Shown here: piece after piece, positions 1-64,000 of the stretch
Layout of the letters: every line of letters starts with the position of its first letter
How positions within the stretch are numbered: position 1 is the first letter of the stretch
DNA from: a virus
Length of the DNA: 64,000 bases
Strand: one strand, 5' to 3'
Virus record (IMG/VR): IMGVR_UViG_3300044701_004608
Span: 32,001-96,000 of that record
Notes under the pieces: model-generated
Seen by the model: only the letters and a program-made list of their open reading frames with translations
Told to the model about the DNA's origin: nothing
Databases searched by the model: none
Translations under genes and position numbers: made by a program

Positions 1-783
1 TGGTATAGAAATTACTGGAAAGATGATATCAATATCGAATTCGAACATGAATATTTATTTGTAAATTACCAACATGTTTTAAATCCGAAGAGGTCTTATA
101 GAGTTGATTTTATGTGTCGTGCCAATGATTGTGGGCTGCTTGATCATGGGCTGACAAGTTTTAAGAGCCCTGGGATCAACGAAATAGATAACATATTAAA
201 ACAAACTCCAGAATTTTCTGAAGAAAGTTGGGCGATTTATAAAAAAAATCAACACATACTCGACAAAAATTATATAATCGACACTAAAGATCCCCATGGG
301 GCTTTAAGTACATCCATAGACATTGAGAATTCAAAAAAATGTTTTTTACATGTGGTGTCAGAAACAGTTTACTATAGTAAAAAACTCCATCTCACTGAAA
401 AGGTTTTTAAACCAATAGTGATCAAGCAACCATTCGTATTACTTGCGGCGCCAGGAAACTTAGATTATCTGAAAAGTTACGGATTTAAAACTTTTTCCAA
501 TTATTGGGACGAAAGTTACGACAGCATCGAAGATCCCGGGCAAAGAATGGCGGCCGTGATAAAAATACTAGAAAATCTGAAATCTATGTCTTACAAACAA
601 AGAGTTGAGATGAAAAAAGACATGCAGGACATTTTGCAATATAATTTCGATCATTTCTATCATGATCTTAAACATATTGTAGCCGACGAATTCATCACTA
701 ATTCCAAAGAATCTTTCAGTAAATTTAATATCAACATCTCCGACGATCATTGGAAAAAACTCTATAAGATCCTGACTTTCTAA
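1..783 (+). CDS. Glycosyltransferase family 10-like phage protein, 5'-truncated by the window edge
   Basis: Frame is open from base 1; motifs VVSET, LTEKVFKPI, YGFKTF..WDESYD; AT-rich. Confidence 0.6.
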   Translation, partial: WYRNYWKDDINIEFEHEYLFVNYQHVLNPKRSYRVDFMCRANDCGLLDHGLTSFKSPGINEIDNILKQTPEFSEESWAIYKKNQHILDKNYIIDTKDPHGALSTSIDIENSKKCFLHVVSETVYYSKKLHLTEKVFKPIVIKQPFVLLAAPGNLDYLKSYGFKTFSNYWDESYDSIEDPGQRMAAVIKILENLKSMSYKQRVEMKKDMQDILQYNFDHFYHDLKHIVADEFITNSKESFSKFNINISDDHWKKLYKILTF

Positions 784-799
784 AAAGTCGTCTATCCAA

Positions 800-805
800 T
801 AAATA
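800..805 (+). promoter_or_regulatory. T4-like late promoter core TAAATA
   Basis: TAAATA about 30 nt upstream of the 836 start, followed by AAGGAG SD. Confidence 0.55.
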
Positions 806-835
806 CCAGTATAAAAATAAAATCAAGGAGCTGGT

Positions 836-1114
836 ATGGATTTCTTCAAACTCGTAGCCGAAGTAGGCTTTCCCATCGCGGCGGCCTGTGCTGGCGGTTA
901 CTTCATCTTCCTAACACTTAAATTCATCCTGGCCGGGGTCATGAGCTCGGTATCGGGATTAAGTGGTATTATTACTGCCCTAGACAATCGCGTCAAGACC
1001 ATGAACCACGATGTCATACGCATCGACACAGTGGTATCTAACGCCCTAGGACTCAAGCCCGACACTAACCGTATCGCTAGAGCTGACGGCAAGAACGACG
1101 CACGTAGAGACTAA
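836..1114 (+). CDS. Small membrane protein (GFPI motif, TM plus coiled coil; YvrJ/holin-like)
   Basis: VAEVGFPIAA N-terminal TM; paralog of 1799..2164. Confidence 0.7.
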   Translation: MDFFKLVAEVGFPIAAACAGGYFIFLTLKFILAGVMSSVSGLSGIITALDNRVKTMNHDVIRIDTVVSNALGLKPDTNRIARADGKNDARRD

Positions 1115-1115
1115 G

Positions 1116-1262
1116 ATGTATTCAGATCCACTGTTTGAATCGTTCCTAGTATTCTACTTGTTAGAGTGCTTGGTTTTGTTTTCGGCCTGGTATCTCTATT
1201 ATAGAGAACCTAAGAAAATAGAGAAAAAAATATATAACCCATGGGGGTTTTGGAAAGAATAA
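1116..1262 (+). CDS. 48-aa single-TM protein (not in ORF track)
   Basis: MYSDPLFESFLVFYLLECLVLFSAWYLYY...NPWGFWKE*; its TAA overlaps the next ATG. Confidence 0.55.
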   Translation: MYSDPLFESFLVFYLLECLVLFSAWYLYYREPKKIEKKIYNPWGFWKE

Positions 1263-1453
1263 TGTTACACCTCGATTACACTTGGGACCTATCCGAAAAC
1301 GGGATATTGCTCGACGAAGAACTCAACATAGATCGCCTAGGCTGGCGCGGCGGCGATTATTTCCAACTAGTCAACATCAACGGCCGGGCCATGTTACGCA
1401 AAGTAGACCCATTGGTCAAGTTCCTCAAAGACGGAGAAAAAAATGAAAACTGA
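1262..1453 (+). CDS. Small hypothetical protein, possibly AbrB/SpoVT-like
   Basis: TAATG coupling at 1260-1264; LGWRGGDYFQLVNINGRAMLRKV pattern. Confidence 0.55.
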   Translation: MLHLDYTWDLSENGILLDEELNIDRLGWRGGDYFQLVNINGRAMLRKVDPLVKFLKDGEKNEN

Positions 1454-1601
1454 TTTCAACAAGATGGCTATATGGTATGACTCGGACATGCTCAAGTTTG
1501 CGCTGTTTGGCGCATTCGTTGGGTTCATAGTCGGCGTAGGTGTAGGATATGAGCTAGGGTTCAAGCCCGTGGTGAATACTGTAAGATACTTGATAGGATG
1601 A
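1443..1601 (+). CDS. 52-aa single-TM protein (not in ORF track)
   Basis: GGAG SD; MKTDFNKMAIWYDSDMLKFALFGAFVGFIVGVGVGYELG... Confidence 0.6.
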   Translation: MKTDFNKMAIWYDSDMLKFALFGAFVGFIVGVGVGYELGFKPVVNTVRYLIG

Positions 1602-1613
1602 TAGGAGTAAAAA

Positions 1614-1802
1614 ATGAATGAACTTTATATCAATCATACGATCGCAGAATACCTATTCATGGTTTTGTGGATGGCATTCGTGTGTTTAATCATATACACA
1701 TATGTCAGAGTCAATGATCTTAAAGAACAGAGAGATTATTACAGATATCTACAGCAGATCAGAGAGCAGGCTTATAAAATTGATAGAAATCGAGGTGTAT
1801 GA
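1614..1802 (+). CDS. Small single-TM protein
   Basis: AGGAG SD; hydrophobic segment YLFMVLWMAFVCLIIYTYV. Confidence 0.6.
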   Translation: MNELYINHTIAEYLFMVLWMAFVCLIIYTYVRVNDLKEQRDYYRYLQQIREQAYKIDRNRGV

Positions 1803-2164
1803 TGGATTTAGTAGCGATGATCAACAAATACGGCTTCCCCATCGTGGCGGCCGGTGGCATGGGATACATGATATACTATGTGTGGACTTGGGCCACCAAA
1901 GAAGTCAAGCCTGTACTCAAAGAAGCCAACACCGTGCTGATCGCGCTGATCGATCGCATCCGCATGCTGGACAACGATCTCATCAGACTCAATCAAAAAG
2001 TTGACGTAGTGTTACACCTGCGTGGCAAGATCATCGAAGGTGAGCGTGTTATCGAACAGCAGAAGACCGAGCGTGAAGCTGGAGAGAAATTCAAACAAGC
2101 TATATCCGAAACTGATCAAGACAAGCAAGACGATAAGAAAACAGCGTCTGCCGGCGAAGGTTAA
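1799..2164 (+). CDS. Small membrane protein (GFPI motif, TM plus coiled coil)
   Basis: INKYGFPIVAAGG; ALIDRIRMLDNDLIRL aligns with ALDNRVKTMNHDVIRI of 836..1114. Confidence 0.7.
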   Translation: MMDLVAMINKYGFPIVAAGGMGYMIYYVWTWATKEVKPVLKEANTVLIALIDRIRMLDNDLIRLNQKVDVVLHLRGKIIEGERVIEQQKTEREAGEKFKQAISETDQDKQDDKKTASAGEG

Positions 2165-2286
2165 TCCTTACGGCAAATGCTGGAGTTCACCGACTTCCCT
2201 ATGTTCGCATAGGGAAGGAAATACAGTTCTAAAAATACCTTAAGCCAATAGTCAAACGCCCTGGTCCATACATCATATCCGTACAT
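2161..2286 (-). CDS. 41-aa aromatic-rich peptide downstream of the cyclase (not in ORF track)
   Basis: AAGGAG SD; MYGYDVWTRAFDYWLKVFLELYFLPYANIGKSVNSSICRKD*. Confidence 0.5.
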   Translation of the reverse strand: MYGYDVWTRAFDYWLKVFLELYFLPYANIGKSVNSSICRKD

Positions 2287-2300
2287 GGCCTGCTCCTTGT

Positions 2301-4355
2301 TTACTTCTCGTGCGCGATGAACTCACCGTTCCAGTTATTAGGTAAGTTCTGCTCCTTCATGAACTCGCAACGTTCGATCCAGATCTTGTAATACTTGTCC
2401 ATCTGTCCACCGAACGAACCTTTCATCTTCTTACACATGGCTGCGGTCTCATCGAACTTTTTCTGTTTATATAAGGCATGCATCTTTTCATGTTGCTCTC
2501 GATCTTTGGTCCAATCTTCTCCGTTAGGACGTAAGGCTGTGTAGATCAAGTCTGCTACAGTCTTGCCTTTTGGCTGTAAGTTGTCTAGCATCAAGTAGAA
2601 GAAGTCGTCTTTAGTACGGTTGTATGTCTCGGCACCAATGATACACAATACGCCATATGCTTTACAACGTGCTTCTAGACGTGCGGCGGTTGAAACCATG
2701 TCGCCTAAGATGTCGTAACTGTGTCTATCAGTCGATCCCATCTCGCCGATAAAGCCAATACCAGTGTTACAACCCCAACCCATTGCGGCTGGTGGTAAAC
2801 CTTGTGCTTCCATTTCTTTAGTGTAGGCATCTACAGCATCTAACATCTGTAAGCCAACGGCAACGATCGTGCGAGCATGGTTAGGATCTTCGATCGGAGC
2901 ACCATGAATGTGCATACTCGCGTCACCTACATACTTGATGACCATGCCTTTGTTGTCCATGATAGGACGACTGATGGCATCCATGTAGCCGTTCATGTAT
3001 TTGCCGAGGCCAGCGACGTCATCACCATAGTGTTCACCAATGGGAGTGAAGCCACGCAGGTCTGAGAACATCACCGACACATCTTTGCGCACACCACGCT
3101 TGATCAAGTCGGGATCTTTCTGTAGCATCTCTACCACTTCTTTGCTACAGTATCCTGCGAACTGTTTTTTTATGGCTTGCTTCTGTAAGAACTCACTTAC
3201 AAACTTAACACCATAGGTGTGAAGAGCAACAAGCAAAAGACCAACAGTAGGTGCCGTCGCGTCGATGAGCACGTTTCGTGTAGTAAACATCCACCAAGAA
3301 CAAACAGCATAGGCAACGAGCCCAAGAATAGTTGTTGCGATACCGACATAAGTCCACCTCGATATTATTATTATTGTCAGAGATAGTGCCAGGAAAGCAG
3401 CCAGCTCAGCCATGTCGGCCCAGCCAGGTCGTTGAATATGGACGTTGTTAAACATCGTGCCGATCACAGCGGCTTGCACAGTTTGTGGCCACACGGATCC
3501 CTGTGCTGTGGCAACAGGGTTAGATAGGCCGGCGGCAGCGGTGCCCACGATCACTACAGCGCCACCTAGGTCTTGCGGTAGTTCAGTGAGCCCAACCGAT
3601 TTTGAAGTCTGGCTCCAGTCTATCCATATACGACCTAAGTCGTCTGTAGGTATGACGCCAAACTTGGGAATACGCATCTTCTCTACACCTAGCTCGTTGA
3701 GCTTGGCTTGGAAGTTGGGGTCACCAGCAATGACTCTCAGCACTTCCATAGAGAGTGCGGGATATACTTGATAGCCGGCTTTGTCGGGGACCGATACTAA
3801 TAACGGCATGCGGCGTGTGACGCCATCCACTTCAGGGAATGTGGTAGTGAGTCCCACACCCACGGCAGAGTTTTCCAGTCGTGGTATGTTGGCTATGATG
3901 CCGTCTACTGTGGGCAGTCGATCAGCGAACTGTGCGCCGATGATAGCGGCGCCAGGACTGCGTGGTTCGTTCTTGCCTTTAGGTGCTGCCACGTTGGGCA
4001 ATATCACTGGCAGTTCTCGCATGGCCTGTGACAGACGAGCATCGCCGCCGGAACGATCCGCCTCGGGCATCAAGACATTGAACACCACCAAGCCAGCACC
4101 GCGCTTGTAAAGGTCTTCGATGATGTTGGCGTAGATCTGACGAGGGAATGGCCATTGGCCATAACGCTCTAGCGCGGCTTCGTCGATGTTGACGGTGTAG
4201 ATATTGTTTTCTGTGGGAGTCTTGCTGGTGATCAGCGTGTCGAAGTATCTGAGTTTTATGCTTTCTACAAAGACAGGATTGGCGAGTATTGTAATTGCTA
4301 GAAAGACAACAGTGACCAGTGCCCACAGTGGGCTGAGTGCTATTTTTTTGAACAT
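2301..4355 (-). CDS. CHASE2-domain class III adenylate cyclase
   Basis: CHASE2 motifs (VNIDE..L..YGQWPFPR, DGVTRRMPL), 3 TMs, cyclase motifs FSDLRGFT, KYVGDA, YDILGDMVSTAARLE; start at MFKK just after TAAATA. Confidence 0.93.
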   Translation of the reverse strand: MFKKIALSPLWALVTVVFLAITILANPVFVESIKLRYFDTLITSKTPTENNIYTVNIDEAALERYGQWPFPRQIYANIIEDLYKRGAGLVVFNVLMPEADRSGGDARLSQAMRELPVILPNVAAPKGKNEPRSPGAAIIGAQFADRLPTVDGIIANIPRLENSAVGVGLTTTFPEVDGVTRRMPLLVSVPDKAGYQVYPALSMEVLRVIAGDPNFQAKLNELGVEKMRIPKFGVIPTDDLGRIWIDWSQTSKSVGLTELPQDLGGAVVIVGTAAAGLSNPVATAQGSVWPQTVQAAVIGTMFNNVHIQRPGWADMAELAAFLALSLTIIIISRWTYVGIATTILGLVAYAVCSWWMFTTRNVLIDATAPTVGLLLVALHTYGVKFVSEFLQKQAIKKQFAGYCSKEVVEMLQKDPDLIKRGVRKDVSVMFSDLRGFTPIGEHYGDDVAGLGKYMNGYMDAISRPIMDNKGMVIKYVGDASMHIHGAPIEDPNHARTIVAVGLQMLDAVDAYTKEMEAQGLPPAAMGWGCNTGIGFIGEMGSTDRHSYDILGDMVSTAARLEARCKAYGVLCIIGAETYNRTKDDFFYLMLDNLQPKGKTVADLIYTALRPNGEDWTKDREQHEKMHALYKQKKFDETAAMCKKMKGSFGGQMDKYYKIWIERCEFMKEQNLPNNWNGEFIAHEK

Positions 4356-4366
4356 CAAGTATTTAG

Positions 4367-4464
4367 TGGTGCTCACTTCCGGGGTCCACGGTAGCGAATC
4401 GCTTTCCCCGCGCCAGCAGCCGGCGCACACTACGGTAACTTAATACCGGTCCTAAGGTGTGTCC
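4367..4464 (-). ncRNA. Candidate structured ncRNA between desaturase and cyclase
   Basis: GC-rich intergenic stretch with CACAC/GUGUG, CGGUA/UACCG, GCGCCGG/CUGGCGC and GGGG..GCG/CGU..CCCC stems. Confidence 0.5.
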
Positions 4465-5172
4465 TTATGGGGTCTTGACTCGAGCAAGACCCACGATCTC
4501 TAGCATCCTGATATACATCCAGCCTATGTCAAACTCCCACCACTTGTCGCTTAGTTTCGCCGAAGCAGGGCTCTTATGGTGGTTATTGTGTAGTTCTTCG
4601 CCGCCGACGATGATGCCAAACGGTGCGATGTTAGTGGACCGATCACCAGTCTCATGATTCCTATATCCTATGAAATGTGCCAATCCATTGATGACGCCAG
4701 CGGCCCAGAAGGGTATCCAAGCCATCTGTACCAACCACATCACTATGCCCCAGCCATGGAACAAGTATGTCTCTAGGACCAGCAGGGCAGTGATGCCCCA
4801 CTTGCTGTGGCTGCTGTAGATGTTGCGTTCCACCCAGTCATCGGGCGTGCCCACACCATAGGCTTCGACCATGGCCGAGTTCTTGCTGGCATCGTTGTAG
4901 AGCCACGCACCGCCAAACAGCACACGCCAGATACCGTAGACATGTGGTGAATGTGGATCACCTTCGCCTTCGGTGAAGCGATGATGCTTGCGATGTATGG
5001 CCACCCATTGCCGAGTGACCATACCTGTGGTCAGCCACAACCAGAATCGCATAGCGTGGCTGACTACTGGGTGTAGTTCTACTGCGCGGTGTGCCTGGCT
5101 CCTGTGTAGGTAGATGGTCACACACGCGATGGTGATGTGTGTCATCACCAATACTAAAATAAGTTCTGTCAT
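4465..5172 (-). CDS. Delta-9 acyl-CoA/fatty acid desaturase
   Basis: Three His boxes HRSQAH, HRKHH, HNNHH; WWEFDIGW. Confidence 0.93.
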   Translation of the reverse strand: MTELILVLVMTHITIACVTIYLHRSQAHRAVELHPVVSHAMRFWLWLTTGMVTRQWVAIHRKHHRFTEGEGDPHSPHVYGIWRVLFGGAWLYNDASKNSAMVEAYGVGTPDDWVERNIYSSHSKWGITALLVLETYLFHGWGIVMWLVQMAWIPFWAAGVINGLAHFIGYRNHETGDRSTNIAPFGIIVGGEELHNNHHKSPASAKLSDKWWEFDIGWMYIRMLEIVGLARVKTP

Positions 5173-5173
5173 A

Positions 5174-5815
5174 TTATTTCCAAGTTACCATCTTGAAGCG
5201 TTCGTCGGGCATGCCCACGAACTGACACTTCCAATGGCTTTGTGCGAAGTAGTCTAAGTCATACCACTCGCTTTTCCGTTCCAACATCCTTTTCGCTACA
5301 TCGTCCCAGTCCAGTTCGCCAAAACGCATTTCAGCGAAACATTTGAGATCCAGCATCTCGTTGTGGTCGAAGCAGTCGTATTCCCAGTGTAGGACTTCGA
5401 AGCAGTTGCCTTCGCAGTCCACCCAGTCCACAGAGAAGTCCACCCCCCACTTGGGTCGTATGGCCAACAGTTTGTGGCACAGTGGCATGTCTCGAGTCCA
5501 GCGTTCTAATTGTTTCTTCGCCTCGCCAGCATAACCTTTGCGCTCATACAGGTTGCTGTGATTCAATGTGGCACCTACCACGCTCTGGCGATCTTGCTCG
5601 AACCAGTCTTGCCGGATGGCATTGCGATGCGGATGCTCACCAGTGAAGTGGCAATGATTGGCCCTGGCATATCTGCGCTCGATGGCTGTGAGATCATAAC
5701 CGGTCTGGTCGAACATCACGAAGTCATCGGCGATGGGCATGAACATCATTGAGTCTATGGGCATGTTCCAGAACCCGTCAGGGTTGAAACTGGTGCCTCG
5801 ATTCATCAAACGCAT
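5174..5815 (-). CDS. Hypothetical phage protein
   Basis: Fills the gap between neighbours; likely start MRLMNRG; aromatic-rich. Confidence 0.7.
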   Translation of the reverse strand: MRLMNRGTSFNPDGFWNMPIDSMMFMPIADDFVMFDQTGYDLTAIERRYARANHCHFTGEHPHRNAIRQDWFEQDRQSVVGATLNHSNLYERKGYAGEAKKQLERWTRDMPLCHKLLAIRPKWGVDFSVDWVDCEGNCFEVLHWEYDCFDHNEMLDLKCFAEMRFGELDWDDVAKRMLERKSEWYDLDYFAQSHWKCQFVGMPDERFKMVTWK

Positions 5816-5816
5816 C

Positions 5817-6212
5817 TTACAATGTATCTCGTTGGACCCACTGCTGTTCGTACTTCTTGGGCACGGACTTCTTCTGCTGCCCGGGTTGTTCGCCGGTATA
5901 AGGAGCGATCTTGGTGCCAGTGGCCGTGACACAGAAAGCGTCTTCGGCCACACGCTCAACCAAGCTCCAAGTGCCCGATTTGGGATTGGCGAACATGATG
6001 GTCACGAACTCCATGCTCTGGCCACCAACTTCGCGACCCGCGAGCATCGACATCATGGGCTGTTCTTCATATTTTGCCAAGACTGCGCCCAGGGCTTGTG
6101 TGGTCATGCAGTAAGCGTCAAACTTCACTGTTTCCACTTTGGGTGCTTCTTTTTCCTGGGCTGTAGCGATGCTGCCTGCTAATAGCGCCAACACCAATAG
6201 TAATCTTTTCAC
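5817..6212 (-). CDS. Secreted/periplasmic hypothetical protein
   Basis: GTG start with AGGAG SD; signal peptide KRLLLVLALLAGSIATAQ; two Cys; TAAATA at 6233-6238. Confidence 0.7.
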   Translation of the reverse strand: MKRLLLVLALLAGSIATAQEKEAPKVETVKFDAYCMTTQALGAVLAKYEEQPMMSMLAGREVGGQSMEFVTIMFANPKSGTWSLVERVAEDAFCVTATGTKIAPYTGEQPGQQKKSVPKKYEQQWVQRDTL

Positions 6213-6235
6213 GACCTTCTCCTGGTTAAAGTTAT

Positions 6236-6664
6236 TTACCGTGGGTCCTTTGGCATCGCCGCGGTATGATCCCATTGATAGAACTCGAAAGGACTCTCGG
6301 GTTCGTCTTTTTTGCCCTTCATCTGTATTATCCGGCCTTTTTTGGCTTCTTTGACCGCTTGTCCCACTTTTTCTTGGTTCTTTTCGGTCCAAGGTATCTG
6401 ATGTAGTCTCGGGCCTTCTTTGTCGATGACCCAGATGTATATCCAAGGTTTGGCGTTGACGCCGTGTACTAATCTGCTGCCTTCCTGGGGCATGCTGGCC
6501 ACTGGTCGGCCCCGGATCTCGTCAAGGGCTTGCCAACTGAACCCTATACCAAACACCAGCAAGGGCGTCAGCAACAGCGTCAGCACGAAACTGCGATAGC
6601 GTATCAGTATGGTCAGCAACAATATCGCTAGAGTGAGGAATGAAGCCACGGCCAGCCAGATCAT
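6236..6664 (-). CDS. Two-TM membrane protein coupled to the MotA/ExbD-like pair
   Basis: Two N-terminal hydrophobic helices; ATGA overlap with upstream gene. Confidence 0.75.
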   Translation of the reverse strand: MIWLAVASFLTLAILLLTILIRYRSFVLTLLLTPLLVFGIGFSWQALDEIRGRPVASMPQEGSRLVHGVNAKPWIYIWVIDKEGPRLHQIPWTEKNQEKVGQAVKEAKKGRIIQMKGKKDEPESPFEFYQWDHTAAMPKDPR

Positions 6665-7299
6665 GGGTTTATCCTTTCGCCGGGCGGCGGCAATGTTTCC
6701 AGTGGGATGGCGCTACGGTCGGTCTCCGCGACCGTCGATACGAATCCATTGACATCCACAGTGAACGAATAATAGTTGTGTGCTTCTCCGCGGGCACCAA
6801 AATTGACGGTCTGCTGATAGATGATCTTGTAGGGATTGATCTTGAGCACTTCCACACGCACGGGTATGGGTGCTGAGATGTCTTGGTTAACGCGGTATAG
6901 GTGTCCGGATATCAAGTATTCGCCAGGCACTATGCCGCGTATGCTGACCGTCTCTTTGTTGCCCTCGACCATGACTTCTTGGCCATTGACCATCACGGTG
7001 TCGTTGAAACTGCCGAGGTCATCGCGGTCCAAGTTCATGAGCCCGGCTTCTTTGTTGCGGAATCCCACACGGTTGCCCATGGGATCTGCTACCCATAGAT
7101 CCATGTCGTTCTTGTCTGAGTCGGGCCATTCCATGGTGATCATGAACTCGGCCTTGGCCTTGATGTCGTTCTTCTTGGCCACGGGATTGATCATCAGGAA
7201 AGCCACCAGGAACAGGAACACGAATCCCACCAGGATGTTGAAAAGTAGATCTATGAACGCTATGGTGCTTTTGTAGCGGTCTTCACTGAGCATCGGCAT
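6661..7299 (-). CDS. ExbD/TolR/MotB-like single-TM protein with periplasmic beta domain
   Basis: TM with Asp (AFIDLLFNILVGFVFLFL); DMDLWVADP and LDRDD motifs. Confidence 0.7.
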   Translation of the reverse strand: MPMLSEDRYKSTIAFIDLLFNILVGFVFLFLVAFLMINPVAKKNDIKAKAEFMITMEWPDSDKNDMDLWVADPMGNRVGFRNKEAGLMNLDRDDLGSFNDTVMVNGQEVMVEGNKETVSIRGIVPGEYLISGHLYRVNQDISAPIPVRVEVLKINPYKIIYQQTVNFGARGEAHNYYSFTVDVNGFVSTVAETDRSAIPLETLPPPGERINP

Positions 7300-7786
7300 G
7301 GTCACGCCCCTCGTGGTAGTCGAGGACATGCTCGAGATTGACCAGTTGACTCTTGAGGAATAGGCTCGAGATGAGTCCCACCAGGGTGGTGTAGAGTGCA
7401 GTGCTCATGCCCAGGGCCATGTCAGCGAGAGCACGCTGTAAGGTGGCGGTATCGGCGACATTGATGCCCGAGAAAGTGGTGCCCAGCATCAGCAAGAATC
7501 CAGCCACTGTTCCAATCATGCCCACGGCCAGCATGGACTCGCTGAGGAACCAGCCTATCTTGATGTGATAGTTGACATTGGTGACAGTGATGTTATAGTG
7601 CCAGATGCCAGCGGCTATGGTGGATACCACCCATAGAAACAAGATCACGAAACTCAGTTTGGTCTGATCAGCCGCCCACAGTTCGTCGTAGGCACCGAAA
7701 TAGCCCACGACCATAAAAAATAGCCCCTGTAAACAGACCAGGAGCCACCAACGAAGGAAACTGGCTCTGATATATTTCATGTCCAT
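7283..7786 (-). CDS. MotA/TolQ/ExbB proton-channel family protein
   Basis: GMIGTVAGF and GMSTALYTTLVGL signature helices. Confidence 0.85.
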   Translation of the reverse strand: MDMKYIRASFLRWWLLVCLQGLFFMVVGYFGAYDELWAADQTKLSFVILFLWVVSTIAAGIWHYNITVTNVNYHIKIGWFLSESMLAVGMIGTVAGFLLMLGTTFSGINVADTATLQRALADMALGMSTALYTTLVGLISSLFLKSQLVNLEHVLDYHEGRDHADAQ

Positions 7787-7790
7787 GTAT

Positions 7791-9713
7791 TTATTGTCCT
7801 TGCGTCACAGTTATGGCCGCACAACTAGCGGTAGCACAATTGTGAGTTATAGAATAACTCTGTTGAGTAGAACCGCTCTGTGTGGCCGTTACACTGGTGG
7901 CACCACCTGTGAGTTCTATCCGTGCCATGTGATTGGCCGAGCCGCTCTGTGTGAGATTCACTGTTTTGTTGCCGCCTGCGAGGTTTATTTCGGAATAGTG
8001 ATTGCCTGTGCCGGTTTGATTTATGGTAAGGCTATTTGAATCGCTGTTAACGGTGGCTAATACACCTTTGCTGCCGCCAGTGCTGTTCTGTGTCAGCCCA
8101 ACGGTATTGGAACCACCTGTGAGATCTAATTCCACATAATTGCTGGAGGAATTCGTGGTGGTTTGATTTGTGGTCATGGAGTTATTGCTGCCAGTGATGT
8201 TGGCTTCTAGATAGTTCTTGCCACCATGTTGTGTCACAGAGATAACATTGGAGTTTCCTATCTGTTCGATGATGACTCGGCTGTCGCCCACTGCAGAAAA
8301 TACTCCTGCTCGGGTGGCAAATCCGCTGTTGGCATCAAATGGAGTGCTTACCCCGCCGCAGCATAGGTCACTGGGATTTGACACAGAACCAGATCCAGTG
8401 GCTGTTGAAGTGGCTGTACTACTGGATTCATAGTAAAAGGTGATCTCAGCGATCTGCATGCTGTCGCAGTTCAATCCACAACCGTCACCGGCCTTGGTGG
8501 TGGGGAAGAAAATATAGTAATAGATATAAGGAGTGGCGTTGGTCACTGAGATCATGCTGCTGGTGGTTTTCCTATCATCGGTCAGTGATAGATTTCCTTC
8601 TCCCAGCAGAGTCCAGGTCACACCGTCGTTGGAGGCATACAACTTATAACTGGTGGGATCTCTACCGGGAAAATCGTTGGCTGTTGTTAGAGTAAATCCA
8701 GTTATGACTTTACCGATGTTCAACTTCACTGTGACTCCGGCGTTCTTCTTGTCAAAGTTTAGATACTTGGTATCAGGGTCGTTGTCAAAGGCCTTGGCAG
8801 CATCTTCACCCGCAGGACTGTTGTTCGATGTGGGATAGTGATTGGTGATCCAGACATTCTGGCTGATGCCTGAATTGTAAACAGCAGTGGGCACAGATGG
8901 AGAGGGCGGTGGCGGAGCATCCGATCCTGGATTGGGATTTACTGGAGTGAATGTTTGTCCGTTCAATGAGGTTGTTCCCTGCACTTCGTCTACCAGCAGG
9001 ATGGGACTTAGTGCGGTATCACCTAGATTGAATGATGTGAAACCCAACACATAGGTTCCCGACACTGGCACAGTGAATGTGGCCACTTGCCAACCCGTGG
9101 CACCATAACTGCCTGTGGCATAGTTTCCTGTGCCGGGATTGGTAAAACCCAGCAAAGAATATCTCTGTTGTTTGTTGTTGAGAGTGGGAGTGATATTGCC
9201 GTCGGTGCTGTGGACCAGACTCATGATAGATCCGTCGTTGAAGGGAGTGTAGTCTGTGGAAAGATACTGCCAGGCCATGGTATAGGTCTGTCCTGCCTGC
9301 AAGGTGATCTCTCGCTTCATGTAGGAGCCTGTGGTGGGAGTTGGATTACCTCCTCCGCCGTTCTGCGATTGATAAGTCAGCATGTTTTTGATCGCGGTGT
9401 TTTCCACACCTGATAATCCCAGGCCCGAAGTGATCTGGTCAAAGGCCAAGCCGCCGCCTTGTATGCTGGCCATCTTGGTTCCATAGGGAGTGATGTTCCA
9501 GGTTAGGCCGCCACCAGGACTGTAGTTGGTGACGCCAGTGACCACGCTGACTCCCACACCATTTGGATTCCACCCGGTGGCTGACTGTGTTCCTGTGGTT
9601 CCACCAATCTGCCACTCTGCACCTAGACCGTTTTCGAATCCATAGTTGGCGTTGGCCAGCGCGGAGTGTAACACAGACAGTATCCCAAATAAAAAAATCA
9701 GTAGATTTTTCAT
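7791..9713 (-). CDS. Secreted adhesin-like protein: carbohydrate-binding-like domain, F5/8 type C (discoidin) domain, C-terminal curlin-like repeats
   Basis: Signal peptide MKNLLIFLF; SPAGEDAAKAFDN..TANDFPGRDP..ASNDG.TW; repeats such as IEQIGNSN, INQTGTGNH, LTQSGSANH. Confidence 0.75.
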   Translation of the reverse strand: MKNLLIFLFGILSVLHSALANANYGFENGLGAEWQIGGTTGTQSATGWNPNGVGVSVVTGVTNYSPGGGLTWNITPYGTKMASIQGGGLAFDQITSGLGLSGVENTAIKNMLTYQSQNGGGGNPTPTTGSYMKREITLQAGQTYTMAWQYLSTDYTPFNDGSIMSLVHSTDGNITPTLNNKQQRYSLLGFTNPGTGNYATGSYGATGWQVATFTVPVSGTYVLGFTSFNLGDTALSPILLVDEVQGTTSLNGQTFTPVNPNPGSDAPPPPSPSVPTAVYNSGISQNVWITNHYPTSNNSPAGEDAAKAFDNDPDTKYLNFDKKNAGVTVKLNIGKVITGFTLTTANDFPGRDPTSYKLYASNDGVTWTLLGEGNLSLTDDRKTTSSMISVTNATPYIYYYIFFPTTKAGDGCGLNCDSMQIAEITFYYESSSTATSTATGSGSVSNPSDLCCGGVSTPFDANSGFATRAGVFSAVGDSRVIIEQIGNSNVISVTQHGGKNYLEANITGSNNSMTTNQTTTNSSSNYVELDLTGGSNTVGLTQNSTGGSKGVLATVNSDSNSLTINQTGTGNHYSEINLAGGNKTVNLTQSGSANHMARIELTGGATSVTATQSGSTQQSYSITHNCATASCAAITVTQGQ

Positions 9714-10759
9714 CGGTTCCACTGCCTTATGGTTATCTTGGTAGACCCATCGCCGGTGACCCGTGTATGTAGGTCGTTGTCGTTGATGGATATGCTGTAA
9801 GTGACATTGTCTTGTAGTTCGCCCGACTTCACTGAGATAGTGTTGCCTTTTTCGGGATCGTGACGCCAGTAATAGTTGCGACCTTTTTCGTTGCCGCATT
9901 CGTTGAATGGGTAACAGTTGTCGTTCCGGCTGGATTCGTTGCTTTTATTCTCGGCACTGGCATCTACCAATAACTTCGTAGAGGACTCATCCGATTTCGC
10001 TTTCTGATCCCGGGCCGATTTCTTATCTTCATCCTCTCGGGCTTGTTCTTTCTCGCGATCTTTTTCTTTAAGTTGTTCATCAATACCATCGGGCTTGACC
10101 AAGTTCATGTCGTTGTTGATCAAAGCTATGTCGGGAATGACCGCTACCGGTGGTAGTGGCGCGGCATCTGAAGAAGCTACATATGTGGCCGTGAACGCTT
10201 GGTTCAAGCTCACCATGCCTGCGGCCGTTTCCACATCGATCTGGCCCACTGTACAGTTGTCAGCGATGCGATAGTTGTTAGTATTACGAGGATCTTCACA
10301 GCTGGGCAATAAAACGACCACAGAGCGTCCTGCTTCATCCACGGTCATGGAGAAGTCAGTGCCGCGCACAGCGATGGTGGCCGTGGGTGTCTTGAGGTTC
10401 ACTGCCTGTCGGTTGGTCTTGGCTATCTGGCCCGAAGTGTATTTCACTGTGCCTAGTGCCACTTTCATGGCCAGTTTGCCAGCATCGCTGGCCTTAGGGT
10501 CAAACACGAAATCGTCGATGACCAATCGACTGTTGGCTGTTATCTTTACCTTTGTGTTGTCTTGGAAAGTCAACCCGGCTTCAGTGGCCGATCCCACTAC
10601 TACGAGATCGTTGCTTTCGATGCCGGACTGTTTTGTTATCTGTGATGTAGCAGAACCGCGTTTGACGCTCGCGTTGGCACCTTTGAGTTCAGTTACCGAG
10701 CCTATAGAAGCCCATGAACTCACAGATGCCAACAGTAATAACGAGCATATCCAACGCAT
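9710..10759 (-). CDS. FecR-domain secreted protein
   Basis: Signal peptide; FQDNTKVKITANSRLVID, LKTPTATIAVRGTDF. Confidence 0.88.
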   Translation of the reverse strand: MRWICSLLLLASVSSWASIGSVTELKGANASVKRGSATSQITKQSGIESNDLVVVGSATEAGLTFQDNTKVKITANSRLVIDDFVFDPKASDAGKLAMKVALGTVKYTSGQIAKTNRQAVNLKTPTATIAVRGTDFSMTVDEAGRSVVVLLPSCEDPRNTNNYRIADNCTVGQIDVETAAGMVSLNQAFTATYVASSDAAPLPPVAVIPDIALINNDMNLVKPDGIDEQLKEKDREKEQAREDEDKKSARDQKAKSDESSTKLLVDASAENKSNESSRNDNCYPFNECGNEKGRNYYWRHDPEKGNTISVKSGELQDNVTYSISINDNDLHTRVTGDGSTKITIRQWNR

Positions 10760-11424
10760 TAGTTTCCAGTGATCACTGTCACTGTGTTCGAGTTACCGTT
10801 AGTGTTGATGCTGACGATAGTATCAATGCTTCCCGACTGTGTGACGGAATGCGTATTAGAAGTTCCTGTGACTGCGGCTGTCAATGTATGGCCACCACCT
10901 GCTGATGTGCCCGACATTGTATGTGTGAACTGGTTGCTGTCGCCCAGGATGGTGATCGAGGCTGAACTGTTGTCAGTCTGGATGTCCTGAGATACTGTGT
11001 TGCTGTTGCCAGTGATGCTAAGGCTGTTAGTGATGGCAGAACCTTTGATGGTCTGTGTCACTGTGTTGCTGTCGCCTTGTATAGTTGTAGTGCTTGTCAC
11101 TCCTGTACATGCAGTAGTTCCGTCACCGCAAGTCATGGTGATGGCGTTAGTGTCGCCAGTCACTGACTTAGTGATAGTGTTGCCAGAACCTGTGACAGCG
11201 TAAGCCAGCGTGTTTGAATCGCCGGTTTGTGTCACGGTCATTGAGTTGTTGCTGCCAGTGATGGTAGCGTCAACGCTGGAAGTACCCACAGAGTTGAGCG
11301 TACCAACTTGTGTTATGCTGATGGTGTTACTGCCACCAACCTGCTCGATATACACTGAGTTTCCTGCATGGGCCACGGTGAATGACATCGCCACCGCTAA
11401 ACCTATCAGTGTTCTTTTAAACAT
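10759..11424 (-). CDS. Curlin-repeat (CsgA/CsgB-like) secreted protein
   Basis: Signal peptide ending AHA; repeated N-x5-Q-x-G-x2-N units; Thr/Ser/Asn/Gly-rich. Confidence 0.75.
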   Translation of the reverse strand: MFKRTLIGLAVAMSFTVAHAGNSVYIEQVGGSNTISITQVGTLNSVGTSSVDATITGSNNSMTVTQTGDSNTLAYAVTGSGNTITKSVTGDTNAITMTCGDGTTACTGVTSTTTIQGDSNTVTQTIKGSAITNSLSITGNSNTVSQDIQTDNSSASITILGDSNQFTHTMSGTSAGGGHTLTAAVTGTSNTHSVTQSGSIDTIVSINTNGNSNTVTVITGN

Positions 11425-11466
11425 GCTTTATCAGAGGCGTTAAACCTCCGCTCCTTCATTTTATGT

Positions 11467-12618
11467 TCAATCGTCTAAACGACTGAATCTGCTTTTATGT
11501 ACCCAACCGGTATTGCCGCTATATTCGACGAATACCCAGTCTCGTTTCTTTTCTAGGACCACGACACGCGACCCGGGTTCAAGCCTTGTTGTCTTTTCAC
11601 TGTCCGTGATAGGCTGGCTCCGCAGGTTAGACCAATCTTTGATCTCACCTGTTTTTTTGATGGGCACAGCTTTCTGTTGAGGTACTACTTTTTCAGTTGT
11701 GGGTGAGGGCGGAGTTTCTTTTTCAATTTTCTTTTCTGTTACTGGAGAAGCCGCAGGAGCGGGTGCTACTTTGACTTCTTCTTTTTTTGGTTCAACCTTG
11801 GGTGTTTCTGTCAATGGTGTAGCCACGACCACTGGTTTACGATACTGCCAATGTCCTTTTTTCTCGCCTTGCTTGATCATCTCGATCACGGCGGCGTGGA
11901 TGGCTAGTTGTACTGCGCTGTTCATGCTTTCGTTGCTGGCGGCACCAGTTTCAAGTTCCAGTGCTTTAGTGCCAAGATCATAGAAGCGTAGCACGCCCAT
12001 CTTGTCTTGGAACGACACTACGGTTTTCTTGATCGTGACTGCTGTGAGAACTTCACCGCTGGCCACAGAAACAGCACGGAGACTAATCACGATCTCGTCC
12101 TGGCGATATTCTGTGCTGGCCCCGATGCCTAATAATCTAGCGCCCGAGCCACCACTGATCACGTTGCTGTCATAACCTACGATACCACCTTCAAGTATCA
12201 GTCCTGCGAACACCATAGGAGGCAATGCCTGTGCGTCCTTGCCTTGATAGAGTTCGCGCATCTGGCGTATGAGCTGGCGTTCCTTGACGATGTTGTCTAG
12301 GCCGCCACGCTCGACTACTTTAAACCAACTGCCGTTGCCTACTTCCTGTAAGCTACGGATGAGATAGTTGTCAGCACCTTGTGTCACAGCCGAGCTCAAT
12401 GATGCTAGAGTCTGGCTGGCTTTGCGTTGACCTGTTAAGTCACGGAAACTGTAGACGGCCACGGTGATAGCACCACCTTGTGGTGGTAACAGTTGTTCTT
12501 GGTTCAATAATACTGGTTGTGTGGCTTCAGGTTGATCGATGGTACGAACTTGTTTAGAAATCGTAGAGCATCCAGCCAACATGGATATCACTGCGAGTGC
12601 TAGGATAGTCTTCTTCAT
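11467..12618 (-). CDS. csgG: CsgG curli secretion lipoprotein fused to a C-terminal SH3b domain
   Basis: Lipobox LAGC; VAVYSFRDLTGQRK, WFKVVERGGLDNIVKERQLIR, EGGIVGYD; C-terminal NLRSQP..DWVFV..GWV. Confidence 0.92.
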   Translation of the reverse strand: MKKTILALAVISMLAGCSTISKQVRTIDQPEATQPVLLNQEQLLPPQGGAITVAVYSFRDLTGQRKASQTLASLSSAVTQGADNYLIRSLQEVGNGSWFKVVERGGLDNIVKERQLIRQMRELYQGKDAQALPPMVFAGLILEGGIVGYDSNVISGGSGARLLGIGASTEYRQDEIVISLRAVSVASGEVLTAVTIKKTVVSFQDKMGVLRFYDLGTKALELETGAASNESMNSAVQLAIHAAVIEMIKQGEKKGHWQYRKPVVVATPLTETPKVEPKKEEVKVAPAPAASPVTEKKIEKETPPSPTTEKVVPQQKAVPIKKTGEIKDWSNLRSQPITDSEKTTRLEPGSRVVVLEKKRDWVFVEYSGNTGWVHKSRFSRLDD

Positions 12619-13076
12619 GGCGCGATCCATCCAAAGTCACCGATGGGCACAGACACGGTAGTGACATTACCATTGTTGTCTGTGATAGTCATGGTGATGG
12701 TCTGTCCATCACTGGTGTAACTGATAGATCCGCCATTGAAACTGAAAGAACCATTGACTTGTGTGCCTTGGCCTTCGAATAGTTTTTCTGTGATCTGGCG
12801 TGCGAGTTCGTTGTAGACGCGGCTTTCCAAGTTGGCAATGAATCGTGCCATAGTGGTGTTTTTGGCGTCTTGCTCGGCTTTCAAGTCAGCGGCTTTCTTC
12901 TCGGCTGCGATAGCGAGTTTGCGGCTGAGTTCTTGATTATAGATAGTCAGGACATGGCTCGAGTAGCCGATGCCAGAAAATGCGGGTGAGTTAAATTGAT
13001 GTACTAATTCACTTGCTACTATACTGCTCGATATCACACAGCTCACGACCGCTATTGTAATTTTTTTTGCGATCAT
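12615..13076 (-). CDS. csgF: CsgF curli assembly protein
   Basis: Signal peptide then SELVHQFNSPAFSG; FIANLESR; ITDNNGNVTTVSVP. Confidence 0.88.
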   Translation of the reverse strand: MIAKKITIAVVSCVISSSIVASELVHQFNSPAFSGIGYSSHVLTIYNQELSRKLAIAAEKKAADLKAEQDAKNTTMARFIANLESRVYNELARQITEKLFEGQGTQVNGSFSFNGGSISYTSDGQTITMTITDNNGNVTTVSVPIGDFGWIAP

Positions 13077-13077
13077 T

Positions 13078-13110
13078 TGTCTGCTCCTAATATTATTTAA
13101 GGAGCAGACA
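13078..13110 (-). promoter_or_regulatory. RBS-sequestering hairpin with late promoter TAAATA in the loop
   Basis: 11-bp perfect inverted repeat TGTCTGCTCCT/AGGAGCAGACA containing the csgF SD; TAAATA at 13094-13099. Confidence 0.75.
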
Positions 13111-13128
13111 TTGCTTTATATTATGCTG

Positions 13129-13431
13129 TTATTTTGTGCGACTCAATATTTCGTCGTAGAATGAATCGAGTTCTCCGCCGAACTTGCCATAAAGTGTCTT
13201 AGACAACTCCTGACAGGTTTCGTAGTCGTTGTCTCGGGCCGCAGCAACAAACTGCTGGTGCAATTTCTTAGACTCGTCAAGTCCGATGAGATCACCGAGT
13301 TTTATTTTATCTGCGGTGACTACACAAAATGCTTCAACAGTCTGTCCTTCGACTACAAACGATTCTAGTTCAAGTACTGTGTGCTTCTTAGCCACTTCTT
13401 CGGCTATGTGACGATGTAGTATTATTTGCAT
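13129..13431 (-). CDS. Hypothetical phage protein
   Basis: Clean ORF; C-terminal GKFGGELDSFY resembles the cyclase tail GSFGGQMDKYY. Confidence 0.7.
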   Translation of the reverse strand: MQIILHRHIAEEVAKKHTVLELESFVVEGQTVEAFCVVTADKIKLGDLIGLDESKKLHQQFVAAARDNDYETCQELSKTLYGKFGGELDSFYDEILSRTK

Positions 13432-13436
13432 GAGTG

Positions 13437-14717
13437 TTATCCTAAATCGTATCCTTGACTATGGAAAATTTTGTATGATTTAGGAAATCTAAAACGATGA
13501 TTGGGTGTTTTAAAAAATGAAGGAAATTGTTCGTGATTGGGGTAGACAAAATCCTTGAACATATTAGAAAATTTTGTCCTATTATGATCGCCGATCCATT
13601 CCCAGTTAAACCAGTCAGGGTCCACCTGCATGGTTTTAGCGGCATTGATCATGTAGGCCTGGGAGGCATCGGTGTTTGATCCATAGAACCATTCATCTCT
13701 TTTAGTAAAGTAAATGCCAGTGACGCTTTTTTCGTTACTGAATGTGTCCAATGACCAATAAGGATATATTATAGTCTTGACATGTTCATTAGTGAGACGC
13801 CGGTCATTGAACCAAACAAGAGATTCAGCAACTTCGTACCCCCAACGATTTATTTTAGAAAATTGTTCGATTAGTGCTTGATTTTGGGGGTTTAACAAAT
13901 GTTTTTTGATTTCGTGGCATTGCTTGATGACTAATTCGGGAAGATCGGGAGTCCAATAAAAAAACTCACTGTGGTCTGTTTCTCGATTATACATCTGAAA
14001 GTTAGCTGGCGCACTATGATCAATGATGTCATAAAAACTAGCTGACCATTTTCCGTCACGATATCTCACTGAAGGTTTGTCGGTAGCATGTATGATCGCT
14101 AATTTTTTACCTGACTCAATGATCTTTTTGTAATCATCAATGTAGAGTCTTAGGTCTGCGCGGCAGACATTTTGTATACTAGCACAAGCATTACCATAAT
14201 AGATAAATTCAAATTTAGCTTCGGGATGATCTTTCCAAAATTGAAATTGAAATTCGGTGAGATCAACAAATCTATGTTTGACGTTTGGAAATTTTTCTTT
14301 GACCAATTCTCCATAAGGATGTGCCACTTTCCATATCTCGGCATTTTGAAAAGAATCCTTGTCGCCTTTGTTGCCTTCATAGGTATGCCAACTTAGCAGT
14401 TCGTCAATAGGAATATCATTTTTCAAGAAAGCCATGAGAGCATTGTGGCTGTCCGATCCACCGCTGAAGGCTAGAACAAGATAGTCGTATTTGTTTCTTA
14501 ATTGCTCGGCTCGCCGGCGATAGAGATCTAACAACGATTCGCTGGGTTCAATGGCCCAGTTATAACAGGAAAAAACTTCGTCGTTGAAATTCCAGCGTGG
14601 CTTTTTTTTAGATTGTTCAGATACTACTATAGCATCATATTTGCTGTAGGTTTTGTAGTCGCCAACTTCGTAATAACCAAATCGATTCTTATCGCTATTA
14701 GGGTGGAAGAGTTTCAT
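13437..14717 (-). CDS. PP-loop adenine nucleotide alpha-hydrolase-like protein
   Basis: LAFSGGSDS motif; start MKLFHP overlaps the upstream stop; AT-rich. Confidence 0.75.
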   Translation of the reverse strand: MKLFHPNSDKNRFGYYEVGDYKTYSKYDAIVVSEQSKKKPRWNFNDEVFSCYNWAIEPSESLLDLYRRRAEQLRNKYDYLVLAFSGGSDSHNALMAFLKNDIPIDELLSWHTYEGNKGDKDSFQNAEIWKVAHPYGELVKEKFPNVKHRFVDLTEFQFQFWKDHPEAKFEFIYYGNACASIQNVCRADLRLYIDDYKKIIESGKKLAIIHATDKPSVRYRDGKWSASFYDIIDHSAPANFQMYNRETDHSEFFYWTPDLPELVIKQCHEIKKHLLNPQNQALIEQFSKINRWGYEVAESLVWFNDRRLTNEHVKTIIYPYWSLDTFSNEKSVTGIYFTKRDEWFYGSNTDASQAYMINAAKTMQVDPDWFNWEWIGDHNRTKFSNMFKDFVYPNHEQFPSFFKTPNHRFRFPKSYKIFHSQGYDLG

Positions 14718-15247
14718 CTTAGTTTTTTGATATTGTGTTCTCGGTAAACCTGCTGTACACCTTGTGCTTGATACACGCAATCGGCCAGGGCATTGTGGTG
14801 TCCTACTCGACCTTTTGCCCTTGGATCGCCGAGGACTCCAAATAGTGTGCGGCTGTCTCGTATCTGCCAAAACTGCCACGGAGTAGGCCAGCCATACTGG
14901 CGATAGATATTTTCAAGGATCGCGATGTCAAACACGGGGCCTTGTGCCCATATGTTATTTACACCTACAAGGAAACGGTTCAATTGTTTGTACATCTCTT
15001 CCACAGAGACACGATCATTTTCGCCAATGGCTTCTTCGCGTACCGCTTCGTCCTGTTTCATCCACCATTGTAGAGTGTCTTCCTGGACTTCTCGGCCACG
15101 TGCGATCTGTTCGTCGGCGTCTACCCGCAGATACAGTCCGGGGCCAGGTTCATCAGATGAGTAAGGGTCAAATTTAACCGCGCCCAGAGTCAGTATCACG
15201 CAATCGGGGCGGGTTCCTAGTGTTTCGAGGTCAAGCATCACATCCAT
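14714..15247 (-). CDS. DEDDh 3'-5' exonuclease (RNase AS-like)
   Basis: MLDLETL, WAQGPVFD, RDSRT, HNALADC. Confidence 0.88.
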   Translation of the reverse strand: MDVMLDLETLGTRPDCVILTLGAVKFDPYSSDEPGPGLYLRVDADEQIARGREVQEDTLQWWMKQDEAVREEAIGENDRVSVEEMYKQLNRFLVGVNNIWAQGPVFDIAILENIYRQYGWPTPWQFWQIRDSRTLFGVLGDPRAKGRVGHHNALADCVYQAQGVQQVYREHNIKKLR

Positions 15248-15253
15248 ACGGAT

Positions 15254-15282
15254 ATTATATGCTATTATTTTGATTGTGTCAA
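15254..15282 (-). promoter_or_regulatory. Sigma70-type early promoter, near-leaderless transcript
   Basis: TTGACA-17-TATAAT, 6 nt before the ATG at 15247. Confidence 0.8.
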
Positions 15283-15744
15283 GAGTTTTTGGCTTTCGGC
15301 GGCCACTACCCGTTTACGCAGGCTCGAACTGGAAAAACTATGGTCCCGGCCATTGAAAATGATTTCGATGCAGCGATGTTCACATTCATCTCGACCAGTG
15401 AAATGTTTACCTTCGTATTCCACACCCAACACCCGCACATCAATTGGAAGTATCAGTAACAAGTCTACGAGATCTTGTTCGGTTTGGTAGACCACCACTT
15501 CGTCCACATAACGGCAAGCAGCCAATTGGATCTGGCGTTCTACGATGCTTTGTACCGGAGAATTTTTAGTATCAGGACGGTCGATGGTGGGATCAGTCTG
15601 TAAGCCAGCGATGAGATAATCGCAATGGTTCTTGGCTTCGGCCAACATAGCGATATGCCCGGCATGTAGCATGTCAAAGGTAGAGAAGGTTATGCCGATC
15701 CTCTTGCCCTGGGCTTTGAGGTCTTTGATGTGGTTGAATATCAC
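15265..15744 (-). CDS. Cytidylyltransferase (TagD/glycerol-3-phosphate CT-like)
   Basis: TFDMLHAGH (HIGH-type), YVDEV, HSFSSSSLR. Confidence 0.88.
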   Translation of the reverse strand: MIFNHIKDLKAQGKRIGITFSTFDMLHAGHIAMLAEAKNHCDYLIAGLQTDPTIDRPDTKNSPVQSIVERQIQLAACRYVDEVVVYQTEQDLVDLLLILPIDVRVLGVEYEGKHFTGRDECEHRCIEIIFNGRDHSFSSSSLRKRVVAAESQKLLTQSK

Positions 15745-16058
15745 TGATCAGCTTCGAGTTTGACTTGTAAAGGGAAACCGTTGTTACGGGCGAGTAGTGT
15801 GACTTCGATGCCTTTTTGTTCGGCGATCTCAAAGGGCAACACCGCTACTACAGCAGATCCGTCACTATGGATACGGACGGTGATGTCTTGGGCCCGGTCT
15901 TCGTCGTAATCGAAGATAGCTTTAAGGGTTTCGATGACGAACTCCATTGTAGTTGTCTCGTCATTGATATAGATCACCTTGAAGAAGGGCGGCTCTTTGA
16001 TGGAAAGGTCTTCGGCGATTCGGGGTCTCACGATAGTTTCAGTTTTTGTGTCTGCCAT
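15741..16058 (-). CDS. clpS: ATP-dependent Clp protease adaptor ClpS
   Basis: PPFFKVIYINDETTTMEFV, IHSDGSAVV, EIAEQK, GFPLQV. Confidence 0.92.
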   Translation of the reverse strand: MADTKTETIVRPRIAEDLSIKEPPFFKVIYINDETTTMEFVIETLKAIFDYDEDRAQDITVRIHSDGSAVVAVLPFEIAEQKGIEVTLLARNNGFPLQVKLEADQ

Positions 16059-16091
16059 GTCATGTCCAGTATTTAATCGAAAGTCAAACAA

Positions 16092-16109
16092 GGGCGGGTC
16101 TCCCCGCCC
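16092..16109 (-). terminator. Probable intrinsic terminator after hsp20
   Basis: GGGCGGG/CCCGCCC stem followed by TTGTTT on the minus strand. Confidence 0.5.
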
Positions 16110-16115
16110 AGGGCA

Positions 16116-16556
16116 TCACTTAGCAAAAGTGATGGCGATCTTTTTAGGCTTCTTCTCCTCGGGAACCACATGCTCGAGTGCTACACTCAAGATACCATTC
16201 TTGACTGTGGCGGCACGCACTTCCACGTTGTCTGCCAGGGTGAATCTGCGAACGAAACTGCGAGCAGAAATACCACGATGCAGATACTCAGGAGTATCTT
16301 CCTGCTTGGCACGCTCACCGGCCACGGTCAGCACGCCATCTTTGAGCTCAACGTCGAGTTCTTCTTCGTTGAACCCAGCCACTGCTACTTCGACCACATA
16401 ATGTGCGTCGTCGAGCTTGACCACGTTATAAGGAGGATAGTTATCGCCTTTGCTGTTAGCGAAAGTGCGATTCAGTTCCTCAAACATACGGTCGAAGCCG
16501 ATAGCATGGCGGTGTAATGTAGGAAGATCAAAAGTGGAAAAAGTATATTGTGTCAT
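16116..16556 (-). CDS. Small heat shock protein Hsp20 (IbpA-like)
   Basis: IGFDRMF, YPPYN, VAVAGF, YLHRGIS.RSF, NGIL, PEEKKP..IAI. Confidence 0.95.
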   Translation of the reverse strand: MTQYTFSTFDLPTLHRHAIGFDRMFEELNRTFANSKGDNYPPYNVVKLDDAHYVVEVAVAGFNEEELDVELKDGVLTVAGERAKQEDTPEYLHRGISARSFVRRFTLADNVEVRAATVKNGILSVALEHVVPEEKKPKKIAITFAK

Positions 16557-16620
16557 AATATTCTCCTTTATTAAGCAAGTATGACGTTAATGAAATGTAG
16601 CCCGACCATCGGCGCTACAT
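16551..16620 (-). promoter_or_regulatory. ROSE-like RNA thermometer in the hsp20 5' UTR
   Basis: mRNA GUCAUA-CUUGCU-UAAUA-AAGGAG-AAUAU-UAUGAC pairs over SD and AUG; upstream hairpin at 16595-16620. Confidence 0.7.
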
Positions 16621-16656
16621 ATGTATTTATACAGTTTTATTTGGTGAATGTCAAGA

Positions 16657-17001
16657 CTATTGTAAGTCTTCGTTGGGATCATCGTCCAATTCTTCGCGGG
16701 CGAGATTCAACATGATTTGGTATTGTTCCCAGGCGTGTTGCACAGCAGGGTGTGTTTCACGGATGCGTTGGTCGGCACGGTGTTGATCCAAAATCTCGCG
16801 ATCTTCCAGCCAGCCACTGATTCCATCCCAGTTGGTGCCATCGAGTGTTATGGTATCTACTGTGTTTATGGTGTATGCGGGCTGTGCAGCGGCGTAATCG
16901 GAAATATCGATAGTGATATTGCTATCTGACAGATCGATGACGCAATCTGCGGATTCTGCGCCAGACTCGGCGGTGAAGATGAAGACGTCTTTATCGTCCA
17001 T
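16657..17001 (-). CDS. Hypothetical acidic protein
   Basis: C-terminal HPAVQHAWEQYQIML motif. Confidence 0.7.
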   Translation of the reverse strand: MDDKDVFIFTAESGAESADCVIDLSDSNITIDISDYAAAQPAYTINTVDTITLDGTNWDGISGWLEDREILDQHRADQRIRETHPAVQHAWEQYQIMLNLAREELDDDPNEDLQ

Positions 17002-17249
17002 CAATATAGACGTTTTGGTAGGCTTTCGTCGCGCAGTTTTTTCTGCCAGCGATTTTTCGCTGCCGCTTTCTTTTTCTTGCGGGTCACGTTGGGTTTCTCG
17101 TAAGTTTCACGATCACGGAGATCTTGTAGTTTTCCGCTTTCCATGATCTTCTTTTTGAATTTCCGGAGAGCTTTTTCCACATTACCATCTTGCCCCACGA
17201 AAACTGTGGAACCCATAAGCCTGCGATAAGGATCTTTGTTATATGACAT
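17001..17249 (-). CDS. rpsU: 30S ribosomal protein S21
   Basis: NVEKALRKFKK, RETYEKP..RKKKKAAA.R. Confidence 0.9.
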   Translation of the reverse strand: MSYNKDPYRRLMGSTVFVGQDGNVEKALRKFKKKIMESGKLQDLRDRETYEKPNVTRKKKKAAAKNRWQKKLRDESLPKRLY

Positions 17250-17300
17250 ATCAATAAGTATTTAGCAAAATAATATAGTACTATTTAGATTTTCGCAAGA

Positions 17301-17690
17301 CTATTCGGACAAATCAATCTTTTGCTGATTCTGTATATAAAGTAAAAAATATTCTTGTGCCGATTTGATGTGCTTGGCGGTTGATAGGAATCTTTTTGGG
17401 CCATAATGATAGGCTTTTTGGTGTTCAACTAAACGGTCTTTGATGGGAGAAATCTTTGAGGGTTCAGTATTGATCAACACCGTATCTACTAAATTAAACA
17501 CAGTTTCCAACCATTTAAGATCGTCAAAGATATCAGCATAGAGATAGACATCAAAGTCTGTTCCGGCAGTTTTACATATCATGCCTAAGTCTAATACAGT
17601 TTTTTGATTGGGGTCAATAACCAATACTGAATGGTTTTGTCTTTGTTCTAATTCGAGTATGTCTGGGGGGCTGATAAAGTTACTATGCAT
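17301..17690 (-). CDS. Hypothetical protein
   Basis: Overlaps the upstream stop; ISPPD motif. Confidence 0.7.
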   Translation of the reverse strand: MHSNFISPPDILELEQRQNHSVLVIDPNQKTVLDLGMICKTAGTDFDVYLYADIFDDLKWLETVFNLVDTVLINTEPSKISPIKDRLVEHQKAYHYGPKRFLSTAKHIKSAQEYFLLYIQNQQKIDLSE

Positions 17691-19356
17691 TTTTTCCCGA
17701 AATTTTTAGATATTCATCAACTTGTGCTCGTTCGATATCATTAAGATCATCGCGGTCGTATTCACCGGATTTAATGCGTTCAACGAGATGCAGTATATAT
17801 TGTTCGTTATAGGCATAAGAATCTGTGGATTTTTTATCAACCTCTATCCACTTAGTGCCGTTCCATTTGAAGAGTTTGCTTGGCAAGTAATCTACTCGAA
17901 GATAGAGATCTCCTTTGTTGGGATCGCTAGGGAAGCCGCTACCGAAACTGACCTCACCGCCGGACAGTGGCACATCATTGACATCAGCTACCAACGAAAA
18001 CTCTTCTTCGAGATTTTTTGGCATCGTTGTTAGCTGTGATTTTTGTTTAAATTGGTTGAGTTCATTGATGGCTTGTTCAGCGGCTATCAAGGCTTCTTCC
18101 ATTTGCACATGCAAATCATTTTGTTGCTGTCTTAGGTCTTCAATCTCTTTGTTTTTCTTTTCGATCTCAACCGAGAGCACCGAATTGCGCTCAGTAATTT
18201 CAAAATTTTCTTTCTTTCTTTGATCTGCTATCTCTATAAAAGACGTGAGTTCAGTATCAATAGTCCTGATCGCTGTTTCAAATTCTTGGATCTCAGAGTT
18301 TAATTTTTCTATATGTTGAGTCTGCTGGCGTATAGTTTCTTCGTAGGCGATCTGTTGTTGTTCGATTTCTTGTATGGATCGTGCCTGATCAATTATAAGA
18401 TCAACATCGATTTCGGGTTCGATCTGTTGTGCTAGTTCGTTAGCACGATCAAGGTCGGACAGATCTTCATTCGCCACTGGTGCTTGCGCCAGTTCGTTAC
18501 CCTCCTCTTTCTCGATCTCTTTTTTCCTCATCACTTCTCGATGATGGTCTTCGGTTTCAAAGTTTATTCCTTTAGCCCATTCGATCTGTTTGCTACCGGC
18601 AAGGATCAGCACGATAGCCAGTGGGTCGAACACTAGAACGATGAGTATGATCACCCAGCGCACGGCTTTTTCTAGTGTATTGGTATCAGGATTGTCACCA
18701 TAGATCAGTGCGGCCACATATTTCACAGGACCCACTTCGGCTTCGATCTTGCGAAGATCTTTGGCTATAGGTGCTTTCTGTTCTTGTAACTTTACGATAT
18801 TGGCCTGGGCCTGTTCGACTTGCTTGGTTAGTGCGGCACGATCTCGGGCCTGCTGTCTGCGGATCTGTAATGAGCGTTCAGCCGCACTATTAAGTTTAGT
18901 GGAACCATCTTTTAATTTAACTTCTTGATCCCCACTGGCGATGACACCATTGACGGCGGCGTCCATCTGTTTGATGACTGCTTGTGCGTTGGCGATATTA
19001 TCACGCTCGATCTTGATCTTCTCATCGATGAGTGCTACCTGCGCGGCCACATCACCGGTGGGTACAGTCTGATCGAGGTGTGCCTTGGAAAGGAACCCAA
19101 AGATGCCCATGCTGGTGAGTAACATCAAGAAAGCCAGGGCAGGCACTAGATAACATTTATATGTCCAGGTAGCTCGACCCCAGTTGCGATGCAACCATAC
19201 AGCAGTCATGAGCTTGCCGGCCTCGAGCGCACCGCCCATGATCACGATGGGCCAGAAAGCCGCCGCGAATATGGCTGTGAGACCTAATATGGAGTAATAG
19301 GCAGCGACCACAGAAATCACTATGGCCACTGCCAGAGTCGCTATACCTAAAAACAT
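17683..19356 (-). CDS. Multi-TM membrane protein with long coiled coils
   Basis: N-terminal TMs, GIFGFLSKAH, LVFDPLA TM; C-terminal FPSDPNKGDLYLRVDYLP..FKWNG.KW. Confidence 0.8.
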   Translation of the reverse strand: MFLGIATLAVAIVISVVAAYYSILGLTAIFAAAFWPIVIMGGALEAGKLMTAVWLHRNWGRATWTYKCYLVPALAFLMLLTSMGIFGFLSKAHLDQTVPTGDVAAQVALIDEKIKIERDNIANAQAVIKQMDAAVNGVIASGDQEVKLKDGSTKLNSAAERSLQIRRQQARDRAALTKQVEQAQANIVKLQEQKAPIAKDLRKIEAEVGPVKYVAALIYGDNPDTNTLEKAVRWVIILIVLVFDPLAIVLILAGSKQIEWAKGINFETEDHHREVMRKKEIEKEEGNELAQAPVANEDLSDLDRANELAQQIEPEIDVDLIIDQARSIQEIEQQQIAYEETIRQQTQHIEKLNSEIQEFETAIRTIDTELTSFIEIADQRKKENFEITERNSVLSVEIEKKNKEIEDLRQQQNDLHVQMEEALIAAEQAINELNQFKQKSQLTTMPKNLEEEFSLVADVNDVPLSGGEVSFGSGFPSDPNKGDLYLRVDYLPSKLFKWNGTKWIEVDKKSTDSYAYNEQYILHLVERIKSGEYDRDDLNDIERAQVDEYLKISGKNA

Positions 19357-19415
19357 GATTATGTATTTAACCCTAGAGTTGTTAAAAAATATAGTAGCAG
19401 AAACTCAGAGATAAA

Positions 19416-19625
19416 TCAACCGAGAATAGTAGGTTTCCACGCCAAACACCAGTATTCTGGACGTACTGGTGCGAACCAGCGACGGCACTGCCCAGAATCG
19501 AAATAGCCGCAATTACCACAGGCTTGGCTTCCCGGTGTTACACCGGGCACACCCGAAAGCTGATATTCGGGCGGCAGCTTTGGGCATATAGGTGTGCCAT
19601 CGGGATACAGCCTCTGGTCACTCAC
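19416..19625 (-). CDS. HiPIP-like 4-Cys small protein
   Basis: C-x2-C-x7-C-x12-C spacing ending in WC..W: CGNCGYFDSGQCRRWFAPVRPEYWCLAW. Confidence 0.6.
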   Translation of the reverse strand: MSDQRLYPDGTPICPKLPPEYQLSGVPGVTPGSQACGNCGYFDSGQCRRWFAPVRPEYWCLAWKPTILG

Positions 19626-20400
19626 TGGACGCCTCCGTGAAACGATCTGGGAACTGCAGGACTATGCCTTTGGCGAATATGTCCGAAAACGCTGGCGTGC
19701 CATCATACTGTCCGGCCAGGATGATACGGTGCGCTGTGTCCACCGCTTCGATATCGGCAGGCCAGTTTTTGCTGACGCGGGCACGACATTGTTCGATCCA
19801 GGCCTGGAGCACTTTGCCAAAGATGGCCTTGACCACATCGGCGGGCCAGTGCTGGGGGTTGGCTTTTTGTGCGAAGTTGGCGAAATCGTCGAGTTCGGCA
19901 TCGACTTTCTTGACTAAGGCATCGATGTTGCCGCCTTTCTTGAGCGTCTGCACGATCTCTAGTACTGTGAGTACAAACGATCTCATGTATTGTGCCAACT
20001 GTTTGCTGGCTACTAATCCATAGTAGGGGCGAACCGAGTCACCGATCTCGTCGATGTTTTGGAACAGTTGCTCTTCGACCACGGCCAAGTCTTCGCCGTT
20101 GTGCAAGGCGCTGGTGATGTAGTTGCGCAGTCTCCACAGGTATCTAGCCCAGATGGTGCGCTGGTCCATGCGCCAAGTCACAGCGGGTTCTGTGTTGAAC
20201 ACCGATATCGTGCCGGGCACATACATGGCTGTTTCTGTGACCACTACGCCGTTGCCGTTGGGGTTACCGTTGCCGTTGGTGTAGCCGTTGCCGTTAGTGT
20301 AGCCGTTGCCGTTGAGTTTGACGCCGTTGATGGCTTCCAGGGCCAAGGGATGATCAAAGTGTTCTTCTTTGATGGTGTGTGTTATGAGTTTGTAAACCAT
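19618..20400 (-). CDS. Helical-bundle protein B (paralog of 24341..24955)
   Basis: RTIWARYLWRLRNYI..LFQNIDEIG...PYYG..A..N.QHWP..FSDIFAKGIVLQFPDRF; AAGGAG SD. Confidence 0.75.
   Translation of the reverse strand: MVYKLITHTIKEEHFDHPLALEAINGVKLNGNGYTNGNGYTNGNGNPNGNGVVVTETAMYVPGTISVFNTEPAVTWRMDQRTIWARYLWRLRNYITSALHNGEDLAVVEEQLFQNIDEIGDSVRPYYGLVASKQLAQYMRSFVLTVLEIVQTLKKGGNIDALVKKVDAELDDFANFAQKANPQHWPADVVKAIFGKVLQAWIEQCRARVSKNWPADIEAVDTAHRIILAGQYDGTPAFSDIFAKGIVLQFPDRFTEASSE
20248..20313 (-). repeat. NGNGYT-type tandem coding repeat
   Basis: NGNGYTNGNGYTNGNGNPNGNG; repeated GCCGTT units. Confidence 0.85.
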
Positions 20401-20415
20401 TTTAAATCTCCTTTG

Positions 20416-20937
20416 TTAAGATTGTTGTACATTGGCGATGACCCACCATGCGCCGTTTTGTCCCAGCAGAGTCACTGACTCATAGGGTTGTTGCAATTCA
20501 AGTTCTTGATCTCTGCCTTCGAGATCGTTGCCACCTTGTGGGATGATCTTGGTCTTGTAGCCGCCGGGGCCACGCTGGTCCTTGATGATCAGGATCCTAC
20601 AGATGGCACCTATCACTGGCAGTTTGATATCCACTGTCTTGCCCACGGATGGTTTGACGACTCCGATGTAGTAGTCATCGCTTTGTACCGTGTAGTCGGC
20701 GTTGACATAGCGTGTGACGCAGTTGTGATTACCCCCGCCACCGTTGGCGCTCAATGTACCATCGGCGGCCACTGTGAGACCTGTGCCGACCTTGACCACG
20801 CCCAGATCAGTGGTGGTGGCGATGTCAGCATCGATTTCAAAGTCCACGTTGCCAGCAGGCGCTGTAGGATCCGGAGGTATGCTTTGTTTCAAGGCTCGCC
20901 CTGCTCGCACTGCGGTGGGTGCGCGGAAGTAACTCAT
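20416..20937 (-). CDS. Small beta-rich fibre/coat-like protein
   Basis: ATTTDLGVVKVGTGL plus YTVQSDDYYIGV..LP..IIKD domain shared with neighbours. Confidence 0.75.
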   Translation of the reverse strand: MSYFRAPTAVRAGRALKQSIPPDPTAPAGNVDFEIDADIATTTDLGVVKVGTGLTVAADGTLSANGGGGNHNCVTRYVNADYTVQSDDYYIGVVKPSVGKTVDIKLPVIGAICRILIIKDQRGPGGYKTKIIPQGGNDLEGRDQELELQQPYESVTLLGQNGAWWVIANVQQS

Positions 20938-20946
20938 GATCGCTCC

Positions 20947-21339
20947 TTAGACCACGTGCCATTCCGTGCCACGGAAGATGAAACTCACTGATCCGTAAGT
21001 CACGGTGTTGACGAAAGTGGCAGATCCATCGATGGTCTCGCCGCCAGTACCTTGGATGGTGATGTTGCCGGATCCTGGGCCCAGTTCGTCTTTGATGATG
21101 AACATCTTGCCATCGGTGCCAGTGGGCAGCGTGATGGTAGTGGCCACAGCCGAGTTCACTCCGATGTAGTAGTCATCGTTGGTGGCCGCGTAGTCCACTG
21201 TGACCACTGTAGTATTGTAGATGGGATTGCTGGGCGAGCCGCCTGTGACAGAGATCACGCCCCCGGTGATGGTTATTCCTGTGCCGGCCTGTACTAGGCC
21301 GAAATCTGTGGTTGATGCTAAAGGTACTTTGTATGACAT
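20947..21339 (-). CDS. Small beta-rich fibre/coat-like protein
   Basis: ASTTDFGLVQAGTGI plus DDYYIGVN..TLP..IIKDE..TIDG..EWHVV. Confidence 0.75.
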   Translation of the reverse strand: MSYKVPLASTTDFGLVQAGTGITITGGVISVTGGSPSNPIYNTTVVTVDYAATNDDYYIGVNSAVATTITLPTGTDGKMFIIKDELGPGSGNITIQGTGGETIDGSATFVNTVTYGSVSFIFRGTEWHVV

Positions 21340-21351
21340 GGTGTTTTCCTT

Positions 21352-21906
21352 TTATAGTTGTATGATGGTGCATCTCACGCTGGGTGTCGCTGGTCGGATG
21401 GGCCCAACTTGTGCAGGTGTAGTCAACAATCGCATGTTGACATCAGTGCTTTGCCAAGCGACCTGTATGTTGTCGCCGGCGTTTAACGCCACGGTGAAAT
21501 TCCACGACGCCACCAACACTCCCACGGTGCCTTCCACTGACACCTGAGAGTTGGTATTGGGATAGGCTGTGCCATTGCGTATCAGCCATAGGTCTGCGAG
21601 ATCCGTCCCAGCGTCGGTCTTGTCGATCTGTATCACGAACTGGAAGTTGTAGTTGGCATCCTTGCTCACAGTGATCTGGGAGCCACCCACCAATGTGATG
21701 CCCACGTTGATGGCAGAGTTGTCAAATGTGATGATGTTGACAGCGTTGGCCACTGGGTTGGTCTGTGTCTGTGTGCTGAAAAAGTAGGCTTGATCCAGCA
21801 AGGCCACCGGCACCACGCTGATCACCCCATCAGTGACAGACAGTCCGGAGCCGGACTGTACCACTCCATAGTCACCGGCGGTGCTGATGGGCTGCTTGTA
21901 GGTCAT
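21352..21906 (-). CDS. BclA C-terminal/C1q-like jelly-roll protein
   Basis: STAGDYGVVQSGSGL leader; ITFD, ITV....YNFQF, LWLIRNG, LNAGDNIQV. Confidence 0.65.
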   Translation of the reverse strand: MTYKQPISTAGDYGVVQSGSGLSVTDGVISVVPVALLDQAYFFSTQTQTNPVANAVNIITFDNSAINVGITLVGGSQITVSKDANYNFQFVIQIDKTDAGTDLADLWLIRNGTAYPNTNSQVSVEGTVGVLVASWNFTVALNAGDNIQVAWQSTDVNMRLLTTPAQVGPIRPATPSVRCTIIQL

Positions 21907-22340
21907 TACACCACGTTCCATTCCGTGCCGTTGAACACCAGGGTTATGCTGGCATAGTCGGTGTTGAGCACATAAGTGGCAGCACCATCTATGGTGTTGC
22001 CGTTGCCGGACACTGTTATGTTGTTGGTGTTGGCGTCACCGTCGATGTCCTTGATGATCAAGACCTGTCCCACGATGGGACTGGCTGGCAGCACCACAGT
22101 AGCTGGTGCCGCTATGTTCACGCCCAGATAGTAGTCTCCGGGTTGCACGGCGTAGGGCGTGGAATTCACTATCGTGACATTGACCGGGCTGGGACTGCCA
22201 GTGAATGTGCCTAGATTGATGAAGTCATTTCCCCAGCCACCAATGCTGTTGTTGAGTTGTGACACTGGCGCAGGGCGTGCTACGGGTAAGAGACCCGGGC
22301 GGCGTGGGCGGAATATTATCGGGCTGTAGTACTGGAACAT
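21906..22340 (-). CDS. Small beta-rich fibre/coat-like protein with Pro/Arg N-terminus
   Basis: YAVQPGDYYLGVN..VLP..IIKD..TIDG..EWNVV. Confidence 0.75.
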   Translation of the reverse strand: MFQYYSPIIFRPRRPGLLPVARPAPVSQLNNSIGGWGNDFINLGTFTGSPSPVNVTIVNSTPYAVQPGDYYLGVNIAAPATVVLPASPIVGQVLIIKDIDGDANTNNITVSGNGNTIDGAATYVLNTDYASITLVFNGTEWNVV

Positions 22341-22730
22341 TTATTTTTCCTTGTTTTCGTCAATGATGTCTTGTGCGGTCAACACCTGTTTGACCTTGTT
22401 GATTTTTTTGGTCACTTCGTCCAAATTGGAGAATAGTGGGCCGGCCGCGGGTGCTTGTTCCACTGGTTCTTCAACTTCTGATTCTTTGTCGTCAACGACG
22501 AACTTGAGAAGTTGTTCGGCCCGCTCTAAAATCTGTGCTTCTGTGGGATAAGGTGCGAATGGTGGATATGGCAAGCGTTCCCGGCGAGTTTTCCACACCA
22601 GATCAGCATCTGCCAACCACTTGTTGTGATCTTCGGCGCGCTTGTTGATGTATTCTTCGTTGAGGAGGGTGCGCGCCATCCTCAAGACCTCCATCCTATG
22701 TTTGGCTAGTTCAATGTCCTTGTCTATCAT
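22341..22730 (-). CDS. Hypothetical protein
   Basis: RMEVLRMAR..L..YPTEAQILERAEQL..FV. Confidence 0.7.
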   Translation of the reverse strand: MIDKDIELAKHRMEVLRMARTLLNEEYINKRAEDHNKWLADADLVWKTRRERLPYPPFAPYPTEAQILERAEQLLKFVVDDKESEVEEPVEQAPAAGPLFSNLDEVTKKINKVKQVLTAQDIIDENKEK

Positions 22731-22930
22731 TGTTGTCCCCAATCACTGCGGTTCCATAATCTTTCATGTATGATATAACTGATAGAGTTGATCACCAGTG
22801 TGGCAGCTCCTATCGATAGTCCTTTCCAGGGATCTCCAGTCACTACCCAACCCACTGTGCTGTTAGTGATCATCATCCAGATCCTCCAGGTCAGAGTTTT
22901 GACTGCTGTGCGTGTCAGTGTGTCTGTCAT
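22727..22930 (-). CDS. DUF2061-like small membrane protein
   Basis: RTAVKTLTWRI ... YIIHERLWNR..WG. Confidence 0.8.
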   Translation of the reverse strand: MTDTLTRTAVKTLTWRIWMMITNSTVGWVVTGDPWKGLSIGAATLVINSISYIIHERLWNRSDWGQQ

Positions 22931-23178
22931 TGCCAGCGATCTAGCACGATAATCAGCACAGAGATCAAGGCTGTGGCTATTGAAACTGCTGTACCCACTA
23001 CCTTGATCGTCTCTTGTCGATGGTGGTCACGATATTCTTTGAGCCGGGCCAGATCGTGTTCGGCCTCATCTATTCGTTTCTCGAGTGCCTGGTATCGTTC
23101 ATGGCACAATTCTACATGTGCCTCAAGGTTGTCGCGCTCGATGCCGAGATACTTTTTGGCTGTGACCACAAAACTCAT
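22927..23178 (-). CDS. Coiled-coil plus C-terminal TM protein (XhlA/holin-like), paralog of 40644..40913
   Basis: LEAHVELCHERY motif. Confidence 0.7.
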   Translation of the reverse strand: MSFVVTAKKYLGIERDNLEAHVELCHERYQALEKRIDEAEHDLARLKEYRDHHRQETIKVVGTAVSIATALISVLIIVLDRWQ

Positions 23179-23182
23179 TGTG

Positions 23183-23443
23183 TTAACCCACTACAGTTGG
23201 TGTAGAAGTCTGCGCAACGGTATCCATGTCGCCGGTGTTTATCAAACGCTGACCTGACACTGCACTACGGTTGTAGTTGCCTACAAATGTGTTGTTGGCA
23301 CTTTGTACCGCGCCTACCCCAGGATAACCGTATCCCACACCGTATCCGCCAAATCCATAATTTGGCCATCCCCAGCCGCCCCATGGGTAACGACGGTGAG
23401 CAAAGCTACCGTAGAAGGGGTGGTGATGATATAAACTAAACAT
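23183..23443 (-). CDS. Gly/Tyr/Trp-rich 86-aa protein with conserved C-terminal motif
   Basis: AAGGAG SD; MFSLYHHH..WGGWGWPNYGFGGYG..SAVSGQRLINTGDMDTVAQTSTPTVVG. Confidence 0.75.
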   Translation of the reverse strand: MFSLYHHHPFYGSFAHRRYPWGGWGWPNYGFGGYGVGYGYPGVGAVQSANNTFVGNYNRSAVSGQRLINTGDMDTVAQTSTPTVVG

Positions 23444-23456
23444 ATTCAATCTCCTT

Positions 23457-23489
23457 GTTAAAAGACGAGCAGGGATCACCCGCTCGTCT
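23457..23489 (-). terminator. Hairpin/terminator inside the cassette
   Basis: AGACGAGCGGG-TGAT-CCC(T)GCTCGTCT followed by a short T run on the minus strand. Confidence 0.6.
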
Positions 23490-23497
23490 ACTCTCAA

Positions 23498-23644
23498 TTA
23501 CCAGTAATAGGGACCGTAACCCCCACCGTAGTAGGGATAACCGTATCCATATCCCCAATATGGGTAGGCTAAGCCCCCATAGTAAGGATAACCAATACCG
23601 GCTGCCAGGTAAGGCCTGGCGTAACCCCAGGGCCTATAGAACAT
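23498..23644 (-). CDS. 48-aa Tyr/Gly/Pro-rich peptide (not in ORF track)
   Basis: GGAGG SD; MFYRPWGYARPYLAAGIGYPYYGGLAYPYWGYGYGYPYYGGGYGPYYW*. Confidence 0.75.
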   Translation of the reverse strand: MFYRPWGYARPYLAAGIGYPYYGGLAYPYWGYGYGYPYYGGGYGPYYW

Positions 23645-23659
23645 GGTCTCTTCCTCCGA

Positions 23660-24223
23660 TTAAGTGATCGAAGTTGGAGTCGATGTCTGTGTAGTACCTG
23701 TCATGGTTCCGGTATTGACCAGACCTTGGCTAGAGATTGCACTGTTCAGTGCGTTGATAGCGGCTACGCTGTTAGCGCTCTGGTAAGCACTGACAGCACC
23801 ACCGTAGGCTAGACCTAGACCACCATAGAGACCGTTAAGACCTGTCAGAGCTGTGTTGGTATTGATCAGAGCCGTGTTGAGGTTTTCACGGTTGATGCCG
23901 TTGATGAGCTGGCGTGTGAGTTCAGCTTGACCCATCACAGCTTCGCGTGTGCGAGCAGCTTCTTGCATGACGAGTGCGTCAGTGCGAGCGGCGGCCAACA
24001 TAGCGGCTGTGTTAGCATCATTTACTGCCTGCTTGGTAGCAGCCAGTGCCTGGTCCGTGTGGAATGCTGTTTGCATAGCACGGTTGTTGATGTCGTTGCT
24101 TTGTGCGACTTGAAGTTTGTAGTTTTCGAAAACGCTGTCAGAAACTTTTGTGTTTACGGCCTGGATCTGTGCGCTCAGGGCGTAGAAAGGATCTGTTGTG
24201 AATGCTCCTGTTACATCTGCCAT
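23660..24223 (-). CDS. Ala/Thr/Asn/Gln-rich helical structural-type protein
   Basis: Strong AAGGAG SD and leader hairpin; no Cys or Trp; C-terminal SAISSQGLVNTGTMTGTTQTSTPTSIT. Confidence 0.8.
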   Translation of the reverse strand: MADVTGAFTTDPFYALSAQIQAVNTKVSDSVFENYKLQVAQSNDINNRAMQTAFHTDQALAATKQAVNDANTAAMLAAARTDALVMQEAARTREAVMGQAELTRQLINGINRENLNTALINTNTALTGLNGLYGGLGLAYGGAVSAYQSANSVAAINALNSAISSQGLVNTGTMTGTTQTSTPTSIT

Positions 24224-24293
24224 TTTAGTAGTCTCCTTGTAAATGGTGTTATACCGGACGTCCCGGTATAATTACTTAGAAGCAAATGGCCAA

Positions 24294-24320
24294 GAAAAAG
24301 CCAGGCTTGAGCCTGGCCTA
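24294..24320 (-). terminator. Intrinsic terminator
   Basis: GCCAGGC-TCAA-GCCTGGC followed by T6. Confidence 0.75.
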
Positions 24321-24340
24321 GTACTTGAGTGATGCGATGA

Positions 24341-24955
24341 TCACGTTGCTATGGCAAATCTATCGGGACTCTGTTGTACTATCCCCGAAGCAAACACATG
24401 GGCCAATTGTCTAGCTGTGTCGAAGCATCTGTCAGTCGCAGTGAGATCCTCGTTCCAGTTTTTAATCAACCTCATATTGATCTGCGAAAACCATGTCTCT
24501 ACTAAATCCATCAATTGATTTTTGATATTGAGCATGTTCCATGCTCCGGGATTGAGTGTAGACATGAGATCAAATAATTCAGATGCACTGTTTTTTAATT
24601 TAGTCACTAAATCCTGCACGAACATGTCTGTGTTGATATTAAAATTTACCGGAGGTTTCTTGATATAATCTAACAACTGTATCATTTCAGTAGTCTGTGC
24701 CTCCATGATAGTACGCCATCGCTGTGCTGAATCAGTACCATAGTAATCATTGATGGTATCGAAAAAATCAGAGATGTTAGCCATGACCCATTCTCTCGTG
24801 ACTGGCATCTCAGGCATCCCATTCATTACAGCTACTAGGTGGCTACGATTTCGCCAGACATAATCGTTCCAGAGGTCGCGGGACCTGGCATGGAAATTGC
24901 CTACTTTGGCAGGATCTTCTTGGAAGTATTGTGTTGTGGTGACTTTGTAAACCAT
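24341..24955 (-). CDS. Helical-bundle protein A (paralog of 19618..20400)
   Basis: MVYK start; RDLWNDYVWRNRSHL..DYYG..LNPGAWN..LAHVFASGIVQQSPDRF. Confidence 0.75.
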   Translation of the reverse strand: MVYKVTTTQYFQEDPAKVGNFHARSRDLWNDYVWRNRSHLVAVMNGMPEMPVTREWVMANISDFFDTINDYYGTDSAQRWRTIMEAQTTEMIQLLDYIKKPPVNFNINTDMFVQDLVTKLKNSASELFDLMSTLNPGAWNMLNIKNQLMDLVETWFSQINMRLIKNWNEDLTATDRCFDTARQLAHVFASGIVQQSPDRFAIAT

Positions 24956-24957
24956 TT

Positions 24958-25638
24958 TTATAACCTCGCTCCATTGTTGACTGCCAGGGCCAGTTGTGTA
25001 CGGTTCCTGACACCGTATCGTTTCAAGATGGCACTGACATGTATTTTCACTGTGCTTTCTGATATGTTGAGTTGGCGTGCGATGGCTTTGTTTGACAAGC
25101 CTCGTTCGCACAACAGTTTCTGTACTTCTTGCTGACGATCTGTGAGTGTGACTTCGTCGCTGTGCGATTTGGTGTCTGCTTTAGAAGTCTGCTCCATACA
25201 TTCACGGGGCCAGAAATCCTGACCTTTGGTGAACATCTCTTCATAGGCTCGCTGATTCAGATAATAGTCGAAATCGTCGATGTGTGGGATCACTCCCGAG
25301 ATGCCCATGTCCTTGAATGCTTTGACCTGTTGCCGTGTCAAGGGAGTCCTTAATAATACCAGGAATTTGCTATCCACTTCGCCGAATCGACAATCAAGGA
25401 ATATCTTGAAACCCAGCACGAGGTCCCGGAATCGTTCGTTAAATTCATCGACGATGTTTTGATCGATGGAGATGAACTTGGGGGGCGAGTCGAGATGGGA
25501 GATGAACCCAAACGCTTGCCTGACATTGTTGGCCGACAAGGGTTGGAACCCAAACTGTTTGCCTCGGTCATTGAATACCTGTGATTGTTTTAGATTCGCA
25601 GAGATCCTCAATCCCAGTGGTGTGTTTTCCGTGTGCAT
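24958..25638 (-). CDS. NarL/LuxR-family transcriptional regulator with degenerate receiver-like N-terminus
   Basis: [45 protein letters not shown]; start MHTENT with AAAGGA SD. Confidence 0.88.
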
Positions 25639-25841
25639 TAGAATTCCTTTTCTTACATAGATACTTACATCGTAGAAGCCAAGGAAAACTAGTACTTGGA
25701 CGCGGGTCATACTTCATTAGGGTCTCGGTATGACTGTTGTATACAAAGATACACGATATTTTTTCACAGTCAATACTCCCGGGAGTATGTATTTCGTCGT
25801 GCGGCACAACACGCATTAAGATATTTTGACACATCCACCAC

Positions 25842-25867
25842 AAAAAAAAACGGCACCTTAGTGCCGT
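25842..25867 (-). terminator. Intrinsic terminator
   Basis: ACGGCAC-TAAG-GTGCCGT followed by a T run. Confidence 0.8.
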
Positions 25868-25880
25868 CAATAACTATATG

Positions 25881-26213
25881 TCAGTGTGTGTTGAGACTTG
25901 GTGAATATTGCCGAATCAATTCACGCTCACGGGCATGGGCGGGTTTGCGTCCACGCACGATCTCGATGAGACCGTAAGTGTGAGCTTCGGGGCCATGCTC
26001 TCTAATACTTTCGCATAGTGCCCATGACTTGTTTTCGGTGAGTGCTCTGCGGATGTGCTTCTGGATGCGGATTTTAAGAGCGCGGCGTACTTGGCTACCG
26101 CACACAGTGATGCCGATATACTGCTCGCCAGTCTGGGTGTTAGTGATACAGTAGACAGCATGTTTGGTGTCCTGTCTACGGCGTCTTTTTGGGGTGGGAT
26201 TTCTCATTTCCAT
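25881..26213 (-). CDS. GIY-YIG family nuclease (catalytic domain only)
   Basis: AVYCITN..GEQYIGIT..R..H..A..RERELI....LN. Confidence 0.8.
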   Translation of the reverse strand: MEMRNPTPKRRRRQDTKHAVYCITNTQTGEQYIGITVCGSQVRRALKIRIQKHIRRALTENKSWALCESIREHGPEAHTYGLIEIVRGRKPAHARERELIRQYSPSLNTH

Positions 26214-26219
26214 AATAAT

Positions 26220-26248
26220 ATTATACGAAAATGGGAATAATTGGTCAA
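26220..26248 (-). promoter_or_regulatory. Sigma70-type early promoter
   Basis: TTGACC-17-TATAAT; spacer TTCCCATTT shared with the 62912-62940 promoter. Confidence 0.8.
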
Positions 26249-26254
26249 CCAAAA

Positions 26255-26335
26255 GGTTAGTATGCGCTAACCTATTGATTTTGGGGGGTTAGTGTGTACT
26301 AACTTAGTATTACCTCGGGTTAGTACACACTAACC
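26255..26335. repeat. Three 18-bp palindromic boxes GGTTAGT-N4-(G/A)CTAAC(C/T)
   Basis: Copies at 26255-26272, 26287-26304, 26318-26335. Confidence 0.85.
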
Positions 26336-26374
26336 AATCGCGTTCGCAATATTATTACTATTTGGTCAACCTGT

Positions 26375-26590
26375 TTAATGTAGTGTCCGTTGTCCACCGA
26401 ACTCGTCGATGCCAAACATAGCCAGCAGTTCTATCACGGACTCGGGTACTTCTGTCACGTCGGCCGCATGTGGGATGAAGACGCTTTTGAGTTCCCCATC
26501 TGGACCTAATATAAAACCGTAATCACCTTCGCCTAATTCATCATCGAATGCGTCACCAATGCTGATTTCATTTTCCTGATCTTTTAACAT
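26375..26590 (-). CDS. Small acidic hypothetical protein
   Basis: DYGFILGPDGELKSVFIP. Confidence 0.7.
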   Translation of the reverse strand: MLKDQENEISIGDAFDDELGEGDYGFILGPDGELKSVFIPHAADVTEVPESVIELLAMFGIDEFGGQRTLH

Positions 26591-27194
26591 GGTCTGGCTC
26601 CAGTCGTTTTAGATATTTAACTATTTCTTTTTCGAGTTTTCGTACTATATTTGGATCGGCCACGAAGAGTCCTTCGTAGATTTTGTACATGGCTGTCTCG
26701 TGATAATCGATACCGTGTACTAGAGAATCTGCCGCGATGCTGAATCCGTATGCTTCGATCTCTTCAGTGGCACCTAGATATTCTTGTTCGTTCTTGGTCG
26801 CGGGGTCAGTGTCCTCGCTGATATACGGACGATTTTTTTCTTTCTTGTGATGCTGTTTTTGATGTACATGTTCGTGGCCTACGCATTCCGCGACATCAAA
26901 GGCTAGTCTCTCCCAATCGATGATGTCAACGAAATATACTTCTTGTTGGGGGTGGTAGCAAAGATCTATATCTATCGATGGCTCGCCGACTGATTCGTTC
27001 CAACAATCATATATCCCTGCCACTAATATCATGTCCGGAGCGACCGCTTCATCTCTCACGGTACGGAAACGGTATTCGTGCCCGTGTACTGCCCGGCGCA
27101 ATATCTTCGTGATATCAGACGGTGACTTTTTTTGACCATGATACCTACCAGGGATATCTAGTATCCTGCGGTACAGGTCAAAAAAGTCGTACAT
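26568..27194 (-). CDS. Zincin-like metallopeptidase-fold protein
   Basis: HEHVH (HExxH) and downstream YL...EIEAY. Confidence 0.65.
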   Translation of the reverse strand: MYDFFDLYRRILDIPGRYHGQKKSPSDITKILRRAVHGHEYRFRTVRDEAVAPDMILVAGIYDCWNESVGEPSIDIDLCYHPQQEVYFVDIIDWERLAFDVAECVGHEHVHQKQHHKKEKNRPYISEDTDPATKNEQEYLGATEEIEAYGFSIAADSLVHGIDYHETAMYKIYEGLFVADPNIVRKLEKEIVKYLKRLEPDHVKRSGK

Positions 27195-27201
27195 CTATCT
27201 A

Positions 27202-27507
27202 TTATTTGAAAAGTATCAGTGCCATCAACGATGCTTGGATCACGAAACCGATGCTGATAGTGATCATTATCACCAGGTCTTTGACTAATATAGATCTGAT
27301 GAAATATAACAGCAATGATGTCCATACGAAAAACACGACATCTATGCTTGGTACTTTATCAGTCAGTCCTTTGAGCACGGCCAGCAGGCTTGGGATAGTC
27401 GCCGCATGTAACATCACGACAGCGAGCCAACCCATGGTGTCTGCGCCCATGCGGCCGAGATTGGTTTTAAGATAATTCTTTGCGGTATCAAACAATGATT
27501 TAAACAT
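27202..27507 (-). CDS. Three-TM membrane protein
   Basis: Hydrophobic; translationally coupled to the SleB-like gene. Confidence 0.75.
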   Translation of the reverse strand: MFKSLFDTAKNYLKTNLGRMGADTMGWLAVVMLHAATIPSLLAVLKGLTDKVPSIDVVFFVWTSLLLYFIRSILVKDLVIMITISIGFVIQASLMALILFK

Positions 27508-28106
27508 CAGATATCCTTACTTTTATCTTTGTAAAAAATATGTCTACCGATCTTGGTGATCTTTTCTTTGTTCCAGCGAGGGTTGACATAATCGGCATGA
27601 TAATACAAGGCGCTATTGAGTCCGGGAAGTCTAAAGTTTTCTAATAGCACACGTTTGGCTACATCATAGCTTTCTTGGTAGACCGTATCATTGACTGGTC
27701 GCTGGCGATGCGTGCCATCACAGTACCAGCTGAACTGGCAGACCACTTTTTCATAGACGATATTCTTTTGATAAACTACCTGGCAGATCTCGCTGGGGAA
27801 TTGTCCCGAAGCGGCCCGGTTCAATGTCACTTGGGCGACTGCTACTTTGCCTTCGAATGATTCATATCCTGCTTCTTTGTAGATATTCATCGCCAAGCAT
27901 GAAAGTTGTTTGTCCCGGTCGGCCATGGTCACGAAATTCTGTTTCCAGGGTGCGCCGGACGATTTGAGTTTGTCGAACTTGTGATCAGTCACGAAGGTGA
28001 TCACCGAAACTGCTAATACCACAGAGACGAAGGCCATGAATACTTCTACCAACATCTCCACTACTTTTGAAGTCGACGAATCATCTGCTAATGTTACGAA
28101 TTGCAT
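27507..28106 (-). CDS. Cell wall hydrolase SleB/Hydrolase_2 family with N-terminal TM
   Basis: CLAMNIYKEA, GKVAVAQVTLNR, CQFSWYC, YYHADYVNPRW, IGRHIFY. Confidence 0.92.
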   Translation of the reverse strand: MQFVTLADDSSTSKVVEMLVEVFMAFVSVVLAVSVITFVTDHKFDKLKSSGAPWKQNFVTMADRDKQLSCLAMNIYKEAGYESFEGKVAVAQVTLNRAASGQFPSEICQVVYQKNIVYEKVVCQFSWYCDGTHRQRPVNDTVYQESYDVAKRVLLENFRLPGLNSALYYHADYVNPRWNKEKITKIGRHIFYKDKSKDI

Positions 28107-28193
28107 TGTTTTCGTTCTCCTTTTTTAAGAGTCTAAGTTATGTAGTGCTCTATAGTGATAGAAAAACACCGCTATAACCCAATATAATAGTAT

Positions 28194-28222
28194 ATTATAG
28201 CGGTTTTTTAGTACGAAATCAA
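28194..28222 (-). promoter_or_regulatory. Sigma70-type promoter with overlapping inverted repeat
   Basis: TTGATT-17-TATAAT; ACCGCTATAA (about 28168) / TTATAGCGGT (about 28195). Confidence 0.6.
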
Positions 28223-28247
28223 GGTTTTCTGGGGTTTTAATCTGGGC

Positions 28248-30233
28248 TTATGTAGCCAGATTACGGCCTTCGTAGAGAGCGGCGATCACAGCATCACCAC
28301 CTCTGGAATCTGCGGATAGGCCCAATTCTTCGATGAATCGGCCCAAACCTAAGTTCTGTTTGTCCACACCATATTGATGTAGTTTTTCAGCGAAACCGGT
28401 CACTCCCATATATCCAGTGGGGCCATCGTATTTGAGATTTATGCTGGCGGCGGTGAGTGCGCCTTGCTCTTGATCCAGCGCCATTTGTATCTGGGCCAAC
28501 GCTTTATTGACTTTATCTACATCAACTGGATTTGGTAATGTCTTCGAAACAGAAACTAGATATTGTAGATGCTCGAGTATAGGGCCCTCTGAGGATATAG
28601 ATCCCAACATCTGGAATACGCCCGGAGTTCCGTTTGGTGTGGCTGTTGCTGGAACAGGTGGCTCTTCGGGGCGCGGAGAACCGATAGCCGCCAGATCAGG
28701 CAGACCACGATTCAGACGTTCAGTGTTCACACGATCCCAAACGATATGGTCATCACCGGTATAAGTGAGATCCTCGTCAGGTGTTTTCGTGTACAACGAT
28801 GTATCGATGGCGCCACCGGCTGCGAATCCGTCCATCTTTAATGGAATGCTAGGGACGCCAGGTATGTTAGGTACCTTGGGTATATGTCCGGGCATCGATG
28901 GTGCGCTGAGATTTTTAGGAATGCTTATACCCGACAAGGAGAACATCTCCGATAGCCCTTCCCGTGACTCGTCGGGTACCAATGCTTCATTCATCGGTGG
29001 CAGGGATAACGATGTAAATTTACCTTTGAGAGAATCGCTGAGTTGGCTGAAATCGGGAGGGGCTGCCATGAGATGCTTGAGATCAGGGACTTTAGTTCCA
29101 GAAAGTTTTTTCCCGATATCCGAGAAATTTCCAGTACCAGCTACTGTTTGTAATCCAGCGCCTAACGACGACATATCTCCGCCACCGGAAAAACTGGTAG
29201 ATGATGCTTCTGCATCTTTCTCAGGTTGTGGGGATCCAATCTCTTCTAGCCCGGGCAAGTTTCTTTTAAGACGCTCAGCATTGACCCTCTCCCATACGAT
29301 ATAATCGTCCCCGGTGTAAGTGAGATCCTCGTCGGCGGTTTTAGCATAAAGTGCTCCTGTAAACGGGACATCAAATTTTGGAGCGCCGGCTGCTGATGGT
29401 GTCGCTGACAACGCGGCCGGAGAAAGTACTTTAGAAGCATCAAGCGCATCGCCAAGATTACCTAGTTTTTCTACTGGGAATCCGGTCGACCTTCCTACCG
29501 CTAAAAGGTCGCTGCCCCCGACTTCCGACAAGACTTTTTTCAAAGTAGTTTCGTCATCGTCTGACAGGTCGTTGATATCAATGCCTGCGCTCGATAGTCT
29601 TTCAGTGACCGAACTAGGTAATGCTCCTTGGGCACTGAGGTTCTTAATCAATGATGAAGCTTTGCCTAAGTCAGCTAGGGAATTAGTATCATACATAGAA
29701 CCAAATCCCTTGAGGTTGTCCCCCAACTTGGACATAGCAGCGGCTCCGCCGGGGAAAGAACCAGTCTTGCCGCCTGTGACGAGATCCTGAATATTATTGA
29801 TGTTGGGACCAAAGTCAGTGAATGATTTAAAAGAGTTTAAGGCCGCGGCCGAATCTAATATACCATTACTAGTGGCAGATGCCCCGCTCGATGCCTGGAA
29901 GATACTGACGAATCTTCGTATCGCTTGTTCATCGGGTACGATCTGATATGTTCCCTGGTCATCGAATTGGACTGTGCCTAACAAACGTCCAATACGTGCT
30001 CGAAGATTACCTAGAACGACCGACCGTGGTAGATCTGCTAAATCTGATGCTCCAGGCCATAACTCGGTCACTGTTGGTTCTTCGCCTTCGGCGACAGGAG
30101 TACTACTCGTACCAGTCCACTCTTCGAGCTTTTTACAATCCACGATAGCATCTAGTATGTCTCTAGATGGTGCTAGTCCATCACCTTTGAGCAGGAAATC
30201 CATCGCTAATAAAACTATAGGAGTCTGTGCCAT
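28248..30233 (-). CDS. Large virion-associated hypothetical protein with a two-copy internal repeat
   Basis: Follows PAAR; Gly/Ser/Leu-rich; repeat LYxKTxDEDLTYTGDDxIVWxRVNxERLxRxLP. Confidence 0.75.
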   Translation of the reverse strand: MAQTPIVLLAMDFLLKGDGLAPSRDILDAIVDCKKLEEWTGTSSTPVAEGEEPTVTELWPGASDLADLPRSVVLGNLRARIGRLLGTVQFDDQGTYQIVPDEQAIRRFVSIFQASSGASATSNGILDSAAALNSFKSFTDFGPNINNIQDLVTGGKTGSFPGGAAAMSKLGDNLKGFGSMYDTNSLADLGKASSLIKNLSAQGALPSSVTERLSSAGIDINDLSDDDETTLKKVLSEVGGSDLLAVGRSTGFPVEKLGNLGDALDASKVLSPAALSATPSAAGAPKFDVPFTGALYAKTADEDLTYTGDDYIVWERVNAERLKRNLPGLEEIGSPQPEKDAEASSTSFSGGGDMSSLGAGLQTVAGTGNFSDIGKKLSGTKVPDLKHLMAAPPDFSQLSDSLKGKFTSLSLPPMNEALVPDESREGLSEMFSLSGISIPKNLSAPSMPGHIPKVPNIPGVPSIPLKMDGFAAGGAIDTSLYTKTPDEDLTYTGDDHIVWDRVNTERLNRGLPDLAAIGSPRPEEPPVPATATPNGTPGVFQMLGSISSEGPILEHLQYLVSVSKTLPNPVDVDKVNKALAQIQMALDQEQGALTAASINLKYDGPTGYMGVTGFAEKLHQYGVDKQNLGLGRFIEELGLSADSRGGDAVIAALYEGRNLAT

Positions 30234-30234
30234 G

Positions 30235-30522
30235 TTAACCTCCTATATCTACATCAGGGCTTCCAGCAGCAACGATGTGACCACATTCAAATGGGTCTCC
30301 GACTCGCGCGGCGGCACGGCCTTCAATGAATACTGTTGACGATGCCGCCACGATGGGATTAGGCACATGCGGTGGGTGAGGAGGACCATAAGGCGCATGG
30401 TCTACGTCTAAGCTGCCTATAATAGCCGCAGGAAGACCGTTAGTAAACACGGTAGTAGCGACGTCGGCGTTGACCATTCCGTCACTATTATCTGGGTCTG
30501 TTTTTCTTGCGGCCGCCGGCAT
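30235..30522 (-). CDS. PAAR-motif baseplate spike tip protein (gp5.4-like)
   Basis: MPAAAR, TVFTNGLPAA, VFIEGRAAARVGD...CGH, GSPDV. Confidence 0.9.
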   Translation of the reverse strand: MPAAARKTDPDNSDGMVNADVATTVFTNGLPAAIIGSLDVDHAPYGPPHPPHVPNPIVAASSTVFIEGRAAARVGDPFECGHIVAAGSPDVDIGG

Positions 30523-30812
30523 TATAGTGCGATTCCCGTTGTAGTCTGTATGTAATGATTCTTGATCGCATCGCTGGTCAATGCCATCATCATGATATGT
30601 TGACGCAGTAATTCGATAGGCTTACCATTGTCCACGCTGAACATCACTGGCATGATTCCCAGACCGTTTTGATTAGGGATTACCACGAAGGGTTTTTCGA
30701 TCTTGAATCCGTCGCTGATTTTTTCCGTGACTTTGGCCACGATCTCGTCACCATTGACGAGCTTGAATGACACGACGTCATTGACGTCTATAGTTGAAGG
30801 GCTGATTAACAT
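30522..30812 (-). CDS. Sm-like conserved T4-like phage protein
   Basis: VSFKLVNGDEIVAK; Y..TTTGI C-terminus. Confidence 0.7.
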   Translation of the reverse strand: MLISPSTIDVNDVVSFKLVNGDEIVAKVTEKISDGFKIEKPFVVIPNQNGLGIMPVMFSVDNGKPIELLRQHIMMMALTSDAIKNHYIQTTTGIAL

Positions 30813-31060
30813 TATCTTCCTAATCTCTCATTGAGTTCTTCTGTGGATAGTTTTGAAAGGCCCATCCAACCGCCTTCTACGAATAATTCACCGTCTTTAT
30901 AGATCTGTGGTACAGTACGATGATTCTGGCTACGCAAAAATTCTCTCGCAGCTTCGTCCTCTTCGATGTTGACTTCCTGGAAGTCGATACCACGGGCCTT
31001 TAGCAAATTCTTGGCGTTGACGCAGTAAGGGCACACGGTTTTTGAATAAACAGTCAGCAT
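30812..31060 (-). CDS. Glutaredoxin
   Basis: CPYC, TVPQI, GG. Confidence 0.93.
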   Translation of the reverse strand: MLTVYSKTVCPYCVNAKNLLKARGIDFQEVNIEEDEAAREFLRSQNHRTVPQIYKDGELFVEGGWMGLSKLSTEELNERLGR

Positions 31061-31144
31061 TTTTTACCTCTTTGTTATTGTTTTTCATAGGAAAAGCCAG
31101 CGCAATATCCTTGTTAGATATTTATCGCTGGCTTTCTTGGGGGT

Positions 31145-32269
31145 TTAAAGACTGAAACCTTTAAAGGTGTCGTTGGTGACGTCCTGTTTGGTTCCGCCTA
31201 TCACATAGGTGGTGATTTCAGTTTCTTGTGGTGCCACTTGTACTTCGGCACCGGCGATCCACTTAGCGGTCCATGGCAATGGGTTCGAGCCAGGTTTGAT
31301 GCCACAGTTGAGTCCCACAGCAGTCATGCGCTTACACAATACCCAGTCCACATAGTCGCAGAGAAGTTGCTTGTTCAAGCCGATCATGCTGCCGTCTTTG
31401 AACAAATATTCAGCCCAGGACTTTTCCTGCTCGGCGGCTTCGAAATAGATCTGTTCGCATTCTCTCTGGGTCTCTTCGCGGATCTCAGCAAACTCCGGGT
31501 CATCTTGTGGCAGCAATTTGAGTAAGGTTTGCGTGGACCCTAAATGTATGTTTTCATCCCGGCAGATGAGCTTGATGATCTTGGCATTGCCTTCCATCTT
31601 CTTGAGTTCAGCGAAGGCCCAGGAGCAAGCGAACGAAACATAAAAACGGATGCCTTCTAGGGCATTCACTGATGTCAGTGCCAACCACAGTTTCTTCTTG
31701 AGATCTCTGCGATCGACTACTACTGTTTGACCATTGACAGTGTGAGTACCTTCGCCCAAGACTTGATACCATTGGCTAGCATCGATGAGTTCATCATAGT
31801 AACGGCTGATGCCAACGGCACAGTCCACGATCTCTTTGGTGTCCAAGAGTTCGTCGAAGATCTTAGAAGGATCCGAATACACGTTACGGATGATGTGGGT
31901 GTAACTGCGACTGTGGATGGTCTCGTTGAACGCCCAAGTCTCGATCCAAGTCTCTAGTTCAGGTAGGCTGGCCAGTGGCAGGAATGCCAGATTGGGACTG
32001 CGGCCTTGTACCGAGTCCAGGAGGATCTGGCGCTTGAGGTTTGAAGTGAAAATGTGTTGTTCGTGCTCTGTGAGTTCTTTGAAGTCCTTGGCGTCACGCA
32101 AGACGTCGACTTCTTCGGGTCTCCAGAAAAAGCCTAATTGTTTGTCTGTGAGTTTGTCAAATTGTCTGTATTTTAATGTTTCGTAGCGTTGTATGCCCAC
32201 TGGACCGTTAGGGTCTAGGAAGGCCAGTGCCTTGGTATGGTCAGATGATTTAGTATTGAATACGGTCAT
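31145..32269 (-). CDS. nrdB: Class Ia ribonucleotide reductase beta subunit
   Basis: FFWRPEE, DSVQGR, ETIHSRSYTH, EGIRFYVSF, DENIH, VAPQETE. Confidence 0.97.
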   Translation of the reverse strand: MTVFNTKSSDHTKALAFLDPNGPVGIQRYETLKYRQFDKLTDKQLGFFWRPEEVDVLRDAKDFKELTEHEQHIFTSNLKRQILLDSVQGRSPNLAFLPLASLPELETWIETWAFNETIHSRSYTHIIRNVYSDPSKIFDELLDTKEIVDCAVGISRYYDELIDASQWYQVLGEGTHTVNGQTVVVDRRDLKKKLWLALTSVNALEGIRFYVSFACSWAFAELKKMEGNAKIIKLICRDENIHLGSTQTLLKLLPQDDPEFAEIREETQRECEQIYFEAAEQEKSWAEYLFKDGSMIGLNKQLLCDYVDWVLCKRMTAVGLNCGIKPGSNPLPWTAKWIAGAEVQVAPQETEITTYVIGGTKQDVTNDTFKGFSL

Positions 32270-32289
32270 TTTTGTTCAGCCTTGTTTTT

Positions 32290-34596
32290 TTAAATCACAC
32301 AGCTCTCGCAATTTTCCTGATCATCAGCTGGTGCCAGTTCAGGTTCTTGCTGTTTAGATACTAATTTATCTACATCAATCTCGCCTTGGCCGTCATTGGT
32401 GTTAAAGTAGTAGAGTTGCTTAGTGCCATACTTATAACACATGATCAGGTGCTTGAGCATTTCACTCATAGGAATCTTTTCGTCTTCATAGAATCTAGGA
32501 TTGTATGAAGTGTTGGTACTGATGCCCTGATCTATATACTTCTGGAGGACGGCGCAGATCTTGAGATAACCCTCAGGGCTCTGCTGATCCCACAGGAGTT
32601 CGTATTTATTTTTCAGTTTGCGGAATTCTGGGACTACTTGTTTGAGCACGCCATGTTTGCTTTGTTTCACTGATACATAACTTCTTGGTGGTTCGATGCC
32701 GTTAGTGGCGTTGGAGATCTGTGCCGAAGTTTCTGCTGGCATGATGGCCATGAGTGTGGCATTGCGCTGACCAAACTTCCGTGTCTCTTCACGCAGTTCT
32801 GCCCAAGGCATGCGTTCTTTGTGTGGCACCAGTTCGTCCACTTCGGCTTTGCGAGTGTCGATGGGCAGGATACCGCGGGCAGACTTGAGATCGTGCCAGC
32901 GATCACAGGCGCCTTGTTCTTTGGCCAGATCCACACTGGCTTTGATGAGATAGTAGCTCCAAGCTTCTGCGTATTCATCGACCAAGGCCAGTGCTTCGTG
33001 GTCACTGTATCCAAGGTCGTTCTTGGCCAACCAATAAGCGAAATTGATGATACCGATGCCCAGTGGGCGGAATTCTCGTGTAGAAAGTTCTGCGGCTTTG
33101 ACTGGGTAGTTCTGATAACTCAGTAGGGCATCTAATCCACGCACCGCTAATGTACACATGTTTTCAAAGTCAGCGGGTGTCTTGACATTGCCCCAGTTGA
33201 TGGCGCTCAACGTACAAAGAGCGATACGGCCTTCTTCGTCGTTGATGTCATTGAGTGGTACTGTGGGAAGATCGATCTCACAGCAGAGGTTGCTCATCTT
33301 GATTGGCGCGACTTGTTCATTGAATGGACTGTGTGTATTAGCATGGTCCACATTCTGTAAGTAGATACGACCAGTGTCTTTTCGTTCCTGCATAAAGCGG
33401 CTGAAAAGGTCGATGGCCTTGAGAGTCTTCTTGCGGAGTTTGGTGTTGCGTTCGGCACGTTCGTATAGTTCTTTGAACTTGTCCTGATCATTGAAGAAGG
33501 CATTATACATCTCGGGCACATCGTGCGGTGAGAATAGTGTGATGTCACCACCGGTGATCAAGCGTTCATACATGAGTTTGTTAAACTGTACACCATAGTC
33601 AACATGACGGACACGATTGTCGTCGGTGCCTTTGTTGTTCTTGAGAACTAGCAGGTCTTCGACTTCCAAGTGCCAGATGGGATAGTACAGAGTAGCCGCA
33701 CCGTTACGCACACCGCCTTGGCTGCAACTACGAGTGGCACTCTGGAAATGCTTGTAGAAAGGAACCACACCAGTGTGATAGGCGTCGCCATTACGGATGG
33801 GTGAGCCCAGCGCACGGATGCGTCCGGCGCCAATGCCGATACCAGCCTTCTGCGAAACGTAGCGCACGACTGAGGCGGCGGTAGCAGAGATAGAGTCCAA
33901 AGAATCATCCGATTCGATGAGGACGCATGAACTGAATTGTTTCTGTGGTGTGCGCACGCCGGCCATCACAGGAGTGGGCAGGCTGATGTCATAGTTGCTG
34001 ATGCCATCATAGTAACGCTTGACCCAGGTCATTCGTGTGTGTCGGGGATAGGCCATGAATAGCGTGGCAGCGATCAGCATGTAGGCCACCTGGGGCGTTT
34101 CAAAGATCTCGCCAGTGACACGATTCTGTACTAGGTACTTGCCGCGCCATTGTTCCATGGCCACATAAGTGAAGCCTTCGTCCTTGGAATGATCGAAGTG
34201 ACGATCCATCTCCGCGAACTCTTCCTCAGTGTAGTTGTCCAGGAGTTCCTGGGTGTAGTAACCGATCTCTACATTTCGCTTGACGATGTCATAGAGCGGC
34301 CAAGGTTTGTAGTCACCGTAGACTTGTTTGTGGATGTGATAGGTCAACAAGCGACCTGCCACGTATTGATAATTGGGATGTTCTTCGCTGATGAGATCGG
34401 CTGCCGACTTGATCAAAGTCTCTTGGATGTCTTCGGTCTTGATCCCATTGTAAAACTGTATGTGGCTTTTGATTTCTACTTCGCTGGCGCTGACTCCTGT
34501 GATACCCTCAGTCGCCCAAAAAACTACTTTGTGTAGCTTTTCGATATCGAGAAGCTCACGACGGCCGTCTCTTTTTAACACTAATATTTGACTCAT
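32290..34596 (-). CDS. nrdA: Class Ia ribonucleotide reductase alpha subunit with ATP cone
   Basis: KRDG ATP cone, QFSSCVL, SNLCCEI, LYY, C-terminal CESC. Confidence 0.97.
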   Translation of the reverse strand: MSQILVLKRDGRRELLDIEKLHKVVFWATEGITGVSASEVEIKSHIQFYNGIKTEDIQETLIKSAADLISEEHPNYQYVAGRLLTYHIHKQVYGDYKPWPLYDIVKRNVEIGYYTQELLDNYTEEEFAEMDRHFDHSKDEGFTYVAMEQWRGKYLVQNRVTGEIFETPQVAYMLIAATLFMAYPRHTRMTWVKRYYDGISNYDISLPTPVMAGVRTPQKQFSSCVLIESDDSLDSISATAASVVRYVSQKAGIGIGAGRIRALGSPIRNGDAYHTGVVPFYKHFQSATRSCSQGGVRNGAATLYYPIWHLEVEDLLVLKNNKGTDDNRVRHVDYGVQFNKLMYERLITGGDITLFSPHDVPEMYNAFFNDQDKFKELYERAERNTKLRKKTLKAIDLFSRFMQERKDTGRIYLQNVDHANTHSPFNEQVAPIKMSNLCCEIDLPTVPLNDINDEEGRIALCTLSAINWGNVKTPADFENMCTLAVRGLDALLSYQNYPVKAAELSTREFRPLGIGIINFAYWLAKNDLGYSDHEALALVDEYAEAWSYYLIKASVDLAKEQGACDRWHDLKSARGILPIDTRKAEVDELVPHKERMPWAELREETRKFGQRNATLMAIMPAETSAQISNATNGIEPPRSYVSVKQSKHGVLKQVVPEFRKLKNKYELLWDQQSPEGYLKICAVLQKYIDQGISTNTSYNPRFYEDEKIPMSEMLKHLIMCYKYGTKQLYYFNTNDGQGEIDVDKLVSKQQEPELAPADDQENCESCVI

Positions 34597-34621
34597 TGAT
34601 TCCTCTGTTCACTCAGTACCA

Positions 34622-35059
34622 CTATTCAAACAATCCAGACACATCGTGCCGATATTTCAATTCAAATGTTTTTGGGATATGTTTGTTATTTAAGACCTCT
34701 CCGTCGACCATATTAAGCACATATTTTCCATCATCGATCCAGGCTAAATTGTAGTTTAGTTTTTGTTCGGTGTCATAATATATTCTTATTTCACCGTGCA
34801 AGCCATGATCAGTCAATAATGCAGTATAAAGCATTCCTAGAGATTTTGCAATATCACAATAATAATTTTCGGAGATCAAAGTCCACGGATCGGGCCAACT
34901 TCTGCTGTCTCGAGGATCGAGATAATAAGGACTAAAAGGCGCAGACTGCCAGAAATCGGAAATTTTTTTTAGGGCTTGCTCGAGATCTAACTCGTCAAGA
35001 TTTTTACGAAAAGATCGCCAATACGCGAGGCGTTCGCCCTCGTTGAGTTTCCACATCAA
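34622..35059 (-). CDS. Hypothetical phage protein
   Basis: WPDPWTLI..N.YC motif. Confidence 0.7.
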   Translation of the reverse strand: MMWKLNEGERLAYWRSFRKNLDELDLEQALKKISDFWQSAPFSPYYLDPRDSRSWPDPWTLISENYYCDIAKSLGMLYTALLTDHGLHGEIRIYYDTEQKLNYNLAWIDDGKYVLNMVDGEVLNNKHIPKTFELKYRHDVSGLFE

Positions 35060-36382
35060 TTATTGATAAAATTTAACAGTATAAAAAATATCTGCAGAAT
35101 CTACCGAAGTGTACTTGAGTTGACCAGTAGATGAGTCAACAAAAATTTCCACTCCGGTGTCGGCAGACTCGACATATTCATCTTGGAAAAAATAGGAACT
35201 ACCATTGCCTGAAGATGTAAATTTTCCTGTTCGTTGATCTTCGCCTTTTGTAATGACATAATCAATGACAAGATTTTTGTAGGCCTCGACCTGCAAAGAT
35301 ATATCACCACTGGATCCCGACGGCAATGTTTGCTGCAAGCCGATGGTTTTGTTTTCTGTGCCACGATGTGTGACTAGATTTTTCGTCTCGTTGTCTGATG
35401 TCGAGGTCTCGATTACTGTTCCAATAGTTCCGTCTGAAAAAACAGTATCAACGACTAACTCACGGAATTGGCAACTAGAAAATACTATTCCATCGACCTC
35501 GCCAATGGTTTCAACACCTCTATTGTGATTATGAAATTCGCAATGATCAAAAAATATTTTTGAAGTTTCAAAAAATTGACTTTCTGATCTAAAATAGACT
35601 GCAGACTTTCCCGACCCCAAATCTTGAGTGCGACTCGCTTGGTTTCCCGAGAAAGATGTACGGACGAAATAAAAATCCGAACCACCATCAATGATCACAC
35701 ATGGTTTGTCAGATGCCGATCTATTGTTAATACCGATATCACAGATGATATAATCTCTGGCCCGAGGGGGTATAGTACCGGGTTGCTGTCCTAGAGACTC
35801 GCCGGTTTCTCCATTGCTGTCAGCGAAATGAAAGATTGGGCCGATATCTTGTAAATTACGTATGATGGTATTTTGTTTACCGTCACCTTGTATTTTAATA
35901 AAAGGAGGAACTTTTATAGTGTCTGAAACCAGATAATAACCGGCTGGGAAAAATATAGTCCTACGCATGTCAACGCCGCCGATGGTAGTAGAATAAGCAT
36001 AGGTATTGTTTAAGGCACGAACGATAGCATCAGTATCGTCAGTTTGGCCGTCACCCATTGCACCAAAGTCCCTGACATTAACAAAGTCGTCGAGTTTTTC
36101 TTGTAGATTTCTTTTAAAACCTTCGTTATCGCCTGATGTATTAGCAACGAAACCTGCAGGTTCGCCTTTGAATTGGAAATTCTGGAAAAGTGCAAAAAGG
36201 TCTGTATGTTCGGTGAGGATTTCTGTACGACCCTCTACTGGTGCTCCTTCTGAGAGAGTTCCGTTACCGATAAAAAGCCGGCGAGCATCGACGCTCCAGC
36301 CTAGTTCAGCCGACGAGAGATTAGGTAGATCCTGTTGCAGACCACGTCGGTGTTGGATACGAGAAATTTGAATAATTGCCAT
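35060..36382 (-). CDS. Tail/baseplate protein with pectate lyase-like beta-helix
   Basis: QISRIQHRRG..ELGW..D..RLFIGNG; VNVRDFGAMGDGQTDDT; FFPAGYY. Confidence 0.8.
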   Translation of the reverse strand: MAIIQISRIQHRRGLQQDLPNLSSAELGWSVDARRLFIGNGTLSEGAPVEGRTEILTEHTDLFALFQNFQFKGEPAGFVANTSGDNEGFKRNLQEKLDDFVNVRDFGAMGDGQTDDTDAIVRALNNTYAYSTTIGGVDMRRTIFFPAGYYLVSDTIKVPPFIKIQGDGKQNTIIRNLQDIGPIFHFADSNGETGESLGQQPGTIPPRARDYIICDIGINNRSASDKPCVIIDGGSDFYFVRTSFSGNQASRTQDLGSGKSAVYFRSESQFFETSKIFFDHCEFHNHNRGVETIGEVDGIVFSSCQFRELVVDTVFSDGTIGTVIETSTSDNETKNLVTHRGTENKTIGLQQTLPSGSSGDISLQVEAYKNLVIDYVITKGEDQRTGKFTSSGNGSSYFFQDEYVESADTGVEIFVDSSTGQLKYTSVDSADIFYTVKFYQ

Positions 36383-36411
36383 CTTTTACAGAATCCTGTG
36401 TTTTTTGATAT

Positions 36412-37122
36412 TTATGACAATCTATAGTATTGCTCGACACGCCGCATCCACTGTTCGCTCCAATGGGAGAACTCATCTTCTTCGACGACGAATTCTAGGT
36501 ATTCTGGTGTCGAAAACGTGCCGTCTGGTAGTTCTTTTGGCTGGACAGCCATCAAAATCACACCGGTCTTGATGTCAGTGCCGTGCATGTTGTTATGGGC
36601 GGCGGCATAGGCCGCGAGCTGTAGGAAATAATCCTCGATCCACTCGCGCTTCTTGGGCTTGTTGGTCTGCTTGAAGTCCATGATAGCCGGCCGGCCTTTC
36701 CAGACACCCAAGCAATCAGTGGTACCAGCGTAGAGCCCGCTGTAGTACAAGGGCACTTCTACTCCCCAGAATTCGTCGACGTTGCCCAGTCCCTTTAGTA
36801 TGACTTCTGCGGCCATGAACCATGAAGGATGCGCGAAAGGATTGCCAGGCAAGTCTTTCATTTCGTCAGTTTTGACAAAGTGTTCAAGGTAACTGTGCAT
36901 CCTGGTGCCACGGTTCGCGGCTTCGGTGACGATCTGCTGGGCTTTAGCTTCGCCCACGCTTTTCTTCCATCGCTCTAATGCGTCGCGTTTTTCTTGTGGC
37001 TTTGTCTTATCCAAGATGGTAGTGACGCTGGGGACTTTGCTACCATCAGGTAAGCAATAGTGTCTCTTGCCATCGATGGTTTCTCGATCGCAAGGTGTAT
37101 AGTCATAACGATGTGTGATCAA
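36412..37122 (-). CDS. PD-(D/E)XK exonuclease
   Basis: PSVTTIL, RGTRMH, E..YAGTTD, IMDFKQ, QLAAYA. Confidence 0.88.
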   Translation of the reverse strand: MITHRYDYTPCDRETIDGKRHYCLPDGSKVPSVTTILDKTKPQEKRDALERWKKSVGEAKAQQIVTEAANRGTRMHSYLEHFVKTDEMKDLPGNPFAHPSWFMAAEVILKGLGNVDEFWGVEVPLYYSGLYAGTTDCLGVWKGRPAIMDFKQTNKPKKREWIEDYFLQLAAYAAAHNNMHGTDIKTGVILMAVQPKELPDGTFSTPEYLEFVVEEDEFSHWSEQWMRRVEQYYRLS

Positions 37123-37446
37123 TTAGATTCCAAAACTACTACCACATCCACAGGTAGTTTGTGCGTTGGGGTTTTTGATAGAGAAGTTACTGCCCATGAT
37201 ATCTTCTTTGTAGTCAATGACGGCGCCTTGTAGATACTGCATGCTCATGGCATCCACCACTACCTTGGATTCGCCGATGCTGATCTCAAAGTCGTCTTCG
37301 TTCTGTTCTTCATCGAAGGTGAATCCATACTGGAAGCCCGAACATCCGCCGCCTTGCACGAAGGTGCGCAGGAAGAGACCGGGATTGTTTTCTTCAGCTA
37401 ACAAATCCAAGATCTTAGTTTTTGCTGATTCTGTTATTTCGATCAT
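37123..37446 (-). CDS. erpA: A-type Fe-S carrier ErpA
   Basis: [31 protein letters not shown]. Confidence 0.9.
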
Positions 37447-37766
37447 ACTCGGAAACTTTCTCCGCATCCACAGCGGTCTTTTTCATTAGGGTTGATGAAT
37501 TCGAAACCTTCGTTTAACCCGTTCTTTTGCCAATCCATGGTCATACCGTGCATATAGACCATGTGCTTCGAGTCGATATAAACACGGATACCACTGATAT
37601 CATAATGCGGAGCATCTACTAATCTCTCGTCATCGACATATTCTAACACATAAGCGAGTCCAGAGCAACCGGTCGTTTTGATTCCGATACGGATGCCGAT
37701 ACCCTTTCCGCGCTGTTCTAGGAAGTATTTTATTTTTTCACTGGCCAGGTTTGTTATCGTGATCAT
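37443..37766 (-). CDS. iscA: A-type Fe-S carrier IscA
   Basis: [38 protein letters not shown]. Confidence 0.92.
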
Positions 37767-38257
37767 CGTTTACGGGCCTTTTTGGCAGCAGTCTGGAATC
37801 GAAGATCACTGACATGATTCTTGAATGTCAGCCCATCTAAATGATCCAGTTCATGTAGGAAACATTTAGCATCTATGCCTTGGAACATGCGTTCTTGCCA
37901 GATACCGTCTCGATCCTGCCATTGTGCCGTAGCATACTTGGGCCTAGCTATCTCGAGTTCAACGCCAGGGAAACTGAGACATCCTTCGGGTGCGAACCAT
38001 TGTTCTTGGCTGGCATGTTTGAGCATGGGATTGTACATCACGATGACTTGACCGTTTTCTTGTATGTGCATGGCCAACACACGGAACTGGTATCCGACTT
38101 GGTTGGCAGCGAGACCGATCCCGCGTTCTTCTAACATAGTCTCGATCAAGTCAGTCTCAAGTCGATCTATATCGTCGACAGGAGGTTGGGAGAAATCCCA
38201 AGGCGAGCAAGGCTCAAGCAGGACAGGGTCCGGCCAAGTCAGTATAGCGAGTTTCAT
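37763..38257 (-). CDS. def: Peptide deformylase
   Basis: GIGLAANQVG, EGCLS, HELDH. Confidence 0.95.
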   Translation of the reverse strand: MKLAILTWPDPVLLEPCSPWDFSQPPVDDIDRLETDLIETMLEERGIGLAANQVGYQFRVLAMHIQENGQVIVMYNPMLKHASQEQWFAPEGCLSFPGVELEIARPKYATAQWQDRDGIWQERMFQGIDAKCFLHELDHLDGLTFKNHVSDLRFQTAAKKARKR

Positions 38258-38631
38258 TGGTGTTTCTTTATATAATCTTCGATGGCCGCTTTGATCGCAT
38301 CTTCGGCCAGTATCGAACAATGTATCTTCACTGGCGGTAGGGCCAGCTCGTTGGCGATCTCTGTGTTCTTGATGGTGGCTGCTTCGTTGAGTGTCTTGCC
38401 TTTGACCCACTCAGTGACTAGGCTGGAGGAAGCGATGGCCGAGCCACAGCCGTAAGTCTTGAATCGTGCGTCAGTGATGATGCCATCCTCGACTTTGATC
38501 TGTAGTTTCATCACATCGCCACAGGCGGGTGCGCCGACCATGCCTGTACCGACATCTGGGTCGTCCTTAGGCAAGGAACCCACGTTACGTGGGTTCTCAT
38601 AATGATCTAATACTTTGTCTGAGTAAGCCAT
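38254..38631 (-). CDS. iscU: Fe-S scaffold IscU
   Basis: YSDKVLDHYENPRNVG, APACGDVM, GCGSAIASSS, LPPVKIHCS. Confidence 0.97.
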   Translation of the reverse strand: MAYSDKVLDHYENPRNVGSLPKDDPDVGTGMVGAPACGDVMKLQIKVEDGIITDARFKTYGCGSAIASSSLVTEWVKGKTLNEAATIKNTEIANELALPPVKIHCSILAEDAIKAAIEDYIKKHQ

Positions 38632-38655
38632 GAACTAACCTTTCGGTTTAGTTTA

Positions 38656-38772
38656 CTACTTTTTGCTGAACATGTCAACGAGTTTGGCTTGGATGGCTTT
38701 GGCCCAGAAAGGCTGCGGAAAGTTCCAACCAACGAAAGCACCTACTGCTATCCAGAATAGTGTATCCATCAT
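38656..38772 (-). CDS. 38-aa membrane peptide (not in ORF track)
   Basis: AAGGAG SD; MMDTLFWIAVGAFVGWNFPQPFWAKAIQAKLVDMFSKK*. Confidence 0.7.
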   Translation of the reverse strand: MMDTLFWIAVGAFVGWNFPQPFWAKAIQAKLVDMFSKK

Positions 38773-38787
38773 GTCTTGCTCCTTAGT

Positions 38788-39201
38788 TTATGAACGATTT
38801 TTGAGAGCACGCTGGGCCATGGCATCAACGGTCTTCTCGGGATTCATTGCGCGGCTGCCGCCAGCTAATGTCGGGGCATCGTCAATAGCGTCGTCGCTGA
38901 ATGTTTTAAGGTACACATACTTGACGCCATGTTCGTCGTCTTTGATGTCTTTGATGAGGTTCTTTACTGACTCGTTAGTCTTGAAGGCACCTAGCAGACT
39001 GTCGAGGTTGAACTCTTCGTGGCCTGTGCCTTTGACCATACCAATCAGGCTGTCAACACGCACCTTGGGAACAAGGTGCTTGTCATGGCTGCGATTGCGC
39101 AGGAACTCTAGAGCAGTGATGAGGTTGGCATCACCGCGAGCATCGGCTTCATCTTCGATGATATCGTCAGCTAACTTATCGTTAAACTCGCGGAGTCTCA
39201 T
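38788..39201 (-). CDS. Probable head/internal protein
   Basis: MRLREF start; V..MA.RA C-terminus. Confidence 0.65.
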   Translation of the reverse strand: MRLREFNDKLADDIIEDEADARGDANLITALEFLRNRSHDKHLVPKVRVDSLIGMVKGTGHEEFNLDSLLGAFKTNESVKNLIKDIKDDEHGVKYVYLKTFSDDAIDDAPTLAGGSRAMNPEKTVDAMAQRALKNRS

Positions 39202-39902
39202 TATCTGCGCTCACGTCCGATTTCTTCGTCGCCGCCGGCTGCTGCGTCTGTGGCAGCGAATTCGTCAGCTGGTTCTTCGGTGTCAAGGTCGCTAGTCGGA
39301 GCTGGAAGCTCGCCGGCAACTTCGGCACCAGGAAGTGCCATATCAGTAGGAGCTACTTGTTCTCCGGCTAGAGCACGAGCGGCCTGGTCGGCACCTTCAC
39401 GGCTTTGTTGTAGGCTCTGTGCTAGTGTGTCTAGCATAGGAGCCACGGCTGCTTTGAAAGCATCAGCTTGTTCCATACCAATCTGGTCACGGATAGCATC
39501 TAGTAGAGCAGGCATCTGCTCGTTTTGCATCTTGCCAACACGTTCCATCATGTCTTGCATGCTGTCAACGATATCACGAGCAGCCAGGATGGCCTCGCTC
39601 TTGGCAGTTTCTGATTCAGTTACCACTGTCTCCTCAGCGACGATTTCTGCCGAAGCATTGGAGAGCCAACTGTCGAGTCCTTCTTTGACCAATAGCATTT
39701 CCATATACTTAGGATTTTTCTCTGCTGTATGTACTCCGTGGCTAGCACGGATCGTAGCAAGGCTTTCACCGATGGCTTTAACCAGGCGCTGAGCTTTTTC
39801 TGTGGTAAGATTAGCGTAGTCGATGGCAAAACCAAAACGGCTTTCCATGACACGATTTAGTTTTTTTGTGCGGCTTGCGCCACCAATTTCTGTAAGTTTC
39901 AT
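39201..39902 (-). CDS. Probable prohead core/scaffold-like protein
   Basis: MKLTEI start; acidic, Ala-rich helical; GRERR end. Confidence 0.6.
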   Translation of the reverse strand: MKLTEIGGASRTKKLNRVMESRFGFAIDYANLTTEKAQRLVKAIGESLATIRASHGVHTAEKNPKYMEMLLVKEGLDSWLSNASAEIVAEETVVTESETAKSEAILAARDIVDSMQDMMERVGKMQNEQMPALLDAIRDQIGMEQADAFKAAVAPMLDTLAQSLQQSREGADQAARALAGEQVAPTDMALPGAEVAGELPAPTSDLDTEEPADEFAATDAAAGGDEEIGRERR

Positions 39903-40465
39903 GATTTAGGGTCCCAAACTTTCAAGTATTTAGTTGACTTTAGGCTTTTTTCGAGATTGTTTTTGACGTTGTCAAACTGTGCTTTTGCTTGTAAATAACG
40001 ATTCCAGATAAACTCAGTTTTCACGACATCTTTTTTACGAATACTATTTTCGATGCTTTTTTTATAAAAAGTCAGATCGATGAACAACTTCGTCATTTTA
40101 TTGTCTAACAACAAAATCTGATGAGCTTCACGGAATTTACCGAGATGCTCGAGTACACAATAAGCGACAGCCGCGCTTTTCCATAGAAAAAATCCCTTGG
40201 CATCTTTTGCTTGGTCAGACACTTTCCAGGTATCATTTGGTAGATGTTCTACTAAAAATCGCCCCACACGATATCCATCCCCGCGAGGTATTATCAACGG
40301 TTCTCGACGTGTGATTAGTGCTTGGTTAGCTTCTTCCCGGGCCCAGTGTTTGATATATGCTGCGGCGAGATCGGCGGCGATCTCTACGTCTCTTACATCA
40401 GATTTATTGGCAGTTTTGCGAGATGATCGCTTACGAGATTTTTTTGGTGTAGATGATCCTACCAT
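39899..40465 (-). CDS. Hypothetical protein
   Basis: Clean ORF in a late gene block. Confidence 0.65.
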   Translation of the reverse strand: MVGSSTPKKSRKRSSRKTANKSDVRDVEIAADLAAAYIKHWAREEANQALITRREPLIIPRGDGYRVGRFLVEHLPNDTWKVSDQAKDAKGFFLWKSAAVAYCVLEHLGKFREAHQILLLDNKMTKLFIDLTFYKKSIENSIRKKDVVKTEFIWNRYLQAKAQFDNVKNNLEKSLKSTKYLKVWDPKS

Positions 40466-40640
40466 TTTGATTCGTTCTCAACAAGACGTCCTTGTTGACT
40501 AGTTGATTTGCTACAACGACTTGACGCTCTGTCAAGTCCGCTTTGTGTACTTCGTTATCGTCTTCAAACACACCCAACAGATCGCTTTCCTCATTGCTGA
40601 TGGGAAGTTGGATCTTGTTGAGCAGTTCTACTATCTTCAT
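40431..40640 (-). CDS. Small hypothetical protein
   Basis: MKIVEL start; LTERQVVVANQLVNKDVL. Confidence 0.7.
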   Translation of the reverse strand: MKIVELLNKIQLPISNEESDLLGVFEDDNEVHKADLTERQVVVANQLVNKDVLLRTNQNGRIIYTKKIS

Positions 40641-40643
40641 TGA

Positions 40644-40913
40644 TTAATACGGTGTTGATTTGATGAGATGGACTAGCAGTCCGATTATGGCGGTTATACC
40701 CACGCCCAATAATGTTGTACCAATGGTTATCAGTTGTTTGGACTGTGCCAACGACGATCTACCGATCGCCTGTTTGATGTCATCGATGCCGTGCTCGATC
40801 TTGGCCACGCGATTGTCCAACGAATTAAGTTTATGTTCCAATTGTTCATACCTTTCCGCGCAAAGTTCTACGTGCGCCTCAAGGCTTTTCTTTTCAATAT
40901 CAGTAGAAGACAT
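40644..40913 (-). CDS. Coiled-coil plus C-terminal TM protein (XhlA/holin-like)
   Basis: EKKSLEAHVELCAERY; C-terminal TM; GAGG SD. Confidence 0.75.
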   Translation of the reverse strand: MSSTDIEKKSLEAHVELCAERYEQLEHKLNSLDNRVAKIEHGIDDIKQAIGRSSLAQSKQLITIGTTLLGVGITAIIGLLVHLIKSTPY

Positions 40914-41001
40914 CGACTTCTGTTCCTCGCTCTTTCAAATAGGGCGATGCTGTGAATGTGCCAAAATGTGCCTTAAGAGGTGCCTGTGTATGCCTATCGC
41001 A

Positions 41002-41439
41002 TCAAAGTATATTTAAGTCAAATGCTGTAGGTTTAAAATATATGTTTTTGATACTTCCGTGCGGATAGAAAATCGGAAGCATGAATTTAGCTGTTTCGGT
41101 GAGCCCGGTGATCACAGGAACCTGTTCGAAGTCGCGTTTTAGTCCGTCGACTGGATCAGATTCTGATGCCCACACATCATCGTGTTCCACAGAGAAGTTC
41201 ATGACCCATACACGGTGAGATCCTTGGTATAGATCCCCGAACTCCAACGAGTCCAGCGGACCTTCGAGGATCATTGGTCCTTGTATATTCATTGGTTGAG
41301 CACAGAGTCCGATGGTTTGTAAAATCGTCTCCCAGTTCCTTTGCTGATCTCTCTCTAGGCCGCTACCGTGCGTCACTTTGGTGTTTGTGATGTCCACTAA
41401 AGTGAGTAACGTGTATTCTCTAGTATGCTTGGATCCCAT
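41002..41439 (-). CDS. Hypothetical virion protein
   Basis: TLVDIT.T, QQRNWET..Q.IGL, VPVITGLTET, NIYF. Confidence 0.7.
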   Translation of the reverse strand: MGSKHTREYTLLTLVDITNTKVTHGSGLERDQQRNWETILQTIGLCAQPMNIQGPMILEGPLDSLEFGDLYQGSHRVWVMNFSVEHDDVWASESDPVDGLKRDFEQVPVITGLTETAKFMLPIFYPHGSIKNIYFKPTAFDLNIL

Positions 41440-41458
41440 GCTAATACTTATGGCCATA

Positions 41459-41487
41459 AAAAAAGCACTTCCGGAGAAGTGCTTTTT
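41459..41487. terminator. Intrinsic terminator, potentially bidirectional
   Basis: A-run GCACTT(C)-loop-(G)AAGTGC T-run. Confidence 0.85.
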
Positions 41488-41505
41488 GATTTTGCTAGAC
41501 TAAAA

Positions 41506-41784
41506 TTAGTTAGCGAATGTAGCTTCGATTGTTGCAACTACGCCTGTAACGCCGAAAGCGTCACTGGAGTCAGCGGCAACTGTTGTGCCTTCTACTAGCA
41601 GGAAAGCGGCGCCTGTTTGCAGGTCGATCGCGCTAACTGTGCCTGTTGCTTGGATAGCAGCAACACACGATGTCACTTCAGCAGCTGTCAGACCGGACTT
41701 AGCCAGCTTGACTACTTGCATTGTGCGACCAATTGCGTTGTTGTCGGCAACTACTGTGCCATTTACTTTTGTTACGTCAGCCAT
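41506..41784 (-). CDS. Small, probably abundant structural protein (possible capsid decoration)
   Basis: TAAATA at 41831-41836, leader hairpin, AAGGAG SD, own terminator. Confidence 0.65.
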   Translation of the reverse strand: MADVTKVNGTVVADNNAIGRTMQVVKLAKSGLTAAEVTSCVAAIQATGTVSAIDLQTGAAFLLVEGTTVAADSSDAFGVTGVVATIEATFAN

Positions 41785-41851
41785 TTTATTTCTCCTTAGA
41801 ATGTTGGACGCTCAGGGCGTCTCACAAATATATTTACCATCTCGGAAAAAA

Positions 41852-42970
41852 TTAAGGGTTCTTAGCGAAGTTGGCCGCCGAGAAGCCAGCGCGATTGACT
41901 AGTTTCACCAGCCCTTCCGGGGTGCTGAAAACATACCCCTCCCCACCCGCGGCATCACCTATAGAAGCTTTTATGCTAGATTGCTGGCTATCTAACTGCT
42001 GTATATAACTGAGCTTGACTTGTGTTATAGCATCAAATAGCGCGAATGCGGCATTCACCCCTGTTCCGTTCTGGAACAGATAACCGTCTTGATTTTCGCC
42101 CAACAGAGTCTTTAATTTACCAGCAGATGTACCCGATGTTCCGAGCCAATCAGCGAAATTACGCTGTTCTCCCTTGACCCTAGCATTGACATATCGTTGC
42201 ATCAGTGCCGGTAAGTCAGTGATACGATTCTGTCTTAATGTGATAGGATCCAACAATGTAGCGATATCATTGCCGCGCTGATTGAGTATACGTTTAGCGG
42301 CGTCGATCAACCGCACCGGTTTCTTGAGAGCAGGTGTGTCGGGCAATTCTGGGGACATGATGACCGCTGGACCGCTTGCGCCTAAGTCACCTAGATTACC
42401 GTTCAATGGCTGAGCCGGGACATCAAAGTCTTCGAACCATTGATGTACCACTATACCTACGACGCTATTGGCTATGCGTTTGCCCAATGCGCTGTCGGCT
42501 GCTACACGATATGTCACGGTGTTAGGCTTGAAGACGAATTCGCCGCGGATAGGAGAAAGTCGTCCTGTCCACAGCAGATCACCCCAATAATATCCCTTTG
42601 ATGTTTTAGGGACGGTTTGCTCCAGAGCAGGCCAGATGACTGATAACTTTTCGTACAGGTCACCGCGATTGACTCCGCGATTCGCGTCATACTGTAAGAA
42701 CGCTTCGGGGCTCGTGATGTTACGACCCGACCCGTCTTTTTTAAGGAACATGTGTTTGTCCACGATCACTAACTGTCCATCGTGGTTGCGACCGAAGATC
42801 AAAGCAGGATATCCGTCCCACTTTACTGTGATATTCTTTTCGTTATCGGGTATAGATTCTAAAGCAGACAATGCTGACGCGGCACCATTTACTCCATCAG
42901 AAAACAACAGATCCTCTGGGTGGGCTATACGGATGCCTTCCGTCAGCGTGGAAATAAATTCTAACAACAT
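41852..42970 (-). CDS. ATP-dependent ligase-fold nucleotidyltransferase (DUF6267-like)
   Basis: Motif I TVKWDG, III-like GDLLW, IV EGYV, V VKLV. Confidence 0.7.
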   Translation of the reverse strand: MLLEFISTLTEGIRIAHPEDLLFSDGVNGAASALSALESIPDNEKNITVKWDGYPALIFGRNHDGQLVIVDKHMFLKKDGSGRNITSPEAFLQYDANRGVNRGDLYEKLSVIWPALEQTVPKTSKGYYWGDLLWTGRLSPIRGEFVFKPNTVTYRVAADSALGKRIANSVVGIVVHQWFEDFDVPAQPLNGNLGDLGASGPAVIMSPELPDTPALKKPVRLIDAAKRILNQRGNDIATLLDPITLRQNRITDLPALMQRYVNARVKGEQRNFADWLGTSGTSAGKLKTLLGENQDGYLFQNGTGVNAAFALFDAITQVKLSYIQQLDSQQSSIKASIGDAAGGEGYVFSTPEGLVKLVNRAGFSAANFAKNP

Positions 42971-43866
42971 CACCACTTGCGGCAGCTCCAATAACGTGCT
43001 TTGGTGCGTGGCCCGGGGTTGGCGCAGTTGTGTCTTGCGCGGAAACTCTTGCGGGCCTTGGGATTGCTTTTACGGATCTTCATGTCGGGGTCACCAAAGT
43101 TGACTTTTTTGACATTGCCGGTCTTGGGATCTTTGACATAGACCTTGAACTTCTTGACGTCACCACGCATGGGTTTACCCAGCGGGACTTTGCGACCTTG
43201 GTATTCGGCTTCTTCTAATGTCTCTTCTACTTCACCGTAGGCTTCGTAGAAAGAATCACCTTCGTATGTTTCTTCGAGGCTCTCGGGAACACAGTTAGGC
43301 ACAGTGCGACCGTCTTTTTTCTTAGTACCTACTGGATGATACCCTTTCCAGCAGGGATTATCTGTGCGCAGGCTTTCCCGGGCTGGCTGATATCCTCCTA
43401 GTCCCATTGGGTCTCCGGCGTTTTTGCCGGCTGATGCGAGGCCGGCTGCGATTCCTTTGGCAGCTCCGCCCAAGGCCTGCCCCACAGCACTTTTGGTCAC
43501 TGTGTCATAAGCTGTAACCGCTTTTTGCGCGACGGTTTTAACACCTTGACGGAATTTAAATTTTGAAGCGAGTTTGGCCGCTATATCCTTAGAAGCTATA
43601 CGACCTTGTCCGCCACGCTGGCCAGGTTTTTGCACCCATTGTTGACCTTGGAATTGATACCATAACCCATCTGGCCCCCATACTTCAGTGCCAACTGGGA
43701 TCGTTCCTGGAGCCGCAGGTTGCTGAGGCTGTGCGGGTTGTGCTGGGGGTGTCGCTTGCGTGGCGGCCTGTTGTCGTTGTTGTATAGCTTGTCTACGTTG
43801 CTTCAGGGCGGCTACTTGTGCTGGTACCTCTCCTCGAGCCTCTCGCATGATCTCATCGATTTTCAT
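42970..43866 (-). CDS. Modular head/internal protein
   Basis: MKIDEI start; PCWKGY..GTKKK.GRTVPNCVP and EAEYQGRKV.L..RKSFRARH.C..ARYWSC modules. Confidence 0.7.
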   Translation of the reverse strand: MKIDEIMREARGEVPAQVAALKQRRQAIQQRQQAATQATPPAQPAQPQQPAAPGTIPVGTEVWGPDGLWYQFQGQQWVQKPGQRGGQGRIASKDIAAKLASKFKFRQGVKTVAQKAVTAYDTVTKSAVGQALGGAAKGIAAGLASAGKNAGDPMGLGGYQPARESLRTDNPCWKGYHPVGTKKKDGRTVPNCVPESLEETYEGDSFYEAYGEVEETLEEAEYQGRKVPLGKPMRGDVKKFKVYVKDPKTGNVKKVNFGDPDMKIRKSNPKARKSFRARHNCANPGPRTKARYWSCRKW

Positions 43867-44107
43867 TTTTAGTCCTTTTAATACCGCGGGAGAACTTAGA
43901 GGAATTTTGGGATTTGATGCTGTTTAGCAAGCGGCGTTCAAGATCGCCGGCTGTTTCTTCATCAAAACTTTCTCGTATGTAGTTGATCAGATTAATAGCG
44001 CCTTGTATGACATGAACGGCGCGACTTTCGACGATAGCAGATCTGTCGCGGCGAGTGGATGCAAAGGAATCCAATTCATCTAGGATACTGCGTGTATTTT
44101 TCTGCAA
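43853..44107 (-). CDS. Hypothetical protein
   Basis: TRSILDEL..ESRA..I..AINL..LERRLLNSIK. Confidence 0.7.
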   Translation of the reverse strand: MQKNTRSILDELDSFASTRRDRSAIVESRAVHVIQGAINLINYIRESFDEETAGDLERRLLNSIKSQNSSKFSRGIKRTKNENR

Positions 44108-44149
44108 GATCTAATCTCCGTGGCAATCGTAGTGTTTTATATTTATGGC

Positions 44150-45154
44150 TTAACAGCCACAAACATCATCACAGATCAACAGGCGCCCGTCCACGTGTTT
44201 TTCTATGTTCCAGGATTGTTTAACAGCAGAAAACCATTGTATGCAGTGCTCCAAAGGATATTCTAGGGCATTATTTTCCCGTATCAACGGGGCGATCTGA
44301 TCGTTAGTGATCTGTCCATAGTTGTTATGACCATAGGTCTTTGGATACATGCCTGTGAAACAGCAAGGAAAAACATCGCCGGTAGCAGAAACATAGATAG
44401 ATCGTTTTTCTATAGTTTCACATGTATGCCCGGTTATGTTGGACTTACGTGGATGATAATTTTTGATATCTTGGCGTTCCGAGCGATAGTCATAAAATAC
44501 CACCTGGAAATCAGTTGATCCTCGGTAATCTCCTAACACATGAGTGAGATTACCATTTTTGTCAAATACCGGCCCAGTGTCTCTACCATGGTCAACGAGT
44601 TCAAACCAACTGAACCCCATTTCTTGAGAAAGTCTGCGGCAGGCATCAATCTGATGTTCGTTATGCCGGAATTTTATCATCTTCCAAGTGGCATTGCCAC
44701 CAGCATCAATGAATGTCTGTGCGTTCTTGATCACTGTGCTCCAAGATGTATTTTGTCGATAAAGATGATGTGTGTCTTCGAGACCGTCTAAGCAAAAGAG
44801 TACTGTAGAATTGGTCTCGGCTAATGCCTTCCAAAATTCTCGATTGCGAGCACCGCCATTAGTGCTGATCACTATTTTTAAATTGGGTGCCTGTTGTTTG
44901 AAATAACGCACGATGTCTAAAGTTTCGGGATTCATGACCATATCGCCGAAGTTGCCATTGATCAATATGCGATTCAGCCTGGACAGGAATTCTTGTGGGA
45001 AGATCCGCTTGACCATTTCCAAGGTCATATTGACTTCAGGGTAGCCATCATTTTGTGGATAGCCATTAAAATTCCTAGGGCATTGTGGGCAAGCGGCGTT
45101 GCATAAGGTGGAGATCTCTAGATGTACCTCACGTATGTCTTGATAGGCTATCAT
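44150..45154 (-). CDS. Radical SAM protein with C-terminal Twitch/SPASM-like cysteines
   Basis: CNAACPQC; G.VFPCC; terminal CDDVC. Confidence 0.9.
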   Translation of the reverse strand: MIAYQDIREVHLEISTLCNAACPQCPRNFNGYPQNDGYPEVNMTLEMVKRIFPQEFLSRLNRILINGNFGDMVMNPETLDIVRYFKQQAPNLKIVISTNGGARNREFWKALAETNSTVLFCLDGLEDTHHLYRQNTSWSTVIKNAQTFIDAGGNATWKMIKFRHNEHQIDACRRLSQEMGFSWFELVDHGRDTGPVFDKNGNLTHVLGDYRGSTDFQVVFYDYRSERQDIKNYHPRKSNITGHTCETIEKRSIYVSATGDVFPCCFTGMYPKTYGHNNYGQITNDQIAPLIRENNALEYPLEHCIQWFSAVKQSWNIEKHVDGRLLICDDVCGC

Positions 45155-46548
45155 TCTGAACGAGATTTCAATGAAGCTAACATGTTATGTAGTTTAGCCG
45201 ATTGCACCGAGGCTGTGACCTTGGGCGTGTCTTCTGCAGGAGTATCAGTGAGGTTGCTCTTAGGCTTGATCTGCCCCAGTATCGAAGACCCCATGCTTCG
45301 TGGTGCATCTTCGCCATCAGTCTGTTCCAAGGTGTCAGTGATGCGCATGGTCTCGATGTCATAGGCTAGATCGATCTTCTGCCCCACGCCGTTACTGGAA
45401 CGAGTCTTCATAGCTTGGATCTGATAACGTCCACGCTCACGCATGGCACGGCTAGTGAAGATACCAAACACGTTGTCTGCTGTATTGATCTTAGAGATAC
45501 CACCGGAGATGTGGCTGTGGTCAAACTCGATCTCTTCTACGGCACTACGGTTCAACTGCGAAGCTGTCACTAACAAGATGTTGAGTTCATCACTCAAGTT
45601 ACGCAGTTCTTCTGAAACATACTTGTCTTTGACGAACAAGTCGTTAGGTGATACTTTAGCACTCACGGGCATCAGCAAGTCCAAGTAGTCCACCATCACG
45701 AAGTCTACCTTCATGCCAGTCTGGATCTGTACTTCTTTCAAATAAGCACGGATGTCATTGATGTTTGATTGTGCTGGCAAGGCTTTGATCTGATAGCGGC
45801 CTGACTTCTTGCCCACGAGGTTGACCTTCATAGTGGCCGTGTCGAGATCCTTCCGGATGTCTTTGGTGCCCATGGATGCCAGCATGGCCGTGGTGCGTAA
45901 GGTACATAGTTCTTCTGACAGCTCTAGACTGATGTAGACACCACTGAGTCCTTGTTGTAGCCAATTGAGTGCCATGTTCATCATGACCAATGATTTGCCT
46001 GATCCCGAACCACCTGCGAAGATGTTCAACTGCCCACGGCTGAATCCACCATATAACACTTTGTCAAGGCTGGGCCAGCCTGTGCTGACTTGCCCGCCAT
46101 TGTCGTAGTAACTCTCGATCGCACCACGGGCATCATGGAAATAGTTGGTACCCATGTCTTTGGTCAGGGAAATCTGTACAGCATCCTTGACCAGTTTCTC
46201 TACGGGATCATACTCGCCTTTTTCGATCATGTCCGCGGCTTTGAGGATAGCCCGTTCCAGTTCCTGCCGTTTAGAGAAACCTTCGAACTCTTTCAAGAAC
46301 CACTCGTTGTGTCCTTCGCCCACATCGGGCACTTCTCGTAACTCTACGCCACATGCGGCTTTGACTTGCTCTCTCGTAGGCAAGGTCTTGTGGTCAGTGG
46401 CATGCTCGCGGAAAAACTCGGCCGCGCTTCTCAGACTGCGATCAAAGTTTTCGGGGTTGTAGATGTTTTGCACACGGATGAAGTTCTGTGCGTCCTGGAG
46501 CATCATCTCCAGGAATAGTTTCTGTAGATCTGGGGAATAGTCTTTCAT
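45151..46548 (-). CDS. DnaB-like replicative helicase (gp41-like)
   Basis: GGSGSGKS, VDYLDL, TASQLNR, SKINTAD, KTR. Confidence 0.92.
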   Translation of the reverse strand: MKDYSPDLQKLFLEMMLQDAQNFIRVQNIYNPENFDRSLRSAAEFFREHATDHKTLPTREQVKAACGVELREVPDVGEGHNEWFLKEFEGFSKRQELERAILKAADMIEKGEYDPVEKLVKDAVQISLTKDMGTNYFHDARGAIESYYDNGGQVSTGWPSLDKVLYGGFSRGQLNIFAGGSGSGKSLVMMNMALNWLQQGLSGVYISLELSEELCTLRTTAMLASMGTKDIRKDLDTATMKVNLVGKKSGRYQIKALPAQSNINDIRAYLKEVQIQTGMKVDFVMVDYLDLLMPVSAKVSPNDLFVKDKYVSEELRNLSDELNILLVTASQLNRSAVEEIEFDHSHISGGISKINTADNVFGIFTSRAMRERGRYQIQAMKTRSSNGVGQKIDLAYDIETMRITDTLEQTDGEDAPRSMGSSILGQIKPKSNLTDTPAEDTPKVTASVQSAKLHNMLASLKSRSE

Positions 46549-46551
46549 AGG

Positions 46552-47583
46552 TTAATTATATAGCCTCTTTTTGTGTAACTCGATCTTTAATCGTCCGCGC
46601 ACCCGTGCCGCCAATATGCTTTTGAGCACGAACAGTTGGCCCAACTCGGCCACTGCCTCTGATATGTCTTTGTAGTCTTTCTGCCATATGGGGTAACTCA
46701 CGGTCCAACCATATTCGATGGCGGCATCTATGAGCGCAGAGCCCGCACGGTCCGCGTCGGGCACCACTATGACTTCGCGATCCAGGTCTTCGATGATCTC
46801 GGCTTGCCGCAATGATATCCTGTTACTTAAAACAGCCACGCCACCGATGGCTAAGGCATCAAAGGGTCCTTCTGACACGATGACGAACTTGCTGTCGGCT
46901 CGCTGATGATCCACGCCATACACATAGTCGGGTTCGTAGTTCGAGTGATACTTGGGCTTGACATCGTCGTCGATGCCGCGAGCCGTGTAGCCTATGATCT
47001 CGCCCCGCCAAGTGAACGGGATTATGATGCGCCGATGTAGATTGTAAGCAGTCTCGGGTGTCCAGTAAAAGTCCTGCGAGGACAAGTCCAGGCCTCGTTC
47101 AGCGGCATATATCACAGCGGCATGGAACTCACGGGGCACATCCCGGTCCGCGTTGAGCGTGTAGAAGTTGCTGAGTGCCTGGAATGTCTGTGCTTCCTCG
47201 GGCAAGCTCCGTTTTTTAAATGTGATCTCTTCGCGGGGCTCGTCGGGGATAGCTTCGGGATTGACCAAGTCCTTGATGCGTAGTGCTTCGATGCCTAGTC
47301 GCTGGATGGTGTTTTCGTCGGCGCCCAACCAACCCAGCAATCGTTTGAAACGGAAGTTGAGATTGCGGCCGGGAGTGTAGTTGGCCTTGTAGCCGCAGTT
47401 GAAGCAGTGATAGTTGATGGCGCCTGACTCGTTGATGATGTAGCCACCTCTGCCTCGACGGTCCGCGCTTTCGCCGTTGTGTGCGCAACAGGGTGCGTTG
47501 AAACTGGTCCAGCCCGAAGCCGAAGTCTTTTTTCGGGCAGGAGTCAGTGATTGGAAAGCGTCTCGGATCGCATCTAGCATCAC
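46552..47583 (-). CDS. DNA primase
   Basis: Zn-binding CC..HCFNC; TOPRIM EGPFDA, PDAD, KD. Confidence 0.9.
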   Translation of the reverse strand: MMLDAIRDAFQSLTPARKKTSASGWTSFNAPCCAHNGESADRRGRGGYIINESGAINYHCFNCGYKANYTPGRNLNFRFKRLLGWLGADENTIQRLGIEALRIKDLVNPEAIPDEPREEITFKKRSLPEEAQTFQALSNFYTLNADRDVPREFHAAVIYAAERGLDLSSQDFYWTPETAYNLHRRIIIPFTWRGEIIGYTARGIDDDVKPKYHSNYEPDYVYGVDHQRADSKFVIVSEGPFDALAIGGVAVLSNRISLRQAEIIEDLDREVIVVPDADRAGSALIDAAIEYGWTVSYPIWQKDYKDISEAVAELGQLFVLKSILAARVRGRLKIELHKKRLYN

Positions 47584-47625
47584 GCTAGTATACAGGATTT
47601 TTTGAAGAAATCAAAGAGATTTTGG

Positions 47626-48987
47626 TTATGCTAGACCGTAAATGGATTTGGTAGCATTGTAGTTCTGTGCCACTTGGCTGGCTGTGAGTGCGGCGTTGTA
47701 CAATCTGGTGATGCCTATTCGACCGTTCATATATTGGCTATACTCACCGCCGTTATACGAGCCTATGTACAAGTTGGATGATGTGTTGAGTATGTCGGAG
47801 AAACTGTGTGACTTACTACTTACACTGACTCCATCGATATAGGCTTCCAGTGAGTTGGTGGCCGCATTTGTCCAGACATAAGCTACATGCGTCCAAGTGT
47901 TCAGGGGCAATGTATAAAGAGCGGTGTCTACTACGGTGCTGCCGTTGCCTAGTTGAGCATAAATGCCGGCCCCTTGGATACGGATACTGTATGACACATC
48001 TTGTGAAGCACCACCGGGATCAAACTTGCCCAATACCACTTTACTGCCGGTACCGCTGCTCAAATATACCCAGGCTTCCATAGTCCAGTCACCCGACCCA
48101 GGTTCCAATGCAGCCGCATCAGCGATGGTGATCTGGCTGCTGGTGCCGTTGTAGGCGAAGTAAGGATCGGTGTAGGTGATGTTGCTCATGGTGCCATTCA
48201 GGGAGGAACTGGCCAAGTTAGAGATGGCAGTGCCTGTGCCGGGATAACTCACTGGATCGCTGGGATCATACCACAAGACCAGATTAGAGGTCACGATCTC
48301 AGACTCAACGAATCTATCACGCAGGGCATAGTAGTTCTGCTGTATCTGTTCCTGTGTGAGTTTCGTGGTATACAGGAATGTATTGGCGACGTAGCCAAAT
48401 GGTTGACCATTGCTGACGCTACCTATATACCAATGGCTATTACCTGCGGCTGAGGCCGTGGTAGAACCCACCAGCACACCATTGATGTAGAACTGCTGTC
48501 CTAAACCGTCGCCGACCACAGCCCATTGTGCCCATACACCAGCGAGATCACTGACATCATAGTTGGCAGTAACGAAACTAAGTCCATCATTGTCCCACAT
48601 ACCTAAATCGTCGGTGTTTATGTTGGTCAACAATGGGTGATCATTGGGACTGGTGCGGAATAGTGTACGGAAGGTCGAGTCGATGGTATTCATCCGTGCC
48701 CAGGCGATATATGTGAAGCCTGTGGTGGGCAGCACTGGTCCTATGACATTGGCCGTGATTTGTCCTGTGGTCGTACAATCAAAACATTTCACACCATCCA
48801 GTACTGTATAGATACCAGCACTTGATAGATTCTGTGTCCGGCCATTGCCCGATAGATCAAAAACACTTGTGCCGGTACCGGAATAACTGGCTGCATCGTT
48901 GGCATCGATCCAGATAGCGAGATTGTCTGTGACAATGCTGGCATCTACTACACGCACACCCTGTAATCTCACACCCGATATGATCAT
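47626..48987 (-). CDS. Tandem LamG/concanavalin A-like tail-associated protein
   Basis: Two copies of IVT.NL..W.D....SY.GTGT...L..; YIDG/YING; QNY.A. Confidence 0.85.
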   Translation of the reverse strand: MIISGVRLQGVRVVDASIVTDNLAIWIDANDAASYSGTGTSVFDLSGNGRTQNLSSAGIYTVLDGVKCFDCTTTGQITANVIGPVLPTTGFTYIAWARMNTIDSTFRTLFRTSPNDHPLLTNINTDDLGMWDNDGLSFVTANYDVSDLAGVWAQWAVVGDGLGQQFYINGVLVGSTTASAAGNSHWYIGSVSNGQPFGYVANTFLYTTKLTQEQIQQNYYALRDRFVESEIVTSNLVLWYDPSDPVSYPGTGTAISNLASSSLNGTMSNITYTDPYFAYNGTSSQITIADAAALEPGSGDWTMEAWVYLSSGTGSKVVLGKFDPGGASQDVSYSIRIQGAGIYAQLGNGSTVVDTALYTLPLNTWTHVAYVWTNAATNSLEAYIDGVSVSSKSHSFSDILNTSSNLYIGSYNGGEYSQYMNGRIGITRLYNAALTASQVAQNYNATKSIYGLA

Positions 48988-50741
48988 TAGTACAATCTTT
49001 CGATGCTGATGAAGTTGTTGAGATAGGCAGGACCTATCATCAGTGTCACACGATACATCCTGTTGTTGGTTTTGTCATAGATGGTGTATTGTGCGGTATT
49101 GGCTTCGGCCACAAAGTTCCAATCAAACAGAGAAACGGACGGTGTGGTAGTGACTTCCAAGTTGTTGACTGAACTGCCACCTGTTCCGCCCGACCCGCCG
49201 TACCAGGCACCTATGTTAGCGAAGAATGATCCGGATACTGCGGCCACGCTCAATCCACGATTGCCGGTCGTTGGCACAGTGACTTTGAGATTGTCCAGAG
49301 TTACGAATGTGCCAGCATCAACTACACCACTGGCTTTCCACAGTAGTTCGCCGCCCACGCCAGCAGGTGCCTTGGCTAAATCTACATAAACACCTCTAGC
49401 ATCGCCGCCCTGGAATATTCTTACTTGATCTCGATATACATCAACAGTTACCATTCCACTAAGTGTAGTATTGGCCGCTGGTAAAGAAAGGTTTATCTCA
49501 CCACCTTCGTCACCCACAGAGTTGGTCGAAACCAATACCGGTGCTGAGAACGATCCAGTGTCGTCCATGGTCGCTGTATAACTACCGGCCACCAGTTCTA
49601 CATTGGCCGATGTGCCGACCACATCTCCGGTGATGGTGATGTTGCCTTCGAAGTTGCTGGCTGTGACTGTGCCCGATACTGTGAGATTGCCAGTGACAGT
49701 ATTGGTTATGTATCCGGCATCGTTGGTGAGTTCGCTGATGTTTGTTGGGACATCGGCTGGTGTGTATTCTACAGCGATCGCGCTGCCTACGGTGCTTACT
49801 GAAAGGGCTCCGTTACCGCTGGGCAAGTTCGTGATTTGGCTTACGCTGGTCGTGCCGGTCCAAGCAGTGGTTTGTACTGTGCTGTCTGGGAATGTCACGG
49901 TGCCATCGACACCAAATGTCCAGACATTATTGCTGCCTTCCATACCACTGTCTGTGGTGAGATTTATACCTAACCCGATTGGAGCATCGATCCTAAACAC
50001 TGGCGTACCTGCTCCACCTTCGTCGCCGATGAAACTTCCATCTTTGAAGTTGATGTAGTTTGGAACGGTCAGGTCGCCATTCGTGTCAAATGTCCATTCC
50101 TTGCCGGCATTGGTACTATCGGTGCGCAGGTTGATGTCGCCGATCGCTGCCAGTTGAGCCCTATTGCTGTTATCGGTATCATACAATACTAATCCAGCAT
50201 TGTCGTCTACAGGATGTAATGCGCCCTTGACAGGTAGATAGATCGCGCCATCTGTGCCAAGCGTCCATTGATTGTCGTTGGCTTTGAGGTACAAGGGAGG
50301 ATTCAAACCTGCGCCAACACTGAAGTGACTGATTTCGCCGCCCAGGAACAGTTGGGCATTGCTTTCGTCTTGTGTGCCACCAGCACGGATGTGTATGTGG
50401 TTGGGTAATGTAGGATCTACTATCAGATACTGATCGTTGCCGTAACTGCCACCGTTGTAATGTAAGGTGATGTCGGGTATGAGTTTGATGGTGTCAAGAC
50501 CATAACCATCGCCACTGTCGGCGTTCGATCCGTAAAAGATACCAGGACTCAGGACTTTGCTTTTTAAGTGGACTCTCTTGCCGTCGAATATCAAGAGTTC
50601 TAAGCGATCAGCGTCGATGTTTTGATTATAATCGCCCGCGAACAAGCCAATCTCACCATATGGGCGTATTTCATCCTGATCATCGTTATTGGCACTGTTG
50701 CCTTCGACTTGACTTACATTGATTCTGCGTATTCTTGCCAT
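48987..50741 (-). CDS. Tail fibre-like protein
   Basis: Repeated W.F..DG...P units, FPDSTVQTTA, PT.ISELTNDAGYIT. Confidence 0.75.
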   Translation of the reverse strand: MARIRRINVSQVEGNSANNDDQDEIRPYGEIGLFAGDYNQNIDADRLELLIFDGKRVHLKSKVLSPGIFYGSNADSGDGYGLDTIKLIPDITLHYNGGSYGNDQYLIVDPTLPNHIHIRAGGTQDESNAQLFLGGEISHFSVGAGLNPPLYLKANDNQWTLGTDGAIYLPVKGALHPVDDNAGLVLYDTDNSNRAQLAAIGDINLRTDSTNAGKEWTFDTNGDLTVPNYINFKDGSFIGDEGGAGTPVFRIDAPIGLGINLTTDSGMEGSNNVWTFGVDGTVTFPDSTVQTTAWTGTTSVSQITNLPSGNGALSVSTVGSAIAVEYTPADVPTNISELTNDAGYITNTVTGNLTVSGTVTASNFEGNITITGDVVGTSANVELVAGSYTATMDDTGSFSAPVLVSTNSVGDEGGEINLSLPAANTTLSGMVTVDVYRDQVRIFQGGDARGVYVDLAKAPAGVGGELLWKASGVVDAGTFVTLDNLKVTVPTTGNRGLSVAAVSGSFFANIGAWYGGSGGTGGSSVNNLEVTTTPSVSLFDWNFVAEANTAQYTIYDKTNNRMYRVTLMIGPAYLNNFISIERLY

Positions 50742-50756
50742 TTTGTTAGGTCCGTG

Positions 50757-52886
50757 TTAATCGTAGTATTCTTCGCCATAGAAGACCTTGGCGGTCCAAT
50801 GGATCTTGAGTGTTTTGGCTTCGCCGTCGATCCTGCGATAACTGATGGTTCCTTCGTTCTGTACCAACCACAGGTCATCGTTTTCGCTGTCGGTGCTGCC
50901 ACTGGAGACTTCGGTGTGTGCGATATTTTCATCGCCGCTGTCGTCGACTATGTGTATGGTACCGATCCAAGTGGCCTCGCCTGTGTAAGCGTGGTAGTCG
51001 ATGACTGCTCCGCGGAAGTTCGCTCCGCCACTGGGAAGATCGTTCCGATCCCACCACACCTGAGGAGTTCCGCCGGTTTCGTACTTGAAGTAGACGGTGT
51101 CACCTTGATTGTAGGCGAAAGGGCCTCCGGTTACACTGATGTTCATCTCAACACCGTTGTTGCCGTAGCCACCGTAGGTGTGCCAGTTCAAGTTGTCTAG
51201 GCTGAATTGTATAGTCGAAGTATCAGTGATGCCAAACGAAGCAGGATCGTTGAGTATCTCATCGATGTTGGTGTCAGCATTGACTATCCAGATGCTATAA
51301 TCGCCTGTGACGGTCCTGCCTGCTGTGGTAGTGAGGTAGTTCGTGATCACTGAAGTCACGCTCACGGTGCTTTCACCTGACACTTCTTCGATCCTGCGGC
51401 CGGCCGACGCTGTGGATTTGACTCGACCAATACCATCGGCTGATGTCAACACCGTGCCGTCAGGAAATGTGATGCCTTGTTGCAGTTGGGTGATATCTAG
51501 TTCGCGGCGTGTGTAACTGAAACCGCCGCCGGCGTTATTTTGTGTCCAACTCAACCATTCTATGGCATAGTATTTGCCCGTATCAGGCACATACATCACT
51601 GCGCGGGATCCTGGAACCACGTTTCCTAGGTTGCCGCCATAGGCCGCATAGAAATTGGTGTAGACTCTAGTTTCAACATCGCTCAGATCATCCCAACCAC
51701 CTGTATTCCACTGAGTACCACCGGGACTGGTAGCACTATTCCACGATCCTTCTCGATATGGGTTGTAGATGCCTTGGTTGTTGCCACGAGTGATGGCAAC
51801 ACCAGAACCCGCACCGTCGTCAGGAACGATGACATCAACTTGACTGCCGTAGTCGGTTTTCACAAAGTAGTTGGGATCTGTGACCTGTGTCCTGGTATAG
51901 GCAAAGCTGCCACCGTTGTTCTGCCCCCAGTCTGAGAATTCAAACTTGTAGTATTTGTCATTGAGGGTGTCGTGCATGATCAACTGGGCACCAATGATGT
52001 TGTTGCCAATCGCACCACCAAGAGCAGATCTCAGAGTGGTGTAACTTCTGGTGCCTAATCCCAATAGATCGCCCCAGCCATCACTGTTCCACTCGGTGCC
52101 TGCAGGACTGGTGTGATTAGTATTGTCGTAACCAACCTCAGAGTCCATGTTGTAAAGTGCATATTGACTGCCTCGAGCCAATGTCAAACCTTCGTCGATG
52201 GCGTCGGTTTCTGTGCCGCTTGCTGTGCGGACAAACTCGACTGGTGTGCCTAGCACCGCCGGGGCAGTAATGAATGGATAATTGGTCAGTTCTAGATAAC
52301 CGACTTCGTTGCTACTAGCAACAGCCTCGTCCACGTAAGCCTCGGTAGCTAGACCAGTTAAGTCTGGGGAAGGGATAGCAGCGATGGCCGAATCAACATA
52401 ACTAATATCTGCTTTGAGTGCCAGCAACGATGCCGTGGCACTGTCTAAGTCTCCGATTGATGTGTCAACATAGGCTTCGGTGGCCAGCCCAGTGGGATCA
52501 AATGCCGCGGGCTTATCTGTCAAGTCATCGTAACTGCCCGATGTGGCTACAGTAGCAAGGTCTGCGGAGTTGGCTTTGTTGGCCAGCGTGGTCAGGATAT
52601 CTGTGATGGAATCGGAGTTTTCTCCGAAAGCATCTGCTAGTTCTTTGAGTGTGTCTAGGGCTTCGGGAGCACCATTGAGCAGATCAGCTATGGCCTGTTC
52701 GATCAGTACTTGTGTAGTTGTAGCAGTGACCGCAACGATCTCGCCGCCGGGTGTTTCTCCGTCGTGTATGCGCAGGCAGTTTAAATCCGTATCAATGGTG
52801 ACTTCGCCCAGGAGTCCAGTGTAGGCTTCGCTCTGGGCCGTGTTGCCGCGCTTCAGTAATACTTTCTTAATCTCAATGGTATTCAT
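50757..52886 (-). CDS. Tail fibre protein with Mtd-N-like N-terminus and a duplicated internal domain
   Basis: KRGNTAQ..YTG..GEVTIDTD..RIHDG.TPGG; APEALDTLKELA; LATEAYVD repeats. Confidence 0.8.
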   Translation of the reverse strand: MNTIEIKKVLLKRGNTAQSEAYTGLLGEVTIDTDLNCLRIHDGETPGGEIVAVTATTTQVLIEQAIADLLNGAPEALDTLKELADAFGENSDSITDILTTLANKANSADLATVATSGSYDDLTDKPAAFDPTGLATEAYVDTSIGDLDSATASLLALKADISYVDSAIAAIPSPDLTGLATEAYVDEAVASSNEVGYLELTNYPFITAPAVLGTPVEFVRTASGTETDAIDEGLTLARGSQYALYNMDSEVGYDNTNHTSPAGTEWNSDGWGDLLGLGTRSYTTLRSALGGAIGNNIIGAQLIMHDTLNDKYYKFEFSDWGQNNGGSFAYTRTQVTDPNYFVKTDYGSQVDVIVPDDGAGSGVAITRGNNQGIYNPYREGSWNSATSPGGTQWNTGGWDDLSDVETRVYTNFYAAYGGNLGNVVPGSRAVMYVPDTGKYYAIEWLSWTQNNAGGGFSYTRRELDITQLQQGITFPDGTVLTSADGIGRVKSTASAGRRIEEVSGESTVSVTSVITNYLTTTAGRTVTGDYSIWIVNADTNIDEILNDPASFGITDTSTIQFSLDNLNWHTYGGYGNNGVEMNISVTGGPFAYNQGDTVYFKYETGGTPQVWWDRNDLPSGGANFRGAVIDYHAYTGEATWIGTIHIVDDSGDENIAHTEVSSGSTDSENDDLWLVQNEGTISYRRIDGEAKTLKIHWTAKVFYGEEYYD

Positions 52887-53380
52887 TCTAGTGTCCCTGC
52901 GTCTAGGATAGCGTCGTCCACTGTGGGAGCAGGCTGGCTGGCAGCATAGTAGGCTTCGCGCACTTCCATGGGGATGGGAGCACCAAAGTTGTCGTCCATG
53001 TACATGGGCTGTTCGCTATTATCTGATGTTTTAATGGCCTTGAAAGTGATGTGATAGAAACGCTGGTCCAGGGCTAAAGCAGTGGTCTTGTCGATTACGA
53101 AACTACCCAACCCTTTGGTGGCGTCTGACATTGTCACAGCAAAACTCTCTACAGTGACACGGTTCAAGGGATCTTGTATGTCGGCTTGCACAGCATAACC
53201 TGTGACGTTAAAGGGTCGTTGTTCTTGGTTTTTTATCACCACTTGTATGGGATTATCTATTCCTTGATAGATGGTCACGGGTCTTGAGTACACTCGTCTG
53301 CTCCTTGGGCCATTGGAGGAGTCGTCCAAAAATTGGACCTCCAATCTGTTAGCATATAAATAAGTCTGGATGCGTTGCAT
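52883..53380 (-). CDS. Baseplate-associated Ig-like (BppU-like) protein
   Basis: VY.RP..IYQGIDN.I...IKNQEQRP; late promoter at 53388-53393. Confidence 0.55.
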   Translation of the reverse strand: MQRIQTYLYANRLEVQFLDDSSNGPRSRRVYSRPVTIYQGIDNPIQVVIKNQEQRPFNVTGYAVQADIQDPLNRVTVESFAVTMSDATKGLGSFVIDKTTALALDQRFYHITFKAIKTSDNSEQPMYMDDNFGAPIPMEVREAYYAASQPAPTVDDAILDAGTLE

Positions 53381-53402
53381 TATTTGATATTTATCGGAAA
53401 CC

Positions 53403-53783
53403 GTGGAAGATCAAGATTACCTCAGAAACCTTTTACAACAGTACCCATTCTTGAGTTACCTCGTCTACGGCGGTAACGAATATATCGGTATAATACAGAA
53501 CTGCGACGAGCAGATCACTACACTTTATGATTTTGGTTTGCTTAAAGATGTAGAGCAGAAACGCCGTTACCTAGAGTTAGGCGAAGCATGGTGGTGGGAA
53601 AGTAATAGGATAATCCCCATCAATGTGTTTTTAAAGCAGGATTGGGGAGTGTTTAAATTCTGCATCCGCACCATGAACAGCAAGGATGTGGATGTAAAGA
53701 TGGGCCCTCAGATCAATCTCAAAGACATCGGTGCCAAGCGCAGCAAGCGTCGATCGATCACACTAGTCCGTAGGACTTCTTAA
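53403..53783 (+). CDS. Conserved hypothetical phage protein on the opposite strand
   Basis: YPFLS..EYIGIIQN, WWWESNR.IPIN.FL; TATAAATA at 53355-53362. Confidence 0.75.
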   Translation: MEDQDYLRNLLQQYPFLSYLVYGGNEYIGIIQNCDEQITTLYDFGLLKDVEQKRRYLELGEAWWWESNRIIPINVFLKQDWGVFKFCIRTMNSKDVDVKMGPQINLKDIGAKRSKRRSITLVRRTS

Positions 53784-54373
53784 CTATACCCCTGGCTGAT
53801 CGATTCGCAGATCAGATTCATATGTACTGCTACTAGATGCGCATACGCCACGGCGTGGCTTTTCTTGAAATAATACCCATCATCAGCGGGACGTTCCCAT
53901 ACTGTTTCAGCTACTTCAGCCCATGTCTTTCCTATGAGATGACGTTTAGCTGGTCGTATCACGCTCAGGAACATGGCCATGCGTGGGATACTGTCCACCG
54001 GCTCGGGCATCTTCATCAGCGTTTCGTGATGATCCCCGATGTGTATGACGAGGCTACAAAAACCCGGGTCTCGCAGTAGATCCCATAATGGTTCTGTGGC
54101 CATCAACTCCTGCAAGTGATCACGATTCCTTACTTGCTGATAGACTCCCACATTCAAGAGATCCAGTTTGACATAACCACGGTCTTCGGCTTCGCGGTGA
54201 TCGATAGTTGACAGTCCCGTAAATGGGTCTACGGGGATATCAGTGACATAGACACCAGTGTTATGACGTACTATTTGCCCGTCACGATCGATGCTGGCAG
54301 GATGATGTTTTATCAATTCCAAGGCCCGATTCCGATCACCAAAGTCGATGTCGATGTCTGATTTAAATTTCAT
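53780..54373 (-). CDS. Miniature DNA polymerase III alpha (DnaE)-like subunit
   Basis: SDIDIDF, HNTGVY, KLDLL, IRP, YFKKSHAVAYA in 197 aa. Confidence 0.8.
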   Translation of the reverse strand: MKFKSDIDIDFGDRNRALELIKHHPASIDRDGQIVRHNTGVYVTDIPVDPFTGLSTIDHREAEDRGYVKLDLLNVGVYQQVRNRDHLQELMATEPLWDLLRDPGFCSLVIHIGDHHETLMKMPEPVDSIPRMAMFLSVIRPAKRHLIGKTWAEVAETVWERPADDGYYFKKSHAVAYAHLVAVHMNLICESISQGYS

Positions 54374-54624
54374 CGTATGAAATGTAAGTAATGATTGATG
54401 AATCCGGCAAGCCATGATAATCCCATGATCACGAAAACCGACGCCGCGGCCCATTCTCGCATCTTGATCAGTATCAGCGCCCAGAACGAATTTCCTGCGA
54501 CCAGGAACACGAACCCCGCATAAGGATGTAATTTCAATCCTGTGATCAACGATCCGCATAACATGAATCCTGTACAGATCCATTTGATCGAATCGGCGTT
54601 ATTCTTTAAAAAATTTACTACCAT
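54370..54624 (-). CDS. Small three-TM membrane protein
   Basis: IKWICT..HPY..GN.FW. Confidence 0.7.
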   Translation of the reverse strand: MVVNFLKNNADSIKWICTGFMLCGSLITGLKLHPYAGFVFLVAGNSFWALILIKMREWAAASVFVIMGLSWLAGFINHYLHFIR

Positions 54625-54746
54625 GTTACTCCTTTTGATACTTTGATCGCATCCATGTATGTCTGCGATGGGAAAAGTACCGGCAACGATGCTATCAGTA
54701 TCAATAGTATCGTCACTAATAATAAAATCAAAAAATCTTTTTTCAT
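54618..54746 (-). CDS. 42-aa single-TM peptide (not in ORF track)
   Basis: MKKDFLILLLVTILLILIASLPVLF...; overlaps both neighbours. Confidence 0.5.
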   Translation of the reverse strand: MKKDFLILLLVTILLILIASLPVLFPSQTYMDAIKVSKGVTW

Positions 54747-55435
54747 AGTCCTGCGTCTGCGAGTATCTTTTTTGCCCATTCTGTATCTGCCAGATAGTCC
54801 ACGAATTTCTTAGACCAAAAGTCAGGATCGATCCATGGCATGACTATCTCTAGTTGTTCTTCGTTGAGTGTCTCCAAGAACGCCAAGCCTGTCTCGCAGT
54901 TGAATACCACCCACGGACTAATCCTACCATTGACAATATGGAAGCAAACACTATTAGCAGGGGCAAGCCTAAAGTAATCACGAAAACCATTCCTAAGATC
55001 TGGATGATCTCCGGAATATCGTTCCATTTCTTCCAACGCTCTCGCCAGTGCATCTTGTACGTTCTCCTTGCGTATGTATTGGTGAAGCCATTCTAGATAC
55101 ATAGCCTCATGGTGCCAATGATCTAGTTTCTTGTTGTTCTTCAGCAGCCAATCAGTGAAACTAGCGTAGTTCACGCACCGTATGCTTTGACAATGCCTTC
55201 CAAATTTCACGAACGCATTATAAAAACCGCTGTCGACGAAATCCTCGTAAGTCTTTAATTTAGCCGACCCTTGTGTGATCTCATAGAATCTCAGATAGGC
55301 CCGGAATCCCATCTGGACTCTTGTTTCTTTTTCCTGTTGCCATCGTCGTTTGGGCTCACAGAGATGTGCCAACAAGGTGCTCTCCTTGCGGAACTCTTTT
55401 TTACAATAGCGACAAACAAAAAACTCTGTTTCCAT
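54743..55435 (-). CDS. Zinc-finger-containing replication-region protein
   Basis: CRYC..F..E.TL..H.C; GRISPW. Confidence 0.7.
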   Translation of the reverse strand: METEFFVCRYCKKEFRKESTLLAHLCEPKRRWQQEKETRVQMGFRAYLRFYEITQGSAKLKTYEDFVDSGFYNAFVKFGRHCQSIRCVNYASFTDWLLKNNKKLDHWHHEAMYLEWLHQYIRKENVQDALARALEEMERYSGDHPDLRNGFRDYFRLAPANSVCFHIVNGRISPWVVFNCETGLAFLETLNEEQLEIVMPWIDPDFWSKKFVDYLADTEWAKKILADAGL

Positions 55436-55436
55436 T

Positions 55437-56543
55437 TTATCCCGATATTGAACGACACAGAGCGATCGCGGCTGCGTTGGCTTCTTCCTCTGTGATCCTG
55501 GAATAACTCATTCTAATCGAAAAAAGATCAGGATCCTGCACATAAAATTCTCGTCCAGGTACGATGCTAACTCCTTCGGCTAACGCTCGATCTCTCAATG
55601 ACAAAGAAGATATCGTACTATGAGCCCAAAGAAAAATACCCCCTGTCGGAACGGGAAATTTTAGTTCCGGACAATGCCGAGACAATGCGTCCACTAGGAA
55701 ATCTCTTTTCCTGTGATACGATTTCCTTAGTTTTGATAGATGCACATTGATGTCTATTTTATGCAACATTTCGGCCGTCACTGATTGCAAAAAATACGAA
55801 GAGGCCATGTCAGTGATTTTTTTAGCTTCTACGAGTTTATTAATGATTTTGGGCTCTGCGATCACATAGGATAATCTTATTCCAGGGTTAAGAATTTTGG
55901 AAAAAGATCCCAGATAAATGACTCGTGTGGCATCAATGTCTCTCAATGGAGTACTGGTTTCGTCGAAGAAAATATCAGCATAAGCCGCATCTTCGACTAC
56001 CAAGATGTCACGCTTTTGTGCTTCGCTCATAAAAGATTTTCTTTGGTCTAGAGTCCAACAACGACCAGTGGGATTTTGATAGGATGGCTCGACGTAGGCT
56101 ATTTTAAAAACACCATCGGGTATCTCTGCAACATCTGGCATAGGTGTGATATCGGCTTGCACCCACGAAAATACATCTAGAGCGCCGCTGTAAGCGGGAG
56201 TTTCGACCAGCACTGGATCTCTTTGATCGATGAAAACTTTAGAGATAAGATCGATGCTCTGCTGGCTGCCACTAGTTATCATCACTTGATTGACTTCTAC
56301 TCCATGATACTGAGCGAGCCATTCCAACAATTCAGTACACCCTTGTGCAGGGCCATACTGGAAAGAAAGATATTTTTTATCCTGTAAAACTCTGGTCATG
56401 GCCGTCTGGAAATCATCGATAGGCATCAACCCCAATGCTGGGCTACCGCTGGAAAGATTCATGGTGCCGGGCGGAAGATCACTGGAAAATTCTGAAACCG
56501 GACGACGATTAAAACAACGAGCGCGACTAGAAAACTCTGTCAT
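55437..56543 (-). CDS. PLP-dependent class I/II aminotransferase (LysN/ARO8-like)
   Basis: ITSGSQQ, QNPTG, EDAAY, SFSK...PG.R. Confidence 0.9.
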   Translation of the reverse strand: MTEFSSRARCFNRRPVSEFSSDLPPGTMNLSSGSPALGLMPIDDFQTAMTRVLQDKKYLSFQYGPAQGCTELLEWLAQYHGVEVNQVMITSGSQQSIDLISKVFIDQRDPVLVETPAYSGALDVFSWVQADITPMPDVAEIPDGVFKIAYVEPSYQNPTGRCWTLDQRKSFMSEAQKRDILVVEDAAYADIFFDETSTPLRDIDATRVIYLGSFSKILNPGIRLSYVIAEPKIINKLVEAKKITDMASSYFLQSVTAEMLHKIDINVHLSKLRKSYHRKRDFLVDALSRHCPELKFPVPTGGIFLWAHSTISSLSLRDRALAEGVSIVPGREFYVQDPDLFSIRMSYSRITEEEANAAAIALCRSISG

Positions 56544-57007
56544 TTAAGATATTCCTTGATCTTTTTGTCATCCCAGCCATGTTGCTTTGCGAGATCCTTG
56601 ATCTCATCGTCAGAATTGATTGATGCTAATGTTTCGATTTCCGATTCCCTGAGATCCGGTCTCAGTTCTCTGAGTATCTTGACTATCTTGTTATTCTTTT
56701 CTTTCTTCTTAGGAGAGATCCATTGATGATACTGACTACCCATGCCGGGGCTGACGGTCGTCGCTAACAGCCACAAGAATTTCTTGTGCTGGCTAGCGGA
56801 TATGTCAAAGAAGTTCTTATTTAATCTCTCATTGGCACTCATGAGATAGTAGCTCTGTAACATGGGATCGCCACCAACGCAGGAACTCCAGCGTACCATC
56901 AGATAAGGAGAAAACTTTTTCTTTTCTTCGTCAGTCATGGCATCGTAGTAATCTCGATCCTTGCGATCCACCGCGGCCATTTCATTCTTGATGTTAAGTC
57001 TGTCCAT
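56540..57007 (-). CDS. Clamp loader small subunit (gp62-like)
   Basis: FSPYL..RW.S, N..F, H.WI pattern; replication context. Confidence 0.6.
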   Translation of the reverse strand: MDRLNIKNEMAAVDRKDRDYYDAMTDEEKKKFSPYLMVRWSSCVGGDPMLQSYYLMSANERLNKNFFDISASQHKKFLWLLATTVSPGMGSQYHQWISPKKKEKNNKIVKILRELRPDLRESEIETLASINSDDEIKDLAKQHGWDDKKIKEYLK

Positions 57008-57242
57008 TTTGTTTACTTAATTCGTAGATTATTATAGCACGATCCAAGGCTTCTTGTAAAGCAGGATTGGTTTTGGCTGCTGCCAAAATGTCGTGCCAGA
57101 GTTGTTGTTCTCGCAATCTCGCTCTCGTACCGTGTTGGTCAGTTCCGATCAGTATACGTTCGGATTTACCGATCTCTCGGGCGTAGATATCGCCGTCGGC
57201 GTTTTCATAGATATAAGTCGCGCCCGGAGTCAGTCTACCCAT
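56994..57242 (-). CDS. Hypothetical protein
   Basis: YIYE..G.IYARE.G; NPALQEALDRA. Confidence 0.7.
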   Translation of the reverse strand: MGRLTPGATYIYENADGDIYAREIGKSERILIGTDQHGTRARLREQQLWHDILAAAKTNPALQEALDRAIIIYELSKQNGQT

Positions 57243-57769
57243 CCTAATATCTCCATCGCTTCTTTTTCGACACAGTATCTTCCAATGAACCGATCCACGA
57301 ATCCTTCGATCACTTCTTGATGTAAAGGTAAACACGAAGAGTCGTACTGTTCTTTACACTCTATCTCCAGATTGTTATTGAATGTGCTGGCAAAATATAT
57401 CTTTGGTATAGGACACGGGATCACACACATGTTCACGAACTTATGATGTGGGTGCCCGTAATCGCCATCTTGATTATGAGTCAGTAATAGATCAAAGTCA
57501 CGACAATGATCTTGTATATCCAACCTAGCAGACTCAGCATCGAAACTCAAGTTACCACTTTCAATGTCTCGATAGTCATCCACATATCCCAAGAATATCG
57601 TTTTTACTTCGTGTCGATCCCAGAATCGTTTTATCTCTTGGGCACGAGGTTCAGCTTCAGTGTAGGTAAGATAAATTATCGTCCAGTCTAGTTGTTTTAG
57701 TTTCCGCATCAGCGGCCAAGCGAATATTACGCAATCGTCGGGATGAGCCACGATCACTCCCGCTCGCAT
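57230..57769 (-). CDS. PIG-L/LmbE-like N-deacetylase
   Basis: VAHPDD, R..E, THN..GDYGH.HH. Confidence 0.8.
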   Translation of the reverse strand: MRAGVIVAHPDDCVIFAWPLMRKLKQLDWTIIYLTYTEAEPRAQEIKRFWDRHEVKTIFLGYVDDYRDIESGNLSFDAESARLDIQDHCRDFDLLLTHNQDGDYGHPHHKFVNMCVIPCPIPKIYFASTFNNNLEIECKEQYDSSCLPLHQEVIEGFVDRFIGRYCVEKEAMEILGWVD

Positions 57770-58273
57770 TTACCACACCTTCGAATAATTGATCACTTCG
57801 TTTTGGCGACCGATATCCTTGACAAAAAACACACACATGGGCTTTTCTTTGTTGCTTTCTAATGGCACGGCCAACAGTTGCCCGGACTTGAGTTTAGGAA
57901 AATACCATTTGACATCTTGATAGATGTCCACTATCTCTACGGGATGAAACTCAGGGCGGAAACTACTAATGGGATTAAAGGCAAACACATTGAACCCACG
58001 GTCATTGATCGAGGTGAGTGGTACTACTTCAAGATCGCCGAGATCGGGTTCGCCGATCAATATCTGCCAGTCCACCGGCATCTTAACTGTATGCTCTCCG
58101 ATCTTTAGAACCAAAGCCGGACTATTAAAACTTTCAAGGAAGATCAATGGTATGTAAAAATAATCGGGATTCTTGGGGTCGGAGTTATCGAGGACACAGA
58201 ATCGTAAATCGTCGACTTCCTCGGGTATCTCATTCATTTCGAAACTATGATTATCTAGGGTCAATATCCTCAT
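57770..58273 (-). CDS. Conserved hypothetical phage protein
   Basis: MRILTLDN, PLIFLESF.SPA, KWYFPK. Confidence 0.75.
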   Translation of the reverse strand: MRILTLDNHSFEMNEIPEEVDDLRFCVLDNSDPKNPDYFYIPLIFLESFNSPALVLKIGEHTVKMPVDWQILIGEPDLGDLEVVPLTSINDRGFNVFAFNPISSFRPEFHPVEIVDIYQDVKWYFPKLKSGQLLAVPLESNKEKPMCVFFVKDIGRQNEVINYSKVW

Positions 58274-59088
58274 GGGGTGATTCCAAACCTTTCTGTTATT
58301 ATTTTGTAGTAGACGTCAGCTAGGTATTCTTGGCTCTTGGGGTCGCCATGATACCCAGGGTCTTCGCCTTTGAACGGCCATTCGTTAGTGGCATACGCTG
58401 GTGTTTCTTCGTAGTCTAGAGTCATGTATCGATCCGGAAGAACAGACGGAAACGCTTCTCTCACTGTATTGCTGTTCCATACATTACAAGCGATATGTAG
58501 GAAAGGGATACCGGCATAGAAAAGTTCCATGATACCGTCGCGGATGATCCATTCGTCCTGCTGTCGTTTCCACTCGCTGTCATAGAGATAATTGATCCAA
58601 GACTTGACAGCCTTCTGTGTATCTCGATCTATCTTGCTAGAGCGGTATGGGTGGTCATAGTTTTCTGCGAGGCTGAAGATCGTTTCACAGATCATGCGAT
58701 AAGGATTGTTACCGTAGTTGACGTTGTTGATCCCGGCTTCTCGATCATACCCATTCAGATGGGCCTTCTGTAGATGTTGCTGTAGTTCGCTGTTCCAACC
58801 CTTCCAATCATTGTCGCGGAAGTCATAAGGAGCAGACCTTGCTGGGATTTCTGTGCGGTCGTGGAATGTAGGTGCGATGATCGCGAAGTCGGGTCGCTGT
58901 CGGATCACTTCGTCGATCTGTATGCGTATGCCGCCATTGGAACAGCCCTGGCGTGCTAGTATCTCTACGTCCCATCCTAGTTTCTTGGCCAGCACTTCGC
59001 CATAAGAAGTTCCTGCTAGTTCAGGGAATCTACTACTCGCTGGTGCGCTGAAGCTACATCCGCATACTATGAGTTTTTTCTTTTTCAT
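58270..59088 (-). CDS. SGNH/GDSL-like hydrolase-fold protein
   Basis: GCSFS, ARQGCSN, late D..YH. Confidence 0.65.
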   Translation of the reverse strand: MKKKKLIVCGCSFSAPASSRFPELAGTSYGEVLAKKLGWDVEILARQGCSNGGIRIQIDEVIRQRPDFAIIAPTFHDRTEIPARSAPYDFRDNDWKGWNSELQQHLQKAHLNGYDREAGINNVNYGNNPYRMICETIFSLAENYDHPYRSSKIDRDTQKAVKSWINYLYDSEWKRQQDEWIIRDGIMELFYAGIPFLHIACNVWNSNTVREAFPSVLPDRYMTLDYEETPAYATNEWPFKGEDPGYHGDPKSQEYLADVYYKIITERFGITP

Positions 59089-60542
59089 TTCCAATCTACC
59101 TTCTCCAAAGTGAACGGGTAGTTCGCTTCTCGGTAAAATTGCTTCCGTTTGGTAAGATGTCGTTTTGAAAACTTACATGTCGATGTGATGTCCCAGATCT
59201 GTACAAAGTCTTTGTCCTCTGCCTTCCTAATACCTCGCCCAATAGATTGAATAACGCGGACAAAGCTCTTTCCGGGTTCCATAAGAACCAGATTAAAGAT
59301 CCTAGGAATATTAATGCCCACAGCGGCCACACCATAAGTCGCCACAATAATCTTCCCATCTGATATAGCCACTTCATCGTACTCTTCCTTCCTATCTTTG
59401 GCCTTGGTGGCACCCGACACGAATACCGATCGGTCACCAAGTCTATTAACTAATTCTTTTCCTGTGCTGATACGATCTACCAACACCAAGGTGTTGCCTG
59501 TTTCATTCACAGAGGCGATTAGTTTAGAAATATAATCCAGTCGCTCTCCGGTCTCTACTAGATACTTGAGCTCGCTCTGATAATTCGTATACTCAACGTG
59601 ATCTACTAATTGAACTATATTTACGTGACAATTCGCCAGGTGGCCAGCTTCTTGCAATTCGCTGGCACTGAGTTTTCCTACCACGTTGCCTAGGCTACAG
59701 AAGATGCTGATCTTCTCGAAATCCTCTTTAGGGATAGTGCCAGTAAGTCCCCAGCGGATAGGGATATGACTCATGATTCCTGTGAGTAGAGTCTTGAGTG
59801 CGTCAGCCTTGGCCATGTGTACTTCGTCTACGATGATACACACTACATCCTCGATGAACTCACCGATAGTACAATCCGCTACGCCGTTCTTGGTGTTCTT
59901 GAGCAGTACGTTCAGAGACTGCCAAGTACAGATCGTGTGTTGGCGACCCCACTCTTTCCTGTCACCGAAATACACACCTACATCTAGGCCTAGGTTCTTA
60001 TAATCATCCTCGGTCTGTGTGACCAAGCTCTTGTTAGGAACGATGACTATGCTCCGTCCTAGATGCTCTACGCTCTGGCTCAAGGCCGCTGTCATGATAG
60101 TCTTGCCAGCACCGGTAGCCACTTCTTGTACGCTCTGCGGATTGGCCAAGAAGTTGTTGATGATCTCTACCTGGTAGTCACGCAACAATATCGGTTCACC
60201 GGCTTTAGGATGGCCAGCAGGCCATTTCGTCTCAGCAAACGTGGTCTCGCACACTTGACGGAACTCGAAGTTCGTAGAGTATTCACGCAGATCTTCTACT
60301 TCGAGATCGTACCCAGCACTCTCGAGCATAGGGATGATCTCAGGTAGCAAGTTGATATAAGTGCTACCGCCCAGCTGGAAGAACGCTACACGGCCGTCCC
60401 AACGTCCCAGACGCACCGCAGGCAAGTATCTCGCCCCCGGGATCTCAAACTTAAACTTGTCTACTAGACGTTTCCGTGTGGTGAGATCAAGCCCTTCGAT
60501 CTTCACATTCACTTCATCGCGTATATAGAGTTTGGCTAACAT
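59085..60542 (-). CDS. UvsW-like SF2 DNA helicase
   Basis: LRDYQ, ATGAGKT, DEVH, GLTGT, QSIGRG.R. Confidence 0.92.
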   Translation of the reverse strand: MLAKLYIRDEVNVKIEGLDLTTRKRLVDKFKFEIPGARYLPAVRLGRWDGRVAFFQLGGSTYINLLPEIIPMLESAGYDLEVEDLREYSTNFEFRQVCETTFAETKWPAGHPKAGEPILLRDYQVEIINNFLANPQSVQEVATGAGKTIMTAALSQSVEHLGRSIVIVPNKSLVTQTEDDYKNLGLDVGVYFGDRKEWGRQHTICTWQSLNVLLKNTKNGVADCTIGEFIEDVVCIIVDEVHMAKADALKTLLTGIMSHIPIRWGLTGTIPKEDFEKISIFCSLGNVVGKLSASELQEAGHLANCHVNIVQLVDHVEYTNYQSELKYLVETGERLDYISKLIASVNETGNTLVLVDRISTGKELVNRLGDRSVFVSGATKAKDRKEEYDEVAISDGKIIVATYGVAAVGINIPRIFNLVLMEPGKSFVRVIQSIGRGIRKAEDKDFVQIWDITSTCKFSKRHLTKRKQFYREANYPFTLEKVDWK

Positions 60543-61705
60543 TATAGGTGTGGTACCTTTGACTTTTTCTTGCTATTATACACGCCCGGCGAAAGGAAAA
60601 CAACCTTTTCAGAATTTTGCACCATCATCTGTCGCTCTCCCCCGGTTATTATGCCAGCTGAAGTGATTAACAACGGTATAGCGTGTCGAGTTATGGGTTT
60701 GATCGAGTGTACCACTTTCGCGCCGGGCAAGAAATCTCGGTTTTTCTTTGAGTTACCAATGACATCTATTTCATTTTCATCGAACACTTGTCTTAATACT
60801 TGTAGTAGTCGATTGGAAAGGTCGGGTTCATAGACCACGATCGGGTATCGTTTCGTCACTGAAGAATAGTCCTTGATTAGCAAAGCCAATGGAAGCAAAT
60901 CGTCGGAATTGTGCTGTGATTCTCGGTTTAGCATCAATGACATTAGATTTTTTCCAAATCTTTTTTCGAAATCTTCTACTATCTCATTGCTAACTGTGTA
61001 GCCCAATAATGACGAACTGTCTACTAATTCAACAATGTTTTCTAGGTCTAGTTTTCCTATATTGTCATTGATGTAATACATCAATGAATCATGGGCATTG
61101 GTGATTTCAAATACTTCCCCAACTTGTCTCAACTTGATATCATAAGGGTGAAGTTCAATACTCTTGATAGCTTCTGCGAAGGATCTCGCATGTGCAGAGA
61201 TTTCAAAAACATTTAGTTCTCCCCAAGTTACTGCCCAATTGATGTTGTATTCAGTTAATGCCATCTTCCATACCCGTGCTTCAGCGTCCCAATAGCAGTA
61301 CCCTTGGCTTTTCTTTGAGAACTCACGTATCTCCTCGATGCTGGATTTTTCGTAACAGAACTTCAGCACTATCTCTCCATCAACGACATCGATGCTCTTA
61401 GTAGTGTCGACTACTCGAAAAGGTTGTCGGAACTGGTTGAGATTTTCACGACGTGAATCAATTCCCATAGAGGCCAGTTGTCGGTGATACTTGTCGATGA
61501 TTTTAACCAACAATTCACCTTGTCGCTCAGTGAGGGCATTACCGCCGATGGTAGTTTCGCTCATGTTTTGCAATACCGACACATCATAACGGGCTAAATT
61601 GATGATGGGGTTGAACCAGTTTAGGCCAGACGTCTTGAGTGTAGTAGGATCACGCAGCCCGGAAATCACTTCAAGATAGTCCTCAACATATTCGTATTTC
61701 TTCAT
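60542..61705 (-). CDS. Hypothetical protein coupled to the helicase
   Basis: Start MKKYEY just after a promoter; LTERQ..L..I.KY.RQL; WD...VW. Confidence 0.7.
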   Translation of the reverse strand: MKKYEYVEDYLEVISGLRDPTTLKTSGLNWFNPIINLARYDVSVLQNMSETTIGGNALTERQGELLVKIIDKYHRQLASMGIDSRRENLNQFRQPFRVVDTTKSIDVVDGEIVLKFCYEKSSIEEIREFSKKSQGYCYWDAEARVWKMALTEYNINWAVTWGELNVFEISAHARSFAEAIKSIELHPYDIKLRQVGEVFEITNAHDSLMYYINDNIGKLDLENIVELVDSSSLLGYTVSNEIVEDFEKRFGKNLMSLMLNRESQHNSDDLLPLALLIKDYSSVTKRYPIVVYEPDLSNRLLQVLRQVFDENEIDVIGNSKKNRDFLPGAKVVHSIKPITRHAIPLLITSAGIITGGERQMMVQNSEKVVFLSPGVYNSKKKSKVPHL

Positions 61706-61711
61706 CCTGTA

Positions 61712-61741
61712 AGTATATGCTAACCGAGAACAAAAAGTCAA
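61712..61741 (-). promoter_or_regulatory. Sigma70-type promoter, near-leaderless
   Basis: TTGACT-18-TATACT, 6 nt before ATG 61705. Confidence 0.6.
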
Positions 61742-61742
61742 T

Positions 61743-61773
61743 AAAAAAACCCCGGACTGTTACCAATCCGGGG
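61743..61773 (-). terminator. Intrinsic terminator
   Basis: CCCCGGA...TCCGGGG followed by T7. Confidence 0.75.
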
Positions 61774-61826
61774 CAAAAACAGGTCGGGGCTAGGAGCTAG
61801 ACAAGGGATGCCACGACCCGAACGGC

Positions 61827-62882
61827 TTACGCCGATTTCATACAAGTCACTGACGCCATCGACTTCCACTTCAGTGGGAAGGATTTACGCAAGTCAGCGA
61901 TCTTGATAGCCATACGCAACGACATCTCACGCATCTTGTTCTTGTTCTCGTCCAAGAAGTTCAAGATCTCGTCTTTGGCACACTCGTCGAAGTCATACTC
62001 TTCGAACAGTTGACCGTCACCAGCGATCTGCTTGATTCGCAGGATCTTGTCACGCATGGTGTCCAGTGTGAGATCCAGATAGTGACAACGGCTTTGGAGA
62101 GCGTCCAAGTGGTCACGGAGTTTCTGGGATTTCATCTGATCGAACTTCAAGTTGGTGATGAAGATCACGGAGCCTTTGAACTCGAAACTGTCAGGCACAC
62201 CTTCACGACGGAGCATGTGGCTGTCCGACAACCAGGAAATCTTGCGCTTCTTGCCTGAGTCCAGAGCACCTTTGAGCAGGTTCAACGAAGTGTCGTCCAG
62301 CAATACGCTGTCACAGTCGTCAAACACCAGGACGCAATTGGGGTCGGAATACTTGTAGAGGGTACAGTATAAGCCCAGAGCAGAAGTGCTACCTTTGACC
62401 ACTTCGGCACGGAGACGCTTACCGGCTACTTGATCGAACAGGCAAGCCTTTTCCACGATGCGCTCGACACCGTATGACTTACCAACTCCGGGAGGGCCCG
62501 AAACGATCATAGCACGGATCTCGCCATTGGTAGCGGCAGTGGCCATTTCGTCTAGGATTTCAAAACGCTCACGGATACGAGCCATGATCTCTTCGTCAGT
62601 CTCGGCAGATTTGGCTTCGGCACCTTTAGACTCAACCACGGGTTCGTTGCCGGCTTCGACGAACTCGGCTTCAGAAACGAACTCGTATGCTGTCATGGAA
62701 TCTACCTTTACGCGGATCTCATCGGGGAAGCCAGGAAACTGGCCGGAATTCTTCACTGTCACATACCCGCCTTTGGCAGTCATTTTAAACTGCTCAACGA
62801 GTTGGAACACTTGACCCGACACATCGTTGGTGCGATAAGCGCCGGATTTGATACGAACGAAAGTGCTTTGTTTTGACATCAT
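61827..62882 (-). CDS. AAA+/P-loop ATPase
   Basis: Walker A GPPGVGKS, Walker B LVFDDCD, FITN, SRC. Confidence 0.85.
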   Translation of the reverse strand: MMSKQSTFVRIKSGAYRTNDVSGQVFQLVEQFKMTAKGGYVTVKNSGQFPGFPDEIRVKVDSMTAYEFVSEAEFVEAGNEPVVESKGAEAKSAETDEEIMARIRERFEILDEMATAATNGEIRAMIVSGPPGVGKSYGVERIVEKACLFDQVAGKRLRAEVVKGSTSALGLYCTLYKYSDPNCVLVFDDCDSVLLDDTSLNLLKGALDSGKKRKISWLSDSHMLRREGVPDSFEFKGSVIFITNLKFDQMKSQKLRDHLDALQSRCHYLDLTLDTMRDKILRIKQIAGDGQLFEEYDFDECAKDEILNFLDENKNKMREMSLRMAIKIADLRKSFPLKWKSMASVTCMKSA

Positions 62883-62911
62883 CTGCTCCTGTTTTTTTAC
62901 TGTATGTCTAT

Positions 62912-62940
62912 ATTATATAGAAATGGGAAATATCGGTCAA
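62912..62940 (-). promoter_or_regulatory. Sigma70-type early promoter
   Basis: TTGACC-17-TATAAT. Confidence 0.8.
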
Positions 62941-63016
62941 CCACCCCAAAATCCCCCAAATTCTAGGTGTTGTTTTTACGCAACACCCCAAAATCCCTTG
63001 TTTTTATTATGCGTTT

Positions 63017-63045
63017 ATTTTACGAAATCACGAAATATTGGTCAA
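63017..63045 (-). promoter_or_regulatory. Second tandem early promoter
   Basis: TTGACC-17-TAAAAT. Confidence 0.65.
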
Positions 63046-63460
63046 CCTCTTTGGCACGGACATAGGCCTCGATGAGTTGGGTGTTTGGGACACCATGTTG
63101 GGCGTAGCCCTTGGTGACCATGAAATAGTAGGAAGTAGAGGGTATCGCTGGGATCTGATTTTCGGGGTTCATCTGGTAAGTGATAGCCCGCACGGTCTCC
63201 CCGTTCCATTCCACATCCACTTCGAATCGTGTGTAGTAGAGAGGATACCCTTCCAAGGCATCCAACGCCATCAAACAATCCTCGGTGATCTCCCACAGCA
63301 CACCATCACAGTATTCGTCGCCCATGTTCATGAGATCGGCGTGGCGGTTGAATGTGAACTTGTAGCCGGGCAATCGGGCGTGGCCCAGGCTCCGGGCATC
63401 GGGGCAACGATGTGCCATCTCCCCCACGTTGGTGTTCATACCATAAGCGAAATATTTCAT
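63020..63460 (-). CDS. Gamma-glutamylcyclotransferase (AIG2-like)
   Basis: YFAYG.N, GVLWEI, LD.LEGYP..Y. Confidence 0.88.
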   Translation of the reverse strand: MKYFAYGMNTNVGEMAHRCPDARSLGHARLPGYKFTFNRHADLMNMGDEYCDGVLWEITEDCLMALDALEGYPLYYTRFEVDVEWNGETVRAITYQMNPENQIPAIPSTSYYFMVTKGYAQHGVPNTQLIEAYVRAKEVDQYFVIS

Positions 63461-63768
63461 GACTGTCGCATACTCTCCATAGTGATCATTTTACCCAACT
63501 CGGCGTTGAAATCCTGCTCGTCGGTGATGATGTAGGCCCGATCATCTGTGCGATCTGTTTTTCGATCATAGACCCGGAAACTAACAACGAACCCGCCGAT
63601 CATCTTTTTCACGTTGATGCGGAGTCCATCGTTCCATGGTGTCACATCCTCTTCTACTGTGGCATATTTCGCCGAACTGAGACGCGATGTCTCTGCCACA
63701 TCGGCGATATCTCGATTATCCCAGGCCCACTTACACTTGCGGACAAACCATCGATCAAACCATTTCAT
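63457..63768 (-). CDS. Hypothetical protein
   Basis: ATGA-coupled; GG.VV..R.YD...DR. Confidence 0.7.
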   Translation of the reverse strand: MKWFDRWFVRKCKWAWDNRDIADVAETSRLSSAKYATVEEDVTPWNDGLRINVKKMIGGFVVSFRVYDRKTDRTDDRAYIITDEQDFNAELGKMITMESMRQS

Positions 63769-64000
63769 ACTGCGATCCTTTCTGTTTCTTTCTTTGTTTT
63801 GTTGGCCAGCACGCCAAACACTTCTCGTTTCTCGGCGTTGAGTTTGGCCACACGCTGGCGCTCACGTTCAGCATCTTCAAACTTTTTTCGACGCTTGTCA
63901 TCGGTCATGCGCAACATAGCATCATACTGATGGGCTTTGGCCCAGCCGGTCAAGAATCGTTCCACGTCCGCGAATGTGCCTGTGTAGATCTCAGCATCTC
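63765..64000 (-). CDS. Hypothetical protein, 5'-truncated by the window edge
   Basis: Frame stays open to base 64000. Confidence 0.6.
   Translation of the reverse strand, partial: DAEIYTGTFADVERFLTGWAKAHQYDAMLRMTDDKRRKKFEDAERERQRVAKLNAEKREVFGVLANKTKKETERIAV

Follow-up and report, generated by a model that had tools for sequence, protein, structure and literature searches.

Why would a phage carry the genes to secrete curli-like fibres, and what would such fibres do on the infected cell? The question is raised by a block of five genes, csgF, csgG, a curlin gene, fecR and a second curlin gene, in the 64,000 nucleotides of the IMG/VR virus record analysed here (the window). The phage setting is given by the viral record and by the window, where matches were obtained to PHROGs of ribonucleotide reductase (RNR), DnaB-type helicase, primase, tail fibre and virion proteins. 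The carrier is an uncultured phage whose genome is inferred to measure about 340 kb, because a contig of 339,769 bp encodes an identical protein and CheckV assigns a completeness of 32% to the 112-kb record.

The curli module and its viral relatives

The five genes are co-oriented on the minus strand: csgF (12615-13076, 153 aa), csgG (11467-12618, 383 aa), curlin 1 (10759-11424, 221 aa), the FecR-domain protein (9710-10759, 349 aa), and curlin 2 (7791-9713, 640 aa). An ATGA overlap joins csgF to csgG and fecR to curlin 2, a TAATG overlap joins curlin 1 to fecR, and 42 nt separate csgG from curlin 1. Inspection of the translations by eye revealed an N-terminal Sec-type or lipoprotein signal on all five products. 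An earlier note had described contiguous, mostly overlapping genes with signal peptides, and this description holds, as do the gene identities that it gave (csgF, csgG, curlin, FecR, and curlin with discoidin), which agree with the Pfam matches; the last protein carries a further N-terminal domain.

The features that define curli or type VIII secretion are found in the window, namely a CsgG-family outer-membrane lipoprotein channel, a CsgF-family factor encoded beside it, and a curlin-repeat subunit predicted to form a stacked strand-turn-strand beta-solenoid. The note's premise that phage csgF/csgG pairs lack curlin substrates reflects an earlier view (PMC7029224, PMC9004378) and is outdated: Wittmers et al. 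2022 reported the order csgF-csgG-CsgA/B-FecR-second CsgA/B-adenylate cyclase in marine myo- and podo-pelagiphages (PMC9599517), and GenBank labels both of the Melnitz genes as 'curlin associated repeat protein'. The survey of the GOV2.0 ocean virome set in that study detected the module at every station, together with transcripts (PMC9599517). The order in the window is the published one, with a single departure, an insert of 3.3 kb, and the block is, judging from its sequence, a copy of this viral type VIII secretion module.

The co-occurrence survey suggested in the note was carried out on 435 IMG/VR contigs encoding a CsgG relative, from which 80 related viral loci were compared. Among the 40 non-identical related loci with enough flank, csgF was present in all 40, upstream of csgG, while 38 encode a curlin, 39 FecR, and 38 the cyclase. 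A second curlin was counted in 29/40, and about a quarter (10/40) were given as lacking one. The recurrence in 40 non-identical loci indicates that the arrangement is not due to chance.

The closest described counterparts are HTVC008M (NC_020484, gp014-019) and Melnitz (MZ577097, genes 99-104), with the gene order csgF, csgG, curlin, FecR, second curlin, and CHASE2 adenylate cyclase. Identity to the window proteins is 47-48% for CsgG, 46% for FecR, and 37-44% for the cyclase. Both phages, like the window module, in which no CsgE, CsgC or CsgD equivalent was recognised, go without these three proteins and have a late-type box ahead of csgF. They differ in their lower GC content (34-37% at these loci, against 44-52% across the window's curli region), in lacking the insert, and in having a CsgG without the C-terminal extension described below. 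Bacterial curli (E. coli CsgA/B/E/F/G, or alphaproteobacterial-type) share with the window the CsgG and CsgF families, the curlin repeats, the predicted CsgA-like beta-solenoid, and the Sec signals, and differ in having CsgE, CsgC and CsgD. In the 20 bacterial loci compared, the curlin(s) instead stand ahead of csgF-csgG, and neither FecR nor a cyclase is close by, with the sole exception of a MAG-binned contig that is probably from a phage.

The cyclase of the window lies apart from the five genes, at 2301-4430 on the minus strand. This protein of 709 aa combines a CHASE2 domain (E 1.5e-35) with a class III nucleotide cyclase domain (Guanylate_cyc, 1.7e-14), and is 44% identical to that of Melnitz, whose gene directly follows the second curlin gene. 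Its co-occurrence marks it as a conserved partner, one that the coordinates of the note had left outside the module. The intervening insert (4465-7786, minus strand) encodes a MotA/ExbB-like protein (MotA_ExbB, 2.6e-5) and a fatty-acid desaturase (FA_desaturase, 1.3e-11), besides three or four small proteins that are membrane-bound or exported. No tblastn match to the MotA-like gene was obtained in any of the loci with a csgG match. The insert genes were absent from the 80 related loci, barring a weak match of the ORF at 5817 (29%, in L045) and a desaturase elsewhere in L010 and L011. In L009, which has the closest adhesin, the cyclase match begins about 840 bp past the adhesin. On these comparisons the MotA-like/desaturase insert is lineage-specific and stands outside the conserved module.

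The secretion channel and its promoter region

CsgG is recognised by Pfam PF03783 (E 1.5e-47, 162 bits, cut-off 20.8), and its residues 6-260 align to E. coli CsgG 3x2r (E 1e-41). The protein starts with MKKT and contains the lipobox LAGC; an alternative ATG at 12630 would give a form of 387 aa. The constriction-loop positions, occupied in E. coli by Tyr, Asn and Phe, align with Ser, Ser and Leu in the window. The C-terminus consists of a Pro/Lys/Glu-rich linker followed by an SH3 domain (11491-11628; aa 335-380 of the 387-aa form), matching SH3_3 PF08239 (E 9.3e-13, 48.6 bits, cut-off 27) and also SH3_4 (E 1.2e-7). A tail of this type is found in three further loci by tblastn (L004, L009, L021) and in a fourth by alignment (L006), and peptidoglycan binding is assumed for it from the family. 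CsgF matches Pfam PF10614 over profile positions 11-132 of 132 (E 1.7e-16) and phrog_35372 (3e-40), and phmmer with the window CsgF found no CsgF chain in the PDB.

Directly upstream of csgF, an 11-bp hairpin (13078-13110, minus strand) is predicted with a folding energy of -18.8 kcal/mol (z -5.4, with none of 200 shuffles as good). The Shine-Dalgarno of csgF (AGGAG) falls in its 3' arm, and a late-promoter-like TAAATA box (13094-13099) in its loop. A box of this type precedes csgF at a similar distance in many relatives, and the coding strand has 23 copies of TAAATA against 3 on the opposite one; the exact TATAAATA showed no enrichment. This short motif suggests a late-type promoter before csgF.

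Curlin subunits and the heads of the second curlin

Curlin 1 matches Curlin_rpt (E 4.9e-9) and is presumed to be the major fibre subunit. For curlin 2, the C-terminal 191 aa alone pass the gathering score of this family (22.4 against 20.7 bits) with four stretches, and the repeats of both proteins are homologous (hhalign probability 99%). The structure prediction that the note had proposed as a check gave a beta-solenoid for each, with an AF2 pLDDT of 90.2 in curlin 1 and of 83-91 in the solenoid of curlin 2, in agreement with the solved CsgA fibrils. All cysteines lie in short-range pairs (99/106 in curlin 1; 412/416, 451/452 and 626/631 in curlin 2), which is compatible with passage through a narrow channel.

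The real start of curlin 2 is MKNLL at 9713, and a longer ORF reaching 9899 was rejected as an artefact. The protein is composed of a signal peptide (aa 1-22), an adhesin head here called adhN (aa ~25-262, 8928-9641), a discoidin/CBM32 domain (aa 274-434, 8412-8894), a disordered Ser/Thr linker (aa 436-477), and the curlin beta-solenoid (aa 478-640, 7794-8282). The discoidin region matches F5/8 type C (E 4e-10) and is predicted to adopt the beta-sandwich fold of its family. No solved structure matched adhN. This domain of about 240 aa recurs, at 43-56% identity, in type V autotransporter and cadherin/Big_9-repeat adhesins, either N-terminally, as the passenger tip after an ESPR signal in ESPR/PATR/autotransporter proteins, or inside Ig-repeat adhesins, once together with discoidin. 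There it is borne on a PATR beta-helix with type V secretion, or on Ig repeats, whereas in the window the stalk is a curlin solenoid with type VIII secretion. The note had proposed a curlin fused to discoidin and to a second putative glycan-binding domain; the fusion of both to curlin repeats is borne out, and glycan binding by the N-terminal domain stays putative.

The heads vary among related loci, with discoidin in eight, adhN in seven, both in one, and PA14 in five. HTVC008M gp018, annotated as hypothetical, consists of PA14 and curlin repeats, and the second curlin of Melnitz has no head. Since the latter is headless and 10/40 loci lack a second curlin, the head is optional. Two loci, L015 and L016, share 98.9% identity across the 11.4 kb that reach to the end of fecR; beyond it their heads are not alignable, while the solenoid is 78% and the cyclase 94% identical. 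Conversely, the window and L009 share 96% identity in adhN and 91% in discoidin, against 71% in CsgG, 61% in curlin, and 53% in FecR. By its domain matches, the second curlin is a modular protein of head and solenoid with exchangeable heads (discoidin, PA14, adhN). A tentative extension of this view, which we hold to be possible, is that it serves as a swappable targeting subunit, so that phages would retarget the stickiness of infected cells by exchanging heads on a constant curlin stalk, by analogy with tail fibres that swap their receptor-binding tips.

The module itself was already known, and the new element is the adhesin/lectin-headed second curlin. No description of such heads on a second fibre subunit was found in the searchable papers, and the viral-curli papers (PMC9599517, PMC7029224, PMC9004378) make no mention of heads, lectins, SH3 or CHASE2. 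Similarly, no natural curlin carrying a folded head was found in the literature, and no precedent in nature for CsgG exporting beta-sandwich domains that together measure about 430 residues. The nearest design is engineered curli display with CsgA fusions (Van Gerven et al. 2014, cited in PMC10192328), which likewise joins a folded passenger, a flexible linker, and a curlin solenoid. The window differs in that its fusion is natural, its heads are N-terminal rather than C-terminal, and its passenger is far larger (about 430 aa in two domains), with secretion that is predicted.

Proposed fibre display and its alternatives

The likeliest account of the module, which we hold to be moderately probable, is the secretion, late in infection, of fibres displaying adhesin heads, coupled to a FecR/CHASE2-cyclase envelope sensor. 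Transcription of the operon would start from the late-type promoter. The lipoprotein CsgG would form the outer-membrane channel, with the SH3 tail probably anchoring it in the cell wall, and CsgF would dock on it. Curlin 1 and the 640-aa curlin 2 would be exported by Sec and traverse CsgG unfolded, after which curlin 1 would stack into beta-solenoid fibres. Curlin 2 would join or nucleate the fibre through its homologous solenoid, with its autotransporter-type adhesin and CBM32 sugar-binding heads held out on the linker of about 40 residues. Displayed in this way, at the fibre tip or along the fibre, the heads would make the surface of the infected cell adhere to a ligand that depends on the head, the latter being exchanged among related phages. 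The FecR protein, likewise exported, and the cyclase with its CHASE2 domain would act together as a linked sensor pair in the periplasm, with cyclic nucleotides as output. Against this account speak the optional nature of the head, the unprecedented size of the passenger, the divergent constriction loop of CsgG, the lack of a recognised CsgE or CsgC, the unmatched fold of adhN, the Ser at the transition-state Asn position of the cyclase, the shortness of the promoter motif, and the absence of clumping in Melnitz-infected cells (PMC9004378). The pay-off may be aggregation with new hosts, the exclusion of other phages, or something else; aggregation ('sibling capture') and superinfection protection have already been proposed in the pelagiphage and Melnitz papers (PMC9599517, PMC7029224, PMC9004378).

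The sensor pair could also be the main purpose of the block, an alternative that we regard as unlikely. The curlins and heads would then be an external antenna, or the open pore would admit a signal, with adhesion being secondary; FecR would pass the envelope state to the cyclase, and phage development, such as lysis timing or the superinfection response, would be tuned by cAMP or cGMP. The FecR protein of the window (PF04773, E 8.8e-10; phrog_37870, 2.8e-68) has its FecR domain at aa 53-149, followed first by an acidic/basic linker and then by a small domain at the C-terminus. Exported FecR-domain proteins and CHASE2-bearing membrane proteins, linked here in 38-39/40 related loci, are a conserved operon couple in bacteria, known from the biofilm-regulating system BiofilmReg of Burkholderia, where they also adjoin (PMC5192318). 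In that system the output is a histidine kinase rather than a class III cyclase, a LysM domain on FecR and a response regulator are found that the window pair lacks, and the pair is not set inside a viral secretion operon. FecR and the cyclase are more constant than the second curlin, and several loci consist solely of csgF-csgG-curlin-FecR-cyclase. The cyclase retains the Asp residues that bind metal, as well as the KxxGD Lys, yet Ser replaces the catalytic, transition-state Asn in half of the phage cyclases, that of the window included. Against sensing as the main role, no physical link between fibre and FecR is known, curlin 1 is kept almost universally, and the fast-swapping heads suggest a surface-binding job.

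It is quite improbable that CsgG and CsgF were repurposed as an outer-membrane pore for lysis timing or solute uptake (Buchholz 2022, Zaragoza-Solas 2020), with the repeat proteins not being secreted. The divergent constriction loop, the late-type box ahead of the operon, and the absence of clumping in Melnitz-infected cells (Buchholz et al. 2022, PMC9004378) would fit such a pore. This reading, however, rested on absent curlins, which are present: two curlin-fold proteins with signal peptides are co-inherited with CsgG. Besides, a simple pore has no need of CsgF, and a 1-nm outer-membrane channel leaves the swappable heads unexplained. It is very improbable that the repeat proteins form fibres of the virion or associated with it, with heads that serve phage adsorption instead of host-cell display: head swapping does resemble the behaviour of tail-fibre tips, the discoidin region weakly matches a 'tail protein' PHROG (E 3e-4), and beta-solenoids are common in tailspikes, but the signals on all five proteins would take them out of the cytoplasm, where virions assemble, their linkage to an outer-membrane secretion channel is constant, and the module is also carried by podoviruses (PMC9599517).

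Fibre display thus described turns a vague idea of fibres for aggregation into a specific one that is cheaply testable, owing to the exchangeable heads, and the near-identical phage pairs with different heads provide natural controls. The viral module is widespread in both the IMG/VR contigs and the published ocean survey. If the targeting role is true, engineered curli display would have its counterpart in nature in the second curlin, and CsgG would be able to export passengers of at least 400 aa, a capacity that engineered living materials could draw on. The adhN domain also represents an unnamed adhesin-head domain common to the substrates of type V and type VIII secretion.

The curli-type operon and its carrier

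The five curli-type genes reported in the earlier note are all present, close-set on the minus strand (7791-13110), and inspection of the translations bears out its claim of a signal peptide at every N-terminus. The first gene, csgF (12615-13076, minus), matches almost the whole Pfam CsgF profile (E 1.7e-16) and is followed by csgG (11467-12618, minus; Pfam CsgG 1.5e-47), whose product carries a lipoprotein signal (MKKT..LAGC) at the N-terminus and an SH3_3 domain (9e-13) at the C-terminus, and aligns to E. coli CsgG with an E of 1e-41. Next come curlin 1, a curlin-repeat protein of 221 aa (10759-11424, minus; Curlin_rpt E 4.9e-9), and an exported FecR-domain protein (9710-10759, minus; PF04773 E 8.8e-10). 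The fifth gene (7791-9713, minus) encodes a second curlin of 640 aa, here curlin 2, and is indeed the discoidin-bearing curlin that had been proposed: it holds an F5/8 type C domain (4e-10), and its C-terminal 191 residues, scanned alone, lie above the Curlin_rpt gathering score. A longer ORF for this gene, reaching to 9899, was rejected, the true start being MKNLL at 9713. From csgF to the fifth gene, the junctions are ATGA, a gap of 42 nt, TAATG, and ATGA.

In the CsgG of the window, Ser, Ser, and Leu align to Tyr51, Asn55, and Phe56, which we take to be the constriction loop residues of the E. coli protein. The SH3-type tail, for which a tether to the cell wall is the obvious role to propose, recurs in several related loci; a word-indexed search with this tail returned nothing beyond the window's protein itself and a single close relative, and gives no estimate of prevalence.

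The carrier is a jumbo phage, since a protein identical to curlin 2 is found on a contig of 339,769 bp and a related locus on one of 357,559 bp. The source itself is an IMG/VR virus record of 111,782 bp, with a CheckV completeness of 32%, in which the operon is surrounded by RNR subunits, a DnaB-type helicase, a primase, and tail-fibre and virion-protein families. Profiles for T4 gp23 and the portal gave no match in this 112-kb record, 32% complete, nor in the control genomes. Upstream of the operon (14714-16556, minus) are found an Rv2179c-like 3'-5' exoribonuclease, a cytidylyltransferase, ClpS, and Hsp20; the neighbourhood of exoribonuclease, Hsp20, and ClpS is kept in most of the closer relatives among the loci fetched for comparison (L004-L034).

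Signals that could control expression are found around the start of the operon. An 11-bp hairpin (13078-13110; -18.8 kcal/mol, z -5.4), identical in sequence in the closest relative, L004, buries the Shine-Dalgarno sequence of csgF in its 3' arm and holds a TAAATA box in its loop, and it may be a point of control for translation or transcription. Boxes of the TAAATA type also stand ahead of csgF in many relatives, with TATAAATA in Pelagibacter phage HTVC008M. Over the whole window, 23 copies of TAAATA lie on the coding (minus) strand versus 3 on the plus strand (36409-36414, 19364-19369, and 39927-39932 are examples), and they often stand 13-40 nt ahead of gene starts, including those of tail-spike-like and virion-protein genes. 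The strand bias belongs to the shorter TAAATA only, the exact TATAAATA being found twice against 1.7 expected, with no enrichment. TAAATA is probably the late-promoter core of this phage group, a pattern that suggests late expression of the T4 type. Scans for sigma-70 promoters and terminators gave nothing convincing within the operon.

A published module and its sensor pair

It is close to certain that the block is the published viral T8SS (curli) module. At the DNA level, 7 kb searched against cultured phages gave no match, and the closest cultured relatives by protein, Methylophilales phage Melnitz and HTVC008M, were reached by protein-level searches only. Both have the same order of csgF, csgG, curlin, FecR, second curlin, and adenylate cyclase, and their GenBank annotation largely agrees. 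The five-gene operon was described together with a "sibling capture" idea by Zaragoza-Solas et al. 2020 (PMC7029224), where CsgA/B were held to be missing, as they were again by Buchholz et al. 2022 (PMC9004378), who proposed a lysis pore. The premise that phage csgF/csgG lack curlin substrates is out of date, because in pelagiphages of both the myo- and the podo-type Wittmers et al. 2022 (PMC9599517) had explicitly recognised CsgA/B and FecR, alongside a second CsgA/B, the cyclase, and a histidine kinase. In the same study, module genes turned up at every one of the 65 GOV2.0 stations as well as in metatranscriptomes, and the roles considered were aggregation, protection from superinfection, and import.

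The survey of viral databases that the earlier note called for, run on IMG/VR loci with a CsgG alignment as query, finds CsgG relatives on 435 contigs and the module genes to be linked. In 40 non-identical loci that reach 7 kb or further downstream, csgF is present in all 40, FecR in 39, curlin and the CHASE2 cyclase in 38 each, and a second curlin in 29. Bacterial curli loci differ: in 20 of them, from species-representative genomes, the order is curlin(s)-csgF-csgG, with neither FecR nor cyclase nearby. The sole full viral-type cassette among the bacterial loci fetched (csgF-csgG-curlin-FecR-adhN curlin-cyclase, adhN being the N-terminal head domain of curlin 2) is on RGCF01000015.1 (L096), a 46.6-kb contig with a GC of 0.42 from a 'Bacteroidetes bacterium' MAG. 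The contig probably comes from a phage and was binned into the MAG; at most it hints weakly at the host.

The exported FecR protein lacks transmembrane segments. The cyclase (2301-4430, minus) consists of a periplasmic CHASE2 domain and a class III catalytic domain, the latter with its KxxGD-motif Lys and its two metal-binding Asp residues retained. In its motif GDMVSTAARLE, Ser replaces the usual transition-state Asn; the phage cyclases of the fetched loci have Ser in 26 cases and Asn in 24, which suggests two lineages, whose activities may differ. An exported FecR-domain protein and an adjoining CHASE2 sensor form a conserved operon pair in a biofilm-regulating operon of Burkholderia (PMC5192318); FecR and the CHASE2 cyclase are read as a putative sensor pair that accompanies the secretion genes. 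The protein of 100 aa encoded just upstream of csgF (13129-13431, minus) shows a weak likeness to the module's cyclase in the C-terminal tail of the latter (aa 642-687), with a pairwise E of 2e-5 and G-x-FGG-x-x-D-x-(F/Y)-Y in common. Its position is kept in four fetched loci (L004, L045, L075, and L083), and the protein may partner the cyclase in the cytoplasm.

Between curlin 2 and the cyclase lies a 3.3-kb insert (4465-7786, minus), all of whose genes are on the minus strand. It encodes a MotA/ExbB-like protein of 167 aa (7283-7786), a fatty-acid desaturase (4465-5172), and, between these two, small membrane or exported proteins: one of 222 aa with a single TM (6661-7329), a membrane protein of 142 aa (6236-6664), and the products of one or two more small ORFs. 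The insert is treated as lineage-specific cargo outside the module, since its genes are missing from 80 related viral loci, bar a weak match to the 5817 ORF (29%, L045) and a desaturase elsewhere in L010 and L011; the MotA/ExbB-like cluster was rejected as a module part on the same grounds. No useful name for the cluster genes came from NCBIfam or PHROGs.

Exchangeable heads on the second curlin

The new part, absent from the literature that could be searched, is the headed, head-swapping second curlin together with a shared adhesin-head family. The predicted structure of curlin 2 (pLDDT 77.4) has four parts: a beta-sandwich with two helices (residues 30-255, pLDDT mostly 78-95), a discoidin domain (274-434), a disordered Ser/Thr linker (436-477), and, in agreement with the beta-solenoid expected by the earlier note, six and a half strand-turn-strand units (478-625). 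For the model of curlin 1, Foldseek found no PDB match at E <= 0.001, and a match to CsgA came only from an exhaustive VIA search. All cysteines of both substrates are in short-range pairs (412/416, 451/452, and 626/631 in curlin 2; 99/106 in curlin 1), which would be compatible with transit through a narrow channel.

The metagenomic homologues of curlin 2, at least 1,971 in number, are modular: adhN-discoidin-curlin (~640-730 aa), adhN-curlin (~464 aa), PA14/GLEYA-adhN-curlin (~630 aa), and discoidin-curlin behind a different N-terminus (~555-650 aa). Of the 29 IMG/VR loci that have a second curlin, 8 show a discoidin head, 7 adhN, 1 both of them, and 5 PA14; the other 8 have either no head or an unrecognised one. 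The second curlin of Melnitz has no head, and gp018 of HTVC008M (L002:9567-10892; 'hypothetical protein' in RefSeq) exceeds the Pfam cut-offs for PA14, with 27.7 bits, and for Curlin_rpt, with 33.1 bits.

The adhN domain (aa ~25-262) was rejected as a divergent discoidin (hhalign probability 0.15%), and a loose-threshold Pfam scan gave a single sub-threshold match, to PA14 (E 0.04). Its fold was unmatched among the best 50 matches in each of two VIA searches, both lists being filled by the discoidin and solenoid parts. Among 1.84 billion proteins, 305 cluster representatives contain the domain. In the long ones, adhN stands behind an ESPR signal, at the tip of the passenger in type V autotransporters that also have PATR repeats and an autotransporter beta-domain; a further setting is within Big_9/cadherin-repeat adhesins, in one case beside a discoidin domain. 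Judged from sequence, adhN is an adhesin head shared among several secretion systems, since it is found in both of these adhesin types.

Evidence for head exchange comes from two loci of different samples, L015 and L016, whose DNA is 98.9% identical over 11.4 kb through csgF, csgG, curlin 1, and fecR. The alignment is lost exactly where the fifth gene starts (L015:12707-14596; L016:12707-14380), one head being adhN and the other an unrelated discoidin, and identity then returns, reaching 78% for the solenoid and 94% for the cyclase. The converse is found between L009 and the window, where the heads are close (adhN 96%, discoidin 91% identical) and the module backbone has diverged (CsgG 71%, curlin 1 61%, FecR 53%). 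At the level of sequence, this pattern is as expected for a specificity-determining part under diversifying exchange.

Proposed role of the module in the infected cell

The mechanism favoured here, which is held to be probable with some reserve, combines late-secreted fibres of curlin 1, a minor or nucleating subunit with exchangeable heads, and the FecR/CHASE2-cyclase sensor. A mainly sensory module is a rather unlikely alternative, and the use of CsgG/CsgF as a repurposed pore is improbable. That the curlin proteins are virion-associated is hardly to be expected.

According to the favoured mechanism, curlin 1 would be secreted late in infection to form fibres, on which the minor or nucleating subunit would show its adhesin and lectin heads, with the FecR/CHASE2-cyclase envelope sensor standing alongside. 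The infected cell would then bind the ligand specified by the head. For the specificity of these heads, the pair of L015 and L016 is a natural experiment ready to hand, and gp018 of HTVC008M offers a lectin-headed curlin that is testable in a cultured system.

Follow-up and report, generated by a model that had tools for sequence, protein, structure and literature searches.

We found that a block of about 6 kb from a large uncultured freshwater phage (14 ORFs at positions 19416-25638, all on the minus strand) is a real conserved unit, and it is most likely a discrete module of one clade of uncultured, T4-related freshwater phages of about 300-340 kb. The window, meaning the whole stretch of DNA that we analysed, spans 64,000 nucleotides (positions 32,001 to 96,000 of IMG/VR record IMGVR_UViG_3300044701_004608). 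An earlier note had taken this DNA to be phage, which our analysis supports, and the 14-gene block and both terminators that it described were confirmed. The evidence for a unit is synteny in about 40 related IMG/VR phage fragments, which keep the same gene order while their flanking genes are unrelated to one another. Co-orientation is not part of this evidence, since the minus strand holds nearly every long ORF of the window. The block contains the following features.

25868-25849, minus strand: terminator-like hairpin, upstream border of the block
24958-25638, minus strand: LuxR/FixJ-type regulator, 226 aa, with a family-specific receiver-like N-domain and a GerE HTH (Pfam)
24341-24955, minus strand: helical-bundle protein A, 204 aa, divergent within the HEL family and without the His/Glu N-terminal tag
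24298-24319, minus strand: terminator-like hairpin after helical-bundle protein A, closing the LuxR-helA unit
24250-24278, minus strand: leader of the 187-aa gene, with a promoter-like TAAGTAAT box at 24278-24271 and, directly after it, an 8+8 inverted repeat at 24270-24250
23660-24223, minus strand: rod protein, 187 aa, rich in Ala/Thr/Asn/Gln, the best-conserved member
23498-23644, minus strand: Gly/Tyr/Pro micro-protein, 48 aa (YG family)
23464-23488, minus strand: hairpin and then a T-run, 3' of the 48-aa gene, read from the sequence
23183-23443, minus strand: Gly/Tyr/Trp protein, 86 aa (GYW family)
22927-23178, minus strand: tail-anchored coil protein, 83 aa, coil at the N-terminus and transmembrane anchor at the C-terminus, read from the sequence
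22727-22930, minus strand: DUF2061 membrane protein, 67 aa, its gene being a lineage-specific insert (Pfam)
22341-22742, minus strand: acidic helical protein, 129 aa (129-133 aa)
21906-22340, minus strand: mini-fibre 1, 144 aa, with a basic N-terminus and a gp10/XD-like beta sandwich
21352-21921, minus strand: mini-fibre 2, 189 aa, with a tail-fibre-like N-terminal motif and a C1q-like head
20947-21339, minus strand: mini-fibre 3, 130 aa, with a C-terminal sandwich as in mini-fibre 1
20416-20937, minus strand: mini-fibre 4, 173 aa, with a fibre motif and a C-terminal sandwich as in mini-fibres 1 and 3
19618-20400, minus strand: helical-bundle protein B, 260 aa, with the His/Glu tag of the family at its N-terminus and an insert of Asn/Gly/Tyr repeats
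19416-19625, minus strand: HiPIP-like four-Cys protein, 69 aa (Cys pattern and PDB profile)

The genes are tightly packed, separated by -16 to +15 nt with two wider gaps: 117 nt ahead of the 187-aa gene, and 54 nt downstream of the 48-aa gene, where the hairpin has a longer loop than the terminator scanner allows. Across loci, the common order starts with the LuxR-type regulator, a 185-aa rod protein in one or two copies and the Gly/Tyr micro-proteins; it continues with one or more helical-bundle proteins, the tail-anchored coil protein and four distinct mini-fibre proteins, and it ends with a helical bundle, often followed by a papain-type protease (a Peptidase_C1 gene closes the module in 24 loci). 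The synteny search thus found the LuxR gene and the Tyr/Gly peptides co-occurring within a conserved unit, so the absence of co-occurrence that the earlier note had named as a refutation is not what the loci show. The protein families are phage-only: a single MAG fragment matched among the 185,579 species genomes scanned, and no lysogenic copies were found in them. Contigs that carry homologues reach 340 kb, and relatives of 110 kb are about 32% complete by CheckV. The host is probably Gram-negative. Because the rod protein has homologues in at least 768 clusters (the best 120 at 65% identity or more) and the helical-bundle family in 3075 clusters at E ≤ 1e-3, parts of this module are among the most frequent uncharacterised proteins that large freshwater phages encode.

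The rod protein stands out for both its conservation and its expression signals. Mean column identity in its alignment is 84%, far above the conservation of the neighbouring genes, and in many loci the gene is duplicated in tandem. AF2 modelled a single 117-residue helix (residues 12-128) at pLDDT 63. A promoter box of its own, a hairpin in the leader and a strong ribosome-binding site precede the gene, and another hairpin follows it. Most loci keep the TAAGTAAT box ahead of the rod gene; the sequence of the leader hairpin varies by locus. In the three most distant loci (L041-L043), the T4 late-type box TATAAATA takes the place of TAAGTAAT, and the only TATAAATA on the plus (gene) strand of each locus sits directly before the rod gene. 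The 48-aa protein, whose ORF and core are conserved in at least 19 loci, has only unnamed metagenome proteins as homologues. The 83-aa coil protein is conserved in 32 loci and is invariably followed by the acidic helical protein as the first gene after it. The DUF2061 call, made earlier and upheld here (Pfam 1.8e-14, 54.3 bits against a cut-off of 23.1), is restricted to close, L001/L002-type relatives.

The four beta proteins recur in fixed order across loci as an orthologous set, and judging from their sequences three of the four appear to have one C-terminal sandwich domain in common. Mini-fibre 1 matches Pfam Phage_depo_C (3.8e-6, 27.7 bits against a cut-off of 25), phrog_972 (5.7e-13) and, in the PDB, the tailspikes 7rfv/7rej (7e-4) as well as the proximal subunit of T4-type long tail fibres. 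Mini-fibre 3, whose orthologues occupy the same position in other loci, reaches Phage_depo_C only under the cut-off of 25 (0.0068, 17.3 bits) and phrog_972 at 5.4e-4; mini-fibre 4 is tied to the sandwich family solely through its similarity to the 144-aa and 130-aa proteins. The sandwich of mini-fibre 1, and more weakly that of mini-fibre 3, corresponds to the T4 gp10/gp34 N-terminus and to the XD of CBA120 TSP2/TSP4 (PDB 7rej/7rfv), domains that join fibres and spikes to one another in T4 and CBA120. This shows shared ancestry with fibre parts, not location. Mini-fibre 2 looks like a C1q-type fibre tip: it matches phrog_746 (2.6e-5), a viral C1q cluster (Atlas score 0.94, a lead only) and, structurally, the end of a 1010-aa phage collagen protein (TM 0.86), with no C1q match in Pfam and no sequence match in the PDB. 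A BclA/C1q-like member had been proposed before; the C1q-like look of the 189-aa protein holds as such a lead, and collagen-like G-x-y repeats are absent from the proteins of the window. Relatives of mini-fibre 1 do have 4-7 collagen-type G-P-P triplets, which reach 17-18 bits with the Pfam Collagen model and so stay under its cut-off.

Helical-bundle proteins A and B are paralogues, as had been noted (BLASTP 6e-23). AF2 modelled protein A as a six-helix bundle (pLDDT 87), a fold for which nothing in the PDB rose above background. The sharing of motifs between members was borne out in address-like form: the 187-aa rod protein and the 86-aa protein have a C-terminal motif in common, and one 17-residue N-terminal tag is found on at least four unrelated protein bodies, including helical bundles, HiPIP-like and His-rich proteins. 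Within this contig the shared motifs are confined to the cassette. For the 69-aa protein, earlier called HiPIP-like, four Cys are invariant in 10 relatives and align with those of PioC and HiPIPs, its top PDB profile matches, which is consistent with that call; the profile itself is not significant (E 0.1-0.4), and the protein has no Pfam match and no Tat signal.

The regulator call also stands: a GerE-type HTH lies at the C-terminus (PF00196, 6.7e-16, 58.1 bits against a cut-off of 23.5). Pfam gave no Response_reg match for a canonical receiver domain, and the N-domain occurs in one to three copies in relatives. In NCBIfam, the ErdR, NarL and CsgD models match the HTH alone, each well short of its cut-off, and no equivalog is reached; an assignment as CsgD was rejected (NF007505, 45.7 bits against a cut-off of 250, not full-length). 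Curli, which are CsgD-regulated and built from CsgA/B/F/G, resemble the cassette in having motifs rich in N/Q/S/T/G and a LuxR-family regulator whose receiver-like domain is non-canonical, but the cassette proteins lack curlin repeats and signal peptides. Genes for csgF, csgG and curlin repeats are present elsewhere in the window and are unlinked to the cassette in other loci.

Our tentative preference is that the module encodes a strongly expressed accessory fibre or appendage, fibrous and probably virion-borne. The virion (as head or tail hairs, or whiskers) is the most likely location, because all parts are made in the cytoplasm of a lytic infection. The rod protein would oligomerise into a coiled-coil shaft about 17 nm long, and the C-terminal strand that it shares with the Gly/Tyr micro-proteins may dock on one partner or drive co-assembly. 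The four mini-fibres could form a defined hetero-complex of knobs, with the helical bundles and their shared His/Glu tag in an accessory, chaperone or metal-binding role. The tail-anchored coil protein may mark a membrane-side assembly site, the papain-type protease of relatives could mature parts, and the LuxR-type protein would tune expression. Branched tail-fibre and tailspike adaptors likewise encode several different small trimeric-type proteins side by side; in contrast to them, the cassette proteins are just 130-190 aa without a long shaft or enzyme, the cassette lies outside any baseplate gene block, and it adds a coiled-coil rod, Gly/Tyr peptides, helical bundles and its own regulator. 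Phage accessory fibres of the coiled-coil type, such as the phi29 head fibre gp8.5 and T4 fibritin, resemble the rod in fold only, being short, helical, dispensable-looking and strongly expressed. No homology to them was detected, however, and the cassette rod differs in being far more conserved than its neighbours and in having a C-terminal motif in common with micro-proteins. Several findings count against an accessory fibre. No cultured phage carries the module and no cassette protein has been seen in any virion; the neighbouring genes are auxiliary and replication genes, not a morphogenesis block; a plain set of fibre genes would not usually include a dedicated regulator, a membrane anchor, small proteins of redox type and a protease; and the rod, Gly/Tyr peptides and helical bundles have no known relatives, so the roles given to them are guesses. 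The earlier note knew of no described phage system like this cassette; we found none either, and what the module builds is most likely a fibrous accessory structure of an undescribed kind.

It is unlikely that the block is not one machine but two or three sub-modules (regulator and helical protein A; rod and Gly/Tyr peptides; mini-fibres) merely co-inherited in one phage lineage. All loci do fall within one broad clade, and a terminator splits LuxR-helA from the other genes. The LuxR gene lies upstream of the rod gene in 34 of the 43 loci and is missing from the other nine, including the three most divergent. In locus L002, the LuxR sensor and helA have been exchanged independently of the remaining genes, with helical protein A at only 49% identity to ours and the downstream genes at 98-100%. 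Against this, loci whose rod proteins are 50-70% identical still have the same inner order despite reshuffled flanks, and motifs cross the supposed borders: in some relatives the HEL N-terminal tag is fused to HiPIP-like proteins placed among the fibre genes.

Distinctly unlikely, in our judgement, is a phage-made material of a new kind in which rod and Gly/Tyr peptides co-polymerise through their common C-terminal strand, hardened or organised by the metal/redox-type tagged proteins and bearing collagen/C1q knobs, as a virion coat or infected-cell scaffold timed by its own sensor-regulator. The spore-coat, exosporium or cell-shell interpretation of the earlier note is an analogy, and we consider it improbable. 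Here rod and Gly/Tyr proteins, possibly hardened by Tyr or metal, would polymerise into a layer inside the infected cell, around it or around clusters of virions, with the collagen/C1q mini-fibres as an exosporium-like nap. The analogy with the exosporium nap and spore coat of the Bacillus cereus group (BclA, BxpB/ExsFA, Tyr-rich CotC/CotU, GerE) is point for point: a GerE-type HTH regulator, Tyr/Gly-rich peptides, small collagen-plus-C1q-type proteins and shared terminal address motifs. A metal/redox flavour (the His/Glu tag, a His-rich peptide, HiPIP-like proteins and one cupredoxin fusion in the helical-bundle family) fits as well, as do Bacillota proteins with LysM or Cu_amine_oxidN1 domains among the structural neighbours of the helical bundles. 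However, no coat, exosporium or sulfur-globule family matched in Pfam, NCBIfam, PHROGs or the PDB; for CotC/CotU and SgpA-D in particular, the Tyr/Gly proteins gave no Pfam, NCBIfam or PHROG match and have no signal peptide. Known relatives exist solely for the domains of tail-fibre or tailspike adaptor type. The cassette has neither a sporulation context nor a cross-linking enzyme, and its distribution is phage-only, without lysogenic copies. No Sec-type N-termini are visible in the ORF translations of the soluble members, as had been stated earlier, and without secretion signals no member can get to the surface of a Gram-negative host cell.

T4-type internal proteins, which are found in capsids, carry a capsid-targeting sequence that is removed by the prohead protease. 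A comparable scheme, in which N-tagged proteins are sent into the capsid or another compartment, trimmed by a protease and act in the next host, is very improbable: the tag on unrelated bodies, its I-x-E-E element (which we take to resemble the T4 prohead-protease site) and the Peptidase_C1 gene at the end of the module agree with it, but it leaves the rod, the Gly/Tyr peptides and the four mini-fibres unexplained, helical protein A has no tag, this contig has no protease gene, and a CBM6 fusion in one helical-bundle family member suits a surface, not an interior.

The module joins families without known relatives, and it has address tags common to several members as well as a regulator family of its own. 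Learning what it makes would add a new structural element to phages, whether hairs, a coat or an intracellular scaffold, and both the conserved rod and the Gly/Tyr micro-proteins could serve as self-assembling protein materials. The product could also explain the persistence or attachment of giant phages in lakes.

We found that the cassette consists of 14 open reading frames on the minus strand, as the earlier note had given them, and that it holds together as a unit. When we collected relatives with a profile of the 187-aa protein (hereafter the rod protein), which gave 42 IMG/VR loci, and compared gene order by tblastn and all-against-all clustering, a single order was present in nearly all loci.

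Gene order of the module across loci
1, LuxR-type regulator (34 of 43 loci)
2, rod protein, in one or two tandem copies
3, Gly/Tyr micro-protein
4, second Gly/Tyr micro-protein, with the C-terminal motif of the rod protein
5, one or two helical bundles
6, tail-anchored coil protein (32 loci)
7, acidic helical protein
8, small beta proteins of four orthologous kinds, in a fixed sequence of kinds
9, one more helical bundle
10, papain-family protease (24 loci; Pfam up to 1.8e-13)

The protease was not found in the window's contig, which is incomplete, and the DUF2061 gene is an insert specific to one lineage (Pfam 1.8e-14). The co-orientation of the 14 genes is real but uninformative as evidence, since that strand carries almost all of the window's long ORFs. 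Window genes beside the module were not found near it in other loci, where it is flanked by assorted auxiliary genes. Terminator-like hairpins are present at 25868-25849 and 24319-24298; thus the LuxR-type regulator and helical bundle protein A form the first transcription unit. Against the related locus L002 (9300-10609), the sensor domain of LuxR (gene at 24958-25638) and helical A (24341-24955) are ~49% identical, whereas the next six genes are 98-100% identical, so this regulatory head has been exchanged on its own and recently; helical A may work with the LuxR sensor. That the sub-modules are merely co-inherited we consider unlikely, and it is the alternative that survives best. Directly upstream of the cassette (window 25881-26252, minus strand) there is a 123-aa ORF that looks GIY-YIG-like by eye. 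In many loci a homologue (43-58% identity; 95% in L002) is present on the upstream side of the module, at varying distance and in some on the opposite strand. The ORF could be a homing-type element close to the exchangeable head.

The rod protein is exceptionally constrained, with a mean column identity of 84% as compared to 25-45% identity for its neighbours. Its AF2 model is a single helix of 117 residues followed by a low-confidence tail, and by this prediction it is a fibrous protein. The predicted homotrimer scored 0.40 against a mark of 0.42, and none of the complex predictions reached the mark. We rejected the weak PDB matches to allophycocyanin beta (E 0.04-0.3), since the protein lacks Cys, is modelled as one helix and gives these matches through a low-complexity segment. 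The cores of the two micro-protein families (48-aa Gly/Tyr/Pro and 86-aa Gly/Tyr/Trp) are conserved across loci, and these families are real genes; their homologues are unnamed metagenome peptides only. The rod protein and the second micro-protein end in a common motif of ~23 residues (N-T-G, x3-4, G, x2, Q, x2, T-P-T, x, I), which within the contig is confined to the cassette.

Of the four small beta proteins, the one of 144 aa passes the Pfam cut-off for Phage_depo_C. It also matches tail-fibre families in PHROG and two sorts of N-terminal adaptor domain, from CBA120 tailspikes and from the proximal subunits of T4-type long tail fibres. The 130-aa protein has weak matches to the same families, and the 173-aa protein is linked to both through sequence similarity. 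Relatives have 4-7 G-P-P triplets in their proteins of the 144-aa type, and these are lost in this contig. The 189-aa protein is C1q-like in appearance and superposes on the terminus of a 1010-aa phage collagen protein. For the HiPIP-like protein, PioC and HiPIPs head the PDB matches and all four Cys align with them, although the E values are no better than 0.1-0.4.

We therefore rank first, if tentatively, an accessory fibrous assembly that is probably virion-borne: the only relatives known for any of the parts are fibre and spike components, the rod protein is predicted to be fibrous, none of the parts is exported, the module is phage-only and no coat family was matched. Among 185,579 species genomes, the rod gene is present in one MAG fragment only. 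Neither the cassette DNA nor helical B nor the rod protein has a match among the cultured phage records of INPHARED; a viral-contig scan with helical B as sole query gave no match; and we found no description of such a module in the literature. The earlier note had proposed a phage-encoded spore or cyst coat resembling an exosporium. With coat, exosporium and sulfur-globule families all unmatched, and given the same lack of export and restriction to phages, a coat or shell survives only as an analogy, and an improbable one.

Helical A and helical B proved to be paralogues (E 6e-23), as had been suggested, in a family of 3075 clusters. Most family members open with a 17-residue His/Glu-rich tag, which in relatives is also the N-terminus of various small proteins, among them a His-rich peptide of 62 aa, HiPIP-like proteins and one further small domain (L008 3333-3521, L027 12518-12796 and L015 14141-14671). 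It behaves as a portable tag, for addressing or for binding metal; that the module handles tagged cargo is the least probable of the readings. The helical A model is a confident six-helix bundle, for which Foldseek against the PDB returned nothing past generic helix bundles; in a wider structure comparison the best match was a designed protein (Z 10.8), with rhodopsins next. Fusions occur in single family members, with a cupredoxin-like domain in one and CBM6 in another. Beside family members, searches of BFVD returned a protein from Bodo saltans virus that bears the label glycosyl transferase (E 2.4e-5), and the Atlas returned unnamed bacterial proteins of ~206-214 aa auto-labelled glycosyltransferase. 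We treat these labels as leads only; no catalytic-type residue is conserved inside the bundle.

The regulator at the head of the cassette has the expected GerE HTH (Pfam 6.7e-16), and its family has an N-domain of its own, in 1-3 copies. Ahead of the 187-aa gene lie a TAAGTAAT box and an 8+8 inverted repeat, and the gene's ribosome-binding site is strong; another hairpin and then a T-run follow the 48-aa gene. Across loci the promoter box of the rod gene is kept and the inverted repeat after it varies in sequence. The window and the related locus L001 have near-identical HTHs and different repeats, which argues against a LuxR operator as the main reading and makes an RNA hairpin in the leader more likely. 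In the three most distant loci, LuxR is absent and the sole plus-strand (gene-strand) TATAAATA in each precedes the rod gene, which points to late, strong expression. Outside the window, AhpC- and AhpF-like genes, so called from their N-terminal sequences (G000 C1 9649-12244, L046), lie downstream of a TAAGTAT box and hairpin resembling those before the rod gene, so this promoter type extends beyond structural genes.

The window belongs to a 111,782-bp viral contig that has no terminal repeat and encodes ribonucleotide reductase, helicase, primase, tail-fibre-like genes and many auxiliary genes. Because identical cassette proteins are also present on contigs up to 339,769 bp and relatives of 110 kb are ~32% complete (CheckV), the phage is an uncultured jumbo phage of ~300-340 kb. 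By read-set listing, its DNA is present in freshwater metagenomes; among the matches listed there were DNA sets only and no RNA runs. Two neighbouring genes lie near the start of the window.

2301-4430, minus strand: 709-aa protein, sharing 44% identity with a myophage protein (Melnitz/HTVC008M) annotated in both as adenylate/guanylate cyclase
4465-5172, minus strand: adjoining protein with a fatty-acid desaturase domain (Pfam 1.3e-11)

The same window also holds a curli-type gene set.

Curli-type genes within window 9710-13076, minus strand
CsgF-like protein, 153 aa
CsgG carrying an SH3 domain at its C-terminus (Pfam 1.5e-47)
Protein of 221 aa that has a signal peptide and roughly nine curlin-like repeats (Pfam Curlin_rpt 4.9e-9)
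FecR-domain protein

A tie between the cassette and these genes is unsupported, since csgG is absent near the cassette elsewhere and in five incomplete relatives of 100-140 kb. Published pelagimyophages and Melnitz reportedly have csgG and csgF and lack csgA/B (PMC9004378). Finding a candidate for the secreted subunit in a phage would bear on this csgA/B gap.

Follow-up and report, generated by a model that had tools for sequence, protein, structure and literature searches.

Two co-encoded proteins of an uncultured freshwater jumbo phage share a C-terminal module

Gene organization of the cassette

The stretch of DNA analyzed here (the window, 64,000 nucleotides) comprises bases 32001–96000 of an IMG/VR viral contig of 111,782 bases. 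CheckV rated this contig as 32% complete, implying a genome of about 300 kb. The 112-kb contig from which the window is taken is thus a fragment of the genome of an uncultured freshwater jumbo phage. Nearly all genes of the contig lie on the minus strand. Among the recognized products are a ribonucleotide reductase, a DnaB-type helicase, a SleB-type cell-wall hydrolase and several fibre-like proteins; T4-type capsid and portal families had no match on the 112-kb contig, and the same families were silent in control genomes too. The only links to cultured phages found for the contig come from a 709-aa protein (2301–4430) that is 44% identical to a Methylophilales phage Melnitz protein annotated as adenylate/guanylate cyclase catalytic domain, and 37% identical to a protein of Pelagibacter phage HTVC008M.

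Two open reading frames (ORFs) were confirmed on the minus strand, i.e., those of a 187-aa protein (long protein, 23660–24223), which has a strong Shine-Dalgarno (SD) sequence, and of an 86-aa protein (short protein, 23183–23443). The short protein starts with an ATG at 23443 that is preceded by an AAGGAG SD sequence; the mechanically called ORF, starting from a TTG, has 104 aa. Its N-terminal half is rich in His, Gly, Tyr and Trp and is followed by the tail that it has in common with the long protein. The two genes are 217 bp apart and enclose a micropeptide gene (23498–23644, minus strand) with a GGAGG SD sequence, which starts 15 nt past the stop of the long gene. The micropeptide of 48 aa is Gly/Tyr/Pro-rich and lacks the tail; one third of it is tyrosine (16 residues) and one quarter glycine (12 residues). 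Its family HMM, built from 12 loci, scored 34 bits (E 2e-12), and in all 15 loci inspected, locus L019 aside, the gene occupies this place.

Between the stop of the micropeptide gene and the SD sequence of the short gene lies a hairpin that resembles an intrinsic terminator (23460–23488, minus strand), with a G+C-rich stem of about 11 bp followed by four T and a predicted RNA folding energy of −20.2 kcal/mol. All of the 12 other loci that were folded have a hairpin of 10–12 bp with four to six T directly 5′ of the SD sequence of the short gene, and the stems differ in sequence among these 13 loci. A terminator conserved at this position would let the long protein and the micropeptide be made in excess over the short protein, which suggests that the long protein is a candidate major subunit and the short protein the minor partner. 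A second terminator-like hairpin (24298–24319, minus strand; nine pairs, six of them G-C, and a T-run in a consensus scan) is located 3′ of the preceding gene, and this predicted terminator marks the long gene as the start of its own transcription unit. Between it and the SD sequence of the 187-aa gene, a 9-bp inverted repeat with a 5-nt spacer (24249–24271) could be a leader hairpin or an operator bound, e.g., by the LuxR-type protein of the upstream gene. The T4-type late promoter box TATAAATA was not enriched (2 matches, 1.7 expected). Farther upstream, between the lysis region and the LuxR gene, a 123-aa ORF (25881–26252) reads by eye like a GIY-YIG homing-endonuclease domain.

The preceding gene encodes the MVYK protein (204 aa, 24341–24955, minus strand), which is predicted as a six-helix bundle (AF2, pLDDT 89.5, pTM 0.82). 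A paralogue with 27% identity to this copy is found at 19618–20400, so that MVYK genes bracket the cassette. In a PDB sequence search, the MVYK protein found nothing below E 0.17. The confident model gave no pointer to an enzyme or chaperone: Foldseek had no match at E ≤ 0.001, and the matches of a wider structural comparison, led by a designed six-helix barrel (Z 11) and followed by rhodopsins, are in the range expected for any helical bundle. The MVYK model in the Atlas matches bacterial proteins with TM 0.83–0.84, mostly of about 206 aa, two larger matches having LysM or Cu_amine_oxidN1 domains.

Downstream of the short gene follow three small genes (22341–23178, minus strand) for proteins of 83, 67 and 133 aa, and four tandem mini-fibre genes (20416–22340, minus strand) for proteins of 173, 130, 189 and 144 aa. 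The 83-aa protein has a hydrophobic C-terminal segment, read from sequence as a candidate membrane segment, the 67-aa protein is a DUF2061 membrane protein (Pfam, E 1.8e-14) and the 133-aa protein is acidic. In PHROG searches the mini-fibres match N-terminal domains of tail fibres and tail spikes, and the 144-aa protein matches Pfam Phage_depo_C above the cut-off.

We compared gene order by phmmer of the neighbours in the window against all ORFs of 29 related loci. The conserved order starts with a LuxR/GerE regulator (26 of 29 loci), the long gene or genes, the micropeptide gene and the short gene, and continues with MVYK, the 83-aa protein, the acidic protein, three to five mini-fibre genes and often a second MVYK gene. 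An MVYK copy adjoins the short gene in most related loci, and the 83-aa and 133-aa families are likewise syntenic in most. Mini-fibre genes are located 3′ of the cassette in 23 of 29 loci, including the divergent clade L028–L030, which lacks the regulator and the membrane protein and has kept the long genes, micropeptide, MVYK and fibres.

A C-terminal module on two unrelated protein bodies

Residues 146–186 of the long protein and 45–85 of the short protein align without gaps at 21 identical positions out of 41 (BLASTP, E 1e-8), and by this measure the similarity of the two predicted tails is far beyond chance. Outside the tail, the second BLASTP segment had an E value of 2.1, i.e., the bodies are unrelated. 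A sequence-only reading of this DNA had described a 27-aa C-terminal tag on two otherwise unrelated proteins. The tag is real, its long/short pair recurring in 24 of 29 related loci, and the description of the bodies was correct; the length has to be revised, since the Gly/Tyr stretch and the QSAN in front of the tail are also common to both proteins and extend the module to about 43 residues in this genome. On the minus strand, it takes up the last 43 residues of the long protein (23663–23791, with the 27-residue core at 23663–23743) and of the short protein (23186–23314, core at 23186–23266). The DNA coding for the two tails is only 52% identical and is therefore not a DNA repeat. On the 112-kb contig itself, the tail HMM scored only the long (80 bits) and the short (83 bits) ORF.

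Across 43 tails, Q/N/G/V/I account for 47% of the residues and S/T for 30%, whereas charged residues make up 2.2% and K, P and L together 5.8%; Lys is absent and one Pro is conserved. Enrichment in Q/N/G/V/I and depletion in K/P/L is also the bias reported for β-arch-forming amyloid signalling motifs (Dyrka et al., bioRxiv 10.1101/2020.01.06.895854).

Homologues of the long protein form at least 768 clusters at 90% identity. They stem from metagenomes, are mostly 184–187 aa long and 65–75% identical, occur on contigs of up to 332 kb and are nowhere named beyond 'hypothetical'. Megablast and tblastn found no relative of the 187-aa protein in 50,697 phage records, i.e., no cultured relative. Pfam, PHROGs and NCBIfam gave no match for the long, short or micropeptide protein, a PDB sequence search with the long-protein profile gave nothing below E 0.17, and the ESM Atlas returned only unnamed viral clusters for the long protein. 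In the literature, we found nothing on Gly/Tyr-rich jumbo-phage proteins.

When the 29 related viral loci were scored with the tail HMM, the 24 loci with the pair had one or two long helical and one short Gly/Tyr-rich tail-bearing protein. In L028–L030 the HMM scores the long pair only, and divergent short genes are visible by eye in L028 and L030; the contigs of L007 and L023 end too early. L019 is the only locus with downstream room yet without a short gene. On this 10.7-kb contig, the micropeptide gene (3213–3437) gives way midway to unrelated sequence, and the remaining cassette genes are absent. This reflects either a chimera from assembly or a genuine rearrangement.

We then used a tail-only alignment (A2; 43 sequences from both classes, 45 columns) as a profile against 1.84 billion representative proteins (HMMER, E 0.001). 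The motif is kept in homologues: all 46 matches were read, of which one was a spurious repeat protein, and 45 of 46 were located at the C-terminus or at most 10 residues from it. They fell into two classes, i.e., helical long proteins of 181–307 aa or N-terminally cut fragments of them, and Gly/Tyr-rich short proteins of 42–108 aa. No cellular protein and no third architecture with the tail was present among these representatives, which argues against a signal read by host machinery. In two representatives, P0166 (307 aa) and P0127 (244 aa), charged repeat units lengthen the helical N-terminal part in front of the same tail, i.e., the length of the rod varies and the tail is fixed.

The sequence-only reading had offered an export or targeting signal as one role for the tag. 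As a general signal this found no support, as the tail was absent from bacterial and other protein classes and secretion genes were absent nearby. We consider it improbable that the tail is an export, processing or modification signal recognized by a secretion system of host or phage, a protease or a modifying enzyme, with O-glycosylation of a Thr/Ser/Pro-rich end or the follower peptide of a modified peptide as examples. Such a role would suit a conserved, terminal, Thr/Ser/Pro-rich tail as well as the small size and odd composition of the short protein and the micropeptide; moreover, bacterial proteins with an MVYK-like fold have automatic Atlas names as glycosyltransferase family members, names that Pfam does not support. 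However, in addition to the outcome of the profile search, no basic-hydrophobic signal segment can be read from the N-termini of the long and short proteins, the conserved cassette has no secretion, protease, radical-SAM or recognizable transferase gene, and the MVYK model has no informative enzyme match.

AF2, run on an alignment of 36 sequences, predicted the long protein as one continuous helix from residue 12 to 165 (mean pLDDT 77.6, pTM 0.31), with pLDDT above 90 at residues 31–120; a pTM of 0.31 is expected for an isolated rod. Residues 166–187 are unstructured in the monomer model (pLDDT 43–55), and a Gly-rich hinge precedes the tail. Apart from residues 110–140, the helix shows only weak hydrophobic heptad periodicity. 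As it has no continuous register, a canonical coiled-coil rod was not called. The most conserved part of the protein is residues 25–56 (pairwise identity 0.89); the 27-aa core has a mean pairwise identity of 0.65 among the 36 homologues, near the protein average.

A tail that is unfolded in the monomer model would also suit a common docking tag, with each tail independently binding the same third phage component, e.g., a site on capsid or baseplate, a fibre hub, or MVYK as a chaperone. We regard this as the main alternative, though a rather doubtful one. Two to three tail-bearing proteins per genome and the MVYK gene next to the short gene in most loci are in line with it. Terminal targeting peptides are known for the cargo of protein shells, namely the encapsulin cargo-loading peptide and the T4 capsid-targeting sequence, the shell being of the HK97 type. 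Like these, the phage tag is a short terminal peptide behind a flexible Gly-rich linker and common to unrelated bodies; in contrast to them, it is longer, it is found on only two body types and the fragment offers no candidate shell partner. Targeting tags usually serve varied cargo, whereas only two body types were tagged among 1.84e9 representatives, and a role as self-stacking strands suits the uncharged Q/N/G/T/V/I-rich tail, with its conserved Gly and Asn, better than one as a docking peptide.

Matched changes and exchange of tails

Three changes of the tail affect the long and the short protein of a genome alike and are confined to these genomes. In L006, L009 and L015–L017, a GAGA-type segment, longer by one residue, takes the place of the NTG-centred one; in L014 a conserved Gln is replaced by Asn, and in L028–L030 two residues are inserted before the conserved Gln. 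The Ser/Ala after the second conserved Gln also tends to match between partners. Over 21 non-redundant loci, long and short tails of the same genome had an identity of 0.536 compared with 0.466 ± 0.015 in shuffled pairings, and none of 20000 shuffles reached the observed value, although this control ignores relatedness, so that 0/20000 is not a probability and any of the matched changes may go back to one event in an ancestor. Matched changes would equally be imposed on both tails by a shared binding pocket, as a docking tag requires; however, no candidate partner has been shown to co-vary. A signal read by the host, on the other hand, need not change in step in both proteins.

Where both tails have the same residue, the codon is identical in only 30–58% of cases, and the nucleotide identity is 0.51–0.68. 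The differing codons indicate that selection on the peptide, rather than recent gene conversion, has kept the tails alike; an old gene conversion followed by synonymous drift may have been the source of the likeness. That the tail is a functionless relic of an old partial duplication, or of repeated gene conversion between neighbour genes, appears highly improbable to us. The genes are only 200–900 bp apart and tails have proved exchangeable between bodies in this lineage, as described below, but the tail has been kept at the protein level in hundreds of clusters and in representatives below 50% identity, and its synonymous sites have diverged, which points to purifying selection on the peptide.

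The tail of most short proteins is of the short class: it ends in Trp and is not preceded by a QSAN pre-tail. In contrast, the short protein of the window and its close relatives in L003 and L004 have a long-type pre-tail. With class HMMs, the core of the window's short protein scored 44.0 bits for the second long paralogue, an HMM of six sequences, compared with 33.4 bits for the short class and 32.5 bits for the first long paralogue; its pre-tail scored 8.6–10.1 bits with the long classes and 1.7 bits with the short class. Its N-terminus aligns with the short family from residue 1, if weakly (8.8 bits), and its position is syntenic. Judged by these class scores, the short protein of the window is a natural module swap, i.e., a tail of the long-paralogue type on a short body, and the tail would hence be portable between bodies. 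The genomes of the window, L003 and L004 each have one long gene only. Two representatives below 50% identity, P0132 and P0150, have the same long-type-tail subtype, which speaks for an established lineage.

A possible role in co-assembly

The sequence-only reading had also suggested a polymerization module. This claim has gained indirect support, i.e., from the conservation of the tail, its restriction to two co-encoded body types and its co-variation including matched insertions and deletions. We favor, with modest confidence, the view that the C-terminal module serves specifically for homotypic co-assembly, by which an abundant helical rod and a rarer Gly/Tyr-rich protein would be joined. 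The tail is found on two co-encoded partners only, it is uncharged, Q/N/G/T-rich, unfolded alone and portable, and it shows matched changes; like-with-like contact is the best explanation for this combination. The 187-aa protein, with its α-helical rod of about 155 residues, and the Gly/Tyr-rich 86-aa protein would then join by contacts of like tails, most probably by in-register stacking of β-strands or β-arches, either open-ended (amyloid-like) or closed (foldon-like). In such a co-assembly, the terminator before the short gene would make the short protein the minor partner, acting as nucleator, cap or anchor, with the long protein as the major rod. Mini-fibre genes are constant companions of the cassette, which suggests that the product is a fibrous structure; it would probably be made late in infection and be linked to the mini-fibres encoded just downstream. 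Direct contact between the tails, their β structure, the major and minor roles and the link to the virion are what we infer from the gene and protein sequences.

The C-terminal foldon of T4 fibritin is a unit of about 27 residues that follows a long helical rod and is found on one protein only. The phage tail resembles it in length, in its C-terminal position after a long helical rod, in a setting of phage fibres and in that it would fold only on oligomerization. Unlike the foldon, it is also found on a non-helical Gly/Tyr-rich protein; in sequence it is not similar to the foldon, and it had no Pfam, PHROG or PDB sequence match.

In curli, the nucleator CsgB and the major subunit CsgA, with five strand-turn-strand repeats, are under the control of the LuxR-family regulator CsgD. 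The phage cassette likewise would have a minor and a major subunit with a common Ser/Gln/Asn/Gly-patterned unit, its GerE/LuxR-type regulator is encoded directly upstream in 26 of 29 loci, and unequal expression of the two proteins is suggested here as well. It differs from curli in that its N-termini do not read as signal peptides, and in that it lacks CsgG/E/F-type secretion genes, has one motif copy with other spacing, and has a long protein that is mostly helical. Neither Curlin_rpt nor any other Pfam family matched the tail proteins of the cassette at E ≤ 1.

The nearest described principle is that of amyloid signalling motif pairs, such as HET-s/NWD2 of fungi, BASS on bacterial Bell-domain/NLR pairs and Bab/Agp of E. 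coli. In these pairs, neighbouring collinear genes encode two proteins that have a motif of about 25 residues in common and are unrelated elsewhere (Dyrka et al., bioRxiv 10.1101/2020.01.06.895854; Ibarlosa et al., bioRxiv 10.1101/2024.11.07.622273). The phage tails share with them the motif length, the Q/N/G/V/I-rich composition of low charge, the neighbouring genes, the matching within genomes and the location at the C-terminus of a helical protein. However, both phage tails are C-terminal instead of one C-terminal and one N-terminal, the phage motif is Thr-rich with a conserved Pro, and the setting is a lytic-type jumbo phage beside fibre genes and not a cell-death defence pair. The helical body had no Pfam match, and as a monomer it is predicted by AF2 as a single helix of 154 residues and not as a Bell/HeLo bundle, although its fold may differ in the oligomer. 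NACHT, NB-ARC or other sensor domains had no match in the cassette proteins scanned. As the C-terminal/N-terminal arrangement with an NLR-type sensor is absent, the phage cassette is not a member of the amyloid-signalling family.

A more specific reading, which we hold to be unlikely, would make the two proteins a functional amyloid- or prion-like templating pair of the phage. The tails of the abundant helical protein would stack in register, with the minor Gly/Tyr-rich protein as nucleator, and the cross-β spine of the tails would yield a helix-decorated fibre or matrix that carries the mini-fibres, with the Tyr-rich micropeptide as matrix or cross-linker. This would resemble keratin rods that sit in a matrix of high-Gly/Tyr proteins, and it would be the first such templated co-assembly system described in a bacterial virus. 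If homotypic pairing of the tails as such holds true, the principle of matched terminal motifs would extend from cell-death signalling and secreted amyloids to phage morphogenesis, and the tails would constitute a small, portable and naturally orthogonal set of hetero-assembly tags.

Among uncultured freshwater jumbo phages, the cassette is widely distributed and strongly conserved, and it is nameless in any source. Of its features, only the matched, co-evolving tail lends itself directly to experiments. The sole match in a bacterial genome was a 10-kb contig in an uncultured Chitinophagales MAG (L032, CAZXGO010000088.1) that ends in a version of the 187-aa gene with 90% identity; this contig is probably a mis-binned phage fragment and at most a weak hint at the host.

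Follow-up and report, generated by a model that had tools for sequence, protein, structure and literature searches.

In the E. coli pap (papA), Rhodobacter puf (pufBA) and cyanobacterial cpcBA operons, the major subunit is encoded first and an intercistronic hairpin comes next, and the minor components are made from read-through or from a longer, less stable transcript. Meanwhile, small proteins of unusual composition accompany larger structural partners in other systems. The high glycine-tyrosine keratin-associated proteins are small (5–9 kDa) and accompany a keratin rod with Gly/aromatic segments. Mussel foot protein 3, Tyr/Gly-rich adhesive peptides and FUS-type segments act through multivalent aromatic contacts or Tyr-derived cross-links. 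In the Bacillus spore coat, the small Tyr-rich proteins CotC and CotU are deposited together with fibre or collagen-like proteins (the BclA nap).

Here we describe a phage locus that recalls these systems in its gene order and in the composition of its products. The window is the whole stretch of DNA that was analysed (64,000 nucleotides of the IMG/VR record IMGVR_UViG_3300044701_004608). On its minus strand there is a cassette in which a 187-aa protein (A), a 48-aa Gly/Tyr-rich micro-protein (B), a terminator-like hairpin and an 86-aa protein (C) follow each other (Table 1). A full-text literature search for Gly/Tyr-rich phage proteins returned nothing relevant.

Table 1. Features of the cassette and of a curli-like gene set in the window. 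The last column gives the number of related loci, out of 29, with a match in reciprocal BLAST.
Feature	Position	Strand	Basis or remark	Loci
GerE/LuxR-type HTH protein heading the cassette	24958..25638	(-)	Pfam GerE, 7.9e-16	25
Promoter-like motif before the LuxR-type gene	25662-25682		motif search
Helical-bundle cassette protein	24341..24955	(-)	paralogue at 19618-20400	15-24 (helical-bundle protein or proteins)
Hairpin and T-run closing the preceding LuxR/helical-protein unit	24298..24319	(-)	terminator scan; just 5' of the A promoter region
Promoter-like motif TTGGCC-N9-TAAGTA before gene A	24273..24293	(-)	motif search
5' leader hairpin, 8-bp arms (TATACCGG / CCGGTATA), 5-nt loop	24250..24270	(-)	3' of the promoter-like motif, 5' of the SD of A
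Gene A (187-aa Ala/Thr/Asn/Gln-rich protein)	23660..24223	(-)	long helix predicted, disordered Q/N/T/G tail	29
GxGxAYGG segment of A (residues ~132-146)	23780-23830		co-occurrence with the B core
C-terminal tail of A	23660-23740	(-)	changes in step with the C tail between phages
Shine-Dalgarno (SD) of gene B, GGAGG	23653..23657	(-)	sequence reading; all related loci have an SD-like site in this position
Gene B (48-aa Gly/Tyr/Pro/Trp micro-protein)	23498..23644	(-)	translation, conservation across related loci	26
RGYLAAGIGYPY core of B	23580-23615		co-occurrence with the A segment
Terminator-like hairpin, 11-bp stem, 5-nt loop, short U-run	23460..23489	(-)	folding, covariation
SD of gene C, AAGGAG	23451-23456
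Gene C (86-aa protein; ATG at 23443)	23183..23443	(-)	N-terminal half Gly/Tyr/Trp-rich like B; A-like tail	24
C-terminal tail of C	23183-23260	(-)	changes in step with the A tail between phages
Rest of the cassette, including a DUF2061 membrane protein and the next three entries	20416..23178	(-)
83-aa tail-anchored coiled-coil protein				20
133-aa protein				21
Four small tail-fibre-like proteins			Phage_depo_C beta-sandwich	about 20
69-aa Cys-rich protein ending the cassette	19416-19625
CsgF-like protein	12615-13076	(-)
CsgG with C-terminal SH3 domain	11467-12630	(-)
Secreted curlin-repeat protein with signal peptide	10759-11424	(-)

Gene B and its family

Gene B starts with an ATG at 23644-23642, 8 nt after its GGAGG, and ends with a stop codon at 23500-23498. 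Its start lies 15 nt after the stop (TAA) of gene A and, in the window, in the same frame. The composition is extreme: the 48 residues include 16 Tyr, 12 Gly, 6 Pro, 4 Ala, 3 Trp, 2 Arg and 2 Leu, the string GYPYYGG occurs twice, acidic residues and Lys are absent and the net charge is about +2. With so few cleavage sites, trypsin would release a single unwieldy peptide of 38 residues. Gly and Tyr together make up 58% of the peptide, and likewise of the B family. The earlier note had described this ORF with its GGAGG, its Tyr, Gly, Pro and Trp counts and its GYPYYGG repeats, and translation reproduced both coordinates and counts. We found neither a signal peptide nor a hydrophobic segment in B. 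Searches of the peptide against Pfam (E ≤ 0.1) and PHROGs (E ≤ 0.01) returned no family, and an ESM Atlas search gave no usable match. The earlier note had also called the peptide unannotated. This holds for the ORF track that it used, but public gene calls contain B and its relatives as hypothetical proteins. For instance, UFOVP116_301 is a B relative that adjoins an A homologue, UFOVP116_300. Thus, the gene has already been called publicly, although it was never characterised.

A total of 29 related loci were taken from IMG/VR with the A protein as the query (50–99% identity). In 27 of them, a Gly/Tyr-rich ORF of 41–76 aa with an SD-like site follows 15–25 nt 3' of A; where A is present in tandem, the ORF was counted after the second copy. 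As for the two loci without such an ORF, one is cut by the contig end and the other is rearranged. Both the start ATG and the SD site are conserved across the related loci. The frame singled out by the earlier note is therefore kept in its relatives, and this in-frame conservation places ORF B far beyond chance.

The B peptides align on a core, R-G-Y-[LM]-[AG]-A-G-[IL]-G-Y-P-Y, and the Gly/Tyr/Pro tail beyond it expands and contracts. At the DNA level, nearly all synonymous codons are used in this core; for example, its Arg is written as AGG, AGA, CGT, CGC or CGA. Across 15 pairwise comparisons of B, 282 codons differed synonymously only and 141 non-synonymously. In addition, a profile search of 5.8 billion proteins found at least 138 members of the B family (48–74 aa), all of them named hypothetical. 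Among the 120 family proteins listed, 115 carry the core and 69 contain Cys. The family as a whole is 33% Gly, 25% Tyr and 9% Pro, and Asp and Glu are almost absent. These patterns show that gene B is a genuine protein-coding gene under selection at the protein level.

The A-B transcription unit

The LuxR-type gene and the helical-protein gene are closed by a hairpin of 9 pairs, 6 of them G-C, with the tail TTTCTT. The promoter-like motif of gene A comes next. In its general form (TTGGCY-N9-TAAGTA), this motif has two exact matches in the 64-kb window, one before A and the other before the LuxR-type gene, where 0.42 would be expected. The second match lies inside a longer ORF, and the ATG at 25638 is thus the likely start of the LuxR-type gene. 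In most relatives, the A genes have TAAGTA/TAACTA-type boxes on their 5' side and then leader hairpins of varied sequence; where A is duplicated, most relatives have such a box and hairpin 5' of both copies. The HTH of the LuxR-type protein also scores as sigma region 4, and the protein could for this reason act on the -35-like TTGGC box.

At the other end of the unit, the terminator-like hairpin starts 10 nt after the stop of gene B. Its stem-loop spans 23489-23463 with one G-U pair and is followed by UUU, or by UUUU if the last stem base is included. The 60-nt spacer folds at -20.2 kcal/mol and the hairpin alone at about -17 kcal/mol. A terminator-like hairpin at this place had been proposed in the earlier note, and its 11-bp stem and U-run were recovered here. 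In every locus examined, a stem-loop with a T-run separates B from the following gene, the stem sequences being widely different; in one locus (L004) it is concealed within an over-long ORF call. RNAalifold on the hairpin alignment gave 9 consensus pairs, and two-sided compensatory changes were seen at all 9. Furthermore, 90.4% of the alignment cells were paired, against 76% in shuffled alignments and 21–52% in slid-partner controls, and the covariation score of 0.65 (0.36 in shuffles) was reached by none of 500 shuffles. These results show that the structure of the hairpin, and not its sequence, is conserved.

An Rfam candidate in the same place, the DUF2815 RNA (RF03084) at 23441-23494, was rejected, as it scored 28.7 bits, below the gathering threshold of 41.2, and had no match in 8 related loci (E ≤ 1). 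The primary sequence agrees surprisingly well around the hairpin and the SD. We take it as a chance likeness of two arrangements of hairpin, SD and ATG.

The start of C is about 20 nt from the hairpin, and a promoter scan found no promoter-like site between B and C. Gene C and the later genes would thus depend on read-through, and A and B should then outnumber the downstream products. Taken together, the features support A-B as a self-contained unit, which would run from its own promoter-like box and leader hairpin to the terminator-like hairpin. The earlier note had claimed that both proteins are made in excess over the downstream genes, as major structural subunits would be. The bracketed unit, the conserved hairpin and the lack of an internal promoter fit the claim of excess; partial termination at the hairpin is what we infer, and A and B are putative major structural subunits. 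A different idea, that A and B are made as one read-through fusion, was rejected: the two genes are in frame in the window, but the gaps of 15–25 nt in the relatives are often not multiples of three.

The main task of the hairpin could instead be to stabilise the 3' end or to provide a processing site, as in the pufBA and papA mRNAs, so that the A-B segment of the mRNA outlives the rest. The T-runs after the stem vary from 4 to 7 across loci, and that of the window is the shortest (4 U), for which reason a simple terminator scan did not call the hairpin. In the window, the hairpin may terminate weakly or not at all, and it might serve mRNA stability only. In addition, the 5' leader hairpin brackets the unit from the other side, as is typical of stabilised mRNAs, and a stem conserved with covariation would suit a stabiliser as well. 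However, in most relatives the stem is followed at once by 5–7 T, as is characteristic of intrinsic terminators. Stabilising and terminating are also not mutually exclusive, and both predict the same stoichiometry. We regard a mainly stabilising hairpin as unlikely, and a hairpin that steps down transcription after B is the reading used below.

Proteins A and C, the cassette and its carriers

The AlphaFold2 (AF2) model of A is a single helix over residues 12–164 with a disordered tail (pLDDT 79, and above 90 over most of the helix). Its pTM is 0.31, a low value that is expected for a lone rod. There is no clear heptad periodicity in A. The A family has 768 or more homologues, all viral or metagenomic hypothetical proteins, with a mean column identity of 67%. 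Between loci, A remains 65–99% identical while the neighbouring cassette proteins fall to 25–30%. Neither A nor C matched Pfam or PHROGs. A profile of A against PDB sequences gave noise only, a Foldseek search of A against viral structures gave no match, and the ESM Atlas returned only viral hypothetical clusters.

Protein C combines features of both partners. Its first 45 residues are 58% Gly/Tyr/Trp/Pro, like B, and its C-terminal 27 or so residues are similar to the A tail. Both tails read ..[VT][IV]GAGA[VI]GG.. in L004, L007 and L015, and elsewhere both read ..NTG....G... In addition, 20 loci have both the GxGxAYGG segment of A and the core of B, 21 have neither, and none has just one of them. 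The segment and the RGYLAAGIGYPY core are a candidate contact between A and B, although their co-occurrence tracks clade boundaries and may thus go back to no more than one or two events in evolution. Tandem copies of gene A are present in L003, L008, L009, L010, L011, L012, L025, L028 and L029, and in these loci B lies 3' of the last A copy only.

Two known kinds of filament subunit were considered for these proteins and rejected. Flagellin resembles A in composition and in INTN/QSAN strings, but Flagellin_N is absent from the genome even at E ≤ 10. Curlin subunits (CsgA/CsgB) were rejected for A, B and C, which have no Curlin_rpt match and no Sec signal peptide, no signal-like segment being visible at their N-termini. 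Elsewhere in the window there is a curli/type VIII secretion-like gene set (10759-13076, minus strand), and L027 and L029 have weak curlin-like matches 3–4 kb beyond A. In 5 related records, themselves only 29–52% complete, CsgG was not found.

Among the other cassette members, the paralogue of the helical-bundle protein has an AF2 model with pLDDT above 94 for residues of about 70–250. Foldseek and VIA-align searches with the helical protein gave generic helical bundles only (Z ≤ 9.4, below the meaningful level for bundles) and no enzyme-like fold match, and a profile of the same protein against PDB sequences gave noise only. A 144-aa mini-fibre (21906-22340) begins like C (MF.YY.P...R..) and has a tail-like ..FINLGTFTG.. 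ahead of the beta-sandwich; it resembles a C-type adaptor to which a fibre tip has been joined. The 69-aa protein at the end of the cassette is Cys-rich (CGNC...C...WC), conserved in 5 related loci and without a family match. Among the cassette genes, none was recognised as peroxidase, laccase or tyrosinase-like. The analysis turned up nothing for or against the dityrosine cross-linking that the earlier note had suggested. The genes flanking the cassette vary between loci.

The genome is that of a phage, with DnaB, a primase, ribonucleotide reductase, Mtd_N fibres and a SleB-type hydrolase. Completeness is put at about 32% for its 111.8-kb record, and related records of 98–139 kb are rated 29–52% complete. 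In addition, the exact B peptide is also present on a contig of 339,769 bp. The carriers are thus giant phages, uncultured and from fresh water. The closest relatives of the helicase (48%) are in the group of Pseudomonas PA5oct and Agrobacterium Atu_ph07, and cultured phages gave no match to the cassette (blastn) or to A (tblastn). Among 185,579 species genomes, A had one match only, on the 10.5-kb contig CAZXGO010000088.1 (L030) of a Chitinophagales MAG; this copy is 90% identical and truncated by the contig end. The contig is either a mis-binned phage contig or a hint of Chitinophagales/Bacteroidota hosts, which we treat as a weak lead.

An exhaustive profile search also found longer A-like proteins (200–450 aa), whose helical repeats are apolipoprotein-like and which share the C-terminal region and tail of A. 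Their loci come from contigs as long as 400 kb, and 33 of these distant loci were examined. In 15 of them, a peptide of 42–57 aa, about half Tyr and with Pro, Arg and paired Cys, lies within 2.5 kb downstream. For example, L034:5001-7619 is a plus-strand island among minus-strand genes. It encodes, in this order, a 275-aa A-like protein, a collagen-repeat (GPP) mini-fibre with a DDYYIGV head, a 252-aa protein that is papain-like by eye, a 43-aa peptide of which about half is Tyr, and an 82-aa C-like protein. In cultured phages, a distant A-like protein matched only in a repeat region near an APSE tail-fibre gene. Since Tyr-rich peptides occur in the distant cassettes as well, Tyr richness is an old, selected property of the module, one that outlasts any particular sequence in it.

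Possible function and likeness to known systems

Our proposal is that A and B form a bracketed operon with a step-down hairpin, in which B is a sticky partner of A in a fibrous assembly. We lean towards this explanation as a whole, by a small degree. The A-B transcript would start at the promoter-like box and leader hairpin and end at the hairpin that resembles a Rho-independent terminator. This hairpin would set the step-down, leaving A and B abundant and the downstream proteins scarcer. A would be a long helical rod with a flexible Q/N/T/G tail, and C has a tail of the same kind. We infer that B binds A and has a structural role as matrix or glue. As a sticky aromatic matrix or cement, B would hold the GxGxAYGG segment of A through its core, and its variable Gly/Tyr tail would supply multivalent Tyr contacts. 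C could be a hybrid adaptor, and the fibre-like proteins scarcer additions. Together, A, B, C and the mini-fibres would build a fibrous assembly of a giant phage, located on the virion or inside the infected cell. The fibre-like cassette members favour a location on the virion. The dedicated LuxR-type regulator, the two membrane proteins and the island-like behaviour of the cassette favour an accessory intracellular structure.

A bolder form of this proposal is a self-contained and self-regulated kit for a composite fibre or matrix in freshwater giant phages, with A as the rod, B and C as aromatic or cross-linked cement, and collagen-like or tail-fibre-like proteins as tips. We hold it only tentatively, as an outcome that we would not expect but would not be surprised by. 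From the regulatory anatomy, no other product of this widespread accessory cassette is predicted to be as abundant as the A-B pair, and knowing what the pair builds would give a role to a block of giant-phage "dark matter". Work on A and B could also reveal a new self-assembling biomaterial. Furthermore, small low-complexity genes are routinely discarded as artefacts; B, with its extreme composition, is clearly selected as a protein across hundreds of contigs from uncultured giant phages.

B may also be a diffusible effector. As a Gly/Tyr-rich peptide it could act as an antimicrobial, in lysis or in host takeover, or it could phase-separate in sticker-spacer fashion and organise a condensate in the infected cell. 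Its small size, extreme composition and positive net charge would suit such a role. In addition, the cassette has its own regulator and lies near lysis genes in this genome, and in distant phages it is an island on the strand opposite to its neighbours. However, B has no signal peptide or hydrophobic segment, and in the loci examined it never occurs without A. Lysis genes next to the cassette are a feature of the two closest loci only (L001 and L002), and the other members of the cassette are fibre-like. We consider an effector role improbable, and the sticky-partner reading is kept.

With one third of its codons being Tyr and a terminator-like hairpin so soon after its stop, B could also be read as a leader peptide that senses Tyr-tRNA and controls a terminator before the Tyr-rich gene C. 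The word "attenuating" in the earlier note, taken in this classical sense, is not supported. The amino-acid sequence is kept through synonymous change well beyond Tyr, including the Gly, Ala, Ile, Pro and Arg residues of the core. No antiterminator was found either: pairing between the 5' arm of the stem and the final 90 nt of B was not stronger than with shuffled sequence (duplex z from -1.75 to +2.5 across 24 loci, and +2.4 in the window). Moreover, B stands 3' of gene A and not at the 5' end of the transcript, and its length varies between 41 and 76 aa. An attenuator of the trpL/pheL type has antiterminator pairing and a dispensable peptide; these comparisons find neither for B, and weakly refute such an assignment. 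We judge a leader-peptide function very improbable.

Finally, it is scarcely credible that ORF B is a chance frame or the shadow of an antisense gene, with the RNA alone mattering: the antisense frame is indeed open (70 aa in the window; 17 of 28 loci), but this is a by-product of Tyr and Gly codons, whose complements are stop-free, the differences in B fall 89, 114 and 363 times at sense positions 1, 2 and 3 although the wobble of the open antisense frame would be sense position 2, and a chance frame would not explain the conserved SD site and ATG.

The sticky-partner reading of A and B can now be set against the known systems. All of them are analogies to the A-B module and not memberships, and the family-level searches gave no match. 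As in the papA, pufBA and cpcBA operons, the A-B genes come first and a stable stem-loop stands right after them. However, there is no homology to these operons, and the phage pair consists of a long-helix protein and a Gly/Tyr micro-protein.

The Q/N/G/T-rich terminal motif, short and co-varying, that A and C of one cluster share is similar to the amyloid-signalling or co-polymerisation tail motifs of HET-s and BASS systems. B itself has no such tail.

In size (about 45–50 residues) and in the dominance of Tyr, Gly, Pro/Asn, Arg and Trp, B resembles mussel foot protein 3. Unlike mussel foot protein 3 and FUS-type stickers, B has a strictly conserved 12-residue core, and no DOPA-forming or Tyr-oxidising enzyme was recognised in the phage cassette.

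The spore coat offers a further parallel, as a Tyr-rich peptide shares a distant cassette with a collagen-repeat mini-fibre, much as CotC and CotU are found with BclA. Nevertheless, the proteins have no Pfam match to coat families, and the module is essentially phage-only.

Meanwhile, B is comparable to the high Gly-Tyr keratin-associated proteins in its Gly and Tyr content and in the occasional Cys of its family, and its neighbour A is predicted to be long-helical, with a Gly/aromatic segment. This likeness is compositional only, B being without a Pfam match; the carrier is a bacterial virus, and A shows no heptad periodicity. If the composite kit is real, it would be the viral counterpart of keratin with its keratin-associated proteins, or of the spore-coat nap, and with B a viral high-Gly/Tyr matrix protein would be described for the first time.
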